In this document: piece after piece, positions 1-64,000 of the stretch
Layout of the letters: each line of letters begins with the position of its first letter
Numbering within the stretch: position 1 is the stretch's first letter
Source of the DNA: Savitreella phatthalungensis
Taxonomy: Eukaryota
Direction: 5' to 3'
DNA: 64,000 bases
Assembly (NCBI GenBank): GCA_051599415.1
Contig: AP039692.1
Coordinates: 496,001-560,000 of the forward strand
Notes under the pieces: generated by a model
What the model was told of the DNA's origin: nothing
Databases searched by the model: none
What the model saw: only the letters and a program-made list of their open reading frames with translations
Made by a program: the position numbers and the translations under genes

Positions 1-431
1 CGAAGTCGCGCGGTATCCTGCATAATACAGACCCATCCAGAGGTCAATATTGAACGATAAATTGTATCAATTCGATCGTCCATGCATGCACAATATATGT
101 ACGTGCGCATAGATCTGCGACTTCCCGTGCGCTCCATTCAAGTGTGGCCTGGTAATCTTCGAAGTGATCGTAGCGGCGGTCTTCGACGTGCTGAACTGTC
201 TTGCGATCTCAAAAGGAGCTCGATTCGCGCGACATTGCTGTCTGTCTGTCGTGCTTGCAGACGAGTTGACCAAGACTTCGGTATTTCAGGTATTCTCGAG
301 ACCTCTCAAAACGGACGCCGTTGCGTGCTCGCGAGATCGGTTGAGGCTCACTGCTGAGCGCTCACCATCACTGATCTGCTCTCAGTTTCTCAGCACACAC
401 GAAGAGCGTCGTGCATTGAGCGAAGGTGACC

Positions 432-1568
432 ATGCTTGATGCGATTCCACCTGCTCTCCTAAAGGATGTCCGCCGGATACTTAGCTGTCAGGTTTGCCAT
501 GAGCTCATGGTAGAGCCCGTCAATCTAGATTGCGGACACTCTTACTGCTCAGCATGTATGCGCGACTGGTTGCCGAACAACAAACGATGCCCGACTTGTC
601 GGCAGCCCATCAAGCGCTCGCCTAGCTCGGCGTTCCTTTTGCGTGATCTCAGTGATGCAATCGTCGACCACATAGAGCGCCTTGACCCGCACGGCGAGGG
701 ACACGAGCTCCGACGGGCACAACAGGAACAAAGGAACGTCGCTGCACGCAAGGTGTGTACGGACACATTCGAGACGCTTTTTGCTCAAGATCGAAACGCC
801 TCATCGTCTCACCGTCCAGGTGGAGGGCTTGGTCTATTTTATGATGCCACAGATGATGTCTTACGATGCTCAAACTGTCAATGGGAGGCAGAGGATGGTC
901 TGATCTGTGCACAGTGCGGCGAGGACTTTCCTTTGCCGTTATCTCCAGACATCATGTCAGACCAATTCGAGCACCTGATAGCAGAGGTAGGAGGCCTCAG
1001 TCGTTACAGAGCCATGTTAGGTCTCTCGGAATCTGACCTGCATGACAACGGCGACGCCGGAGGTGTCGGATTTGGCGAATCTAGCGCTAGCGCTGACGAC
1101 GGAGAAGATGATGTCCATGATGCCATCGAGAATGAGTATGATCTGGAAGACTCGTTCATTGACAATCGCAACACAAGCGAGGTTGATGTAGACCTCGACG
1201 ATACATACGATTTCGATGAGGAAGATGACTTTTACGATCACGACAGCGACGAAATATCAGAGGTTGACGAGCACGAGGACACGCCCGAGTCCTGTGACCA
1301 GTCATTTGAGTGCAATCATGTGGCACCTCAGCAAGCGCCGAGCACTACGGAAACCATTGATCTGTCTTCCCAGGACAGTGATGCTCAACAAATTCAGGCG
1401 TGGGACGACAACGAGGCTCCTTCTAATAACATATTCCCGTTTGCCGGCCCTCGCGCCTTTTCAGGATCCGATGCGCTCGGGGGACAGGCAACAAGGACCA
1501 GAGGTCAGAAACGTCGCCGCATTATTGTGGTCGATACTGATGACGAAGATGATGATGACGACGACTAG
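432..1568 (+). CDS. RING-finger E3 ubiquitin ligase, Psh1-like
   Basis: C3HC4 RING (CQVC..CGHSYCSAC..CPTC), a second CxxC..CxxC motif (RCSNCQWE..ICAQCG), a long acidic D/E region and a basic KRRR tail. First ATG is at 432; the ORF track starts at GTG 426. Confidence 0.8.
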   Translation: MLDAIPPALLKDVRRILSCQVCHELMVEPVNLDCGHSYCSACMRDWLPNNKRCPTCRQPIKRSPSSAFLLRDLSDAIVDHIERLDPHGEGHELRRAQQEQRNVAARKVCTDTFETLFAQDRNASSSHRPGGGLGLFYDATDDVLRCSNCQWEAEDGLICAQCGEDFPLPLSPDIMSDQFEHLIAEVGGLSRYRAMLGLSESDLHDNGDAGGVGFGESSASADDGEDDVHDAIENEYDLEDSFIDNRNTSEVDVDLDDTYDFDEEDDFYDHDSDEISEVDEHEDTPESCDQSFECNHVAPQQAPSTTETIDLSSQDSDAQQIQAWDDNEAPSNNIFPFAGPRAFSGSDALGGQATRTRGQKRRRIIVVDTDDEDDDDDD

Positions 1569-1708
1569 CAAGGAGTGCCACGATGGCATCTTTGAGTATG
1601 AATTTACAATACGTGTGATAATGAATATGTCGATTCGAACGTGCATCCCACGATATGTACCTATCTCATCGATCAACAGCCTTGGGTAATTTCGATCGTC
1701 AGCCAGGA

Positions 1709-1714
1709 CACGTG
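1709..1714. promoter_or_regulatory. CACGTG E-box (Pho4/NUC-1-type site) about 175 bp upstream of PHO81
   Basis: Sequence GGACACGTGCG. PHO81/nuc-2 orthologs are phosphate-starvation induced via a bHLH factor. A single hexamer could be chance. Confidence 0.3.
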
Positions 1715-1886
1715 CGATTTGCGCGCGTCTCATGAATCCGTAGATCCACCTGACATCGACGCAGACAGCACGAGAAAGCTCCGCTGAGGTCTATATCTGA
1801 TGACGAGTTGCTACTAGCACGCAGCTTTCCAAGCAATATGAATGAACGATAGGCACAATCTCTAAGTATCATCCGGTCTCCGCGAG

Positions 1887-4800
1887 ATGAAGTTCGGCAA
1901 AACGATCCTTGCGCAGCAACTCCCAGAGTACGCACCACATTACATCAATTACAAGGCGCTTAAAAAGATCATCAAATCGCTCGCCGCAGGCTCAGAGCAT
2001 GAGACTGTTTCAGATGAGCAGGGAAGACCACAAACGCGCCTTCAAGAGAACAAGGCAACCTTTTTCTTTAAACTTGAGCGCGAACTAGACAAAGTCAACG
2101 CATTTTATGTTCAGAAGGAGGCAGAGCTGCGGAATCGATTGTCGACCCTGCTAGACAAGAAAACGCTGTTGACGTCGAGCGGAGCCGGGACTCTTCGTGG
2201 CTCCGCTGGATTCCTTGTTTTGCAAGAAGGCTTCCAGCAATTCGAACGCGACCTCAACAAGCTTCAAGGTTACGTGGATCTCAATGCAACGGGCTTTTAC
2301 AAAGCGCTGAAGAAGTGGGACAAGCGCTCGAAGTCTCACACGCGCGAGCTCTATCTATCTAGGCGTGTCGAAATACAGCCCGTCTTCAATCGAGAGGTGC
2401 TTTCCAACCTGGTCGACACTGCGACCTCGGCGCTGCTTGATCTTGAGGCATTTTCGCAAGGCGAAGACATCCCGCTGTCAAACCCATTGACGGAAGGCGA
2501 TACAGGAGGATCCAACAGATCACCTGATCTGCGCGCTATGGTCGTGAGAGCCCAGGACGAATTGGATTCGGACATCCTCAAAGCTGTGACATCGCAATCA
2601 GAAGAGACGCTGCGTGAGATCTTGGCTAAACTCAGCTCTCAAGCTGCTGGCAACACCAAACCACGCGTCACACGCATTTTCATGCAAGCGTTCGCGAACG
2701 CGCCGGAGAGCTCGCTAAATGTGCTTGTAGATAGTGATCTGCTCGATTTTAGCTATCGCGACGAAATCAGTGGTCGCTTATGCTTACATGAGGCCGTCCT
2801 ATCGGGTCGACTCTTTCCACTGCAGGTCTGCTTGGCACACAATTCCGACATCAAGCACGCCGATGTGTATGGCCGTACAGCGCTACACTATGCTTGTATG
2901 CAGAGCAATTGTCCAGAGAGCAGCCTTAAACTGCTGCTCGACCACAAATCGCCGGTCGACGTGCTCGATCAGAATAATTCTGCTCCGCTGCACTATTCCG
3001 TCATGAACGGAAAGGTTTCGTTCGCAAAGCTTCTTCTTGCGCACGGCGCAACAGTCAATCCGACGGCTGAGAGCGACTATAACGCGCTTTCAATGGCCTG
3101 TGCTCAAGGTTTTCTCGATCTTGCACGTCTCCTGCTTGAGAATGGTGCTAAACCCGCTTTCAACACGGAGGGTTTGCTGCCAATTCACCTAGTCGCCCGG
3201 GCTGGCCATGTTGGATTCTGCGAAATTTTAGCCAAGCACTGTTCATTGGATCTTGAGGCGCGAGATAAGTTCAATGGGTGGACGCCACTCTTCTTTGCTG
3301 CCAGCGAAGGTAAAGTCGCAGTACTGAATGAGCTGATACAATACGGCGCGCTGATTGACGTGCGAGACGAGGACCACCATTCTCCTGTATATTATGCGGC
3401 ATGGGAAGGGCACAAGGCCGCGCTTGACGCTCTACTTGCAGCAGGAGGAGCATTCGGTAATACGGAATCTAAGCTACAACGGCCACTGCCGGCTCCTGTC
3501 GCGACCATTGACAATGACCTAGGCGCAGGCGGCGATCTGGATTCATTCGACGACGGCATCCCTTCACTCTTGCTCCCACCACCAATTTTACCGGTGCGTT
3601 CATATGGCCACAATTACCTCGATCGCACTACGCTCATTCAGATCTTATTCCAGGGGGTCCAGCCAGATCGCCGCAATCCGGTCCAGTGGTTCCTTGATGA
3701 GACACTTTTCTCATCATCAAAACTCACTGTGTCTCTCAAGTCTGTGCAGCGCCAAAGTGGTCAATCAGCAACGGCAGGCTCCACAATCATTGCTGCGGAA
3801 GTGATTCCCCAGACAGTATCCCTACCACTCATGGACGACGACGAGTCGCTCGTTTTCCACGTCGACGATCCGCGTAATCTGTCTCTCGAGTTCGAAATCT
3901 ACCCAACTTTCGGCTCAAAGGTGATTGCAAAGGCAGTTGCTCCCCCAAGCATGCTCGCAGCGCCTCCGAAAGGCGGAGAAACACTCAGCTCATCGATTTT
4001 GCCTTTGCTCGACCCTCGGCTGCAGATGATTGGACAGGTATCCTTGCAGTACATCACCATCAGGCCATTTCCCGGTGTGCACTTCGATATTCACTCACGA
4101 ATAGAGACCTATTGGAAGTCTACGCAGACAATCGGTGGCGCAGGTGGCCATGTCGGAGCTGTTGCGTCAAACCAGAAATCAGCCTCCGCCCTGGTCACTT
4201 CTTCGTCCTTATCTGGACAATATCTGCGCTTGGCAGTGCAGCTGACGCGGGATCTTGTACCGTATGTCTATACGCCTTGGTTTTTACCTATCCCTGGCCT
4301 TTCCGTTGGTCTGCAAAATTTCAACTCGGAGACCTTGTCGCAGCTTCCAGTCTATGAAAGCGGCCGGATAGCATTGCTCGACAATCTGCGGAACACGAAC
4401 TCGATCAAAGCCTTGCAGAACATCTTGGTCGAAGCCTGTGTGCCGCTTCGCGATGTGCTCAAGGCAATTCCGTCGGACATCAATGTAAATCTACATATTC
4501 TGATGCCCACTCGCGCCGAGCAAGTCTATCTCAACATGACTTTGCAGCCAGATGTCAATGCGATTGTGGATGCGATTTTGACAGACACATTTGACCATGC
4601 CAACGACCTGAAAGCAGCTACACCCCGCAGGCCACCTAGGTCACTCTTCTTTTCTTCATGCAATGCTACAATTTGCACAGCGCTAAATTGGAAGCAGCCG
4701 AACTACCCCGTTTTCTTCGCTGCATACGCAGGATTATCTGCGGGCACAGAGAATAAGGAGAGCGGGGCGGGCATCTCGCCTCATGGCTTGCCCATCGCCG

Positions 4801-5060
4801 ATGAAGATCGTAGCTGCTGTTCAATCAAAGCAGCGGTGAAGTTTTCGAAGGCCAACAACTTGTTGGGCCTTGTTCTCGATGCCAGTGTTGCCATACACGC
4901 GCCAGCGCTGATCACAACCGTCAAGCAGTCGGGTCTTGTCCTGATCACACACGGTGCAGTCAATGCTGAGCAGGAACAAGTGGACATGCAAATCCACCAT
5001 GGTGTTGACGGGGTCATGCATGAAGGCTTATGCACTTTTGTCAACGATATTGACATGTGA
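1887..5060 (+). CDS. PHO81: SPX-ankyrin-GDPD-like CDK inhibitor Pho81/NUC-2
   Basis: SPX N-terminus (MKFGK..YINYKALKKIIK..FFFKLERELDKVNAFY..KKWDKR), ankyrin repeats (GRTALHYAC, GWTPLFFAA), PPPILPVRSYGHNYLD motif, degenerate GDPD C-terminus (LNWKQPNYPVFF). Confidence 0.93.
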   Translation: MKFGKTILAQQLPEYAPHYINYKALKKIIKSLAAGSEHETVSDEQGRPQTRLQENKATFFFKLERELDKVNAFYVQKEAELRNRLSTLLDKKTLLTSSGAGTLRGSAGFLVLQEGFQQFERDLNKLQGYVDLNATGFYKALKKWDKRSKSHTRELYLSRRVEIQPVFNREVLSNLVDTATSALLDLEAFSQGEDIPLSNPLTEGDTGGSNRSPDLRAMVVRAQDELDSDILKAVTSQSEETLREILAKLSSQAAGNTKPRVTRIFMQAFANAPESSLNVLVDSDLLDFSYRDEISGRLCLHEAVLSGRLFPLQVCLAHNSDIKHADVYGRTALHYACMQSNCPESSLKLLLDHKSPVDVLDQNNSAPLHYSVMNGKVSFAKLLLAHGATVNPTAESDYNALSMACAQGFLDLARLLLENGAKPAFNTEGLLPIHLVARAGHVGFCEILAKHCSLDLEARDKFNGWTPLFFAASEGKVAVLNELIQYGALIDVRDEDHHSPVYYAAWEGHKAALDALLAAGGAFGNTESKLQRPLPAPVATIDNDLGAGGDLDSFDDGIPSLLLPPPILPVRSYGHNYLDRTTLIQILFQGVQPDRRNPVQWFLDETLFSSSKLTVSLKSVQRQSGQSATAGSTIIAAEVIPQTVSLPLMDDDESLVFHVDDPRNLSLEFEIYPTFGSKVIAKAVAPPSMLAAPPKGGETLSSSILPLLDPRLQMIGQVSLQYITIRPFPGVHFDIHSRIETYWKSTQTIGGAGGHVGAVASNQKSASALVTSSSLSGQYLRLAVQLTRDLVPYVYTPWFLPIPGLSVGLQNFNSETLSQLPVYESGRIALLDNLRNTNSIKALQNILVEACVPLRDVLKAIPSDINVNLHILMPTRAEQVYLNMTLQPDVNAIVDAILTDTFDHANDLKAATPRRPPRSLFFSSCNATICTALNWKQPNYPVFFAAYAGLSAGTENKESGAGISPHGLPIADEDRSCCSIKAAVKFSKANNLLGLVLDASVAIHAPALITTVKQSGLVLITHGAVNAEQEQVDMQIHHGVDGVMHEGLCTFVNDIDM

Positions 5061-5120
5061 AGACGCTATTTGTCGATAGGCTGACGTGTGAAATTTCAGG
5101 CAGTCGGGGCTCAGTGGGGC

Positions 5121-5719
5121 TCAGACAGTCGAGGGTATTGCGTCATCGCTCAGACGGACGCGGCGGCCGTCAGGCAACAGGATGCTCCAGTCGATAATTT
5201 CCCAGTCACGATCAGAGCGCGACCGACGTACACATCGGAAATGCAAAGTTCCTTCGCCGTCTGTCATCCTTGGTCAGCGATTCATCACCTGTGCTTCAAT
5301 CGCGCAAAGCATCACATACCATCTCCTTTCAAGGCATAGCTGAAGTCGATATTGCCACGATTCTGGTTAATCTCGCCATGAATCCAAGGATAAGTATCTC
5401 GGTGTCGGATGTTCGGGCCCAGCAGAGACAAAGCGACGGAATCCTTGCGGACAGCAAACTGGGTGACGTTAGCATATAGCGCCACAAGGATTTGCCTGTG
5501 CAAAAAGCTTACATAGCTAGACTGAACGATCGAGGCGTTTGCTTTCCGGTGATTGAAAGCTACGATGATTGATGCTGATAGCGTTACGCCAAGTACTGCG
5601 TATGTGACGGTACGAGCTGTGTGTGATCTCGCTGCCGGTAATGGTCGTACCACGGTAGAGACCATACGTGTAGAGGACGACCGTGATAATAGTGATCTAA
5701 GCAATGCCGCGACTATCAT
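5121..5719 (-). CDS. COA1: Cytochrome c oxidase assembly factor Coa1; 3 exons (5719-5513, 5458-5320, 5260-5121)
   Basis: TM segment followed by NASIVQSSY/FAVRKD..LLG..PWIHGEINQNRGNIDFSYALKG. Introns 5512-5459 (GTAAGC..GCTAAC..CAG) and 5319-5261 (GTATGT..GCTGAC..CAG) restore GEGTLHFRCVRRSRSDRDWEIIDWSI..stop. Confidence 0.8.
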
Positions 5720-6926
5720 CGTGGCAAGCGGCTCGTTAGATATGTCCTAGTGCCTGAACGGGCTTGTTACTGGATCTAACACAGTTCTCTGTTCGTCCCA
5801 GTGTGCTGAGACTGTCGACCCGACGCAGAGAGTCAGACCATTCAGGTCGGCGGGCTGGTCTGGTAATGTTGCATGGTATTCATCAAAGCAGCGTATGTGT
5901 CGTTGCGTGCACGTGGCTGGATCTGCCGCACGCTCGATCGTCCAGAACGAATCGAGCGAGGTCACAATGACCTCCGCCTATATATCGCTGATTTCAGAAT
6001 GAATTGTCGATGAGCTCGAAATCAGAAAACTGAAGACAATTGCAACGAAATCGTTGAGGATCGTGTTCGCTCGATCACCTTGCAAGAGATATTTATTATA
6101 ACAATTGAAAGGAATCGACTGATGCATGAAGGGAAACAGCGAAATGCTCTGACGTGCAGCTAGATCCGACCATTCTGCTGTTCAAGGGGGTTTTCTAATT
6201 AGGCCGAGTCTGTCACTATTCGGATTCGTGCTGAGTCTCCACTCACATAGTGCTCGTCTGTGGGCCAGACTCGAAAATCAAGGCTGGAGCGCTAGCGCTA
6301 AACAATGTGCTTGCAGGTGAGATCATCGAAGTGTCTCCAGCTTAAAAATTATTCATTTCGACAGCGTCCAGATTGTCTGGAACCTGTTTGCAATCAAAGG
6401 TAGGTGGATCAGCCAGGAGAAAGTTCTTGTCCTGGCGCAGGGTAGTTTGTCTCTATTACGTGACCCTCGATTAAGAGATTCGATTCGATCAGCCATACAA
6501 GATAATTGTGATGTTTTAGTGTGTCCCCTCAAGTGGTTTCAATATCGAAGTTATAGCCACATGCCCTCGTTTTCGAAAGATCATCCGCGGTGCTCTGGAA
6601 GAACCGTGGTGGTTCTAGACAGCCGATTTCCCCCTACATGCGCATCTTGCAGTATTTTTTAGACAGATGTACGTCTACACGGCTCACACGACGCACTTCC
6701 AGTCTCGTCTGGACAAGCACTTGCTGAACTCGAAACTACCCTCAAGCTCTGTCTCGTAAGCTTGTGTGATTGTCTGCTGTGATCATCTGCAGAGCACGTT
6801 CAGACCAAAGGCGCAGCCTACCGGAACACTCGAAGCAGTCTCTCCCTGGTCGGCTCACACGACAAGCCCATCCGGAAACGCCTCTCTACGCTTGCTCGTT
6901 TCTGATTCGGCATAAGCTCGAGCGAG

Positions 6927-7484
6927 ATGAAGTTCTTTGAAAACCAGTGCTTCTTCGACTATGCATGGGAGCAGGTCTCATCCGCACATTGGCGCAAGTA
7001 TCCGAACGAACAGGCAAGCCATGTCGTCGCTGTGGACACACTTAGGTCAGAAGTTGACCCAAACACGGGCATTCTGCGCATCGAGCGTCTCATAACATGT
7101 CGACAGGGCGCTCCGAGATGGATAGTGAAACTTGTCGGCAGCACGGAGGACTCCTATGTGCGCGAGGTCAGCGAGGTTGACCTGAAGAACCGCACCCTCA
7201 CTTTACTGTCTACCAATCTGACATTCTCCAATATCTTGTCTGTTCAAGAGACTGTGAGCTATACACCAGACGTGAACCAGCCACACGCTCGCACTCGGTT
7301 CACTCAGGATGCGAAGATAACTGCATACGGCGCACTGAGTCGCTGGGCCAACAATATGATGGAAGACTTCACAATCGATCGCTTTAAGCAGAATGCAGCT
7401 CGTGGTCGTGCTGGCTTTGAGTCGGTCCTGGAGCATCTGCATCAAGGTGTGTTCGAGCGTGCCACTCAAAAGACGTCTGTCTGA
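6927..7484 (+). CDS. UPS2: PRELI/MSF1 mitochondrial intermembrane lipid-transfer protein (Ups2-like)
   Basis: FDYAWEQVSSAHWRKYPN..HVVAVDTL..GILRIERLITC..F.QNA.RGR.GFE.VL PRELI signature. Confidence 0.85.
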   Translation: MKFFENQCFFDYAWEQVSSAHWRKYPNEQASHVVAVDTLRSEVDPNTGILRIERLITCRQGAPRWIVKLVGSTEDSYVREVSEVDLKNRTLTLLSTNLTFSNILSVQETVSYTPDVNQPHARTRFTQDAKITAYGALSRWANNMMEDFTIDRFKQNAARGRAGFESVLEHLHQGVFERATQKTSV

Positions 7485-8920
7485 GTTCCACTCAAAGGCA
7501 GACCGGCCGATTGATGGAGACATCATGACCATGGTCGACCGCACTATTCCGGACACACTTTTCGAGATCCGCTGCTATCTTCATTCCCTGACCTCGAGGG
7601 TACTGCGGCCACACTATGTTGGCCACTATAGCCCTTTACAAAAGTCTTTCCTCTACAGCAAAATTCAAGCGTCGGCATTGCTTTCAACATCGTCTCACCA
7701 TCTTTGTACAATTATATCACTTTTGAACTCACTAGTCTGGCTCCCTTTTTCTACGCAGAATGTAAAAGTTTGTCGGCCGTCGCATTGTGCTCGGACTGAG
7801 CCCGTTGCAGTGTGCAACAAAGCAATGACCGGATCATGTTGTCACGAGCCGAGACGGGCCTCGTGCTACTTGTTTTACGTTACCTGAGAGAAGATCTAGG
7901 TCTGCTCGGTCACAAAGTCCGTGAAGTGAAGTCATTTTCGGCGTTCGACATACACTTGTGATGTTGGCGACGCGCTGAAGACGCTTCCCATCAAGAGCGC
8001 CAACTGGGACATGGTTTGGCGAGCGACTGCGTTTCACGGAGAATTTCCACGCCCCACCAGGTCGGCGGGGATTATTCTCTGGCAGTCCGTGGACATCGAA
8101 TTAAGCACTTCATTTCTTTCCTGTGTAGATCGCAATCTCCGGCAGGGGATCAGTTTTGTAGAGCACTGACGTCGATATGATGCACGGTATGGCAATCCTC
8201 GGCTCGGATCAAGTGTTAGCGTGGTGGAATTCGGGGACTGTTGGCCAAGTTGCCAAATAATTATTTGCCCAGATGATGCAGTCCAAAGCTAAATTCAGCT
8301 TGTGTGAGATCGGAGGAAGTCCGCCACGTTCTTCTGAGCGGAAGCGCAGCACAATCTGTAGACAAGGAAGAAGCTAATTGACTGCGCCTACTTTTCGCTA
8401 GCGTGAAGCTATAAAACATACAGGTCAGCAGGTATTAGCTCTATATATAGTGAAGGGGAATAAAAGGGGCGAGCCTGAATGAAGGAAAGATGCCGCTCCA
8501 TCATCAGATTCCCTTAGATTGATCCCTAAATTTCAAGCGACTGGCGCTCAAGAAGAAAACAATTTAACTGAATATATTGTTCAGACGGTCTTTTCTCCTC
8601 GCCTGCATTGGATTGACGCGTGGAAGCATAGCCGCAGGACTTCAAAGACAGTAAATACCGTCTGCTGATTTCGCCCAGTGTCCTGAGTTCACAATCTCGA
8701 GCGAATTGATCTTCGCTTTATGTGTTCCTCCCTGGATTTATACCACTGGGCTATTCCTACCACAGCCGTTATTAGAGTCCGGTGGAGGCCATACCGAACG
8801 TACTCAATTATCATGCAATTCTGGTTGTAGTACGATAGCTTGCAGCTCCACTCGGATTCTCGCTCATGATCGATTGTGGTCCAATACTGCAGCCAGGAGG
8901 CACGGTCACTCTACCACTAT

Positions 8921-8983
8921 CACTCACTCACTCACTCACTTACTCACTCACCCACTCAGTCAGTCAGCCAGTCGGTCAGTCAT
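8921..8983. repeat. (CACT)n/(CAGT)n microsatellite
   Basis: cactcactcactcactcact..cagtcagtcag directly visible upstream of the WSC gene. Confidence 0.8.
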
Positions 8984-9476
8984 CAGGATTCAGTACTCGG
9001 CCAATTGAGGAACCCGTCAGATAGTGAAGCAGTCTGCCTGTCCACCACCCCGTGAGTCTATCAATCAATCACTCTCTCACTTGAGGCACTCATTCAAACG
9101 AATCGCTCGTTCACCCACTTACTCACGCAGTCAATTGGTGACACGCACTCCAAGGCACGGTCGTTGATATCGTCTCCATTGCTGCTGCGCATTTCCAAGC
9201 TGTCGCAAGACTAGCAGCCTCAGAGAATACCGCGTTGACGTGATCCCCGACGCTCATTTGCCAGGCAAAGTGCGCCTGCTGCCCCCCCGTGGTCTCTCTG
9301 AAGCGCTCGTACTTCAGCTTGAAAGCTCGCGCACCCGTAAGCGATTTGACAGCAGCGCGATTCTTATCATTGTCTTCGGCTCGCATTTGCATGGCACGCT
9401 GAACCTTGGAGCCCTGACTCGATCACTGCTACGCATTTTCATCAACCATTTCAACAAGCGCAATTGACCAGGCAGA

Positions 9477-10742
9477 ATGCGTCTTTTAGGAGCGTTAGCT
9501 CTTTTCTTGGGAGTCGTCCGAGTGACGATTGCAGCCACCTTGTCATGCTCCACTCAAAATACTGGTGGGGACTTCCCTGGCACTTTTAGTCAGTATCAAT
9601 CCATGGGAGCATGCACACAAACGTGCTCCGGTTTTGCTTTCGCAATCTTACAGGCGTCAGTCTGTTGGTGCTCAAACTTTGCGCCTGGCTCGACAGTGAG
9701 CAGTTCGACATGTGACGAGGGCTGTCCAGGTTTTCCGTCAGACAATTGTGGTTCTTCTGCGAATGGTGCGTATGCATACTACCAGCTGGCTCAACCTCTT
9801 GGGACGTCGTCTGCCGGTGCTGCGGGCACGACCGCCGCAACAATGACCAGCTCGACCGCAACAACCGCTGCAGCCACAGGCAATGGCAATGCAAACAACG
9901 GCAACAACGGCAACGCGAATGCGGTGAGAACGACCAGCTCGACTGTTGCCGGAGGCCTGACGACAGTGGTCGTGACGCAGTCAGCAGCAAGCGCAAGGGC
10001 TACCACTGTGACGCAGACAAATTCAGTTCAGCCAAGCATCATCATAATTACAGTGCCTGCCAGCTCTAGCCCGACAGTCACGCCCAGTCCTACACGAACG
10101 ACTAGTGGCGCAACTGGCGTCACGAATACTCGGTCTACAGTCTCTGCCTCGAGTACGGCGCTTACTAGCGGCAGCCAATCTCTCCAAAGCAACTCGGGCG
10201 GCAGCAGCTTTTTCAGCTCTCCAGGTAAAGTCGCGGGCACTTTTGTCGCCGTTGGCATCGTGGCCTTGGCATTGATTGGCCTGCTTGCATGGTGGATCCT
10301 TCGCCGACAAAGCCAGAAATCTGTCGCCAATGGTGGTTATGCGCGCAATGATAGCCCGGAGTCCGCTGGAGCATTCTCCGAAAAGTCGGGTGGCAGATCC
10401 GGGTCTCACCCGGCGCTCCACCGTCCGGCTGGTCACGGAGCTGCGACTGCGACCGGTGCTGGCGCCGGTGCTGGTTTGGCTGCCGGTGTCGCTGGCCTGT
10501 TCAGGGCAGGAGATAAAACTCGCAGCAACAATGACCGGGTTTCACCAATCCATTGGCCCGAACAAGGCGCTGGCGCGCACAACGCCGCAGCAGGCAATGG
10601 TAATTACGTCCTGCCCGTCGACCAGCGCCTTGATCCGCGTCCGATGCTGATGCGATTCGACTCAAACTACTCTCGGCATTCCCTGAGAGACGACGAGGAT
10701 TACAGTCGGCGTGTTCTGACAGTGACAAACCCGTCACAGTGA
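9477..10742 (+). CDS. WSC1: WSC-domain cell wall integrity sensor (Wsc1/Slg1-like)
   Basis: Signal peptide, Cys-rich WSC domain (CTQTC..CWCSN..CPGFPSDNCG), S/T-rich stalk, TM (VAGTFVAVGIVALALIGLLAWWIL), conserved tail SLRDDEDYSRRVLTVTNP. Confidence 0.9.
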   Translation: MRLLGALALFLGVVRVTIAATLSCSTQNTGGDFPGTFSQYQSMGACTQTCSGFAFAILQASVCWCSNFAPGSTVSSSTCDEGCPGFPSDNCGSSANGAYAYYQLAQPLGTSSAGAAGTTAATMTSSTATTAAATGNGNANNGNNGNANAVRTTSSTVAGGLTTVVVTQSAASARATTVTQTNSVQPSIIIITVPASSSPTVTPSPTRTTSGATGVTNTRSTVSASSTALTSGSQSLQSNSGGSSFFSSPGKVAGTFVAVGIVALALIGLLAWWILRRQSQKSVANGGYARNDSPESAGAFSEKSGGRSGSHPALHRPAGHGAATATGAGAGAGLAAGVAGLFRAGDKTRSNNDRVSPIHWPEQGAGAHNAAAGNGNYVLPVDQRLDPRPMLMRFDSNYSRHSLRDDEDYSRRVLTVTNPSQ

Positions 10743-10967
10743 GCAAGTAATGCCCAACATTCTTATCATGCCTATCAAAGAAAATAGACGACCACTCAGA
10801 ACGACTTCGTTGCATTCCGCTCTCACTCCTTCACTGACAACATCGACTCAAAATCAATGTTTGTCACTCCGTCGACGTGTATTGCAGGACATCCGAAATT
10901 GATCATCACCTCGCATTATAATATATCGTGATTGTGCCGTGCTGAGGAATGTTGCAAAAGGTTCCGA

Positions 10968-12308
10968 CTAGTGCTGACTAGCTACGTTCAACTCCTGATC
11001 GCTAAGAAGCTCGACGGACAGCACAAAGTCCTGTGATTCGTCGCCTGGTAATAGACTTTCGAGCTCAACAAATTCATCCTCATGAGCAAAACGCTGCTTC
11101 GCCCCGAGCTCGTCCTCCGGCCGCACGTCGAATTCATCCTCTCGTTCCACATATTCCACGTTCTCCTCGAGCTCCTTGAAATCCGGAGCAAAAGAGCCCC
11201 ATCGCTCGACCGCAGGTATTCCCCAAACATGGACTGTGCCACTCTCGAGGCCTACCCCTGCTGCGAGTGGCAATTGTTGAGATGGATGCCAGGAGATATC
11301 AACGATCTCCTCGCGTGATGGCACTTCCAGGATCTTGACGAGTGAGCCCCTTTGCCTCTCCCAAATATAGAAAAGATCCTGTCCAGAACTTACGCCACCG
11401 ATGCTGCCTGATGATGCGCCGGCACAGATGTATTCCCCATTGCCGCTAAAACAGGCCGTGTGCCACTGCTGTCGATTTACTATGTCCTGGAACTTGTGCT
11501 CTGTCTCGAGCGGCTCCAGCTCATCAGAACCCTCGTCAGCTTCGCCATTCGTCATGCGCTTATCACGATGCGGCATGTTTGGCACTCGAATTGTCCTAAT
11601 GAGGCGATCTGTAGAGTTAATGACTGTAGTCTGATCATCGATGGTACTCGGGCAGAGTGACATTGTCTTGATGCTACCACTCGAAAGTCTCCAGCTGCCA
11701 AGGAGCACGCCATCTGTGCTGTCCCACATCAACAACGATCCCTTCGATGTGCCGCCGAAAACTGCGGCTCCTCCATGCACAAAGACGCAGGTGAGCACCG
11801 CTTGCCGAGATTTCCTATTTGCAGCAGACTCCTCCACACCAGCTTCATCTACGTCGGGGTCGTCTGATAGCCGATTGACTTTGCTCCTGTCGCCCTGGCA
11901 ATCAATCAGCACGGGTGGCGCGTCCAGCACAGCAGCGGCGAAGATGCAATGATTCGTGGGATGCAAGTCGGCCATCCAGACAGGTCCCGGCAGCTTGACC
12001 CTGCGCAGAGGTCCATCAAACGATGGACGTGCTAGATCCCACAGAAGACAAGTCCAGTCCCGAGAGGCCGACAGAAGATATCTGCCGTCGTGCGACCAAC
12101 GGAGAGATTGCACAGTACGCACGTGGCCACGGAGACGTCGAGCCTCGCGCATCGTGTCGAGCGTGTACACCAGGACGTCACCTTCGATTGTCCCAATCCC
12201 CAAGCAGCTGCCACAGAAGGCAACGCAGCTGGCATTCAAGCCGCCGAGCGTGTGGACGACCGTCTCCAGGTAATCCTGCTGGAACGGATCTGCGAGCAAG
12301 TTATTCAT
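10968..12308 (-). CDS. SWD1: COMPASS/Set1C WD40 subunit Swd1 (RBBP5)
   Basis: MNNLLADPF..DY, LRGHVRTVQSLRWSHDGRYLLSASRDW, EHKFQDIVNR, YIWER.GSLVKILE, WGSFAPDFKELEENVEYVEREDEFD. Confidence 0.92.
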   Translation of the reverse strand: MNNLLADPFQQDYLETVVHTLGGLNASCVAFCGSCLGIGTIEGDVLVYTLDTMREARRLRGHVRTVQSLRWSHDGRYLLSASRDWTCLLWDLARPSFDGPLRRVKLPGPVWMADLHPTNHCIFAAAVLDAPPVLIDCQGDRSKVNRLSDDPDVDEAGVEESAANRKSRQAVLTCVFVHGGAAVFGGTSKGSLLMWDSTDGVLLGSWRLSSGSIKTMSLCPSTIDDQTTVINSTDRLIRTIRVPNMPHRDKRMTNGEADEGSDELEPLETEHKFQDIVNRQQWHTACFSGNGEYICAGASSGSIGGVSSGQDLFYIWERQRGSLVKILEVPSREEIVDISWHPSQQLPLAAGVGLESGTVHVWGIPAVERWGSFAPDFKELEENVEYVEREDEFDVRPEDELGAKQRFAHEDEFVELESLLPGDESQDFVLSVELLSDQELNVASQH

Positions 12309-13541
12309 AACCACGTGTCAATCCAAAGTATCTCTCCTTCTTAGTAAGTCATCATATGAGACACTTCGTTCTTCAAGCCTATCGGTTCATCACCGGCCGA
12401 GATCGGCTGATCAAACGGACCCTCTGATGTCAGTGCAACGATGGCTCCTTATAATCCTTGTCGATGCCTGTGCTGTTTGTGCATCCGGTTGTGGTCTACA
12501 GACATACTGTACGTGCATATAGCTTTGCACAGTGTAGCCCAGCAAGGAAAAACGCAGCTGGCTTTTTGGATCTAGCTGCTTTCAATTTAGTGTATAAAAA
12601 TTAAGCCATATATCCGACCAGCTGAGTATAAATTTCTATACTTGGGATATCAAGTTCCTAGATTGTTTATATATACTCGAACTTGTGAACTAATTACATG
12701 CAGTACACTATATATAGCTGTACCTACATATCCCTAGTGTAAAGGAATACACGTGCGATATGACACCAAGCTGTGGACACCCGGGTGCTTAGAGCTATAC
12801 AGTCAATATAATTTATAGGAATTTTATTCGAACGCGCAAGCAAGCGGCTTACCTCCAGCTCTGTGCGGGAATGGGAAGTCGAGCATATACCCACAAACGA
12901 CAAGCCTACTCTGGAGCACAACCAACACACTTACCACCAGGTCGATCCTATCCTTGTCAAAGCAAGGAGTACTGGACAAGTGGCAGCGTAGGAAAGGTCG
13001 CTCGTTAGAGTTGATCCGCTCCCGCAACCAGACGCAGGATTTCACATCCAAGACACGCACGAGAGCGACAGACGAAATCGGATCATCGACCACTAACAAG
13101 GCTTCGGACACAGTTCTTCCTCGCACCTCATCTCTGAGTGCTTTGAGGACGCGTGCAACCAAAGCGTTCAAGTCGTCGATCATTCGCAAAGTCAGTTCTA
13201 CGCGCGTGATAGGACAGTGGTCACATCTGTCTTTCACTTCGATTTGCATCTCTTCCTCCTGGAATCTCGTCGCAGCGCTGCTCGGCAGTTCAAGAGAGAA
13301 CGAGAAGCAAAAAAGTCTTCGAGTGTCGCCTTCACTGGCAGACGCACTATTCCTGTCTTCTCCTTTCTAAGGTCCTCTTCTGAGCCAGCGCGACCATTAC
13401 TAGCATCTCTTTGTCTTCTTTCGCATCGTTTATTCATCCATTTGCTCTAAAGGTTACAGCGCGACAAGCACTTCCATCCGCACTAACGCAGTCATCTAAA
13501 TCCCAAAAAAAACACGTATCCAGCCGTCAAGTACTCACAGC

Positions 13542-16500
13542 ATGAACAGGTTTCCAGAGTCATCTGCACGCTTCAGGCGTATCGATGAGGTCCAATTTGG
13601 TATCCTTTCGCCAGAGGAGATCCGTGCAATCTCAGTCGCCAAGATTGAATACCCGGATACTATGGACGAGAGTGGTCTGAGACCTCGTCCTGGTGGTCTC
13701 CTCGATCCGCGACTAGGCAGCATTGACCGAGAGGTGAAATGTCAGACATGTAATGAAGACAGTGCCGAATGCCCCGGTCATTTTGGTCATCTCGAGTTGG
13801 CAAAACCAGTGTTCCACATCGGCTTCATCCATAAGATCAAGAAGATCCTCGAGTGCGTGTGCTGGAACTGCGGCAAGCTAAAGATCGATGCTCAAGACCC
13901 ACGGTTCGAGATGACACAGCGCTTTAGAGATCCAAAGGTCAAATTCAATGCCGTCTGGCAGCTCGCCCGCTCAAAGCTCATTTGCGAGAATGATCCTCCA
14001 AAGCAAGAAGACGAAGATGGAATGGGCATGGGCCTTCCCATGAAAGCCCACATTCAGCCTCAGAACACTCACGGCGGTTGCGGAAATGCACAGCCAGTGA
14101 TTCGTAAAGAGGGACTGAAGCTTTGGGGCCACTGGCGCAAGCAGAAGGACGCAGAGGAGGCCCCGGAGAAGAAGCTGCTAACTCCTGCAGAGGTACATGC
14201 TGTCTTTAAGCACATCCCTTCGGCTGATTTGAAAAGGCTTGGTTTGTCAGAGAATTACGCTCGCCCAGACTGGATGGTTGTCACAGTGCTTCCGGTGCCA
14301 CCGCCCACAGTGCGTCCTTCCATCAAGGCTGGCGATTCTATGCGATCTGAGGATGACTTGACCTTTAAGCTCGGAGACATCATCAAGGCCAATGCCAACG
14401 TGAAGAAGTGCGAGGTTGAAGGAGCCCCAGCTCATGTGATACGTGAGTACGAGGACCTGCTTCAATACCACGTCGCCACATATATGGACAATGACATCGC
14501 AGGTCAGCCACAGTCTCTGCAAAAGTCGGGACGGCCAATCAAGTCGATTCGTGCCCGTCTCAAAGGAAAGGAAGGTCGACTCCGCGGTAATTTAATGGGC
14601 AAGCGCGTGGACTTCTCTGCTCGTACAGTCATCACCGGCGATCCGAATCTATCGCTCGATGAAGTCGGTGTGCCGAGATCAATTGCGCGGACTCTGACGT
14701 ACCCGGAGCGTGTCACCCCCTTCAACATTCACAAACTGCAAGAACTAGTTCGCAATGGACCTGATGAGCACCCCGGCGCAAAGTATCTTATCAAAGATGG
14801 TGAGCGTGTGGACTTGCGTTATGCCAAGAATGTTGCGGACACGCCGTTGCAATATGGATGGGTTGTGGAACGTCATCTCCAAACTGGCGATGTGGTCATC
14901 TTCAATCGTCAACCCTCACTACACAAGATGAGTATGATGGGTCACAGAGTACGAGTCATGCCGTACTCGACTTTCCGTCTCAACTTGTCAGTCACGTCTC
15001 CCTACAACGCCGACTTCGATGGCGATGAAATGAATTTGCACGTCCCTCAGTCTGAGGAAACGCGTGCCGAAATTACGGAAATATGCATGGTGCCAAAACA
15101 AATTCTTGCTCCACAAGCCAATAAGCCCTGCATGGGTATCGTTCAGGATGCTCTCTGTGGCATTCGCAAGTTTACTTTACGCGACACCTTCATGTCAAAG
15201 GCTGCCGTGATGAATATCCTCATGTGGATCCCAAACTGGGATGGCATCGTACCCCCGCCGGCCATTGTCAAGCCTGTACAGATGTGGACAGGCAAGCAGA
15301 TCTTATCGATGGTGATTCCGAAGGGTATCAACTTACGGCTCGACGGTGAAAAACAAAAACCTGAGAACGAAGGAGACACCGGTGTGATGATTGAGGATGG
15401 CGAAGTCCTGTACGGTGTCTTCAACAAGAAGATTGTTGGCGCGCAGCAGGGCGGCGTTATTCACATCATCCTGAAAGAGCGTGGCTGGGAAGCGACGCGT
15501 GATTTCTTCACCTCCGCGCAGATGATCATCAATTACTGGTTGCTACACAACGGCTTCTCGATCGGAATCGGTGACACCATCGCTGACAAGGAGACGATGG
15601 CTCAAATTACTGATGAAATCAAGCGTGCCAAATCACGCGTGCAGGACATTGTCTCTGAGGCGCAACTCAACAAGCTCAAGCAGGAGCCAGGTATGACACT
15701 GCGTGAGACGTTCGAGTCCGCTGTGTCCGGCGTGCTCAACGCAGCTCGTGACACCGTCGGTAAAAACGCCGAGGCATCTCTGTCGCGTCACAACAACGTC
15801 AAGCAAATGGTGACGTCTGGGTCCAAGGGATCCTTCATCAACATTTCGCAGATGTCCGCCTGTGTTGGACAGCAGATCGTTGAAGGCAAGCGTATTCCAT
15901 TCGGTTTCAAATTCCGCACGCTGCCGCACTTCACCAAGGATGATTACTCTCCGGAATCGCGTGGCTTCGTCGAGAACTCGTACCTGCGTGGTCTAACGCC
16001 ACAAGAATTCTTCTTTCACGCCATGGCTGGCCGGGAGGGGCTTATTGACACTGCTGTCAAGACCGCAGAGACGGGCTATATCCAGCGTAGACTCGTCAAG
16101 GCTCTGGAAGATGTCGGCGTCAAGTATGATGGTACTGTGCGTAATTCTCTCGGTGACATCATCCAGTTCTGTTACGGAGAGGACGGTCTCGACGGCGGCT
16201 CCGTCGAATATCAAACTTTGCAAACACTGAGATTGAGCGATGCTGCTTTCGAAGATCAATATAGAGTCGATGTCACAGATCCATCGCGAACGATCAAGGC
16301 ACGTTTGCTCGAGCCAGGCAACGAAATCAATGATGCCGAGACACAGCAGCTACTCGATGAGGAATGGTCGCAGCTGTCCAAGGATCGTTACGACTTGCAG
16401 CACTTCATCTTCCCATCGGGCGATGCAAGATGGCCCCTGCCTGTCAATCTTGAGCGCATCTTACACAATGCGAAGCAGATTTTCCATATTCAGGACGGCA

Positions 16501-18824
16501 GGCCTACAGACCTTTCACCGCGCGCAATCATCATCGGCGTCCGAGAGCTTATTGCTAAACTCGTCGTCGTGCGTGGAGACGATCGCATATCTCATGAGCA
16601 CCAGGAGCACGCAACGACGCTATTCCAGACGCTTCTGCGATCCACGCTGGCAACGCGCAAAGTCATCGAGCGCCACTACCTAAATACAACAGCATTTGAG
16701 TGGGTGCTGGGCGAAATTGAGTCGCGTTTCTCACAGTCAGTGGCTGCTCCTGGTGAGATGTGTGGTACACTCGCAGCACAGTCGATTGGCGAGCCCGCGA
16801 CGCAAATGACGCTCAATACTTTCCATTACGCTGGTGTGTCATCGAAGAACGTCACACTGGGAGTTCCGCGTCTCAAAGAGATTCTGAACGTCGCGAAGAA
16901 TATCAAGACGCCGTCCCTTACAATCTACCTGGACAAGGAGTACTCCGCCCAGGTTGAGCGGGCGAAGACGATCCAGGCCGCAATCGAGTACACAACTCTG
17001 CGGACTGTCACGGCCGCAACGGATATTCACTACGATCCTGACCCTCGTAGCACCGTCATCGCAGCCGATCGGGACTTCGTTGAGGCGTACTACGAGATCG
17101 AGGCCGATGAGTCGGCGGACCTGAGTAACCACTCTGCATATGTGCTCCGCCTGGAGCTTGACAACGCCAAGATGATTGATAAGGGTTTGTCAATGGCGGA
17201 CGTCGCTGGCAAGATTGCAGAGTCCTTTGAAGGACAGATGCATATCATCTGGTCCGACGACAATGCCGACAAGCGTGTCATTCGTTGCCGCGTTGTCCGA
17301 GACAAGGCAATTGACGAGGAAGATATCGAGGAGGATGTTCTGCTGCGAAACATCGAGTCTCACATGCTCGAGTCTATCGATCTGCGTGGTATCCGAGGCG
17401 TCGACCGCGTCTTCCTCATCGAGCACAAGCGCGTCCATCTTTCGGAGGCCGGCACTTTCGAGCGTACTCCAGAATGGGTGCTCGAAACAGACGGCATCAA
17501 CCTGGCAGAAGTCATGGCTATCGAAGGAGTCGATGCTTCGCGTACCTACTCAAACTCCTTTGTCGAGGTTCTCCAGGTGCTCGGCATTGAAGCGACTCGT
17601 GCTGCCTTGTTGCGAGAACTACGTGCTGTCATTGAATTCGACGGCTCGTACGTCAATTACAGGCATCTTGCTCTACTAACGGACACCATGACCTCACGTG
17701 GCCACCTGATGGCCATCACCCGTCACGGTATCAATCGAGCAGAAACAGGCGCACTCATGCGCTCGTCTTTCGAGGAGACCGTCGAGATCCTGATGGACGC
17801 TGCGGCTGCCGGTGAGAACGACGATTGCCGCGGTGTTTCTGAGAACATCATGCTCGGGCAGACGGCGCCAGTAGGCACGGGTGAATTTGATGTGCTCCTT
17901 GACGAGGAGTTCATGCGAAACACTGTCTCGTCTATTCCGCTGCCCCAGATGGGCGGCGTCATGGACCCGGCCGGTGGCTCCGCAACTCCGTACGACGAGC
18001 GCTCTCCAATGGCATATCACGCCGACTACGGGGCTGACGATAGCGCAGCCTTCTCGCCGCTGGTGCAGTCAGGAGGAGCCGATGACAGCTACGCTGACAT
18101 GTCGGCCGGATTCCAGTCGCCTTACGGTGCCGGTATGGCTTCGCCCGGATACACCCCACAGTCGCCGTACGGATCAAGTGTGGCTTCTCCGAGCTATTCG
18201 CCCGGAGGTGCTTCGCCCGCGTACGGTGCTGCCTCACCGGCATATGGTGGAGCCACTTCGCCGATGTATGCATACGCAACATCGCCGGGTGCATCTTACG
18301 GAGCTGTCAGCCCGGCTTACTCGCCATCCAGTCCTGCGTACTCACCGAGCTCACCATCTTGGAATGGCGCTGGAGGCGGCACCTCTCCGGGTGCAGCTTC
18401 GCCGGCTTACTCCCCGCAATCGCCTTCTTGGACGCCTGTATCGCCCAACATCGCTGGTGGCGCGACGTCTCCACAGTACTCGCCCACCTCACCGCAGTAC
18501 TCCCCGACCTCCCCGCAGTATTCTCCCACTTCACCGTCACTGTCACCAGGTGGTGGAGCTGGTGGGTACTCCGCGACGTCTCCTCGATACAACATGTCAC
18601 CGACATCGCCACAGTACTCGCCTACTTCGCCGCAGTACAGTCCCACGTCTCCTCAGTATTCGCCAACCTCGCCCTCAATGTCGCCAGGTAATGGTGGCGG
18701 TTATGGCGCGAGCCCGACGAGCCCAGCCTACTCACCACATCAAGGTGCAAGCTACTCGCCAACATCGCCTGCCGCGTATTCTCCGGCTTCGCCATCGTAC
18801 TCGCCTTCTGGCAACTACAACTGA
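13542..18824 (+). CDS. RPB1: RNA polymerase II largest subunit
   Basis: [10 protein letters not shown] zinc site, [10 protein letters not shown] catalytic motif, bridge helix [28 protein letters not shown], trigger loop [13 protein letters not shown], heptad CTD. Single exon. Confidence 0.99.
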
Positions 18825-19283
18825 ATCTGAGCATCATCGTCATGAGGGCTTTATCCCGATTCCACTTTCTTCATCATCCCCTCAAATATCTTGCCGAACA
18901 GTAAAAACAGCAAAATACACATCCATCTTGCATGATCGATCGAGCGAGTGTACGATGTCCTGGCTGTCTTTTACCCTATTTTGTCATGGTGGACTTGAAG
19001 TGCATGCGTCATTCATGATCATGGTCGAAGCAGGCCGAAAGCCGCTAGGTAATCTCACCTGTCACAGCTTTCATCTTGTCACGAGATGCGAGAGTCGCGA
19101 GATGCGAGGTTATGAGGCCATTTTTTGTTCTTCGCGCAGGACTTTTGACAAACCGTGCTAGCCAGTGGGTAGTACTCGTCAGTCTCGAGGTGGTCGCTGT
19201 GCCGTGTGCGAGGGTCGCGGCCCGGTCTATAAAGACCGGCCTGCCTGGCCCTCGAGTTCACCATCTAACCAACTCCTCTCTTC

Positions 19284-20852
19284 ATGACGACTGACTTGAC
19301 AGCCTCCAACCTCAGTGACTCCTCCCTCCAAGCTCTGAGACTCATCATTCCGGACTCAAGTGTCGCGTCAACTGCTTCCTCCATCGCAGTGCCTTCGCGT
19401 CGCACGTCCGAGGACTTTCAGCTACCCATGCCGGTGTCGCCCGTCTCGATTGTCTCTCCTGGTGGCAGCGATGACATGCGCATGCTTCCCATGGCACTCC
19501 CAGCTCTCCTTCGATCGACTTCGCTCTTGACCTCTACGTCCGCTGAGCCGCGTCGCCTCGCTTCTGCTGCTTCTTATGCAGCCTCTATCGATCATGGAGC
19601 CCATCAGGAGCACCTCGAGTTGGTGGCGAGGATGTCGCCACCTATGCATGATGACTTCGACCACGAGATGGTCAATCCAAGTGGCTTCTACAACACCGAC
19701 GAGTCTTCCAGCTCCACTCTTGTTCTCAACAAGTCAAGCTCGTCGTCTGAGACGCTTAACGCCGAAGCGCCAAATGGTTCTTGTTCAATTTCCCAGATGT
19801 CGACCATCCGGACCGAGGAAGTCGAGCTGCCGAGTGACGCTTGCCTGAATAAGTCATCGACCACCGAAGCATTTCATGGCCATGACGCAGCCCTCCTTGA
19901 AGAGCTCAAGCGTGATGCAGCAGTCGCGCGCAAGTGGTGCAAGGCTCATCCTGCAGGTGACCAAGAAGGCAAGCGAGAGCCTGAGCGCCCATCGCCCTTC
20001 GCTGGCTACAAGGCCGCGATGGTGTCGGCCACGAAGGACACGGAAGCGTTCAGATGCCCCTACGCAGGCACTGCCGCTTGGACACGCTCTCGTCCCTCGC
20101 TGCTCCACGGCGCGTATGTGTTTCCCCGGATCGGCGAAAGACGCATTGACTCGTCGGTCCAAGATGAAGCAGCAGCCTACGCTGCCAGAGTCTTCGCTAT
20201 GCACCACCAGCTGGCGGAGGCCGATGACGTCGATGACAATTTAAGTCTCCTGGCCAACGCGGCTCCCCTCAGTGGCGCAGCTACGGAAGATCAGGCGAGG
20301 ACAACGCCATTGCCACTGACGGACAAGCGTCTCACCTTGCTCGGCCGCGTACGTCGTGCCATCAACAACAAGCGCGCTCGCAACGCCACAAGCCCTTCGG
20401 CTCCAGACAACCTCGGCTACAACGCCGACCAAGAGATGGACTCGATGTCCGACAAAGATCAAGCGGCCCGCGAGTCCGATTTCGAGCTGGTGTCTAACGA
20501 CATCCCAACGTGCGAGAATGGGATGATCGACATCCATTCCAATGGGGAGGATGTGGACGAAGAAGAAGGGAGGCAGGCGAAGCGTGGTCGATTTCCGGTT
20601 GTGAGGTTTTTCAGGAGGACTTCTTACGACAGCGCGCTGGCTAATGACGATGACGAGATCCACGCGTTCGAGACGTTCGTCAGGCCACCGCTGGTCCAGG
20701 GCACCGGCAGGATCCCACCGCACATGCGCATCGCTCGAGGTGGCAGACTCATCTCACCGTACCCAACCCCAGCAAGGGAATTCACAAACCTCGATCTCGA
20801 AACCGCTTTCGCCACAGCCGCCAACGCAAGGCTCACCGTTCCTGCTGTATGA
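19284..20852 (+). CDS. Hypothetical protein (522 aa, S/P/acidic-rich, likely disordered)
   Basis: Long ORF with ATG and TATAAA at 19228. No domain recognised. Confidence 0.65.
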   Translation: MTTDLTASNLSDSSLQALRLIIPDSSVASTASSIAVPSRRTSEDFQLPMPVSPVSIVSPGGSDDMRMLPMALPALLRSTSLLTSTSAEPRRLASAASYAASIDHGAHQEHLELVARMSPPMHDDFDHEMVNPSGFYNTDESSSSTLVLNKSSSSSETLNAEAPNGSCSISQMSTIRTEEVELPSDACLNKSSTTEAFHGHDAALLEELKRDAAVARKWCKAHPAGDQEGKREPERPSPFAGYKAAMVSATKDTEAFRCPYAGTAAWTRSRPSLLHGAYVFPRIGERRIDSSVQDEAAAYAARVFAMHHQLAEADDVDDNLSLLANAAPLSGAATEDQARTTPLPLTDKRLTLLGRVRRAINNKRARNATSPSAPDNLGYNADQEMDSMSDKDQAARESDFELVSNDIPTCENGMIDIHSNGEDVDEEEGRQAKRGRFPVVRFFRRTSYDSALANDDDEIHAFETFVRPPLVQGTGRIPPHMRIARGGRLISPYPTPAREFTNLDLETAFATAANARLTVPAV

Positions 20853-21340
20853 TCTACAAATCGACTCAAAAACTGCGATGCCTGGTGGCAATCGTGAAAT
20901 ATTTATCAAGCTCACTAATCGTCCTGCTGGACAATCTACGCTGTTTCTACTGCTGTTTAATCGTGACTGTTCAATACTATAGTCAATCTCATGTATTCAA
21001 GTGTACGGTGAGCATGTGATCTCATGGGTGCAATGAGCACATGACAGGAGAGTTACAATCATACGCGGTACGATTTGAGTAATGTTGTACAATTTCGGAT
21101 TCTCGCTACAGGGTTAGTTGCGTACGTAGTGTGTCGTTGCGAGGAGTCGCTGCAAGCGTCATGAAAAACAAGACAGAAAGGTCGTCGGAGGTCGCTGTCG
21201 CCAAAAGGAAGGAGAGAGTGTGGTGAATTCAGATGATGATGAGGTCTCTGAAAGAGGGAGGGAGCGGTGCAGGATAGTGGTGCCATGAATCGCAAGAGTG
21301 ATCGCACAAGCTTGGCCCCGAGGTGGTTCGACGGGAAGTT

Positions 21341-22081
21341 TCAAGCGGTTTTAAAAACATCCCGCTTAAAGCGGTAGAGTTTCAGCCTGATGCTGAGAAC
21401 GAGTTCTCTCCAGAGGGCTCTAAAGCCCTTGACGCGCTGATCCTCCACCCGCAGAGTCGTCCTTGGATGAGTGGTGGGATACCGCGAATACCCGGAACCC
21501 CGGATAGCGTCTGCGTGGACACCGTGGTAGAGGGCATCGTCACGGCGAGATCCAAGGGAGTCGGAACGCGTGATAGTGCCAAATTGTGCGCCACGTGATT
21601 GCAGTGGAGCGTACGATTCAGACACGGATAACTGTTTGCTGTGCTTGCGCGCATGTGAGCCGAAGCCCACCCAAGCGAGGCGTGCGGCATGAAGCGACGG
21701 CGGTTCTAGCGGCGGAGGCGCCACGTACTTGCCGTCAGCGCCGATATGCGGTCGTCCTTTGAGCGCGTCAATCGACGCAGAATGCCGGTGGGCAGCTGAG
21801 GAGCGTTTGACGTCCATGCTGACGCGTTTGATTGCGCTACTCATTCGTCGCAGACCTCCATGATGTCCATGGACATTCTCCTTGGAGGCTGACGTGAGGA
21901 GCTGTGGATGTGAGTAGACAGTTGCGGCTGATGATGAAAGTCCTCCAGTCTGCAAGGTGGAAGAACGTCCGCGAGAGGTAGCTGTGGCAAGTGGTGAGTC
22001 TGGACAGGAAGGCAGATGTTCTGGATACATCAGATCCTCTGCTGTCGGCATGAGCGTCGTGGGTAAGAGCATCGTCGTCAT
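21341..22081 (-). CDS. Hypothetical protein (246 aa) with a basic amphipathic C-terminal helix
   Basis: ATG-initiated ORF with C-terminus KGFRALWRELVLSIRLKLYRFKRDVFKTA. No family recognised. Confidence 0.6.
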   Translation of the reverse strand: MTTMLLPTTLMPTAEDLMYPEHLPSCPDSPLATATSRGRSSTLQTGGLSSSAATVYSHPQLLTSASKENVHGHHGGLRRMSSAIKRVSMDVKRSSAAHRHSASIDALKGRPHIGADGKYVAPPPLEPPSLHAARLAWVGFGSHARKHSKQLSVSESYAPLQSRGAQFGTITRSDSLGSRRDDALYHGVHADAIRGSGYSRYPTTHPRTTLRVEDQRVKGFRALWRELVLSIRLKLYRFKRDVFKTA

Positions 22082-23938
22082 GGTATCTGTGCAGGAAGAC
22101 CGCTTTGTCTTGTCTTGAGGAGATTGCCAAGAACAGTAGAGTTGTAGCTACTATCTCTACAGACCCAAAACACCTGGTTTGACGGTCCGTTGCCAAGTCA
22201 CGGGACTGTGTCAGAGGTCGAACGTTGCTCGGCGTGGATCAGCTTGATGACGAAACGATCTTAGAAATCACAAAGAGCTCCGCGCTCGGGGTTCGAGCAC
22301 GCGCTATCGCTTTAATGCTTGGATTGTGCAAGGACCGGGGTGCGTCGCAGCTAGACGATGAACGACCGCGGCAGCGACTCAAGAAAGCACTCGCGGGATG
22401 TTGTGTCGATGCTGACCACGGTGTGTAAGCAGGAAAGAGGTTGGAAGTGCCTGCCTTGATCAAGAGATTTGCTCTTTGCTACGAAGAGATCGAGAAAGCT
22501 CGTCTATCTCTTTGGCAGACTTATCGCGCGTTGGACTAGAGGCGTCACGAGTTCAATTGACAAGAAGTGTGTCCGATGGAGCTCAAAGTCGATTGCCTCA
22601 ACACTGTTAAGGACGTGCTTTGACCGTGTCTGAGGACGATGGGCGTAGGACGATAAGGTTACTCTTGCCCGAGATCGAACCCGTGGTTTGCACTTATGAA
22701 GAGCTTGTGCTTGAGAGCTGTTTGTCACAAAGACAGTGACGGACTGTCGAAGAGATAGAGATGACGAGACTCGCTCCTCAAACCTTCACGCGCAACCATG
22801 AACACACGCACCACACAAGAGCCTTGGACGCAGACTACCTTGCACTGTACTGCGCTCTGCCTTACTCCGCAGAGGTTGATTCGGAGAGATTGTTGTGCGC
22901 GGGAGATGCGCGTCATTAACCGAATGTCTGCGTTCATTTCACCAGAAGCCTCTAAGCAAAGTCAACTAGAGTCAGACTTGGTCTGAAAATGGTTCCACAT
23001 GGCTGGGCTTACAATCTAAACAGGGAGAAATAAAACCGTGCAGTTAAAGTTACTCAAGAGCCAGTCAATTGTGATGAGCCTGTACGAGATACAAAGACCC
23101 AAGAAGCCATTACATGGATGTTTTGTGTATCTGAAACTACCCTTCTCAGCTTGGTTATTCATTTTCCTGAACGAGGTTGAACAAATTTGACTCAGGTTGG
23201 ATCAGTCTGAGATGGGAAGTGCGATCATTTCTGAATGAGATTGAGACTCGCCAATGGACGCCACGCCGGAGCAAATTTACGGCCGATTGAAGGATTCACT
23301 CTCTCCAGATTACATCGGTTGAAATTGACCTGTTGATCTTGTAAATGAGGTTATCAATCATTGGACAATACCCGAGCACGTGAGATATTGCCTATCTCAC
23401 TTTAATTGCTGGACAAAAAATCGTCCGAGATTTGGCTCTTACTCTTAATCGAATCTACAAATAGAAAATGATCAGGTACCTACGTGTATTGTTCGAACTT
23501 AAGTATTCAGCCAGTGGTAAAAGATTTGAGATCTAATAAGCATGAAAATCCATATACTTATTGAACATTGTTCTTCAGAAAGCAGAATTGCGTTCATCGA
23601 GCCATGCCTAGCTGGATTTCTACTGTGACTTGTGAAGTTTGAGATGTAAAATTTATGTGGGACGATATACTGTGGATATATGGTCACTAGAACGCTTCCA
23701 TTGTGCATCCCAGTGGAAGCTGAGCAGAACAGGCTTTTTTTGCAATTACCCCGGTACACGTGAAGAACCCAATCAAAGACGTCATTTCCAAACTTCTAGC
23801 TGTCGATTGTCTGCTATTGTCCATTCTCAGTACACGCACACACAGAGGACACTAGACAGGAACAGTATCCCTACAGAATCAGCTAGTACGTTTACATATT
23901 CCCGACCGTCATTACAATCGATCTACAGCACCATCACC

Positions 23939-24538
23939 ATGAGTGACAGCAATTCCACTTCCACGGGCATCCTCGACACTGTCAAGACGACGTTCATGGC
24001 GGCTGCTCACGGTGCAGCTGGTGCACCAAAGTCCCTGACAGATGCACACCAGCCAAACCACCCACCTTCCAACCCCGAGGACCGGTCTGACCTGCGTCAC
24101 GCGGGCGCTGGGATGAACGGTCCCGATGCTGCATTCAGAGCTCGGGGCGACTCGCTCGAGAGTGTGCGCAAGGATGCGATCCGGGCGCAGAACGGACTCC
24201 CGCCTACAGGCTCAGCAGGAGACGCCGGCTCGCTCGCGAATACAGGTATCTCGACAGACGATGGATCACTTCTCGTCAAGGCGAGAGAGACATTCATGGC
24301 GGCAGCGCACGGCGCTCCAGGTGGTGGAATCGGTGTGGTCGCTGAGGCAGGGACGCGTACGAAGCCAGCGAGTGATCCGGAGGACCGACGAGATCTTAGA
24401 GACTTTGGTGCCGCTCAGAATGGACCGAATGCGCCATTCAGAGAGCTAGGAGCCAAGTATGAAAGCGTGCGCAAGAACGGTCCCATCCCAACCCCACATG
24501 CACCTGCCCACGGCATTCTCGACAACGATCACCAGTGA
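23939..24538 (+). CDS. Hypothetical 199-aa hydrophilic protein made of two tandem ~70-aa repeats
   Basis: ATG in a CATCACCATG context. TFMAAAHGA..PEDR.DLR..GA..NGP.A.FR..G...ESVRK occurs twice. Confidence 0.8.
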   Translation: MSDSNSTSTGILDTVKTTFMAAAHGAAGAPKSLTDAHQPNHPPSNPEDRSDLRHAGAGMNGPDAAFRARGDSLESVRKDAIRAQNGLPPTGSAGDAGSLANTGISTDDGSLLVKARETFMAAAHGAPGGGIGVVAEAGTRTKPASDPEDRRDLRDFGAAQNGPNAPFRELGAKYESVRKNGPIPTPHAPAHGILDNDHQ

Positions 24539-24789
24539 GAGCAGGAAGCGAAGGGCATCGAGGTCGGTCGGCGACTGAAAGATCAACATCAATCGAGGTA
24601 GAGAAGGGTCACACTAGACACGGAAGCGAGGGATTTTGTAATGAGAGGACGAAGGAAGAAATCTGATTTTCTTTTTATGTGCATGCAGCACAGTATGTGT
24701 GCGCTAAGAGGGAGTAGATACTGGTCATCTTGTGTAAAGATGCGGTTGGGACGTGCAATATTCAGGCCTGAGAGTTTCCGTTGAGATAT

Positions 24790-25323
24790 CTAGGAGACCG
24801 ACCGGAGGTACTCTTGCCGTGCAGTGTTTGAGTCGAGTTCTGGCGCACGGTTGAGGGGTGTCCACTTTGGCTCGTCCTTAAAGAGACGCATTGCCTTAAT
24901 GTAATTTGTCTGTGCGGTGGTGAAGCGGTGGTAGATCCCTGCTGGCAAGACTGCCAGATCACCCTTCTCCATCGCCAGCCTGATCCACCTGTCGTCCTTT
25001 GTGCGGACGTCAAAGAAGCCCTCGCCATCGAGGATGTACCGAATCTCCTCGTCCTCGTGCAGGTGCTCGTTGAAGAACATCTTGACCTTGTCCTCGTACA
25101 CGTCCCCCATCGCAGTCGGAGACACGGTGATCTCATCCCGGTTCTTGTACCCGCGCTCAGCAGCAATCTCATTCACCTTTGCAAGTCGACCTTCAGCGCC
25201 ACCTGCCACATCCTGCAGCTGCCAAACAAGCACGCCGAGCGAGGCCAGCTTATCAAAGGGTACTAAATCGCCCTGATGAGCTAGTCGCTGGTCGCCTTCG
25301 CCTGCGTAGTAGTATGCCTTCAT
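24790..25323 (-). CDS. ADI1: Acireductone dioxygenase (methionine salvage)
   Basis: [66 protein letters not shown]. Confidence 0.96.
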
Positions 25324-26221
25324 CACAGGTCGGTGGAGAGTTTAGCAAGAGTCCTGTACCCAACAGTCTATTGAAGCAGACGGCTGCTGTAGTGTAGAGT
25401 GCAAGAGTGATGTAGAGTGAATGATATCCGCATGTAAATTTGAATTGTGAAAGGCTGTACAGGATAAGAGTTGATCAGCTCATTGCACGTGTTCGGTCAG
25501 ATCACTTTCCAATGATTTCCAGCAATTCTCCACGGAAGATCAAACTATTCCTGCATGTTGCATTTTCATTTTGACTTGACTCTCGAGGTAGTTTCCGGTG
25601 TAGGTGATGATCGAGCCAAGCTATAGTTTATAGCTATACATATTGACGGCTACTCACTGCATCACTGCACGCGTCATGAGTATAAGCTGCTTCAATTTGT
25701 ATTCACGTGTACGTAGGTATGTATGTATGAATTGGGAAATCGATCTCGATTTCAGATCTCAGATCTGATCTCATCCAATCCAATCCATTAATTTTGTTCC
25801 CATCCATCTCTAAACGAAACGAAACGAACGAACGAAAGATCGAACGAATGAGCGAAAATAAATCCAAGATTGCTTGCAAAGTGGAATTTAAGTTACTTGA
25901 GTCTGAGTCAAGTAAGAACTCTTGACCATGACATCAAGATTGATTGATATACAGTTTAAACTTGACTCTCCCCCATACCATACAAGGTAGGAAAAGTGTC
26001 CTATTCCAGTATACAGTATACAGTATACAGTACGTACTCCAGTACGTACCGTACGATACACTCCAAGAGTCCAGTCTCCAGGTCACCGGCCACAACAACC
26101 TTCCTTCATTCATTCGTTTTGCAGGGTCACAATCACCTCCCCCCTGCTCTCTCTCTCTCTCTCAAATTCAAGGATTCTTGCCTTACAAGAGTCATCCACA
26201 CTCTCTTGATCCATCTCAACG

Positions 26222-27901
26222 ATGGTCGTGGTAAGCACATCCATCAAACTCACCTTCTCTCGAAGCTGACCATCGATATAGAAAGCAAGCCCATCGGCAG
26301 ACACTCCTCTGCAGCTCATCACTTCCTATCTAGAGCAAGCACAATCAACCACTTCCTCCTCGGAAAAGGATGAGTTCATCGCAGCTGCACTCAAGATTGC
26401 AGCTCGGCTTGACGACTACCTTACCGAGACCACGACCCCTGCAAGTTCCGGATTGACGAGCATGATTGACTCGACGATGGCACAGGACTGGGACGCTCTG
26501 CATGCTGAAGGCAAGACCAAATACCACTACACCAGCAACTTCTGTGCTGGCACATTCGAGGCACAGTTCGTTGCCACCCTCTGTAGACTGGTCCAGGCAA
26601 AGGAAGTGCTCGAAATCGGCATGTTCACTGGCACAACTGCTGCTGCCATGGCACAGGCCATCCCAGATGACGGCTTGGTCACAACGTGTGAGATCGAGCC
26701 GTGGCTGGCGTCCTTTGCGCAGTCGCACTTTGACCGAGTGGGTGTGTCCGGGAAGGTGAAGGTGGAGCTGGGTTCGGCACACGAGACGCTGCCTCGACTC
26801 GCTCGGGAAGGCAAGGTATTTGACCTGATCTTCCTGGACGCGGAGAAGACCGGATACAGCGCATACTACGACGCAGTGATGGAGCACGGTCTCCTCGCTC
26901 CCTCGGGCGCCTTTATCGTTGACAACACGCTCTTCAAGGGCCACGTCTTCACCGACCACGAGTCTGACGACAACACAACAGCCCTCAAGCAATTCAACCT
27001 CAAGATCAAGAACGACGACCGTGTTGACCAAATCATCCTACCTGTCCGAGACGGCGTTTCCGTCATCACCCACCGCCGACCCACCTCCGGCGACCCAGTC
27101 TACACAGGTCACCTTGGCAACTCGATCCTCCAGCGATTCCGCCTTAGCGGGAAGAGCGCTCTGGTGACCGGTGGCGGTATGGGCCTAGGTCGTTGTTACG
27201 CGCACGCGCTCGGAGAAGCTGGTGCTAGCGTGTGTGTCGCGGATCTGAATGTGGACGCTGCGCGTGCCGTTGTCTCTGAACTTGAGCGGAAAGGTGTTCG
27301 AGCGATCGCTGTCCGCGCAGATGTGTCTTCAAAGGAGGACTGCGAGGCGATGGTGGACGCTGCCGTGTCTGCATTCGGCAAACTCGACATTGCCGTCAAC
27401 AACGCCGGCATCAACCTCTCCTCCGCAGCAGAAGACACTCCGGAGACAGAGTGGGACGCGACCATGGCAGTCAACGCCAAAGGCGTCTTCCTCTCCTGTC
27501 AAGCCGAAGGCCGTCATATGCTCTCACGCCCTTCAACCACCGGCTGCTCCATCATCAACGTGGCGAGCATGTCTGCTGTCGCTGTCCCTCACCCACAGAA
27601 GCAGATGGTGTACAACGTTTCGAAGGCTGCTGTGAAGAAGATGACGGAGACGTTGGCTGTTGAGTGGGGTGGTCGCGGGGTACGGGTGAATGCGATAGCG
27701 CCTGGGATTGTCGAGACTGATTTGATCACCCTCAACCCTGCACTAGCACCACTCCTATCCACCTGGCTCACCCAAATCCCACTCAACAGGCTAGCATCCT
27801 TTGCAGACTGCGCACCAACCATCATCTACCTAGCCTCAGACGCATCAGCCTACGTCAACGGCACCATTGCTCTCATCGACGGTGGTCAAAGGTTCGGTTG
27901 A
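26222..27901 (+). CDS. O-methyltransferase (MysB/CCoAOMT-like) - SDR oxidoreductase fusion, gadusol MT-Ox-like; exons 26222-26230, 26282-27901 (~542 aa)
   Basis: ATG GTC GTG, then an intron GTAAGC..GCTGAC..TAG (26231-26281) in frame with the long ORF. MT part: TPLQLI..LDDYLTETTTP, VLEIGMFTG, FDLIFLDAEK, VDNTLFKG, FN....DDRVDQIILPVRDG. SDR part: TGGGMGLG, VADL, NNAGIN, ASMS..PHPQKQMVYNVSK. Confidence 0.85.
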
Positions 27902-28098
27902 GATAGAGAAAGAAAAGTTTATTAGATCGAGAGACAGAGAGAGAGAGAGAAGTCAAGAAAAGTCAGCTAGCTACGCTTAAGCTTTAGCGAGTGAAAAAGG
28001 ACGCGAAAAATAGATCAAGAGACAGAGAGAGAGGCATAGGAGATCCGAGACGTGAGTATTGAAAGGGGGTTTGTCGGTGAGGGAGTGTCACACCTTTT

Positions 28099-30756
28099 TC
28101 AAATAGAGAAGAATCCCAATCTAGGAAAACCATCATCCTCTTCCACATCCTCCCCCGTTGTCGTTGTAGTCGTGTTGTGATGAGCTTCGACATCGACAGT
28201 CTCGAGCGAGCCGAGGTGATCCATCGGGTGGTGTTGATGGTCGTTGTTGTCATGGAGATCGGATGGTGCAGAGGTGGCTGGCAAAGTGTCCTGGACTTTT
28301 CTGTGCTGCCCATGGCTGCGAGCGTGTGATGACAATGGGACTGTGGATCTAGGCCGTTTAGGTGGGTTCACATTCCCAGGTCGACGTGATCTGACTTCGG
28401 CGCCACCACCGTCCTTCCTCGTCCCGGCTGAGCCACCGAGCACGGGAGCTGCGGTCGCTGGACGGATTGGGATGGTGATTGGGGGACGGAGGGCGTGGTT
28501 GATTGCGGCAAGCTCTAGACCTTGATTTGCAGCTAGGACAAAGGGATCTTCGTCGTCCTCGTCGTCATCGTCATTCTCGCTTCCGGCTGCACGGCCACCG
28601 GGGATCAGCGACCGGCGGGAGATGCAGGCGTAAGGATCGAGCCCCGTGGTCCAGCCGAACGCGGTTGCCGGGTCAGCAGACAGGGACATGTTACCCCAAT
28701 CATCTGCTGCCGCAAGCGCGTTCGAGGCCGTGGTGAAGTCGTCGTACACACCCGAAGAGGAAGCGAGCGTCCATGACGGCATACTTGCCGATCTGGCCAT
28801 CGCAGATGGCGTCGCTGTCGTCGGTGCTGTGGTGTTGGTGGTCGTGGACTGTGCAGTGGCTGAGCCAGCAGACACCGCGCGTGACATTGCCCCTGTGCCC
28901 ATCGAGCTGTAAGGGACGGCGCGTGGACCGGCGTGGGCGTAGATGGCTCCACCTGTGAGATCGTAGTAGACGTCGTTGACGTTGTCCGTCGTCAACTCGG
29001 TCGGCGATGGCTGGGTGATTGGGATGGTGACTGGCGCAGGCGTTGGCGTAGCTTGAGGTCCAGCCGATGCAGGATCGGAAGCGTGGCGCGCACCCTTGCG
29101 GCTGGACGACGCTGCTGATCGTGCAGCCGCCGGAGCGGCCGGGTAGGGTGTGAATGAGGCAAGCATGCTCCTGCTGCGATGGAGCAAAGGCGCCGTGCGA
29201 GACTTGAGGACCTGCATGTTGGATGCTGTCGGGCGTGATGGAATCTGCTGTTGCTGATGCTGGTGGACAGCTGCTTGCTGGGCTGCGATCTGCTGCTGCT
29301 GACGGGCTTGTGCCTGCTGCTCTGCATAGATGCGCGACATTTGAGCGTTCTGGGGTGGCTGGCCGCGCTGCTGGATGACCCAGGCAGCCGTGCGATCCTG
29401 GATGGCGACAGGACGAGCGACGGTCCTGCCGAAGCCTGTGTCTGACTTTGAGAACTCCCAGATGAGGACGGCTGCACGACGAACGCCGTGAGCAAGCGAG
29501 ACGAGCTCCTGGACGACGGTGACACCGTCGACGGCGTTCCGAATATCACGCTCGCGTCGCTCGCCGTCGATGTGTGCGAGGCCTGCAAGGAAGGCCGCCC
29601 AGAAATCTGTGGCAAAAGGAACGGATGGCTGACCATCTGGCATGCGCTGTTTGAGCTCGAGCACCTTGTTGCCCATTGTGTAGATCCGCGTGGTGCATGC
29701 CCAGGGCTCGTTCATAGGTCGTGTGACTGCTAGCTGGGTGCGGAGGACCACACCGTCTGTGAGATCGAGCTGACCCGGCAGGTGGAGTGAAGACTGGATG
29801 TAGAACACGGGGCAGGCCATGCCACGAGCGTCCACGATCATCTCGCTTAGGCAGGGGAACTTAAACGGCCAATCTGGGATAGAGTCGAGCGGGGTATAGG
29901 TGTCTGCCGAGCCAGCGAATTTTGTATAGCAGTGCGCCATCTCGTCTGACCGTCCTGATGCGTCTGCCCCACCGACTGAGCCAGCGTTCTGGCCAGATGA
30001 CGCCCTACCTGACCGGCGGGTGGCCCAGACGACAAAGTTCGAGACACGAAGCGTGTTGGATCGCACGCTGGGCATGCCTTGTGAGACGTGACCGGGCGGC
30101 TGAGCGATGAACTCGCTCGAGCGGTAGCCCATCGGCGAGAGGACGCCGTAGACCTGTGGGACGTGCTGGTTGTTGGCGCCGATGCCGACGGGCAGGTTGA
30201 GCTCGTGGGAGTGGTCTGGGCTGTCTGCGACAAGGGAGAGAAACTCTGGGTCGTCACGGCGGATGTGCTTGAGCACCTGAATGTGTGAGGACACCTGCTT
30301 CCGAGTTCTCACCTTGCCAGTGCGTCGGAGGATGTAGTCTGCGATGAGCTCGTTCCTGCCGCACGGTTTTGACCCGATCTGAATCTTGCGTCTTCCGAGC
30401 TTCGGGATATGTCTAATGGCCTCCATGAAGGCCTGCTCGATCTCTGGACCCCAGACTGGATCCTCGTCCTCGTCATGATGGTGGTTGACCGTAGGCTTCT
30501 GGTTAGAGTCTGGAGGTGTCTGACTGGGCTGATTTTGGGCAGCTTTCTGTTGCTGCTGTGATTGCTCTGGCATCTTGCGTGGCTTGCCAGAAGCGAGTGT
30601 CAGAGCCTCTGGAGTTGTGAATACGTTTTTCTGTCTCGTGAAGTTGCTTGACGTGTTGGTCTGATCAGTGAGGACGCGCTTGGCCGTCAATGGCGGCGTG
30701 TTCTTCTCAAGTGGACTCGGGAGCAGGGCCCTTCGAACTGGAGTCTCAGTGATCAT
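28099..30756 (-). CDS. TEA/ATTS-domain transcription factor (AbaA/Tec1 family)
   Basis: [56 protein letters not shown] is the TEA domain; Q-rich region follows. Confidence 0.92.
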
Positions 30757-32770
30757 GTGCGTGTCGCGCGTCGGCGAGCTTTTTGGTGTCTTTTTGGAAG
30801 GGAGGAGGGTTTCGAAGAGGTGACGAGCCTGATAAGAGAGTGTGGATGTTCAAGGCTGTCGCTCTACAGTTGCTCGGTCGGTGAGCACAGCAGGGAGCGC
30901 GAACGTGAACGGGAATAGTAACGATGACCGGGTTCTTTTCACTTTGATGAAAGAGTTTAGATCGTCGTTAAGGGAATCTTCGTCAGAGTTGTTGTGCGGT
31001 CTGCCGGACTCGAGAGAGTGAAAGTTCGGCTGACTTGAGGAGCAGCAAGAGTGCGTCTTTGAGGGTTAGAGAGCGTGTGAAGTGAAGGGAAGGTTGAAAG
31101 TGTGTAGGTGAATAGGCGTCACCCTTTGCGACCGAGGCGGGTCAGCGTGAGTGAGGTAGACACTGAGGTAGGGAGCGAGTGAGTAATCAAGCGGGTCAAC
31201 TTTCTGAGTGACTCCGTAGGGGGGATCGGGAGGGAGGAGAGGGGCCCGTAGGTCGGGTTGTCGGTCGATGGTGTTGATGGGAGTGCTGGAGAGTAGTGAA
31301 GATTACTAGCCCGTGAAGGAGGTTCCAGGTGCAGGTGCAGGTGCAGATGCGGGTGGAGGTGCGGGACCTTGTTGCCTGTATGGTGCTGTTGCACACCAGT
31401 GTTTTTGTCTCAAACAGGTCAAAAGGAGGTGCGGTGATGATGCCTGGAGGTGTTGATGATGCAGGTAGTCAATGTAAAGCTTGTTCCCGCTTGCTCTCAA
31501 TTGAATGTTTACACTCTGATTGATTTGTCTGCGGCTGTAGACTTACGCTTTGCCTTTTGGTGCTTGACTCCTTGAATTGGAAGTCCCTTTGGCAGTTCTG
31601 AGAGATGAGAGCGCCCTGTTTGTATGAGTCGGCGTGTGGGTGTGCGTGTGTGTTTGTGTGTATGAGTATCCTAGGTGTGAGTTCGGTTAGATCTTCCCAC
31701 TCGATCTGTCAAATTGTCTGTGTCTGTAGCCTTATTTCTGTATGTGAGAGCGTAGATGTGCTTGTGCAGGCGCGAGGCTTGCTACAGTCTGGCTTTTTGT
31801 GTGTGGAAGGGTGTCTTTGACCGTCTGGAGATTTGTGTGATGATGTTTTCCAGGAGTCACAGGAGAAGGAAGCTTACGGCTTTTTAATGTTTTTCCTCCC
31901 TCTTCAGATATGTTCTGTGTTTTCTCGGTGGTCGGAGCAGCCTTTTGACCGTGATCAGAAGAACAGATCTGACTTTCCAATTGAATGATTGGATGGCGTG
32001 CAAGTTTAGCGGGATCAAGGAGAGAGGGTGTGGGTGAGAGAGAAAGATTGACGAAGGGTAGAGCGTAGTTCAATCCTCGGGGGTTTAAAGCGATGGACAG
32101 CAGCAAGCGCGCAGATGGCTGAAAGAGAGTGCAGCAGGGGAAAAGTGATAGATGATCACAGAAGGGAAAGATCGCTCTCACTGTAAGATTGTTCAACTTT
32201 GACTCGGAGGTTCCAGCCTCGAGAAGAGAATGAAGAGCGAGAGTGAAATGGAGAGAAGACGGAGAGATGAAAGTACGAGAAACGCAATTAATTCCCTCGT
32301 CTTTTCGATCAAAGATCCTTCGAGGACTTTTGAAGAAGTCTGCGTCTGATGTCAGAATGGCTAACAGATCGTTGCCTTTCTATTTTCCCTCGAGGATTTT
32401 CTTCGAGGAGAGTCAACGCGAACGCAAACGTAAGCGTCAGCGTGTCCAGGTGCAGGTGCGTGTACAGTTGCAGGTGCAGGTGCGTGTGCGTGTGTGTATG
32501 GGAGGTTTCGGGGAGAGGAGGGGAGGTGGGTGAAGTGGTCGAGTGGGGGAGGAGTGCGAGTGCTTGTGCTTTGGTGTTGAATGATGATGATAATGATGAT
32601 GGACTGGATAGGTGGACTCGGTGGTTCGGTGGGTCTAGAACTCCCCCGGTGGTCATTCACACCTGTTTCTGTAAATGATTGCTCCACATGATAAAAAGGA
32701 CTCGGTCAATTGAGTGAACCGTCCATCAAAGCACATCAGGACGTTGTTGAGTACTCGAGTGAAGCTGACA

Positions 32771-32806
32771 ATAATGATAACGATAATGTTGATGATGATG
32801 ATGATA

Positions 32807-32847
<41 letters not shown>
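32771..32847. repeat. (GAT)n trinucleotide microsatellite
   Basis: Long gatgatgat run with a few aat variants. Confidence 0.95.
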
Positions 32848-32848
<1 letters not shown>

Positions 32849-33319
32849 GGAGGGATGGTCACATGGCTGTACCAAAGAGCAATCTATTGTAAACTGTGGT
32901 GGCGCAGAATGTTTCATCTTTTCCAGGTTTTCAATTCATGCACTTTTCTTACCATCTTTTCACTGTTGTCAGATGGGCTCGTCGAAGCAGTGAAACTGAT
33001 AGAGCGAGATGGAGAGGGTGTTTCAGCCGAAGCCATTCTTACAATTGGGCTGGTACAAGCGAGCACGAGCACGAGCACAAGCACAAGCACAACCACAATT
33101 CGAGTTGAGTCGAGTGAAACAACCGAACAAGCGGAAGATCAATCACAAACCATAGGTACCGAATCCATGCATGCCCTTCACATGAGCCGAAAGTTTGACC
33201 TTGCAGGAGGGGGACTATCCATGCATCATCACTGCAGCACAGGAGAGGTCGGGGGAAGCAAGTTGAAAACTCTCCGACTCCTGATAACACAGTCACTCAC
33301 ACCCTGTCCGTAGTCACCG

Positions 33320-33320
<1 letters not shown>

Positions 33321-33353
<33 letters not shown>
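33321..33353. repeat. (CAT)11 microsatellite
   Basis: catcatcat run just 3' of the Zn2Cys6 gene stop. Confidence 0.95.
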
Positions 33354-33374
33354 GATCGTCATATTCTCTTCTAG

Positions 33375-36116
33375 CTAGAGACCTACAAACAAAGGTTCAC
33401 TGATATACTGTCCATCTGCTGAGGCGTAGGTTCCGAATCCCATGTACTGCTCGGCTGTAGGTAGCATTCCCTTGTCGCCTGTGTCTAGGAGTGACATGAG
33501 TAGGTCGCTCTCGTCTAGACCTGTGGGGAAGGGCGTGCCTGTGAGTGTGCCCTGGTTGTTGTGTGAGCCGTCCTGGTTGGTGATGCCGGCATTGTGGGCT
33601 GTGCCGTCTAGGAGGCCTGATGGTTGTGGGGATCGGTCGTCCACGTGACCGTGGCTGTGTCCTGTGCCGCCGCCGAGCTGGTGCATGTGCGATGAAGAAG
33701 AAGCTTGTCGCTCCCCGGCGCCGCCGCCGCCATGCGCGTGTGACCGCGGTGCAGCCAGCATCGCATCTGCACCACCATTAGGACCTAGTCCACTACCTCC
33801 CGGCAGATTCGGCGAGCTCGAATTCACACCACCTTGATTGTCGTGGTGGACTTGCATCGGGTGATTGCCGTTGCTATTGCTATTGCTGTGGCCGTTGCCC
33901 ATCGCAGCCACTTCCGATGGCGAGACACCGTAGTCGATCGATAGGCCGTGGTGATGCTGCTGTTGCTGTTGCTCGCGCTGCTGCTGTCTGCGGGATCTCA
34001 GTGCTTGGTTGCACATGTACCTGAGGAATTGGACGTCGCGCAGGTTCCGACGAGAGCCCTCTGATTTGGTAGAGAAGTCCTTCAGAATCTGGAGAGCGAC
34101 GCGGAGATCAGCCTTGCACGCCTGAGCGGAGAACTGTGGGTGCATTTTCGACTGGAAGTTGAGGACGACAGAGAAGATGACACCGACGGCGGCAAGCAGG
34201 TATTGCTTTGCCGGGTACCACAGTTGGTCCACGAGGTCCGAGGTGCGCTTGACGAGCGAGATTGTGTGGATCATCTCGCTACACAGCCGTAGCGATAGCT
34301 CTGCCATCCTGAACTGGAACGAATCCTGTGAGACCTCCGTTTTCGGCGGTTCGGTCACGAAGGGGCGGATCAATAGCAAACGGACGTGGCATCCGCGAAG
34401 ATGAAGGAAGAGCTGTTGCTTGGATAGCCACTTTGGCGCCCGGCCGAGCTTGTCCTGGGAGAAGCGCAGGAATGCAGGCAGTGCATATCGCCATTGTTCC
34501 AGCTGGGAGTCGAGGTCCGTGACTGTGCGCTCGTCTGGCGGGAACTGCGCACGGACGCCGTAAACCTTGTCGTAGATGGTGCCGCAGATGGCTGCGAAGT
34601 GGACGTAGGACATCAGGTATGGGATCTTTGATTGTTCCAGCCGGATCTCCGCATCGAGCTGCTGTGGGAAGCGTAGAAGGTCATCAAGCGGGGTCGGGAA
34701 GTCGACATCCGAGTCAGAGTCACGAATACCGATCGGCCGACCTAGTGAGATGCTTGTCCGGCGATCGAGCAGGTATAAACACCACCATGTCCGCCGACGT
34801 GTCTCGACGACCAAGGGCGTCTGGCCTGTTTCCCTCGTGCGCAGGTGGAGACCGATCTCGAAGGCTGCGCGGATTGCCATGCCGGTCATCTTGTAACTTG
34901 CATCTTCGTCTTCGATATGCAAGAAGTAGAGTGAGAGGAGACAGAGCGCCTGAACTGATTCGAGATCGGCAGGCCTGTCGAGGTACTTATCGACAATGAG
35001 GAGTTTGGCGGACAGGTAGTATTTGTGCGCCTGGATTGGACACTGGTCCAGTCCCTGCTGCTCCATCAGGATCATCGCTGCTGCGAGGGTCGCGTACAGG
35101 AGTCCCATCTCACTTGGCGCATACCGCTCCTGCACGTCCGGCAGGTAGTCGCCCTGCGCGTCCCACAACGGAGCATACAGGTCGACAAAGCTGGGCCCGT
35201 GAATCATGGGATACATGCTCATGAGGTCATCGAACAGGGTTGCGAGGATGGCGTAGGTCTCCCCGCGAGGGGGAAGATCCTGTGGGTTAGAGATCGAGAT
35301 GTCAGCCATTTTTTGGGCACCAGTTGGGCTGGCTGGCCGCTCGCAATGGATCAACTCTGCTTCTGTGCGAGAAGAGGCCGGCAGGGTCGAGCATAATCTT
35401 GTGCGCAGCTTGAAGAGCTCCGAGTTGGATGCTGAGGCGCCGTAGAATGCATCGGATGCTGGACCGCTTCTGATTGATATCGACTTGCGCGCCGACGATT
35501 TTGGCGATTGTCCGTTGGCAAGCGAATGGGAGCTGACGGCAGGTGCTGAGGCTGGTCCGCCCATGGCTGCCGTTGCTGCCGCAGAGGTAGGGCCTTTGCT
35601 GAGATGGAGCTTTGGTAAGCGATCTTGCGGGCTGCCGAGAGATACAGACGCCGAGGCGGCGCGCTTGATGCCTGATAGCGCATGTGTCGCGAGTCCAGCC
35701 GGGGTTTGTGACGTGCTCGGCAGTGGGTAGTGATGGAGGATCAGGTCGACTGTATGCTCGAGGCTGGACAGCCGCGTTCCGTAGTCCTCGTCGATGTCTG
35801 ATCCGATGAGCTCGGTCATCATACTGGCATCTGCTGCTGAAGGGTCGCCTGAGCCGGGTCCGTCGCCATCGCCGTCACCATTTCCACCTGCTGTGGATGT
35901 AGCGTCGCCCGGCCGATGACCTGGCCGACGCGCTCCACCACGGGCCTTTCCTGCGAGGTACAGACATTCGACGCCGACCCCGACGCAGTGTGAACATGGC
36001 TGTGATCCGTCACATCGGATCTTGCGCCTTTTACACTCTGCACATGCCTTTGAGACGTACTTTAGTCGCTTGCGCTTTTGAAGGTCTTCTGTTCCCGGGC
36101 TGTCGGGTTCATTCAT
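33375..36116 (-). CDS. Zn(II)2Cys6 fungal transcription factor with Fungal_trans domain
   Basis: ACAECKRRKIRCDGSQPCSHCVGVGVECLY; AIRAAFEIGLH..ETRRRTWWCLYLLDR..LGRP. First in-frame ATG is at 36116; an upstream exon is possible. Confidence 0.9.
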   Translation of the reverse strand: MNEPDSPGTEDLQKRKRLKYVSKACAECKRRKIRCDGSQPCSHCVGVGVECLYLAGKARGGARRPGHRPGDATSTAGGNGDGDGDGPGSGDPSAADASMMTELIGSDIDEDYGTRLSSLEHTVDLILHHYPLPSTSQTPAGLATHALSGIKRAASASVSLGSPQDRLPKLHLSKGPTSAAATAAMGGPASAPAVSSHSLANGQSPKSSARKSISIRSGPASDAFYGASASNSELFKLRTRLCSTLPASSRTEAELIHCERPASPTGAQKMADISISNPQDLPPRGETYAILATLFDDLMSMYPMIHGPSFVDLYAPLWDAQGDYLPDVQERYAPSEMGLLYATLAAAMILMEQQGLDQCPIQAHKYYLSAKLLIVDKYLDRPADLESVQALCLLSLYFLHIEDEDASYKMTGMAIRAAFEIGLHLRTRETGQTPLVVETRRRTWWCLYLLDRRTSISLGRPIGIRDSDSDVDFPTPLDDLLRFPQQLDAEIRLEQSKIPYLMSYVHFAAICGTIYDKVYGVRAQFPPDERTVTDLDSQLEQWRYALPAFLRFSQDKLGRAPKWLSKQQLFLHLRGCHVRLLLIRPFVTEPPKTEVSQDSFQFRMAELSLRLCSEMIHTISLVKRTSDLVDQLWYPAKQYLLAAVGVIFSVVLNFQSKMHPQFSAQACKADLRVALQILKDFSTKSEGSRRNLRDVQFLRYMCNQALRSRRQQQREQQQQQHHHGLSIDYGVSPSEVAAMGNGHSNSNSNGNHPMQVHHDNQGGVNSSSPNLPGGSGLGPNGGADAMLAAPRSHAHGGGGAGERQASSSSHMHQLGGGTGHSHGHVDDRSPQPSGLLDGTAHNAGITNQDGSHNNQGTLTGTPFPTGLDESDLLMSLLDTGDKGMLPTAEQYMGFGTYASADGQYISEPLFVGL

Positions 36117-37075
36117 CCCCGGTGGATGTGGGTCAAGAGGTTGCAGGTCAAGAGTGACAGAGGCTGCGCGTGATTGATTTGGCTTCACCGCGCTGGGTTA
36201 TTGCGCGCGCAAGGCTGATTAGCAGATCGCGCTGTACGAGTGTAGTCCAGTAGACAAGTCGGTGAATCTGTGAATTGGAGCCCAGTGATAGAGAAGGAAG
36301 TGGATAGAGGGGAGGCTCGAGTGATGATGATCTGATTCCTCCACCTTCCTTGTCTGTCGACTTGCTGATGAGCCTGGTTGAGTAGGCGATTGAGCGAGCG
36401 ATTGAGTGGGCGATTGAGTGACTGGTAGATTGCTCTCTTTCAGAAGGGTTTTACGTCAGGTGAGCTGTGTGCAGCTGAGGTGCATCTTTCGATCAACTAG
36501 CTTGCTGGTTTGAATGATGCTGCATTTGATTTACAAATTCACACTGCAGTGCATATATATGCGACCGACAGCCACACATTTGGATATATAATCAATATAT
36601 GCCGTCCGTACGTATAAATGATTAGTTTTGCAAAGTGACTGATCATGTTATATCCTGACCAGATTCAATTCATCTAATCTGGGGAAGCATGATTCACGTG
36701 TACTGACCTATTATACCGGTGACCATGCTTGACAGCTGCATGAGTAATACTGTACTACCCGGCACAAAGTCTTTCCTGTCAAGACCAGCTGGTAATTCCC
36801 TTACCGACTCACCTGATGACCCAGCTGTCAGACAATGTCGAGTCAGATCAAGTGATTTGGGTCCACATGCTCCATTGACGAAGACTCCAAGGCGCCCTAA
36901 GTCAAAGTGACTACGAGCAAAGTGACAATTGAACGCATCACGGTCAAATGGTGAACATGGATTTCATTGACAGTTTGAGGTAGACAGAATCAGGTAAGAC
37001 TGATCGGAATGGCGAAGCGCGCTAAAGTATGAAGAATATCGATCAGGATCTCTCTGATTGATGATTTTTCCCCTT

Positions 37076-37758
37076 TTATGCTGACCAGATGCGCTTGATG
37101 GCTTCAGTGAGGCCGACATCGTTGGTCTCAAACTCGTAGAATCCGATGGCGACGACGGTGGTGGCCAGTCGAAGTACCCACTTCATGCCGTCTGCCCAGA
37201 ATGCACCGTACTTGTACTTTGGCACGTAGTCGCTGATACACGCGTCAAAGCCGATGTGGGAGTGAATCAAGGTGGTTGCGACCAGCAGAGCATCCGTCAC
37301 AGGGTTTAGCGAACCAGCAGCAAATGGCGCAATCGTCAAGGGAATGATTGCCACTGAGATAGCACGCTCAAATGCCCAGTGGTATGAACCATGTGCTTTG
37401 TCTGTGGGAATAAGCGTTAGTCAAAGTTCCAGAAATCTTAGTGCAACATCCTCCTATCAGTGGTGGTAATAGAGGGTGCAGATGATGTTTGAAATCAGGA
37501 GTAACATACTTGGCGCAGGGAATTTGATTGGGTCGTTGATGGTGCCATCGATGACCTGAGGTCCAGCTGGGCCGATGCTGTTTGGCCGTGCTAAAAGGGA
37601 AAAGTCAGCAACTGCGCATTATACAAGCAACATCTAGACTGCAAGTTGTGAGATGATTTGGAAGTTGACTTACTTGTGTGGAGCATGGCTGTGCGGAGGA
37701 CAGAAGGGCGAGCGACTGCAGACAGGAGTGACCTCCGGGCGATCCCTGGAGCGAACAT
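37076..37758 (-). CDS. SDH4: Succinate dehydrogenase cytochrome b small subunit (CybS/Sdh4/Tim18 family), 3 exons
   Basis: Presequence MFAPGIARRSLL. Removing two introns (GTAAGT..GCTGAC..TAG and GTATGT..ACTAAC..CAG) gives PQVIDGTINDP..HGSYHWAFER..HSHIGFDACISDY..YEFETNDVGLTEAIKRIW. Confidence 0.92.
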
Positions 37759-38717
37759 GATGAGAGGATATGAAGGTAGCGCTTGAACAGAGTTTCTTTT
37801 GTAATAGATGAGCACGTTGAAGGCGTGTGCTATGGATGAGAGAGTATATTGCTGTATCCCGATGGATTCTGATGGTGAGACAGAAGGGAAAGAGCACGAG
37901 CACGCGCAGGCGGAGATAGTGAGTGAGTGAGACTACGATTGAGCAATAGAGTATACAGTATACAGGATGCAGTAGAGCAGTGGAGTGAATGAGTGATTGG
38001 GTGAGGGAGTGAGTGAGTGAGTGAAGTGAGACTGAGTAAGAGAAGCAGTCAGTCAGTCAGTCATTCAGTCAGTCAGCGGAGCAGTGTGTCAGTAGGTGTG
38101 TGGAGGAGAGACTAGACTAGAGGACAGTAGGGAGAGTCAATGTAGGATGCGGATGCAGATGCAGCTAACGGGAACGATTCAAGCTTGATTTCCGTGCAGC
38201 TGATTTAATTCTTCTAAGGAGATTGCGGAGATTTTATTAGATTCCCAGATCGATGTCTAATCATTTTGAGATATTTTTGTACTATATATATATATATTCT
38301 TGATAGCCAATGGGGAACGGTGTATTGTCAATTTACAATTGTTCAGATCTCCCCCCCTTCCGATCAAAGCCGAACTTCGTAGGATTCAGCCACAAAATCA
38401 CGGAACCACCGATATTAGCCACAAATTTCATCGGGAGGATCAATTTAGTAAATGCTCAAGGGTATATTCTACCTCTCTCAAACTCAAATATACGAAATGA
38501 TTTTAAATTTCTGACTTTAAATTTCCCATCAATTTCGAATTATAAATGAATTATTTCTTAGAGAGCACATTTGAAGGATGCACTCGATTGAGAAGAGCAG
38601 AGAGAGAGAGATTTCTCCTCCGGCAGGATTAGAAACCCGTGTCTGTCTACCTGACTCTGACCAGACAAACTACCGATCGAGTTACTACCTACCTCTCCAT
38701 CCAACCAACGAACCAAC

Positions 38718-38752
<35 letters not shown>
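38718..38752. repeat. (GCAA)n microsatellite upstream of MAS1
   Basis: gcaagcaagcaa run. Confidence 0.9.
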
Positions 38753-38899
38753 CGAGCCAGGCAGCTAGTGACTCAACCAGCCAGCGACTCAGTCAGTTAC
38801 TCCGTCAGTTACTCAGTCAGCTAGCTCTTCATCAAATCACCTCTTCATACTCCTTCCCACCCTCCCTCCTTCACAAAACATACATCACCTCATCCTGCA

Positions 38900-40336
38900 A
38901 TGCTCTCCCGTGCAGCCCGGAGTGCACCTCGTCTGAGGTTGAACCAGAAGCTGGTCTCCCCATCAGCACAATCCGCCCTTCGTCGCGGATTCGCCTCACA
39001 GGTCCCGCTGTCCAGCAAGACAGAGACCACAACGCTCTCCAACGGCTTCACCGTCGCTACCGAGCACTCCCCTTACGCACAGACAGCCACCGTCGGAGTC
39101 TGGATCGATGCAGGAAGCCGCGCAGAAACAGACAAGACAAATGGTGCAGCACACTTCCTAGAGCACCTCGCCTTCAAGGGCACGGGAAAGCGCACCCAGC
39201 AGCAGCTCGAGCTCGAGATTGAGAACATGGGAGCACACCTCAATGCCTACACATCCCGTGAGCAGACAGTCTACTACGCAAAATCCTTCAAGCAGGATGC
39301 AGCAAAGACTGTCGATGTCCTCTCCGATATCCTCCAGAACTCGAAGCTCGAGGAATCGGCGATCGAGCGTGAGCGCGACGTCATTCTCCGCGAGCAGGAA
39401 GAGGTCGACAAGCAGACAGAGGAGGTCGTCTTTGACCACCTCCATGCTACCGCCTTCCAGGGCCACGCGCTTGGTCGCACAATCCTCGGACCGCGCGAAA
39501 ACATCCAGTCCCTCTCAAAGACAGACCTCTCGAACTACATCAACACAAACTACACCGCAGACCGGATGGTCCTCGTCGGTGCAGGCGGCGTCGAGCACGC
39601 TGAGCTTGTCAAGCTTGCAGAGCAGCACTTTGGCGGCATCCAGAGCTCTGGCAGCAACGCATCGATCGGTAGCCCCCGTGGTGGCTCTACCCCTGCTTTT
39701 GTCGGCTCGGAGATCCGTCTGCGCGATGACACCATGGGTCTCGCCCACATCGCCCTTGCCGTGGAAGGTGCCTCGTGGAACGACCCTGACTACTGGCCCC
39801 TGCTCGTCTGCCAGGCTATCATTGGCAACTACGACCGCGCCCTCGGCAGCGCTCCCCACCTCGGCTCTAAGCTCTCGACCATCGTCCACTCCCACAAGCT
39901 GGCCAACAGCTTCATGTCCTTCTCGACCTCCTACTCCGACACAGGTCTCTGGGGCATCTACCTCGTCACCGAGAACCTCACCAACATCGACGACCTCGTC
40001 CACTTCACCCTTAAGGAGTGGTCGCGCTTGTCCGTGAGTGTGGCTGACGCAGATGTCGAGCGTGCCAAGGCACAGCTCAAGGCATCACTCCTCCTCGGCC
40101 TCGACGGCACGACTCAGGTGGCTGAGGACATTGGCAGGCAGATCGCCACCACCGGCCGTCGCATGAGCCCCTTCGAGTGTGACAAGAACATCGCCCAGGT
40201 GACAGCAGCAGACGTCCGTCGCGTCGCCCAGCGTCGCATTTGGGACCAGGACCTCGCCATCTCTGCAGTCGGAAACATCGAGGGTCTGCTCGACTACAAC
40301 CGCATTCGCGCAGACATGAGCATCCTCCGTTACTAG
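38900..40336 (+). CDS. MAS1: Mitochondrial processing peptidase beta subunit / complex III core 1
   Basis: Presequence, TVGVWIDAGSR, inverted zincin HFLEH, LNAYTSRE, SYSDTGLWGIY. Confidence 0.96.
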   Translation: MLSRAARSAPRLRLNQKLVSPSAQSALRRGFASQVPLSSKTETTTLSNGFTVATEHSPYAQTATVGVWIDAGSRAETDKTNGAAHFLEHLAFKGTGKRTQQQLELEIENMGAHLNAYTSREQTVYYAKSFKQDAAKTVDVLSDILQNSKLEESAIERERDVILREQEEVDKQTEEVVFDHLHATAFQGHALGRTILGPRENIQSLSKTDLSNYINTNYTADRMVLVGAGGVEHAELVKLAEQHFGGIQSSGSNASIGSPRGGSTPAFVGSEIRLRDDTMGLAHIALAVEGASWNDPDYWPLLVCQAIIGNYDRALGSAPHLGSKLSTIVHSHKLANSFMSFSTSYSDTGLWGIYLVTENLTNIDDLVHFTLKEWSRLSVSVADADVERAKAQLKASLLLGLDGTTQVAEDIGRQIATTGRRMSPFECDKNIAQVTAADVRRVAQRRIWDQDLAISAVGNIEGLLDYNRIRADMSILRY

Positions 40337-40912
40337 ACTTTGAAACTTTCCTCTTGCCCACTCTCACAGCCCGTCCAACTTCCCACCCCGAAACCATCAT
40401 ACACACACATAGCAGCTTAGTAAAGCACACTACATCAAATAACGAGGCTCTCCCTTCGAGTGGCTGTTAGTATACCCCTCAGGACTGAGGACTTGACTGA
40501 TGACTACCTGAGGTGATGAAAGACGCCCGGGCTCCCACGAATTCTCATAGACCTTGGGCGTGTAAATCTTCGTTCATATCAGATCAAGATCTTTGGCAGT
40601 CCTGTGCTTTGCACTGACAATTTTCAGCTCAATTGCATATGTGGATACACACACATACGTATCCACCATACTCAATGCACAGGCTATACAACAAACAGGA
40701 GAAGTAAGGTCATAGCAGCAACAGCATCCGTCTTCTTCGACCTGCTTGAGACCCTTTGAACCACTAAAGAGGACAGTCCATCGAGCCTTTTATAGCTTGC
40801 AAGCTCTGTGTCTGTGCTTGACTCGTAAATCAGGCCTCTAACATGACTCTAAAAGCAAGCGCATAGCCCTCATCCCACTTTCTTCACGTCAAGTCAGGCG
40901 CTACATCCGACA

Positions 40913-43900
40913 ATGCCGCAACTGACGCTGCCTGTCTATGGTAAGTACCCTATCGCTGTCGCCGTCGCATCGGTCTCAGATGTGTATGGCCCAGTCAGAG
41001 CTCCTGACGCGCGTGGTGCAGCTCGTGTAGCAGATCGCTGACAAAACAAATACAGGCATGACATGCGGCAACTGTACAGCTGCGATCGAACGCGCGCTGA
41101 GATCTCGACCAGGTGTCATTTCTGCCACAGCGACGCTCCAGCCGACTGGATCCTGCACGATCAAGTACGACGGATCACTCATCTCTGCTGACGACCTACG
41201 AGAGGCGATCGAAGACGCAGGATTCGATCTAGAGCCGCCACCACCAACAACAATTTCCATGGCGCAGTCCGCATACGACTACAAGCAGCCTCTTATCAGC
41301 GCCATAGAAACAACGACGACCACGACGAGCTCCTCGAACACGCCTTCGCCACCGCTCGCAGCAGAGATGCTCACCACAATCATCGCGATCCAGGGAATGA
41401 CATGCGGCAGCTGTACGGCTGCAATCGAACGGCAGGTCAACCCGGGTAAGGTCGCTGGACTGACATCATTCGCGGTATCGCTGATCTCTGAACGCGCGTC
41501 TGCTGTGCACGACGGTCAGATGGTGAGTGCTTCTCAGATTGTAGATATGATCGAAGACTGCGGGTTTGATGCGCAGGTGATCTCATCCGAGCCGGTACGC
41601 CCAAAGGGCGTCTCTGCCACCACGACGACCACCGAGGTCGGCCGACAGACAGCCCACGTGCGAGTGTATGGCCTCGAGGGCGAATCAGGCATTCGCAACC
41701 TCCATCAATCTCTCGCCACTCTCCCGGGTATCATCGATCTCCACGTCGATCTCCCGGCCGAGCTCGCCACAATCGAATACGACGGCTCGAAACTCGGCGT
41801 TCGCGACGTCGTCGAAGCCATTGGCGCATTAGGCTACACGGCTATCCTGGCGGACTCGCAGGAGAATGCGACGCAGTTGCAATCGCTGGCGCGAGTGCGC
41901 GAGGTCCGGATGTGGCGGTCGGCATTCTGGGCTTCACTGCGGTGGATGGTGCCAGTATTCTTCCTCCACATGATCGTCCGCCACGCCTCCTGGGGTAAGG
42001 ACTACTACAACATGACGGTCCTGTGTGATGGACTGGTAATCGGAGACCTCGTCTCCATGGGCATGACCATTCCCATCCAGTTTGGTACAGGTCTCAGATT
42101 CTACCAGTCAGCCTGGCGCGCGCTCCGCCACGGATCAGCCACAATGGACGTCCTCGTCGTCTTTGGCACCACAGCCAGCTTTGCATTCTCCCTCCTCTCG
42201 ATGGCCGTGGCAGTCATCTCACCCGTCCATCCGCCAGCATCCACCTTCTTCGATACCTCTGCGATGCTCATCACCTTTGTCACGTTCGGCAGGTACCTCG
42301 AGAACAAGGCTAAAGGTGCCACTTCTGCTGCGCTCTCCCGCCTCATGAGCTTGGCGCCATCGACCGCAACCATCTACGTCCATCCAAACCATCCTGAGAA
42401 GATGGAGGAGCGCACGATCCCGACAGAGCTTGTCCAGGTATCCGATATCGTCCTCCTGAGACCCGGTAGCAAAGTGCCTGCTGATGGAGTTGTCGTCGCC
42501 GGTGACTCGTGGCTGGATGAGAGCATGATCACCGGCGAGTCTCGAGCTGTGCGCAAGCAAGTGGGCGATACCGTTGCTGCAGGCACAGTCAACGGTCGCG
42601 GTCGACTTGACATCCGGATCACACGTACAGGTCGCGATACGCAGCTCGCCCAAATCGTCCGGCTGGTCCAAGACGCCCAAACATCGCGAGCACCAATCCA
42701 GCGATTCAGCGACCGCGTCGCAGGCTACTTTGTCCCTATTATCCTCACACTCAGCATCTGCACCTTCTTCGGCTGGCTCGTCGCGTCCTCCAGGATGACG
42801 AACCCGCCGATGATGTTCATGCATGCTGGCGAGGTCGCCGGAGGCCGAGTCATGGCATGCCTGAAGCTATGCGTGGCCGTGGTCGTTGTCGCATGTCCCT
42901 GTGCCCTCGGACTTGCGACGCCGACGGCAGTCATGGTCGGTACAGGCATGGCCGCAGCCAGAGGCATCCTCATCAAGGGTGGACCGATCCTCGAAGTCGC
43001 CACCCGCATCACTCACTGCCTCCTCGACAAGACTGGCACCCTCACTCACGGCCGCATGGCTGTCATGCACGTTCGACGATCCAACAACATCGCCATCACA
43101 GAACACCTCTGGTGGACACTCCTGGCCGCTGCAGAACAGCATTCAGAGCACCCAACAGGCCGGGCCGTTTGCGAGTACGCTCGATCGGCGCTCCGGGGCG
43201 CTCCGACCGTTGGTGCGACCTCGTTTGAAGCGGTCGCTGGCCGTGGCGTGCGGGCAACAGTCGTTGTGGATGGGGTGACGCACGTCGTCTTTGTCGGGAA
43301 CGCTCGATTCCTTACGGAGCAGCACGTTTCAGCGATCGATGTCTCGCTCGAGTCCACGCTCTCGGAAGACGAACGTCTCGGCCACACCTGCATCCACATC
43401 GCCATCGACTCACTCCCGGCAGGCTACATCGCCCTTGCCGACACCCTCCGTCCCGACGCCCATCGCACAGTCCAAGCACTCCTCCGCCTCAACATCAAAC
43501 CACTCATCGTCACAGGAGACAGGCGATTCGTAGCCCTTCGCGTCGCCGCACAACTTCAAATTCCGCCGGAGGACGTATTTGCCGAATGCTCACCCTCGGA
43601 CAAGCAATCCATCGTCCGGGACCTCCAAGCTCTAGGCAGTGCTGCTGTGATGGTGGTCGGTGATGGGATCAACGATTCTCCTGCCCTTGCGTCTGCCGAC
43701 TTGGGTTGCGCGCTTAGCGATGGTGCCGAGGTTGCTGTGGAAGCAGCGGATATGGTGTTGATGCGTCAGGGGAGGTTAGTGGATGCTGCAGTCGCAGTCG
43801 CTGCAGCCAGAGCCATCTACACCCGAATTAAGTGGAACCTGGTCTGGGCCGCAGGGTATAATCTCTTAGCAGTACCAGTGGCCATGGGTCTCTTCCTACC

Positions 43901-44198
43901 AATCGGAATACATATGCATCCACCCGTCGCTGCAGCACTCATGGCAGCAAGCTCAATCAGTGTTGTGTGCTCTAGTCTGCTACTCAGATACTGGACCCCA
44001 CCCGCCTTCCTCACCGATGATAGCGATGAAGACGACGACAACAATCAAGTCGATCAATTCCACGACACAAACGTCCAGCCTAGTCTTAAGCGCGATCTCA
44101 AGGCACTCGTCACCGGAATCTTCACACGTTCCAAATCCGCAGCAGCAGAAGCAGATGGCGAAGACCAACAGGAGCTTCGACCCATGCGAACTGTCTAA
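40913..44198 (+). CDS. CCC2: Cu(I)-transporting P1B ATPase; exons 40913-40940, 41056-44198
   Basis: Intron GTAAGT..GCTGAC..CAG gives MPQLTLPVYGMTCGNC. Two GMTCxxC HMA domains plus a degenerate one, TGES, CPC, DKTGT, SEHP, GDGINDSP, YN and MxxSS. Confidence 0.93.
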
Positions 44199-44331
44199 TG
44201 ATTTGTAAGAGATCGTGAGGCGTGATTGAGGATTAGTGAATACGTTCGGGTCGATGTCGAGTACTCAAGGCATACATGCTGGGATGTGCTTTTTTTTCTC
44301 TCTGATTAGACATCTTTTTGACTTGGACGAC

Positions 44332-45069
44332 TTAGAACTGGATTTCTGATCGGCATTTGTACCAGTGCTTACCATCGGTAGACTGCGCGAGTGTGCTCCA
44401 GCACAGGTGCAAGGTCTTGCCATCGTTCAGCTGCCACCCGGCCATCGCATAGATCGGGCCATCTCCCGAGTCAGCAGACGCCACCCTCACCGCAACAGCG
44501 CCGGCAAACGTCGTGGTGTCTCCAGGAAGTATACCGCAAGTGCCAGCGTATGTCAATGGTGATCCAGCTGCATCGCCCCCAAACAAAACGAATGACGACC
44601 TCACGACATCCACATCGACCACCGTGGTACCCTGCACACCAGCACCGGGAATCACACACACAGCTCGACCGTCGTTGATCTGGGCGTCCCCAATGGCGAT
44701 AGGAGTGGCGGCGGCTGCTGCTGATGTGGCAACTGGCGTGGGGATCGTCGTTGACGGTGTCAGACTAGAAGCAGCGGTTGGAGCGGATGTTGGAGCGGAT
44801 GTTGCTGATGGTGGAGATGGGCTGGAATCACTAACAAGCGTGGGAGTCGATGATGATTTCAGGAGACTAGAATCATCAGCTGGAATAGGAGTTGTGGATG
44901 GCGGCACAGGACCGAAGGGATCCTCTGATTCAGCAGGAGTGAGCGTCGGCGTTGGCGTTGGCGTGGGTGAGGGCCAAATTGTTGGTGAAGCTTCTGAAGG
45001 CTGCTTGTGCTGCCGTGCAGGCACGGCGGATGCAAGCGCCGCAAAGAGGATGATCGAAACCGGAAGCAT
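44332..45069 (-). CDS. Secreted protein with P/T/S-rich linker and C-terminal 4-Cys domain (family copy 1)
   Basis: Signal-like MLPVSIILFAALASA from ATG 45069. Domain INDGRAVC..TYAGTC..AMAGW..LHLCWST..STDGKHWYKC. Confidence 0.8.
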   Translation of the reverse strand: MLPVSIILFAALASAVPARQHKQPSEASPTIWPSPTPTPTPTLTPAESEDPFGPVPPSTTPIPADDSSLLKSSSTPTLVSDSSPSPPSATSAPTSAPTAASSLTPSTTIPTPVATSAAAAATPIAIGDAQINDGRAVCVIPGAGVQGTTVVDVDVVRSSFVLFGGDAAGSPLTYAGTCGILPGDTTTFAGAVAVRVASADSGDGPIYAMAGWQLNDGKTLHLCWSTLAQSTDGKHWYKCRSEIQF

Positions 45070-46969
45070 TGTTGGATAATCAGAGACAAGCGAACCCGTT
45101 GCTTTATGTACCCGCAGTCCACCATGATACATCATCGGTCCGGTAGATCCTGTATCCGGTGTCATCGTCCGGACGAATAGTTTCTTAGCTCATCCCTCCT
45201 GCGGGCACATGCCACCTGCTGTATTCCGTTCTGCTTAAAATAGACCAAAGTGCTGCACTGTGCCAAGGACGGCGGCCGCTTAGCAACCTGCACCTGCGTC
45301 ATTTTTGTCAGTCGCCCATCAGTCGCAGTTTCAGCAGTATATAGAGCAGCCAAACAGTTTTGAGGACTGTTGCTTCTAGTAGCAGAACGGGAATAGTGTG
45401 TCATCCTGCGAGAAGTGCGTGCGCCAGGTGACAAGCGAGCAAGTGCACATGAAGCTGAATGAGGCAAATTCCGATCCGATCAGGAGTTTGCTTTCTAGCA
45501 TTTGTCTCCCAAAATAGCTCAGCGGCTGATGACCATCGGTAGTCAATGGAGATGTCAACAATTCTCAGGCGAGTGACTAAGCTGATTTGCAAGAGTTGGT
45601 GATTCGATAGATTACTCGATCGATGAAGATTCGATTCCCACACAGAAGCCTCCATCGTCATCGAGCACCCGGAGGTGGTTGATGATCTCATCTCGTGGAT
45701 TGACTTTGCCTGTTTTTTAGTCAGTCCAGATGGGTTTTAGGTATCTGTATCTACAAAGAGCGCATTCTGCCCCATCGTAGATCACTAGTCAGGTGGAAAA
45801 CTCACGAGTATATTCTACGAGGGACAATGAAAGCTCATGTGGGTGTGTCTTGTGGATTTCTATTCTTGGCATCCAACATTCCTCAACCGATCCAGTTCCT
45901 CGCTGACTTGCCTCACTCGGACTTCTTAGCGAGTATGAACACGAAAACGTGTTCAGAGTCATCGCCACGAGGATCATGAGACACCAAGTTGGCCGTCAGC
46001 CGGATTCACTTGGAACGAGTGGCTCTGACTGGCGATCGGCGTTAGTAATCCTGTGACATTTCCATCTGCTGCCCAATTTTGTGGAGGGAGTGAATGACAA
46101 ACAGCTCAAAAGGGTTGCGCTCTGGCTTTGATCAGTCTCTAGAACGCGTCAAATCGCTTGCAAACGTTTACTGTACATGCACGTTCACAATGCTTCCGTA
46201 AGGATGATTGGAGGAGAACGTCGGAAAGGACCGAGAACTTTTGCATGTTTTATCACCACCCTGACGATTAATCCACCTCGATTTTACTTATTTCAGTCTG
46301 CCATCAACTCCAATGCAGCAGTGCGGCAAACCAATATTCCGCCTCGGAAGAGATTCCACTTCCCTTTCAATTCCGACCTCCGTGACTCTCGGAAGCCCCG
46401 AAAGCTGCGGACCACAGCGATCGCTTCCTGCAGGGATAGGAATTGTGCGTCATTATTCAATCAGAACAATTGCTTCAGTAATTCACCCATACTGGTAATC
46501 AATACGAATGACAGCCGTAGGCACGTGTCGATTGCCGAGACTGCCGGCCAGACCTAAACTAATTGATACTCCTAGCAGATGACGTCATCGTCAAGTCATG
46601 GACCCCTGCTACAGTCTCTTCTTAGTTGTGTCAGCTATAGTTGCTCTTCTCAGAGCTACCCCGGTCGATCTCAGGCGCATGCGGTCTGTTGATGTCGACG
46701 CAGCTCTCTATCCATTCATCACAATCTCAGCATACACCGATCATCAGCAGACCACCTGAAACGCTCACATGTCAGAAATCCTACGCATCAGCAACTCTGT
46801 TCTTGCATCATGTGGATCAGGTACTTGCGGACGGCGCAAGTCGGGCATCAAGGGCAAGCAAATGTATATCCTGAGAAGGGCATGGGGTTGACTTTGACGT
46901 GATTCAAGAGCTCTAGAGTTAAATGCTACGGAGAGAATGATGGTGAATCAGCGACAGAGTGATCACTGT

Positions 46970-47365
46970 CTACCACTTGACGGGCGTGCATGCTGTCCAA
47001 TTCTTATTATCTGTTGAAACCTGCCACGTTCTCCAGCATAGATGAAGGTTCGGTGGATTGACCCATCCTGCTGCCGCATACAGCGTACTCCACCCTGTTT
47101 GATCGATTGTGACTGGTACGGCGTTTGCCCAGTAGTCGCCTGCTGGTCTCTGGCACGATCCGGCGTAGGTCAAGTCGGCGCCTGTGTTCGGGACGATGTT
47201 GAAGTTCTTCTGCACAAATAGCGGGTCCAGCGGTTGGGAGATTCCGTCTGGCGACGTGCACGTGGCTTGTCCGTTGTTCAGCTGGACGTCGCTCATCAGC
47301 GGTAGCTTCGTGACGGCACTCTGACCGAGGCCTACAAGCATTGCTGAGATGAGGATGAGGTGCAT
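46970..47365 (-). CDS. Small secreted 4-Cys protein, 131 aa (family copy 2)
   Basis: Signal MHLILISAMLVGLGQSA. Domain LNNGQATC..TYAGSC..AAAGW..LHLCWRTWQVSTDNKNWTAC. TATAAAA about 50 bp upstream. Confidence 0.85.
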   Translation of the reverse strand: MHLILISAMLVGLGQSAVTKLPLMSDVQLNNGQATCTSPDGISQPLDPLFVQKNFNIVPNTGADLTYAGSCQRPAGDYWANAVPVTIDQTGWSTLYAAAGWVNPPNLHLCWRTWQVSTDNKNWTACTPVKW

Positions 47366-47879
47366 GACTGTAGAGAAGGCGAATGATGTAGGTTGTGAGC
47401 TCTTCCACGCCTTTTATAAACCATCACCCACACAACTCATGAGTGTTTGTGCTCAAAGACACGCGAGTGCTCGGCGACTGCGGCAGTTACGCTTCCAGAG
47501 CTATGTGTCACGGACGCTTCCGTAGATCACGTGAACTCCCCATTCGTAGTCTTTGTACACACCTTCATTCTCAACAGGTCATAGCAACAGGGACGTAAAC
47601 GTGTGACAGCATGGCCTCCAAACAGAATGTACCGAATGTTATGAGTACCTGATCATGCGCATCCGAGGAAGCTTGATGACATGCCTGATCGGCATCCTCA
47701 TAGTCATCAAGCAATGCACTGGAGACAGATGGGTCGAGAAAGTCATTCAATATGTACATTCCAAAGATTGGTGAACTTGGACTTGATTGATGTGGAAAGT
47801 ACGAGGTTCTACGACCGATCTTGTGAGGTCTGCAATGCGTCTCTCTGAGTGTGATCCAGAGAAGGAAACTCGAGAGAGA

Positions 47880-48752
47880 TCAGCCGGACACGTACTTGCA
47901 GTCCAGGTAATCACGAGAAAAGCTTGTGTCCCTTGCCTGCTGCCAGCTGTGCCAACAAATGTGAAGGTTATCGCCCCTGAGCCAGGCCATGGTGACGTAT
48001 CCCCAATGACCGGCGTACTGGACTTCTTGGCCGCCTGTGATGAGGACTTCTTGCGCCTGTGCCCAGTAGGTCCCAGCGGGCTTCTCACATTTGCCCGCGT
48101 ATGCAAATTGCTCGTTCGGGCTCGGCTGGACGCTGAATTTGCCGGAATTCTGTACGAAGCCGGCATCGATCGTCGTCTGCTGGACTCCCTTTATAGCGCC
48201 GGTAGGATTGCCGTTAAAGCAGATGCTCGAACCGTGGTTCACATGCAGCTTCTCGATGTCCGGCTGCTTGAAGGCGGCAGCGCCCGTAGCACTTGCGCTT
48301 GGATGTACATCAGATGAACGAGTGGCGCTGGGGTCTGGTGTCGTGTCTGCCATTGAAAGTGCAGACACGCCAGAGTCACTCCCTGATGGAGTCGCCGTGG
48401 CTCTCTGCTTCGAGGGAGTCGGTGTCGGTGTCGGAGTGACTAGAGGATCATCAGAAGGAGTTGGTCGCCAGGAGTGGTGTGACCTGCGAGGGCTTGGCTT
48501 TACGTCGGGAGTCGAAGAAGCATCTGAGTTCCACGGCGTAGAAGTATCAGTAGGCGCAGAATTTCTGTCTGCCGGAAGCGTGCTACTCGGACTGACAGCG
48601 CGCCGGTTCAAGCGATGGACGAAACGATGCGACGGAGCAGGCACGTCCGGAGCCCATGGCTCATTGGTATCAGGAGGTGAGTTGTCTCCCACTGCATCAT
48701 CGGCGATAACCTTGACAGCAAGAGCGGCTAGAGTGAGAGCGATGATTTGCAT
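47880..48752 (-). CDS. Secreted protein with P/T/S/D-rich linker and C-terminal 4-Cys domain (family copy 3)
   Basis: Signal MQIIALTLAALAVKVIA. Domain VNHGSSIC..AYAGKC..TMAW..LHICWHSWQQ..YLDC. TATAAA about 55 bp upstream. Confidence 0.85.
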   Translation of the reverse strand: MQIIALTLAALAVKVIADDAVGDNSPPDTNEPWAPDVPAPSHRFVHRLNRRAVSPSSTLPADRNSAPTDTSTPWNSDASSTPDVKPSPRRSHHSWRPTPSDDPLVTPTPTPTPSKQRATATPSGSDSGVSALSMADTTPDPSATRSSDVHPSASATGAAAFKQPDIEKLHVNHGSSICFNGNPTGAIKGVQQTTIDAGFVQNSGKFSVQPSPNEQFAYAGKCEKPAGTYWAQAQEVLITGGQEVQYAGHWGYVTMAWLRGDNLHICWHSWQQARDTSFSRDYLDCKYVSG

Positions 48753-49085
48753 TTCGTCGGGCTTCTCGATGGATGATCCTGAAAGCCAGTCGGGGATGCA
48801 ACCCTCTTTATATCATTTCTTGGTCAATCTCGCGTGACGAATCCGGGAGAGCTGGCATTACACATGACAGCTCATGTGTTGATGCGCGTGGGCCATGCTC
48901 CGGTGGATACATGCCGAAGCATGGCTCTCGTCATATTAGCAGAGTGCCAAGTGACCATATCGTCAAGCATTCCACCCATCTCGGGAGCCTGCTGGCGCCG
49001 ACAAGGATGCCAGAACCGGCAGACGACTCAGCTCAAGGAACGCACCCTTGCTCGTTTCGTGACATTTCTCTTGTACATTCGGATG

Positions 49086-51554
49086 TTACATTCCAGCTTG
49101 CCGTGTCCACAGGGCTGCATAGTATCCGTATCCGGTAGGTGAGGCTTTACTGGCTTCAATAAGTTGGTCATGGGTACCTCTCTCGACGATTTGGCCGTCT
49201 CGGACGACGATGATGAGGTCAGCTTGACGGATGGTCGACAGTCTGTGTGCGACGACGAAGGCTGTTCGGTTTCTCGCAAGGTTTGAGAGTGCCTGCTGGA
49301 TGAGATGCTCTGTGTGAGCGTCGACCATCGAGGTTGCCTCGTCTAGAAGGACGATCGGAGAATCTCGCAGAAGAGCTCTCGCAATCGCCACCCGCTGGAG
49401 CTCACCACCTGACAATTTCACACCGCGCTCGCCGACCTCGGTGTCGTACCCGTCTGGCAGCGACATGATTCGGTCGTGGACGGCTGCTGCGCGGCAGGCA
49501 TTCTCAATCTCTGCGTCAGTGGCGTCGAGACGGGCGTAACGCAGATTTTCACGCAGACTGAAGTTGAAAAGCGCTGGGTCCTGAGGGACGTAGGCGAAGG
49601 CCTCACGGAGCGAGTCGAGCGTGACGCTCCTTACATCCTGATCATCGATCGTGATTGCGCCAGAGCTGACGTCGAAATACCTGTACAGCAGCTTGAGAAG
49701 GGTCGATTTGCCACCACCGGTTTCGCCGACAAGAGCAACCGTCTGACCACGCTTGGCGACGAAGGAGATATCCCGGATCACTGGTCTGCGTGGATCGTAG
49801 CTGAAAGCGACGTTCCGGAAGACGACTTCACCACGCTTGAGTTCCAGAGGTTGAGCGTCAGGGGCGTCTACGACGGACGCTTTTGTCGTCAGCAGCTTGA
49901 GAAGACGCTCAGAGTTGGTGAGCATCTGGGAGATCTTCCGCACAGAGTATGTGACTTCCCATAGTGGATCCTCAATACTCGTCCAGTAGGTGGCAAGGGT
50001 GATGAAGCGGCCGACGGGGGTGCGGCCTGTTGCGACTCTGTGAGCTGCCAAGATGGTGGCTGCGATGTATCCTGCTGTGAGCGCAGCAGACTGAACGCCT
50101 GCGGCCGCGTTCCATGCAATGTAGTATCGTGTGGCGGCCTTTCGTTGCTTTGCTGTCACGGCCTGGTAGCGTGCGCACTCGTGCTCGCCGCGATTGAAGT
50201 GTGAGACCGTGTGCCAGGAGGAAATTGCCTCATTCTGAATGCGGCCTGACTCTGCGATGGCCGTATTGTGGTCTCTCAGGAGCTGGGTACTGAGGCCGTT
50301 GACTTTCGCACCGACCAGCATGTACGCTGTTCCCATCAGCAAGAGTACGAGCGCCATATACACATCGTCATCAAACAACACGTATACGTAGACGAGTGCG
50401 ATCGCGAGGTCGAAGAACGTCGGCAGCGCCGTCACAAATACAAATTCGAGTAAGTCGTGGAGTTCCGAGCCTTGATCGATGGCACGAATCAGCTCACCTG
50501 AGGACTTGTCGTTGTGGAAGTCCATGGAGAGATGCATGATATGGCGAAATGCGGTGGTGACGATGTTCTGGAAAGCAGTGTACCTGACTGGCACCTGAAC
50601 GATCTCTCGCAGCAACGGAAATCCAATGAAGGAGTTGAGGGCATAGTAAATTGCCCATAGAGTTACACTCGACCATGGCGACTCGCCCCTGGCTAGTTGA
50701 TCGCCCACGAGACCGAGCTGCCGCGGGACGAGGACGTTCAGGATGCGGCAAGCAATAATACATACGCCGGCCGTGGCGAAACAGAACTGAACAACAAGAT
50801 TGTTGCGCGGCCACAACATCGGCAGGAAAATGCGGTAGTTTGAAAGGTAGGCAAACCAGCTTCCTGATGCCCTCAGACGCTTGCGCTGCTCCTTTCGCAG
50901 CTGTTTGTGATCCTCTGCGATGTCCGGGTCTCCCTCGTTGTCGGAGTCCAGAAATCCTTGGACGTCTTCATCCTCATCGTCAGAGTCGGTCTCTTCAGGA
51001 TCGAGAAGCGTGTCTGTGGATGCGGTCAGACCAGCTGATGGCACATCTTCTAGCATGATTCGCTTCGGTCGACTGTCCATGGCTATTGTCGTGCTGATGA
51101 CAAGAACGAATGCAAGGCACACAATGCGCAAGTACGCTGGCACGTTCTGCTGAAATGCAGCGAGTGTGAGCTCCGCTACAAGGGCGAGCGTGCAGCTGCC
51201 AAGGTATGGGTGCCACACTGGATTCTTGGTGCTCGACAGGTTGACTGCAAGCAACGTGTAGATGACCAGCCTGAGTACGACAGATACAGCGTGAGCATCC
51301 TGACCAGACCGTGCATCGAGCACAGCATCTGCAAGCTGGATGGCCTCGATCAGGAGGGTGATGCAGGACAGGATGAGGAGGGTAATGATGCAGAGTCGTC
51401 TGCGCGGATATCTTGCAGCACGGGAGCCCTTGTGGAGCAGGCATGTGGCGATAATGCTCGCAGCAAGATAGTAAGCGCCGATGAGCGCGGGCACAGAATA
51501 GTAGAGAGCCACGAGCATGTTAGTCGTCTGCTGGGTTGAAAATAGGACATTCAT
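49086..51554 (-). CDS. Half-size ABCB transporter, HMT1/ABCB6-type
   Basis: Extra N-terminal TM region, ABC TMD (HIMHLSMDFHNDKSSGE), Walker A GETGGGKST, Q-loop VPQD, LSGGELQR, Walker B LLDEATS, AHRLST. Start is ATG 51554 or 51518. Confidence 0.9.
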   Translation of the reverse strand: MNVLFSTQQTTNMLVALYYSVPALIGAYYLAASIIATCLLHKGSRAARYPRRRLCIITLLILSCITLLIEAIQLADAVLDARSGQDAHAVSVVLRLVIYTLLAVNLSSTKNPVWHPYLGSCTLALVAELTLAAFQQNVPAYLRIVCLAFVLVISTTIAMDSRPKRIMLEDVPSAGLTASTDTLLDPEETDSDDEDEDVQGFLDSDNEGDPDIAEDHKQLRKEQRKRLRASGSWFAYLSNYRIFLPMLWPRNNLVVQFCFATAGVCIIACRILNVLVPRQLGLVGDQLARGESPWSSVTLWAIYYALNSFIGFPLLREIVQVPVRYTAFQNIVTTAFRHIMHLSMDFHNDKSSGELIRAIDQGSELHDLLEFVFVTALPTFFDLAIALVYVYVLFDDDVYMALVLLLMGTAYMLVGAKVNGLSTQLLRDHNTAIAESGRIQNEAISSWHTVSHFNRGEHECARYQAVTAKQRKAATRYYIAWNAAAGVQSAALTAGYIAATILAAHRVATGRTPVGRFITLATYWTSIEDPLWEVTYSVRKISQMLTNSERLLKLLTTKASVVDAPDAQPLELKRGEVVFRNVAFSYDPRRPVIRDISFVAKRGQTVALVGETGGGKSTLLKLLYRYFDVSSGAITIDDQDVRSVTLDSLREAFAYVPQDPALFNFSLRENLRYARLDATDAEIENACRAAAVHDRIMSLPDGYDTEVGERGVKLSGGELQRVAIARALLRDSPIVLLDEATSMVDAHTEHLIQQALSNLARNRTAFVVAHRLSTIRQADLIIVVRDGQIVERGTHDQLIEASKASPTGYGYYAALWTRQAGM

Positions 51555-51797
51555 CTTGAGAGATTGTCTAGCAATAGGCTTTCCGCACCCTAGGCCTAAT
51601 TCAAAGTCAAGAAAGAGCCTGGAAAGGACAGGTGTTAGGACCAGTTGAGCACCCGAGGTGATGCGTCTGAAAAAGAGCCTTGCCAGAGACCCATCAAGCA
51701 CACGTACGTGTCTCCTCTGTGTCTGTGTGTGGGTTGGTCCAGCTAAACGGCAACTTTGAGCGATCGATTTAATATGACGCTGTAGCTCGATCGGGAG

Positions 51798-51819
51798 TTT
51801 TTTTTTTTTTTTTTTTTTT
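51798..51819. repeat. Poly(T) tract (22 nt) between the ABC transporter start and the NRPS stop
   Basis: Homopolymer directly visible; may be a nucleosome-excluding promoter element. Confidence 0.85.
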
Positions 51820-52184
51820 CACTTTTACATGTGGGTGGTGCCCCTCTTCCGTGCTGTAGACTCAGGCTGGACGACAGCGGTGATTCACAGAAGAAATAGA
51901 GACGTAACATTTATGAGTCATTCTCTCGCTGATAGTCTACCTTTTCCACGATGCTGGTGTATAGGTAGATATTTGTTCAATTGAATATATGCCTCGCTCT
52001 ATGTTGAACGTTCGCCCGTGTCTACGTACGCGTGTATGTATGTTAGATGTGTATGTGCGCCTGTGTGATATAATGCTCCTATAGACCTCCGATTCCTCCT
52101 TGTCCTCATAATGTATGTATGCATAGTTGCGCGTGTCTGTACGGAATATGTACAGTATGTGCATCAGATGAGTAACTGCGCGTC

Positions 52185-55100
52185 TCACTTCAATTGTTTG
52201 CCGATTGCGGCTTGCCAGATGTCGCTGATGAGCTGCTGGGCAGCAGCTTTGGCGAGGTCTTCTGAAGCGCCTAGACAGCTTCGTCTTCCAAAGACTCCGA
52301 TGTCGACGAAGGCCGAACCATCCGACTGAGTGACGACGCCAACCTCGATGTCGAGCTGTGGCTTGACGAACAAGTCTTTCGATGTATTTGCTGATGACGA
52401 AATGTCCTTGTATGCACGTCGGATCTGGTTGATATGTTGCGGTGCCAGAGTCGAGCTGAAGGAGACACTCTTCAATGCGGCGTTCTTGTCATCGGAGCTG
52501 CGGACAGGCAGGATGTTAACGCAGACGTCAATCAGGCCACCGTCGTCGAAGTCATTAAGAGATTGGTGGAGCTGGTCGACTCTAACTGCGGCATCGAGAC
52601 TGCCTTGTAGAGACGTGATCTTCTGATGTATCTGCTTTGCACACGCTTCGATGCCGTCTGAAAGATCGACGACGAGCGGCACGATGTTGACAGTGGGCGC
52701 ATTGATCGAGTCGGCGCCGTCGATCGGCAGCGATCGGCCTGCGAGATAGGTACCCAAGGTGAATTTCTTGGTAGCTCGATCGGCACTCTTCGTAAGGATG
52801 ATGGATCCGATTGCAGCAAGATAGATTGATTGTGCTGAGACACCGAGCCTCTTCGCTCGTGCTTGGACAATCGTCGCATCGCGAGCGTTCTCGTACCCAG
52901 TTGAATGCAAGTCGAACTGGTGATCGTCGCCCGCTTCTGCTTCCTCGAGATGAAAAGGTGTCACATCGCCCAGATAGTGTCGCCAATTTGCTTGAATCCC
53001 CTCTTGTTGATGGTGTATACTACTTGCTAGCTGGAACAGAGATTCATCATGCTTCTGATGTTCTCCATTTAGGGCTTGCTCAATTTGTTGGAGACTTAGC
53101 GCATCGTATAGCGCGTGATGGATGGTTAGGACCAGTTGTCGACCATCCTGTGCGATGATATGCGTAAGCCTTGCTTGCGGCTGCTCCTCTGGAATGAGGA
53201 ATTGTCGAGAATCGATGAATGCCGAGATGGCTGTAGAGAGGTACTCTTGAGACTCGTAAGTCTGCACGCGTGCATTTGGTGCCTTCTTCATGCAGTACTG
53301 CAGGTGCTGACCGCTCACAGTGGTAAAAGCAGTACGCAGTATATCTGTCGTGTCGACAAGCTCCTGCCATCGGGCTTCGACAGTCTCGCTGCTTAAAATT
53401 TTGGGCACGTCCAGGGTGAAGTTTGATAAGAATCGCGCACCATTCGTTGCCCGGTGAGCGGCATGGAAGTACGCCTGTGCCGGCAAGACTGGTGCAACAA
53501 AGCTAAGAGCGTCCTCAGTGAGACCGAGTTGCTTGCTTGTCCGAATGAGCAATTCACTGTCAGCTGTGAACGACTGACTCGCTGGTGATGACGACGTTTC
53601 GCCACCACGTACAGCTGCGATACCCTCGATCGTTGGTGCCCTCAGAATTTGCGCTACGCTGAGCTTGAGTCCATGTTTTCGTAGACGCTTGTTGAGAGCG
53701 ATAGCTGAAATGGAGTCGAGTCCTACTTCAAAGATATTGGTATCATCATTGAGCTTTGACTGTGGAACGTTCGCCACGATGGCAACAGCTTCCTTGACGA
53801 TTCGGATATGTCTCTCTGATGCTGTGGTGTTCTGAGCGCGTTGGGATTTGGCTGGCAAGTCAATCTCAGCATTCGGCTGCTTGAGAATTCGCCTCAGCGT
53901 CGTGTCCATTGCATCAGCAATGTCAATGCCCGATGGGAGCACATCTTTCCTGACAGCTGTAGTGTAGTGGAGAACACCATCAGCAATCGAACATTCAAGC
54001 GCTAGCGGGAATTCAGTACTTGAGTCTTCCTTGACCGTTGTCCAGGATAACTGAGTCGCCGAAGCTGCCTCCCTTGCGGTCATGAAAATGAAAAGTGCAT
54101 CGAACAGCGGGCCTGATTTGAGCTGCTTCTGTATTTGCCTGAGCGGGGTATGGACATAGGGTGAGAGCGCTGTAGTCCACTCGTGGAGCTGTTGAGCAAG
54201 CTGATCGAATGTTGGTCGCTGGAGGGATGCGGTAGAAACCCGGACGGGCACAGTATTCATGCAAGGGCCCAGAATGGAATCGGCTTCTGCGGCAAAATTC
54301 CGGCCGGCGAGGACGAGACCAAAGATGAGGTCTTGTTGCTGGTAGATCTGCATGAGAACTTGTGAATACGCAACTTGCAACAATGCCTGCTGTGTGACTT
54401 TGAGCTGCCGCGAAACGTCACGAAGAGTATCGATATCGATGGATGATGCTGTCACAGCCTTGATGGCCTCCCCACCTGCTGATGGGAGACGAGAGGGCGC
54501 GCTACCGGACAGTTGAGTGTTCCAAAAGTATGTTGCTGAAGACCTGTTCTGAGCATGCAGATGCCGCAGAAGCGGAACGAGTGTGCGCCGTGGCTCAACA
54601 TTGTTGCCGCGAACGAGATCGGAGAGATCTGTTAGAAGCATGTCGAGAGAGACGCCATCGTACAGGGCATGGTGAATTGAGAGTGCCATATAGCTTGACT
54701 TTTTGCCCTCCAGTAAAAGGACCTCGAATGGTTGACGCGAGGATTTTCGATCGCTTTGCCACTGACTGTAAACCTCTTCGACATCTTGATCGGTAGTTTG
54801 GCGCACAATGGGAGAGATCTTCTTGTGAACGAGCTGGACGAATGTCTGGTCATTGTCCGACAATTTGAGAAAGGTTGTCCGGAGAATTTCGTTGTCAGCA
54901 ACAAGTTGTTCCCATGCCTTTTCCAGCACCGTTAGGTCAACGTCACCCTCGAGCTTGTAGAGTGCGTGATTGAGGTAAGCACCCTGCTCATCTGCAAGGT
55001 CGACCTCGATTAGCATACCCTGCTGTGCTGGCGCTACCGGGAGAATATTGACGACGTCAGTAGGGATGTCATGGCTGCGTCGAACGTTCTGGTCGAGCGA

Positions 55101-58100
55101 GGTTAGATATGTATTCCAGTCCTCATCGAAGGTCTGGTCGGAGGTATCTCTGTCATCGTCGAGGTGGCGCTCGATTGCGGCCACAGAGTCGTGCTGCATG
55201 AGCTCATCGACAGACACTCGGATGTTCTGCTTTTTGAGGGCCGCACTTAGTCTGATCAGATCGACAGAGTCTAAACCAAGCGCTGCAAAGGTCTCGTCTC
55301 CAGATGAGCGATGCTCGCCGTCAAGCCGAGCAATTTTCCGGACAATCTTCATGACGAGCGTACCAGTAACACCCAAGCTCGACTCGCCAGAAATCTGTCC
55401 TTGTCCTTGACGGTCAGCGATTGAAAGAGAAGCTGTCTCGTGCTCAATCACGGATGGGGAGAGATCGTGCAGTATATCTCCGGGATCACGCTTGTCCAAT
55501 AGTCCTTGCAGGACGGTCTTGAAAGCTTCGAGGATTACAACTGGGCTTGATGAACAGCGCTCCGTCTTGACTAGGAGGTCCAAAGTGTCCTTGTTTGCTG
55601 TGACGTCGAGAGCGATGCCAAAACCACTATTCTGTGCCGGTTGATCGATGAGATTGAAGCAGTCGAGTGTTTCAGCTGCCGCTGGCTGGTACGAGATGAT
55701 TGTGTCGACAAGTCTTTTACGGGCAGCCAGTCCTAGAGCGGTTTTGATTGCTCGTAACGGGGTATGCTGACGCTGAACGAGGTCCGTGTAGTTCTTGGCA
55801 GCGCGTTGGATAAGCTTTGCCGCAGTATCTCCTTGCTCGACTGAGAGACTGGTAGGTAGAGTGTTGAAAGTCGGATAGGTAGCGAGTTCAATGTCCTCGA
55901 TAGGTTGCGTACGCCCTGAGAGAACGATGGCGTAAAGCGAGGTCGTCTGGAAGCTCGCTTGCAGAGTCAATGCCCATGCTGCAGACAATATTGCGATAGG
56001 CGTGCATTGCAGGTCGTTTGCAAGGGACTGAAGCCGATCGGCAAGCTGCTCTGAGCTTCTAGCTTGACCAGACTGCTTTCCGGTGAGCGTGACAATCCGT
56101 GAGTCCTGGCTACTGGTTTTCCAATGTTCTGCAAACTCGGGCGATGCTCCATCAAGCACATGCTGAACGACTGTCTGAATCGGGGCCTGACTGCTTGCCT
56201 TTTGGCCTTTGTAGAGGCGCTCTAGGTCAAGGAGTAAGACTCCGAGGGACTGTCCATCATAGATCGCATGATGAGCGGTGAATGTGGCCCGAGAGTCGTC
56301 CAGGCTGAGCTCTACAAGCGATTGATTGAGCGGGTAGTCAGATTTTGCGTTGGAAGCCTTTATACCAGGTCTGACGATGACGTGTGCGATACCTTGGCTT
56401 GTGAGCACGAATCTGGAACGCAGAATCGGATGATGCTCGATGAGGATATCGAAAGCGCTTAGCAACTTGCCGCGATCGAGGTTGTCGACAGTAAATTGAA
56501 AGCTGTTGCAGTTGACTTTGCCACTCTTTTGCTGCAGAGATTCGACAACAAGTCCTTCCATTAGTGGAGCGCACGGGAAAAGGTGTTCGATGTCTGCAGC
56601 GTTAATATCGAGTGCTTCTGCGGCAGAGCTTCGATGCTTGTCCGCGAATGCGGCCATATCGTTTTTTGGAGACTGAGAGATGGTCTTCTGAGGATCAGAA
56701 AGCGAGCCAGCGATAGCCTGAATTGTACTGGCTGCCATGACGGTGGCGACACCGACACTTGGTAGACCCGCCTTTGCGAAAGCCCGAACTAGGCTAACTA
56801 CTGAGATAGAGTCGAATCCCAGCTCGAAGATACTTGCGCTTGAGTTGACTTCCCTTGGATCGAGTCGCTTGAGGCGAGCTACAGTCTGGATGACTGCGTC
56901 AACGACGTGAGGATCAGCCGGAGTGGCGTCTTGCGCACCTGATGCATCAGATGCACCACCACTAGTGTCGTCGAGCTCAGAGAATACACGACCAAGCTCC
57001 TTGACATCGACTTTGTTGTTCGGTGTCAAGGGCACTCGGTTGACAACGAGAATGTGCGACGGGAGCATGTATACCGGTAGCCTGCGCTTACATGCGTCCA
57101 GGAGATTAGCCGTGAGATCGTCTTTGCCACGGACGATTTCGAGACCTCCGCTGGACTCCTTCTCGACGATGAACGTGACGAGCTGATCTTTCTTGGTCTT
57201 ATGATGGTTGAGTACTGTGGTGAAAACGTGCTTGAGGTTGTCGGCGGCTTGGCGAATAACATGATCGATTTCACCCGTCTCGATTCTCTGGCCACGGATC
57301 TTGACCTGGGAATCGGATCGCCCGGCGAAATCGTAGCTGTGAGGACCTTGCTCGAGCAGACGAACAAGGTCGCCAGTATGATAAACTCGCGATTTAAGAA
57401 GCTCGTCGTATGTAAAGCGCTCTTTCGTCTGTTTTTCCAAGTTCATGTAGCCTCGAGCGACTTGCGGTCCACCAACAATCAACTCTCCGAGACCGCCTCT
57501 GATGGCAGGCATGGATGAGTCACCGAGGGTCTTGCGGACTACTGAGCTGCAGTTCGGCCAGCACGGTCCGATGATGGAGGGTCGCATATCATGAGGGACT
57601 TGCTTTGCGGCTGTACATCCGATAGTGAGCTCTGTTGGGCCGTAGAAGTTGAAAAGGACATCGGTGTCGCCCCACTCGTCGACAATCTCGCGCCTGAGCA
57701 TTTCGCCACCAGTGATGAAGACGCGCAAGGTCGGAGCTTCTTCGCGTGTGAGCGTGGCTGCTAGCTGGGGCGTGAGATCGAGGTGTGTGATGGCGAACTT
57801 GGAGATGATGCCTGGGATGTCTGATAAAACGACGTCTTTGGGAGCAGCACACACGCGGAAGCCGATGGTGTACGAGAAGAATTGTTCCAGGACCGCAACA
57901 TCAAAATGGAACGATGCGAAGGCGAGGAAGCGAGAATCCTTGTCGAACTGTCCACAGAATTCGTACTCGAAGGCTTTCATTGCCTCAACTGCGTTGCGGT
58001 GAGTCAGACAACATCCTTTGGGACGGCCTGTGGATCCACTTGTGTAGAGGACGTAGGCGAGGTCAGCTTCGTCAATCGATGGTGGCGTGTAGGGAGAGTC

Positions 58101-61100
58101 GTACTGGTCGATCGAGGAGACCACAACCGATGGGATCTCGAGATCTTTGAAATCATCAGCTTGAGAGCCGCCACAGAGGATGGCTGCAGCCTCGGAATCT
58201 TCAAGGATGAATTGACGCCGATCGATCGGTGCACTGACGTCGAGGCAGCAGAATGGACTACCGATCTTGAGTACTGCGAGAATAGAGATAAATGCTTCGG
58301 GACACTTGTCAAAGCAGACACCGATAGGCTGCTTGGTAGGCAGGTCGAGCGTCTGTAGGTGTCCCGCGAGTCGCGACGCGGCCGCATCGAGCTCGCTGTA
58401 GGTCAGTGTGGATGACGGCTCATCGATGCTCCAAGCAAATTCAAGGGCAATTGCTTCGGGTGTTGCTTTTGCCCAATGTGCGACTGCATCGTGAAGAAGC
58501 ACGAAGTCTGGCTTCATGTCAGGCATACTTGCCGGAAGGACTGAGAGGAGATGGTCAGGCAGGTGCTGCTCGAGGTCGAGGATCTTGGAGTCGGCGTTTG
58601 AGAGTAGGGCGTTGACAATTGCTTCGTACTGATCGAGGAGCAGAGCGGCTTGATCCTCTGATATCTTAGTCAGCGTGTGGGTCAGTGACACTTGGAGCCG
58701 ATTGTCTTCTTCGCTCGGAAGGATCTCGATAGACAATGGGACTTCGACATTGGCGTAGTCCTGCACATGCTGCCACGGCATTTTTGAAGTTGGCGAGTCC
58801 CGCTTCTGGTAGACAAGAATCGAGTCAAAGAGACCTTGGACATCGAAGTCTGAAAATCTGCAGAACTGATGGTCCAGTGCATCGAGATATGTGGTATGAG
58901 ACTGTCGAATGGCTTGAGCACAAGTGTTTTCGAGGTTGTAGCTGAAGGGAATTGTGTTGGTACATGGTGTCCAGGCGGTGGCAAGACGATCGTCGAGCCG
59001 ACCTGACAGAACGAGGCCAAAAGTTCCTGCAGCTTCTCCCGCCAATGCACTCATCAGCTTGGCCCATGCTGTGATAAAGACGGGCTGAAGGTCGACATCA
59101 AGCCTCTGAGTGAGCTTCGTGAGGTCCGTCAGTGAATTTTGAAATTTCTTCGTCCGCTGTACAATCTCTTGGGTTGAGCTATGCGTGGTGCTGAGCGTGG
59201 GCACGGTGGTGGTTGCTGCACTCTTGAGTGCTGCTTTCCAGTGTTCTCGAGTCTTGCTTCGCTTATCATCAATCGTGTTGGCCAGGGTTCTCGCGCTTTC
59301 GAGCGTAGTATCTTTGTGGAGCGACTGGCCACAGTAAGCTTGCTGAACTTGGTGGAAGATGAACTGGAGAAGCTCAGCGTCGAAGATCGCATGATGAGCG
59401 CTGAAGAGGAATTGGCTATCTGCTAGCGATGTGAGCTGGAGCGATGGCTGTGAGATGTCGTTGAGGAGAGATGTGTTGAGGTGAGTGATCAACTGATCCA
59501 CAGGGAGATCAGAGGAGTGCCACACATCTTGACCCGGAGAGTGTGCTCCGAGAGCGTATTGGCAGTCAAGATCATCGACTTCAAGGATACCGCATCTGAG
59601 AAGCGCAAAATGGTCCACCACTGTCTGCCATGCTTTTTTGAGTTTACTAGGGTCTGTGGCATCATCGATCCGCATGAGCGAGTGGTTGTAGTAGTACTTG
59701 CCATCCGAGCTCAAGAATTGAGCGATCATGTTCTGCTGCACGACGGTACACGGCATGACGACGTCGTATGCTGGGAGTCGCCTCTTGAGATCTGCAATTG
59801 AGGCATCAAAAGCTGTTGTGTCTTGAGATGATGTGGCAGTTGTCGAGATGTTAGTCAGTCGCGATGCGAGTTTGGCTGGAGTCGCATGCCGCAGGATGTC
59901 AGTGACCGCGACTGTGTGGCCGTGAGACCGGAGTCGCTTCGCTACTTGGACTGCACGAATACTGTCGATGCCGATGGAAGCGAAAGACGCTCGTGCGTTG
60001 ATTCTGTCTGGGAACGCACCAGACACGTCTGACAGGACTTGAAGAATTGTTGGCATAAGCGATGAAGAGGCCTCGACTTCTGATGAGTAGCCAGAGTCGG
60101 CGGACGTCGACGTGGATTGAGTCGCTGCGGGAGATGAGCGATATATGTCAGCTAGACAACGCTTGTCGAGCTTGCCACTTGAGTTGAGTGGGATCTCTCG
60201 GAGTGCAAGGACCGTGTCAGGCATCATGTATGGCGGAAGGTAGCGTGATAACACTTGCTCTGCTTCTGCAGTGACGTCTTCAGGTGATGAGGTGCCTTTG
60301 CGCGCAACAAATGCTATGAGAGAGTCAACCTTGGTCTCTGCGTCGTGAACGACGATGGCTGCAGCGGCAGTAGTATGGGGGAGTTGACGCAGGTGATGAC
60401 TGATCTCATCGAGCTCGATGCGCTGCCCACGGAGCTTGATTTGGCCGTCTTTGCGATCGACGTACAGGAGACTGTGGTCAGGGGTCATACGACAGAGGTC
60501 GCCGGTGCGGTAGTAACGCACATTGTCGTACGTGAAGAACGCTTCGGATGTCTTCTTTTGGTCTCCGAGATATCCGTCGCTGAGCTGCGGTCCTGCAATG
60601 CAGAGTTCTCCAAGCTGCATGATTGCCAACGGAACGTCTGCTGCAGGGTCAAATATGGCAGCTTGCGCTGTGGGGAAAGCTGCACCAATTGCTGAAGAGC
60701 TTGCTTGTCGATTGACACGGCGGAGAGTACAGGCCATAGCTGCTTCAGTGGGACCGTACACATTGACGCAGCGTGATCCCCATGCGTCCATGACAGATTC
60801 TTTGAGGCGTTCACCGATGCAGAAGAGCATTGAAAGATCAGGTAGGTCGGCTTGGCTGATTGTGGCGGCGACAGACGGTGTGAGATCGACGTGCGTACAC
60901 TTGAGCTTCTGAAGGACGCCAGCGAGGTCCTCGAGCATGGACGCTTGCGGCGCGCTGCAGAGACAGAGACCAAACGACCATGAAATGAGGACGTCGTAGA
61001 TCGACATGTCGAATGTCGATGCGGCAAATTGCAGCCAACGAGATGAACCAGGTTTGTACCAGAGCAAGTCGCTCGATCCTTCGATAGCCGCTGCTGCAGC

Positions 61101-64000
61101 CCCATGAGACAAGACGACAGCCTTCGGAGTGCCGGTTGAGCCTGAGGTGAAAAGGATATACGCTGTGCTGGCCGAGGTCAGCTGTGGCGGACGTTTCAGT
61201 TCGGTATTGGCTCTTTGACCGGCGACATCATGGGAGATGTGCAGAACTTTGTACTGCTTGAAGGGCTCTGAGGGTGCTTCGACGTTAGTAAGGACGACCG
61301 CCGGATTTATTTGATTGAGAATGAGCTTGAGCCGCTCGTCCGGAGTGGCTGGATCCACGGGAATATAGATGGAGCCGTGAAGCCAGATGGCGAGCATGGC
61401 GATGTAGAATTCTGGTGACTTGGTCATTGCCACGAGACATCGCGATTGCGGCTGGAGAGACGTCAGACTGGATGCTGCAAAAATGCAAGCGGCGGCATGA
61501 AGTTCTGCGTAGGAGAGCGTCGTCCGCTTACCATCGTCGTGGAGGAAGTCAAGGGCTTGTGCTTCTGGACGAGTTTGAACATTCTTGAGGAACTCATCGA
61601 ACACAAACCTCTCCTTGTGAAGCTCGAGCGAAGGCGGTGGTCCGATGGCTGGCTGATGGACAGACGGCAGGACGTCAGTCTGCGAGAGCAGTTGTGATAA
61701 TATCTGATCGAAGACTTGACATACAGCCACACAAGCCTGCTGATCAAGGATATGCAGCTGTGTGGAGAGCTTGAGAAGTAGATTGTCTTGGGCGGGGCGT
61801 GGAACGACTTCGATCATCGCGCGATAGTTGGTGTCGCCTGCATCAGCGACGCTGAGTATGATTGAGTCGGCGGATCGGGCCTGCTCTGGCTTTTGAAGAA
61901 TCAAAATCGTGTCGAACGGTTGCTGACCAGGCTGAAGGCCGGAGGCGTGCCGGAGGACGGCAGAGAGCGGGAGATGTGGATTGTCCAGATGAGCGAGCGC
62001 GTCTTCGGCGATGGAGGTCGCTAGAGCTGCTGGAGTGAGGTCGGACTCAAGACGCACGCGGATGGGAAACACGTTGAACAATGGTGCTACCATTTCCTCA
62101 CTGCCAGAGACCTTGATTGTTCGACCTGAGACAATAGTGGCGAAACATACATCGGCCGCTTGCGTGAGATGTGCGAGGGTAGACGCCCACGCGAGCTTCA
62201 AGATGGTTTGAAGGTCAGTTCCCCTGCTCCTGATTTGGGCAGTGACTGTGTCAAGAGAAGACGCCAATACGTGTGAGTGAATGTATGTCTTGCGGTCGCG
62301 AGACTCGGAGATTGCAGGGAACGGTGAGGGCGTGAAGTTGTCAAAGTACGACGACCAGTGACCTGATGGTCTGTTGTGTTGACTCTCGAAGATGGTGCGG
62401 AAGACCGGCTCAAGAGCAGGTCTGTCAAGCTGGGCATCAGGGTCGTAGTAGAGCCTGTCGAGGTCATCGAGCAGCAGATCTAGAGACCAACCGTCGAAGA
62501 CGGCATGGTGAAGGGCGATATTGAGTTTGACGTTTGATTGTGATTGGAAGAGCGCGAAAACGACAGTCTGCTTTGCGAGGTCGATAGCTTTTGCAGCTTT
62601 CGCCTGAACGATCTCGAGCTCGGTGTTTTCTGAGATGTCAGCGTCAATCCAGACGGGCGTGGAGTCATGACGACAAATTTGAACATAGCTGATTAGATCG
62701 TGCTGTAGGCTTGCGAAGACGGTGCGTAGCATTGGTGTTTGTTCGACAAGAACTGCAACCGCGTGACGCAGTCTGGAGACATTGACGTCGTTGCACAGGG
62801 TGAGGATAGCATGCTCAACATATGAGCACTCGCCATCACGCTGCGATTCGAGCAGGATGCCCTCTTGGAGGGGTGTGCACGGTAGGATGTGCTGAGCATC
62901 TTCCACATTCAGCTCTCCGAGGATATCCTGCCGCTGACTATCGATAGCTTTGGTGAAGTTGTCCCAGGCCGAGCTATCGCTGGCTTGCATCGCTGAAGAG
63001 TCTTGGTCATCGGTCGGGTTCAGAGACTTTGCGATGGCATCGGCAGATTGGAGTCTAACGAGGTGGGATACTGGCCGTTCACCCAGTCCCGCGCTTTTCA
63101 GTCGAGCGCTGAGTTTGATGGCAGAGATAGAGTCTAGGCCGAGATCTCTGAGTGTCGTGGTCGGAGTCAGGGTGCCGGGATCGACACTCGCCACTTCTGC
63201 AATCACTTCAGCTACTTTGCGCGATTGATCCGTCCAATCTGATGGCGATGAGCTGCCGTTGAGCGTAGAACTTGAAGACGATGACGTTGCTTGTGCTAAG
63301 AGCTCCTTGAGCTTGCGTTCGTCCAGTTTGAAAGAAGACGTGTGCGGGGTCGGTTCGTCTAGGACGACGATTCGCGCAGGCTGCATGTACTCAGGAAGGG
63401 CATGTCTGAGCTTAGCTTCGCATGTCTGTGAAGTCACGGTTTCCCCGTGGACGAAAGCATAGAGAGCACCTTCGTGCATGATGGTGGCGGCATCCGTGAC
63501 TGCATCAATCTTTCGAAGTGTCGACGAGATTTCACCGAGCTCGATCCGGTGGCCACGAATTTTGACCTGACTATCCTTGCGGTGAGAGTAGAGCATCTCA
63601 CCATCAGGCAGAAGACGAATATAGTCTCCTGAGCGGTAAATACGACCGAACATCTCGTGGGAGACGAAAGCGGCGTCCGTCTTGGCATCGTCGTGGAGAT
63701 AGCCTTGGATGACTTGGGAGCCGCCGATCCAGCAATCGCCAACAGCTAGTAATGGCAGCGGCGCTTGATCATCGTTGAGGACAAAGACAGTGGTTGTGTC
63801 GAGAGGCGGACCGAGTGACGGAGGATGCATTTTTGACGACGTGATGTGCTTGAGATTGCAGACGTTGGTCGTCTCTGTGGGGCCATATCCTTCGAAGAGC
63901 TGGCAAGAATCACCAAAGGTGGCAAAGATTGCTGGGGTTGCAGCTTCGCCTGCGATGACGATGGATTTGACCGATGGAATTGCATCTGCTGATTTTACGA
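52185..64000 (-). CDS. Ferrichrome/ferricrocin-type siderophore NRPS (SidC/NPS2/Sib1 family), 5'-truncated
   Basis: Frame stays open to the window edge (..IVIAGE..EGYGPTETTN..). Visible order is A(partial)-T-C-A-T-C-A-T-C-T-C-T-C, with five G(L/I/F)DS carrier motifs, five HHAxxD condensation motifs and two TSGSTGxPK P-loops. The terminal T-C-T-C is typical of ferrichrome synthetases. Confidence 0.93.
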   Translation of the reverse strand, partial: VKSADAIPSVKSIVIAGEAATPAIFATFGDSCQLFEGYGPTETTNVCNLKHITSSKMHPPSLGPPLDTTTVFVLNDDQAPLPLLAVGDCWIGGSQVIQGYLHDDAKTDAAFVSHEMFGRIYRSGDYIRLLPDGEMLYSHRKDSQVKIRGHRIELGEISSTLRKIDAVTDAATIMHEGALYAFVHGETVTSQTCEAKLRHALPEYMQPARIVVLDEPTPHTSSFKLDERKLKELLAQATSSSSSSTLNGSSSPSDWTDQSRKVAEVIAEVASVDPGTLTPTTTLRDLGLDSISAIKLSARLKSAGLGERPVSHLVRLQSADAIAKSLNPTDDQDSSAMQASDSSAWDNFTKAIDSQRQDILGELNVEDAQHILPCTPLQEGILLESQRDGECSYVEHAILTLCNDVNVSRLRHAVAVLVEQTPMLRTVFASLQHDLISYVQICRHDSTPVWIDADISENTELEIVQAKAAKAIDLAKQTVVFALFQSQSNVKLNIALHHAVFDGWSLDLLLDDLDRLYYDPDAQLDRPALEPVFRTIFESQHNRPSGHWSSYFDNFTPSPFPAISESRDRKTYIHSHVLASSLDTVTAQIRSRGTDLQTILKLAWASTLAHLTQAADVCFATIVSGRTIKVSGSEEMVAPLFNVFPIRVRLESDLTPAALATSIAEDALAHLDNPHLPLSAVLRHASGLQPGQQPFDTILILQKPEQARSADSIILSVADAGDTNYRAMIEVVPRPAQDNLLLKLSTQLHILDQQACVAVCQVFDQILSQLLSQTDVLPSVHQPAIGPPPSLELHKERFVFDEFLKNVQTRPEAQALDFLHDDGKRTTLSYAELHAAACIFAASSLTSLQPQSRCLVAMTKSPEFYIAMLAIWLHGSIYIPVDPATPDERLKLILNQINPAVVLTNVEAPSEPFKQYKVLHISHDVAGQRANTELKRPPQLTSASTAYILFTSGSTGTPKAVVLSHGAAAAAIEGSSDLLWYKPGSSRWLQFAASTFDMSIYDVLISWSFGLCLCSAPQASMLEDLAGVLQKLKCTHVDLTPSVAATISQADLPDLSMLFCIGERLKESVMDAWGSRCVNVYGPTEAAMACTLRRVNRQASSSAIGAAFPTAQAAIFDPAADVPLAIMQLGELCIAGPQLSDGYLGDQKKTSEAFFTYDNVRYYRTGDLCRMTPDHSLLYVDRKDGQIKLRGQRIELDEISHHLRQLPHTTAAAAIVVHDAETKVDSLIAFVARKGTSSPEDVTAEAEQVLSRYLPPYMMPDTVLALREIPLNSSGKLDKRCLADIYRSSPAATQSTSTSADSGYSSEVEASSSLMPTILQVLSDVSGAFPDRINARASFASIGIDSIRAVQVAKRLRSHGHTVAVTDILRHATPAKLASRLTNISTTATSSQDTTAFDASIADLKRRLPAYDVVMPCTVVQQNMIAQFLSSDGKYYYNHSLMRIDDATDPSKLKKAWQTVVDHFALLRCGILEVDDLDCQYALGAHSPGQDVWHSSDLPVDQLITHLNTSLLNDISQPSLQLTSLADSQFLFSAHHAIFDAELLQFIFHQVQQAYCGQSLHKDTTLESARTLANTIDDKRSKTREHWKAALKSAATTTVPTLSTTHSSTQEIVQRTKKFQNSLTDLTKLTQRLDVDLQPVFITAWAKLMSALAGEAAGTFGLVLSGRLDDRLATAWTPCTNTIPFSYNLENTCAQAIRQSHTTYLDALDHQFCRFSDFDVQGLFDSILVYQKRDSPTSKMPWQHVQDYANVEVPLSIEILPSEEDNRLQVSLTHTLTKISEDQAALLLDQYEAIVNALLSNADSKILDLEQHLPDHLLSVLPASMPDMKPDFVLLHDAVAHWAKATPEAIALEFAWSIDEPSSTLTYSELDAAASRLAGHLQTLDLPTKQPIGVCFDKCPEAFISILAVLKIGSPFCCLDVSAPIDRRQFILEDSEAAAILCGGSQADDFKDLEIPSVVVSSIDQYDSPYTPPSIDEADLAYVLYTSGSTGRPKGCCLTHRNAVEAMKAFEYEFCGQFDKDSRFLAFASFHFDVAVLEQFFSYTIGFRVCAAPKDVVLSDIPGIISKFAITHLDLTPQLAATLTREEAPTLRVFITGGEMLRREIVDEWGDTDVLFNFYGPTELTIGCTAAKQVPHDMRPSIIGPCWPNCSSVVRKTLGDSSMPAIRGGLGELIVGGPQVARGYMNLEKQTKERFTYDELLKSRVYHTGDLVRLLEQGPHSYDFAGRSDSQVKIRGQRIETGEIDHVIRQAADNLKHVFTTVLNHHKTKKDQLVTFIVEKESSGGLEIVRGKDDLTANLLDACKRRLPVYMLPSHILVVNRVPLTPNNKVDVKELGRVFSELDDTSGGASDASGAQDATPADPHVVDAVIQTVARLKRLDPREVNSSASIFELGFDSISVVSLVRAFAKAGLPSVGVATVMAASTIQAIAGSLSDPQKTISQSPKNDMAAFADKHRSSAAEALDINAADIEHLFPCAPLMEGLVVESLQQKSGKVNCNSFQFTVDNLDRGKLLSAFDILIEHHPILRSRFVLTSQGIAHVIVRPGIKASNAKSDYPLNQSLVELSLDDSRATFTAHHAIYDGQSLGVLLLDLERLYKGQKASSQAPIQTVVQHVLDGASPEFAEHWKTSSQDSRIVTLTGKQSGQARSSEQLADRLQSLANDLQCTPIAILSAAWALTLQASFQTTSLYAIVLSGRTQPIEDIELATYPTFNTLPTSLSVEQGDTAAKLIQRAAKNYTDLVQRQHTPLRAIKTALGLAARKRLVDTIISYQPAAAETLDCFNLIDQPAQNSGFGIALDVTANKDTLDLLVKTERCSSSPVVILEAFKTVLQGLLDKRDPGDILHDLSPSVIEHETASLSIADRQGQGQISGESSLGVTGTLVMKIVRKIARLDGEHRSSGDETFAALGLDSVDLIRLSAALKKQNIRVSVDELMQHDSVAAIERHLDDDRDTSDQTFDEDWNTYLTSLDQNVRRSHDIPTDVVNILPVAPAQQGMLIEVDLADEQGAYLNHALYKLEGDVDLTVLEKAWEQLVADNEILRTTFLKLSDNDQTFVQLVHKKISPIVRQTTDQDVEEVYSQWQSDRKSSRQPFEVLLLEGKKSSYMALSIHHALYDGVSLDMLLTDLSDLVRGNNVEPRRTLVPLLRHLHAQNRSSATYFWNTQLSGSAPSRLPSAGGEAIKAVTASSIDIDTLRDVSRQLKVTQQALLQVAYSQVLMQIYQQQDLIFGLVLAGRNFAAEADSILGPCMNTVPVRVSTASLQRPTFDQLAQQLHEWTTALSPYVHTPLRQIQKQLKSGPLFDALFIFMTAREAASATQLSWTTVKEDSSTEFPLALECSIADGVLHYTTAVRKDVLPSGIDIADAMDTTLRRILKQPNAEIDLPAKSQRAQNTTASERHIRIVKEAVAIVANVPQSKLNDDTNIFEVGLDSISAIALNKRLRKHGLKLSVAQILRAPTIEGIAAVRGGETSSSPASQSFTADSELLIRTSKQLGLTEDALSFVAPVLPAQAYFHAAHRATNGARFLSNFTLDVPKILSSETVEARWQELVDTTDILRTAFTTVSGQHLQYCMKKAPNARVQTYESQEYLSTAISAFIDSRQFLIPEEQPQARLTHIIAQDGRQLVLTIHHALYDALSLQQIEQALNGEHQKHDESLFQLASSIHHQQEGIQANWRHYLGDVTPFHLEEAEAGDDHQFDLHSTGYENARDATIVQARAKRLGVSAQSIYLAAIGSIILTKSADRATKKFTLGTYLAGRSLPIDGADSINAPTVNIVPLVVDLSDGIEACAKQIHQKITSLQGSLDAAVRVDQLHQSLNDFDDGGLIDVCVNILPVRSSDDKNAALKSVSFSSTLAPQHINQIRRAYKDISSSANTSKDLFVKPQLDIEVGVVTQSDGSAFVDIGVFGRRSCLGASEDLAKAAAQQLISDIWQAAIGKQLK

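Follow-up and report, generated by a model that had tools for sequence, protein, structure and literature searches.

A two-exon gene lies on the + strand near the middle of the window analysed here, a 64-kb stretch of the genome of Savitreella phatthalungensis (Taphrinomycotina), a leaf-surface yeast. The gene runs from an ATG at 26222 to a TGA at 27899-27901 and encodes a product of 542 aa. Exon 1 (26222-26230) reads ATG GTC GTG (MVV), and exon 2 (26282-27901) holds 539 codons and the stop in an open frame that is collinear with 14 homologues, without frame-breaking gaps. Between them, the sequence was read as a predicted 51-nt intron (26231-26281) with a 5' GTAAGC, a branch-like CTGAC site at 26266-26270 and a 3' TAG; the preliminary description of this DNA also had the gene carrying a fungal intron. 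The intron is needed because without splicing the conserved DTPL region has no start codon. The spliced N-terminus, MVVKASPSADTPLQ, aligns with the N-terminus of the Protomyces protein and agrees with that of the deposited protein PYCC9005_001667 [Savitreella phatthalungensis] (P0001), to which the spliced product is 100% identical and which is named "hypothetical protein".

Short introns are typical of fungal genes. The surrounding genes are also fungal, and include those for a Zn2Cys6 factor, a TEA/ATTS factor, RPB1 and an NRPS. The third-position GC content of the gene (GC3 = 0.657) is within the range of its neighbours (0.56-0.72). Based on GC3, the short fungal-type intron and the fungal neighbours, we conclude that it is a resident fungal gene. 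The only tandem repeats were short low-complexity tracts. An upstream scan for sigma-70 promoters and terminators gave 1 site versus 2.4 expected, though these are bacterial signals and meaningless for a eukaryote.

Pfam analysis of the 539-aa exon-2 translation identified Methyltransf_3 at residues 79-262 (E = 3.9e-43) and adh_short_C2 at 301-535 (E = 3.1e-58) in one frame, with adh_short also matching 291-481. Four regions, all on the + strand, were delineated. The first is an N-terminal helical extension of the methyltransferase (MT) half (26282-26515; approximately residues 4-81), which is common to MysB, as indicated by MysB alignments that begin at query residue 3-11 and by helices in the AlphaFold model (12-25, 29-53, 59-70 and 73-78). 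It is followed by a class-I cation-dependent O-methyltransferase domain (26516-27067) with the SAM motif VLEIGMFTG and the metal ligands D189, D217 and N218, supported by Pfam and invariant residues. An inter-domain linker (27068-27151) with a conserved D274 and ILQRFRL, evident in a 15-sequence alignment and of low pLDDT in the model, leads to a classical SDR oxidoreductase domain (27152-27898) with TGGGMGLG, D324, NNAG and the tetrad N401/S432/Y447/K451, supported by Pfam, invariant residues and fold matches.

The alignment of 15 family members from fungi, algae and animals had 133 invariant columns and a mean column identity of 57%, with both halves, the linker and the catalytic residues conserved. 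Invariant in 15/15 sequences (P0001 numbering) were E114/G116, D189, K192 and D217-N218 of the O-methyltransferase, and T299-G300..G304..G306, D324 (at the end of beta-2), N376-N377-A378-G379, N401, S432, Y447 and K451 of the SDR, of which D324 suggests a preference of the SDR domain for NAD. An O-methyltransferase fused to an intact SDR in one frame, as first proposed, is thus borne out by the detection of both Pfam domains and by the invariance of all catalytic and cofactor residues. Twelve of the 14 motifs listed in that proposal were exact, and the other two deviate by one position in their spacing, with TPLQLI for "TP..I" and FNLKIKNDDRV for "FN....DxRV". The AlphaFold model has two domains (mean pLDDT 80.3, low at around 270-290), with a pTM of 0.55, so that their relative orientation is unreliable. 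A fold search with this model retrieved single-domain SDRs only (TM 0.80-0.90, normalised to the target); we know of no solved structure of MT-Ox.

Over its whole length, the protein resembles MT-Ox. Fish proteins named zgc:113054 (MT-Ox; e.g., P0037, P0053 and P0116) aligned collinearly with 98-100% of the query at 45-48% identity (~490-515 bits, E values of 1e-140 to 1e-149); the comparison uses fish proteins so named, as zebrafish zgc:113054 itself was absent among the matches listed. Both PF01596 and SDR families were present in all of the at least 120 matches listed, and the E values of family matches (1e-140 to 1e-260) exclude chance. When the halves were compared with five animal MT-Ox proteins, the MT half had 39-43% and the oxidoreductase (Ox) half 52-55% identity, while the best solved SDR reached 157 bits and 38% identity to the Savitreella protein and the best solved O-methyltransferase 120 bits. 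Weighed against generic CCoAOMT and sorbose/arabitol-type SDRs, the outcome favours MT-Ox, given the whole-length collinearity with the fish proteins.

The likeness of the SDR half to MT-Ox, claimed in the preliminary description, accordingly holds at the level of identity (52-55% to the animal halves versus at most 38% to solved SDRs), but one of the motifs cited for it, VPHPQKQxxYNxSK, is not specific to MT-Ox, as a PQQ..Y..SK likeness is found in solved SDRs of the polyol-dehydrogenase type. These polyol/sugar-type SDRs (PDB 3r1i, 3awd and 1vl8) have the fold (target-normalised TM 0.86-0.90), the tetrad and the substrate-loop motif in common with the Ox half, but each consists of a single domain and lacks a methyltransferase, and they reach only 35-38% identity and 150-157 bits, versus ~500 bits for MT-Ox. 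This likeness probably explains the automatic name "D-arabinitol 2-dehydrogenase".

[quoted passage not shown] 2015, eLife, PMC4426668). It has the same one-chain arrangement of MysB-like O-methyltransferase, linker and NAD-type SDR, the same catalytic and cofactor residues, and a genomic EEV synthase (EEVS) partner. The Savitreella gene differs in its fungal intron, and its product belongs to a separate clade of fungal proteins. From these comparisons, PYCC9005_001667 is likely to be a fungal orthologue, and an intact one, of the bifunctional methyltransferase-oxidoreductase (MT-Ox) that acts in the gadusol pathway. A search for longer fused forms (e.g., EEVS-MT-Ox) yielded 20 matches, all of them SDR-only, of polyketide or malonyl-CoA-reductase types and no higher than 114 bits, and thus no fused form, which is weak evidence against one. 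A metagenome scan with the protein returned three loci, all with generic bacterial O-methyltransferase or SDR genes and without a cyclase, which served as outgroups only.

The MT half (from residues 3-11 to 262-265) aligned with MysB from 80 bacterial loci at 33-44% identity, and MysB proteins that adjoin a MysA-type cyclase and MysC/MysD-like genes were 38-44% identical to it over residues 3-262. The likeness to cyanobacterial and actinobacterial MysB extends over the O-methyltransferase core and the ~80-residue N-terminal extension. In the tree of MT halves, the branch parting the MT half from two generic O-methyltransferases had an SH-aLRT support of 95, so the initial reading of this half as MysB-like stands: it falls within the MysB family, away from generic O-methyltransferases. 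The animal and the fungal/algal MT halves did not form one clade, and the deep branches were weakly supported (81-82). MysB is a stand-alone enzyme that methylates the product of DDGS, whereas the Savitreella domain forms one chain with an SDR, and the cyclase partner in the genome is of the EEVS type. Across the 80 bacterial loci, a search for homologues of the Ox-half SDR gave only three matches (26-32% identity). None of these adjoins MysB, and a bacterial unfused arrangement of MT next to Ox was rejected.

The EEVS-type cyclase encoded in the Savitreella genome is PYCC9005_001733 (P0339, 448 aa). It appears to be on the same 714,618-bp contig as PYCC9005_001667, based on equal recorded contig size. 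The two genes are 66 locus tags apart, and the cyclase gene lies outside the 64-kb window, in which tblastn found no cyclase, whereas in vertebrates and algae EEVS typically adjoins MT-Ox, although adjacency does not strictly define the enzyme. P0339 scored 256.7 bits with ValA EEVS (4p53), 166.2 with DDGS (5tpr) and at most 124 with DHQS, and it grouped with fish cyclases named EEVS and with actinobacterial cyclases (some named EEVS), apart from DDGS. NCBIfam is without a DDGS- or EEVS-specific model, and all the cyclases matched aroB-type models only, below the cut-off.

A full EEVS fingerprint of 14 sites is reportedly due to Kean in 2014 and Osborn in 2015; we compared three sites, i.e., ValA L267, D281 and H360. 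The corresponding residues in DDGS are E, A and T, and a review describes L267 and D281 as backed by mutagenesis. P0339 has Leu and Asp at the L267 and D281 positions, as do the EEVS-type proteins of fungi (6/6), green algae (3/3), fish (2/2) and actinobacteria (3/3), while Glu and Ala occupy them in DDGS (2/2) and in "class-2" cyclases (2/2). The H360 position is Ser in Savitreella, and His is kept in none of the six fungal and none of the three green-algal proteins. The "class-2" cyclases found beside cyanobacterial MysB were rejected as EEVS relatives, as they have the DDGS-type Glu/Ala and are nearer to 5tpr than to 4p53; one of them was used as search bait only. With an EEVS-type cyclase in the genome that is nearer to ValA EEVS than to DDGS and keeps the two mutagenesis-tested residues, the gadusol-type route put forward in the preliminary description gains support.

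Gadusol is a cyclohexenone that absorbs UV-B and acts as an antioxidant. In the mechanism that we propose for the Savitreella protein, EEV would be supplied by the partner cyclase, the C-terminal SDR domain would use NAD+ to oxidise one of its ring hydroxyls (at C-2 or C-3), the oxidised product would then enolise, and the N-terminal MysB-type domain would use SAM to methylate the C-2 enol oxygen, giving gadusol. The substrate, order of steps and product are inferred by analogy with the zebrafish enzymology (Osborn 2015, PMC4426668). A change of function in the fungal clade, with the fused enzyme acting on another cyclitol or a sugar-derived ketone to give a product other than gadusol, would be in line with the identity of only 45-48% to the characterised vertebrate group, with the lack of His at ValA 360 in the fungal and algal cyclases, and with the broad polyol/sugar dehydrogenases being the nearest solved SDRs. 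We regard it as unlikely, given that the halves, linker and catalytic residues are kept across fungi, algae and animals, that the two tested EEVS residues are retained, and that the cyclase accompanies MT-Ox in all six named fungal species, with congruent gene trees. Formation of gadusol is thus the preferred reading, and some fungi probably make gadusol themselves, as judged from the predicted enzyme pair; a sunscreen role would fit the leaf-surface habitat.

Whether gadusol would be the end product is a separate matter. It could be only an intermediate, to which an ATP-grasp or similar ligase adds an amino acid or amino alcohol to form a gadusol-core mycosporine, as proposed for green algae, and we see this as a possible but less favoured outcome. 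Green-algal neighbourhoods hold EEVS, MT-Ox, ATP-grasp and O-MT genes and have been tied to prasiolin and klebsormidin, two compounds with a gadusol core (Foflonker et al. 2020, MBE, PMC7826186), the fungal EEVS group with those of green algae to the exclusion of fish (100/99), and fungi are known to make mycosporines (PMC10057719). Against a longer pathway, tblastn with cyanobacterial MysC and MysD detected no homologue in the 64-kb window (best E values 0.055 and 0.16, respectively), and vertebrates manage with the two genes alone (Osborn 2015, PMC4426668). Among the matches listed, both Savitreella proteins find their nearest relatives outside the fungi in the green-algal EEVS and MT-Ox (Coccomyxa, Chromochloris and Klebsormidium; PMC7826186), and the algal cyclases, like the fungal ones, lack His at the ValA 360 position. 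In the clusters described there, genes for an ATP-grasp ligase and for another O-MT accompany the algal pair; neither is in the Savitreella window.

A pathway ending in gadusol would also set Savitreella apart from the fungal sunscreen pathway described in Phaffia rhodozyma (PMC10057719), although that pathway, too, has sedoheptulose 7-phosphate as its starting point and a related O-methyltransferase among its enzymes. As described for Phaffia, the cluster consists of DDGS, a stand-alone OMT and an ATP-grasp ligase (ATPG), with no oxidoreductase, and the product is mycosporine-glutaminol rather than gadusol (PMC10057719). By gene survey and tblastn, none of the DDGS, OMT and ATPG genes of this canonical fungal mycosporine cluster was detected in the 64-kb window. 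Gadusol biosynthesis is so far a demonstrated pathway in vertebrates and an inferred one in algae, and fungi have been described as making mycosporines with DDGS, a stand-alone O-MT and ATP-grasp. The conservation of both EEVS and MT-Ox in two phyla of fungi therefore predicts that fungi have another sunscreen route, as yet undescribed. Our literature search found no paper on an EEVS/MT-Ox pathway in fungi. A survey of C7-cyclitol synthases in eukaryotes, said to be by Osborn et al. in ACS Chem Biol in 2017, may already list fungal EEVS. The prediction is testable by two-gene expression or by UV/LC-MS of cultures (Savitreella, Protomyces, Saitoella and Rhizophlyctis), and it offers natively fungal enzymes for gadusol production in yeast. 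It would also correct the database names "hypothetical protein" and "D-arabinitol 2-dehydrogenase" to MT-Ox.

The MT-Ox gene has a patchy distribution and is missing from most fungi among the named matches listed. All six named fungal species with MT-Ox among the matches listed, three Taphrinomycotina and three chytrids, also have the cyclase. In five of the six, the two genes are recorded on contigs of equal size, and in the chytrid Thoreauomyces their locus tags are adjacent (HKX48_002137 and HKX48_002138). The MT-Ox tree has one fungal clade (99/99), split into chytrids (100/100) and Taphrinomycotina (100/98), in which the Savitreella protein is joined by nine further sequences, fungal or fungal-like, and the order is that of the fungal phylogeny. 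The fungal EEVS also group together (89/85), with the same internal order as in the MT-Ox tree; the two genes are co-inherited in fungi. The possibly horizontal history raised in the preliminary description would suit the patchy distribution, but the fungal copies make up a single clade that follows the species tree.

These trees bear on whether the gene could instead come from algal contamination of the assembly or from a very recent green-algal transfer. Its absence from most fungi would suit such an origin, as would the position of green algae as the closest non-fungal MT-Ox relatives among the matches listed (49-52% identity). We nevertheless consider it highly improbable, as the gene sits mid-window among fungal neighbours, has a short fungal-type intron and a GC3 in their range, is only ~50% identical to that of any alga, and belongs to a clade with nine other sequences whose order mirrors the fungal phylogeny. 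For the resident gene, our tentative proposal is that the EEVS/MT-Ox pair is an old co-inherited fungal trait, which either dates back to the ancestor that Chytridiomycota shared with Ascomycota or came from a green-algal lineage in a single, very early acquisition. The pair would have survived only in a small number of lineages exposed to the sun, namely chytrids of the soil (Spizellomycetales and Rhizophlyctidales) and Taphrinomycotina of leaf surfaces, where gadusol rather than a mycosporine may be the working UV-B sunscreen. If true, the "vertebrate" sunscreen pathway would be an ancient eukaryotic pathway that was widely lost, not the result of recent algal transfers. For the vertebrate genes, transfer from algae has been proposed (Osborn 2015, PMC4426668), and with fungi a third kingdom enters the debate on their origin. 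The green-algal cyclases are 44-49% identical to P0257, and the cyclase tree places fungi with green algae, not with fish.

The MT-Ox gene lies at 26222..27901 on the forward strand, exactly where the preliminary description had placed it. Its first exon has three codons (MVV, from ATG 26222) and is followed by a 51-nt intron (26231-26281) with a GTAAGC 5' end, a CTGAC branch-like site (26266-26270) and a TAG 3' end. The second exon runs as an unbroken frame from 26282 to the stop codon TGA (27899-27901). Short introns like this one are typical of fungi. The 542-aa product is letter-identical to the database protein P0001 ('hypothetical protein PYCC9005_001667 [Savitreella phatthalungensis]'), and its translation contains 12 of 14 previously listed motifs exactly as written, the other two having a spacing off by one. 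Two simple repeats flank the gene: (CT)8.5 about 60 bp before the ATG (26147-26163) and (GA)11 about 30 bp past the stop (27929-27950).

Pfam detected a cation-dependent O-methyltransferase (OMT; Methyltransf_3, E 3.9e-43) and, further along the one chain, a classical SDR (adh_short_C2, E 3.1e-58). The AlphaFold model (mean pLDDT 80.3, pTM 0.55), in which the orientation of the domains to each other is untrustworthy, has four parts: a helical N-terminal extension (helices within 12-78), then an OMT Rossmann domain (~94-267) that a linker of low confidence joins to the SDR (~295-535). Both Pfam families are present in all of the 120 matches listed in a protein search with MT-Ox. Top after the self-match were eight Logan/ENA/JGI proteins (66-73% identity) and proteins of Protomyces lactucae-debilis (66%) and Saitoella coloradoensis (57%), along with the chytrids Rhizophlyctis rosea (two assemblies), Fimicolochytrium jonesii and Thoreauomyces humboldtii (49-53%) and the green algae Tetradesmus, Coccomyxa, Elliptochloris and Trebouxia (46-52%). 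From about rank 31 among these matches came proteins from fish, many of them named 'zgc:113054', and from the brine shrimp Artemia, 44-48% identical across 98-100% of the length. Osborn et al. 2015 gave the zgc:113054 gene the name MT-Ox and state that non-vertebrate MT-Ox was then known only from Aureococcus and Coccomyxa (PMC4426668).

An alignment of 15 sequences from fungi, chytrids, algae, Artemia and fish was collinear across both domains and the linker, with 133 invariant columns that include the SAM motif, metal ligands and SDR residues. Identity to five animal MT-Ox proteins was 39-43% in the MT half and 52-55% in the Ox half, whereas no solved stand-alone SDR exceeded 157 bits (38% identity) and no solved OMT 120 bits. 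Because both halves are closer to MT-Ox than to solved SDRs or OMTs, the grouping with generic enzymes that would speak against an MT-Ox does not occur. Judged from the genes, we show here that Savitreella encodes an intact bifunctional member of the MT-Ox family. A PQKQ..YN.SK stretch, formerly matched to vertebrate MT-Ox, is present, but it is also seen in polyol-dehydrogenase-type SDRs (3r1i, 3awd) and, on the sequences compared, is a mark of that subfamily rather than of MT-Ox.

The MT half had been likened to bacterial MysB, and two results bear this out. The MT-Ox family alignment, run against bacterial and archaeal genomes, yielded 80 loci, whose stand-alone OMTs align to query residues 3-11 through ~265, N-terminal extension included, at 33-44% identity. 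In the tree, the MT halves of MT-Ox fall within the MysB family, apart from two generic OMTs (support 95). Fungal MT halves form one group (97) and join those of green algae (94); support is weak (81-82) for the deeper order, including where animal MT halves are placed. Sampled neighbours of the bacterial OMTs were a DHQS-like cyclase, an ATP-grasp protein and a D-Ala-D-Ala-ligase-like protein, which is the MysA-B-C-D layout known from clusters for mycosporine-like amino acids. Cyclase homologues were found in 78 ORFs of the 80 loci: 69 DDGS-type (≥59% identity to Cylindrospermum MysA) and 9 of a second class (37-40%). Second-class cyclases adjoin cyanobacterial MysB (L005:7274-8662, L006, L011, L035, L038, L068:7945-9285 and L072); they resemble DDGS (5tpr) more than EEVS (4p53) and carry the DDGS-type Glu/Ala fingerprint. 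Among the representatives nearest to them are long proteins of 570-950 aa, and at least five of these (P0145, P0147, P0151, P0153, P0158) fuse a cyclase with an OMT. MysB is directly followed by a TauD-family dioxygenase gene in two mycosporine-like clusters of actinobacteria (L004:10828-11637 and L037:10823-11629); after it come an ORF that has no Pfam match and a D-Ala-D-Ala-ligase-like gene.

Among 24 window ORFs of ≥150 aa (picked from 52 listed, leaving out overlapping alternative frames), Pfam revealed no gene for a sugar-phosphate cyclase, an ATP-grasp protein or a MysD-like protein, and when MysC, MysD and four bacterial cyclases were compared with the window by tblastn, no match was better than E 0.03. 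The second-class cyclase of L005 had 393 matches at E up to 1e-30 in a 50%-identity representative library. In a quick tree of 129 of the best 150 of these, 12 proteins (348-682 aa, mostly 430-540) stood apart as a clade; ten of them were looked up, the Thoreauomyces protein HKX48_002137 being one, and the member P0257 was then used as the query for a cyclase search. This matched cyclases of P. lactucae-debilis (P0332; 83% identity), Savitreella (PYCC9005_001733, P0339, 448 aa; 63%), F. jonesii (P0344; 48%), S. coloradoensis (YB2330_005177; 47%), T. humboldtii (HKX48_002137; 45%) and both R. rosea assemblies (P0351 and P0365; 44-45%). The cyclase is therefore present in 6/6 of the named fungal species with MT-Ox among the matches listed. 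In five of the six, MT-Ox and cyclase report contigs of equal size (Savitreella, 714,618 bp; Protomyces, 565,986 bp; Saitoella, 308,388 bp; Fimicolochytrium, 2,244,513 bp; Thoreauomyces, 35,375 bp), from which we infer that they share one contig; the sizes differ in Rhizophlyctis. The two genes are 66 locus tags apart in Savitreella and 45 in Saitoella, and in Thoreauomyces the cyclase is adjacent by locus tag to MT-Ox (HKX48_002138).

The Savitreella cyclase P0339 scored 256.7 bits against the EEVS ValA (4p53); its score was 166.2 with Anabaena DDGS (5tpr) and no higher than 124 with dehydroquinate synthases. The alignment with solved cyclases shows its zinc ligands (E, H, H). EEVS and DDGS are described as differing in the active site at ValA L267, D281 and H360 versus MysA E254, A268 and T347, with mutagenesis backing the first two differences (PMC10666671). 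In an alignment of 18 cyclases, Leu and Asp were kept in EEVS-type proteins (6/6 fungal, 3/3 green-algal, 2/2 fish and 3/3 actinobacterial), and Glu and Ala occupied these positions in 2/2 DDGS and 2/2 second-class cyclases. The His at H360 occurred only in fish and actinobacteria; in fungi the position holds S, A, G or C, in algae A or Q. By its sequence, P0339 is EEVS-type, with one unexplained difference (the H360 position) that green algae show as well. Other EEVS-like cyclases are fused to a ROK kinase, nucleotidyl transferase, AMP-binding enzyme or aldo-keto reductase (P0172, P0167, P0157, P0169, P0164, P0189), and one protein, of 2653 aa, has two cyclase domains.

An Asp after beta-2 of an SDR indicates NAD rather than NADP, and the invariant Asp324 at this position fits a preference for NAD in the SDR domain of MT-Ox. 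Given an MT-Ox-family gene and an EEVS-type cyclase gene in Savitreella, a pathway can be proposed by analogy with the steps in Osborn 2015 (PMC4426668). The cyclase would convert sedoheptulose 7-phosphate to EEV, the SDR domain would use NAD+ to oxidise the C-2 or C-3 hydroxyl, the ketone would enolise, and the MysB-type domain would move the SAM methyl onto the C-2 oxygen, giving gadusol. The end product in fungi may be gadusol itself or gadusol-core mycosporines, as proposed for green algae (Foflonker 2020, PMC7826186).

Savitreella is described as a Taphrinales (Taphrinomycotina) yeast living on leaf surfaces (PMC8877625). A maximum-likelihood tree of 25 MT-Ox proteins, picked from the 120 matches listed (the other 95 being mostly fish), had three clean groups, with fungi (10 rows) separated from animals and green algae at 99/99, and a 41-row quick tree agreed. 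Inside fungi, chytrids (100/100) were split from Taphrinomycotina (100/98), within which Saitoella was the sister of the Taphrinomycetes-like sequences. In a tree of 28 cyclases rooted on five actinobacterial EEVS, green algae and fungi formed one clade (100/99) with fish outside, and monophyly of fungi with animals was not recovered; the 10 fungal rows formed one group (89/85). As their internal order was the same as in the MT-Ox tree, we conclude that both genes travelled together within fungi. The EEVS-like P0354 of the green alga Apatococcus lobatus attaches to the fungal clade (100/98) and not to other trebouxiophytes, on a long branch of 1.54; long-branch attraction, gene transfer and contamination are all conceivable causes.

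The patchy and possibly horizontal history suggested for the gene is upheld as to its patchiness, the named fungal matches among those listed being limited to Taphrinomycotina and two chytrid orders. The fungal MT-Ox copies are not recent imports, given their ~50% identity to any alga and, for the Savitreella gene, a GC3 (0.657) within the range of the neighbours (0.56-0.72) and the short fungal-type intron. The fungal pair may reflect ancient descent with many losses, or a single early transfer that involved green algae, with vertical or fungus-to-fungus spread afterwards, and the data fit either.

In the literature we found no paper tying gadusol, EEVS or MT-Ox to these fungi, and Osborn 2017 may list fungal EEVS. 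The papers listed that cover both EEVS and MT-Ox appear to concern vertebrates, green algae or engineered yeast. The Savitreella MT-Ox is a mechanistically ordinary orthologue, but it comes from an unexpected kingdom and has a conserved partner, and the fungal MT-Ox and EEVS pair provides a prediction open to direct testing.

Upstream of MT-Ox, and divergent from it with ~880 bp between the starts, is an acireductone dioxygenase of the ARD family (24790-25341, reverse strand; methionine salvage); a link to SAM supply is conceivable, and the arrangement may be coincidence. Downstream, Pfam identified a convergent TEA/ATTS-domain factor (AbaA/TEC1-like; 28099-30849, reverse strand) just after the gene and then a Zn2Cys6 factor (33375-36197, reverse strand). 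Farther along the reverse strand, an ABC transporter (ABC_membrane and ABC_tran; 49086-51818) adjoins an NRPS frame of at least 3937 aa (52185-63998) that runs off the window end and has three AMP-binding, five condensation and five PP-binding stretches by Pfam; together they may represent a siderophore-type cluster.
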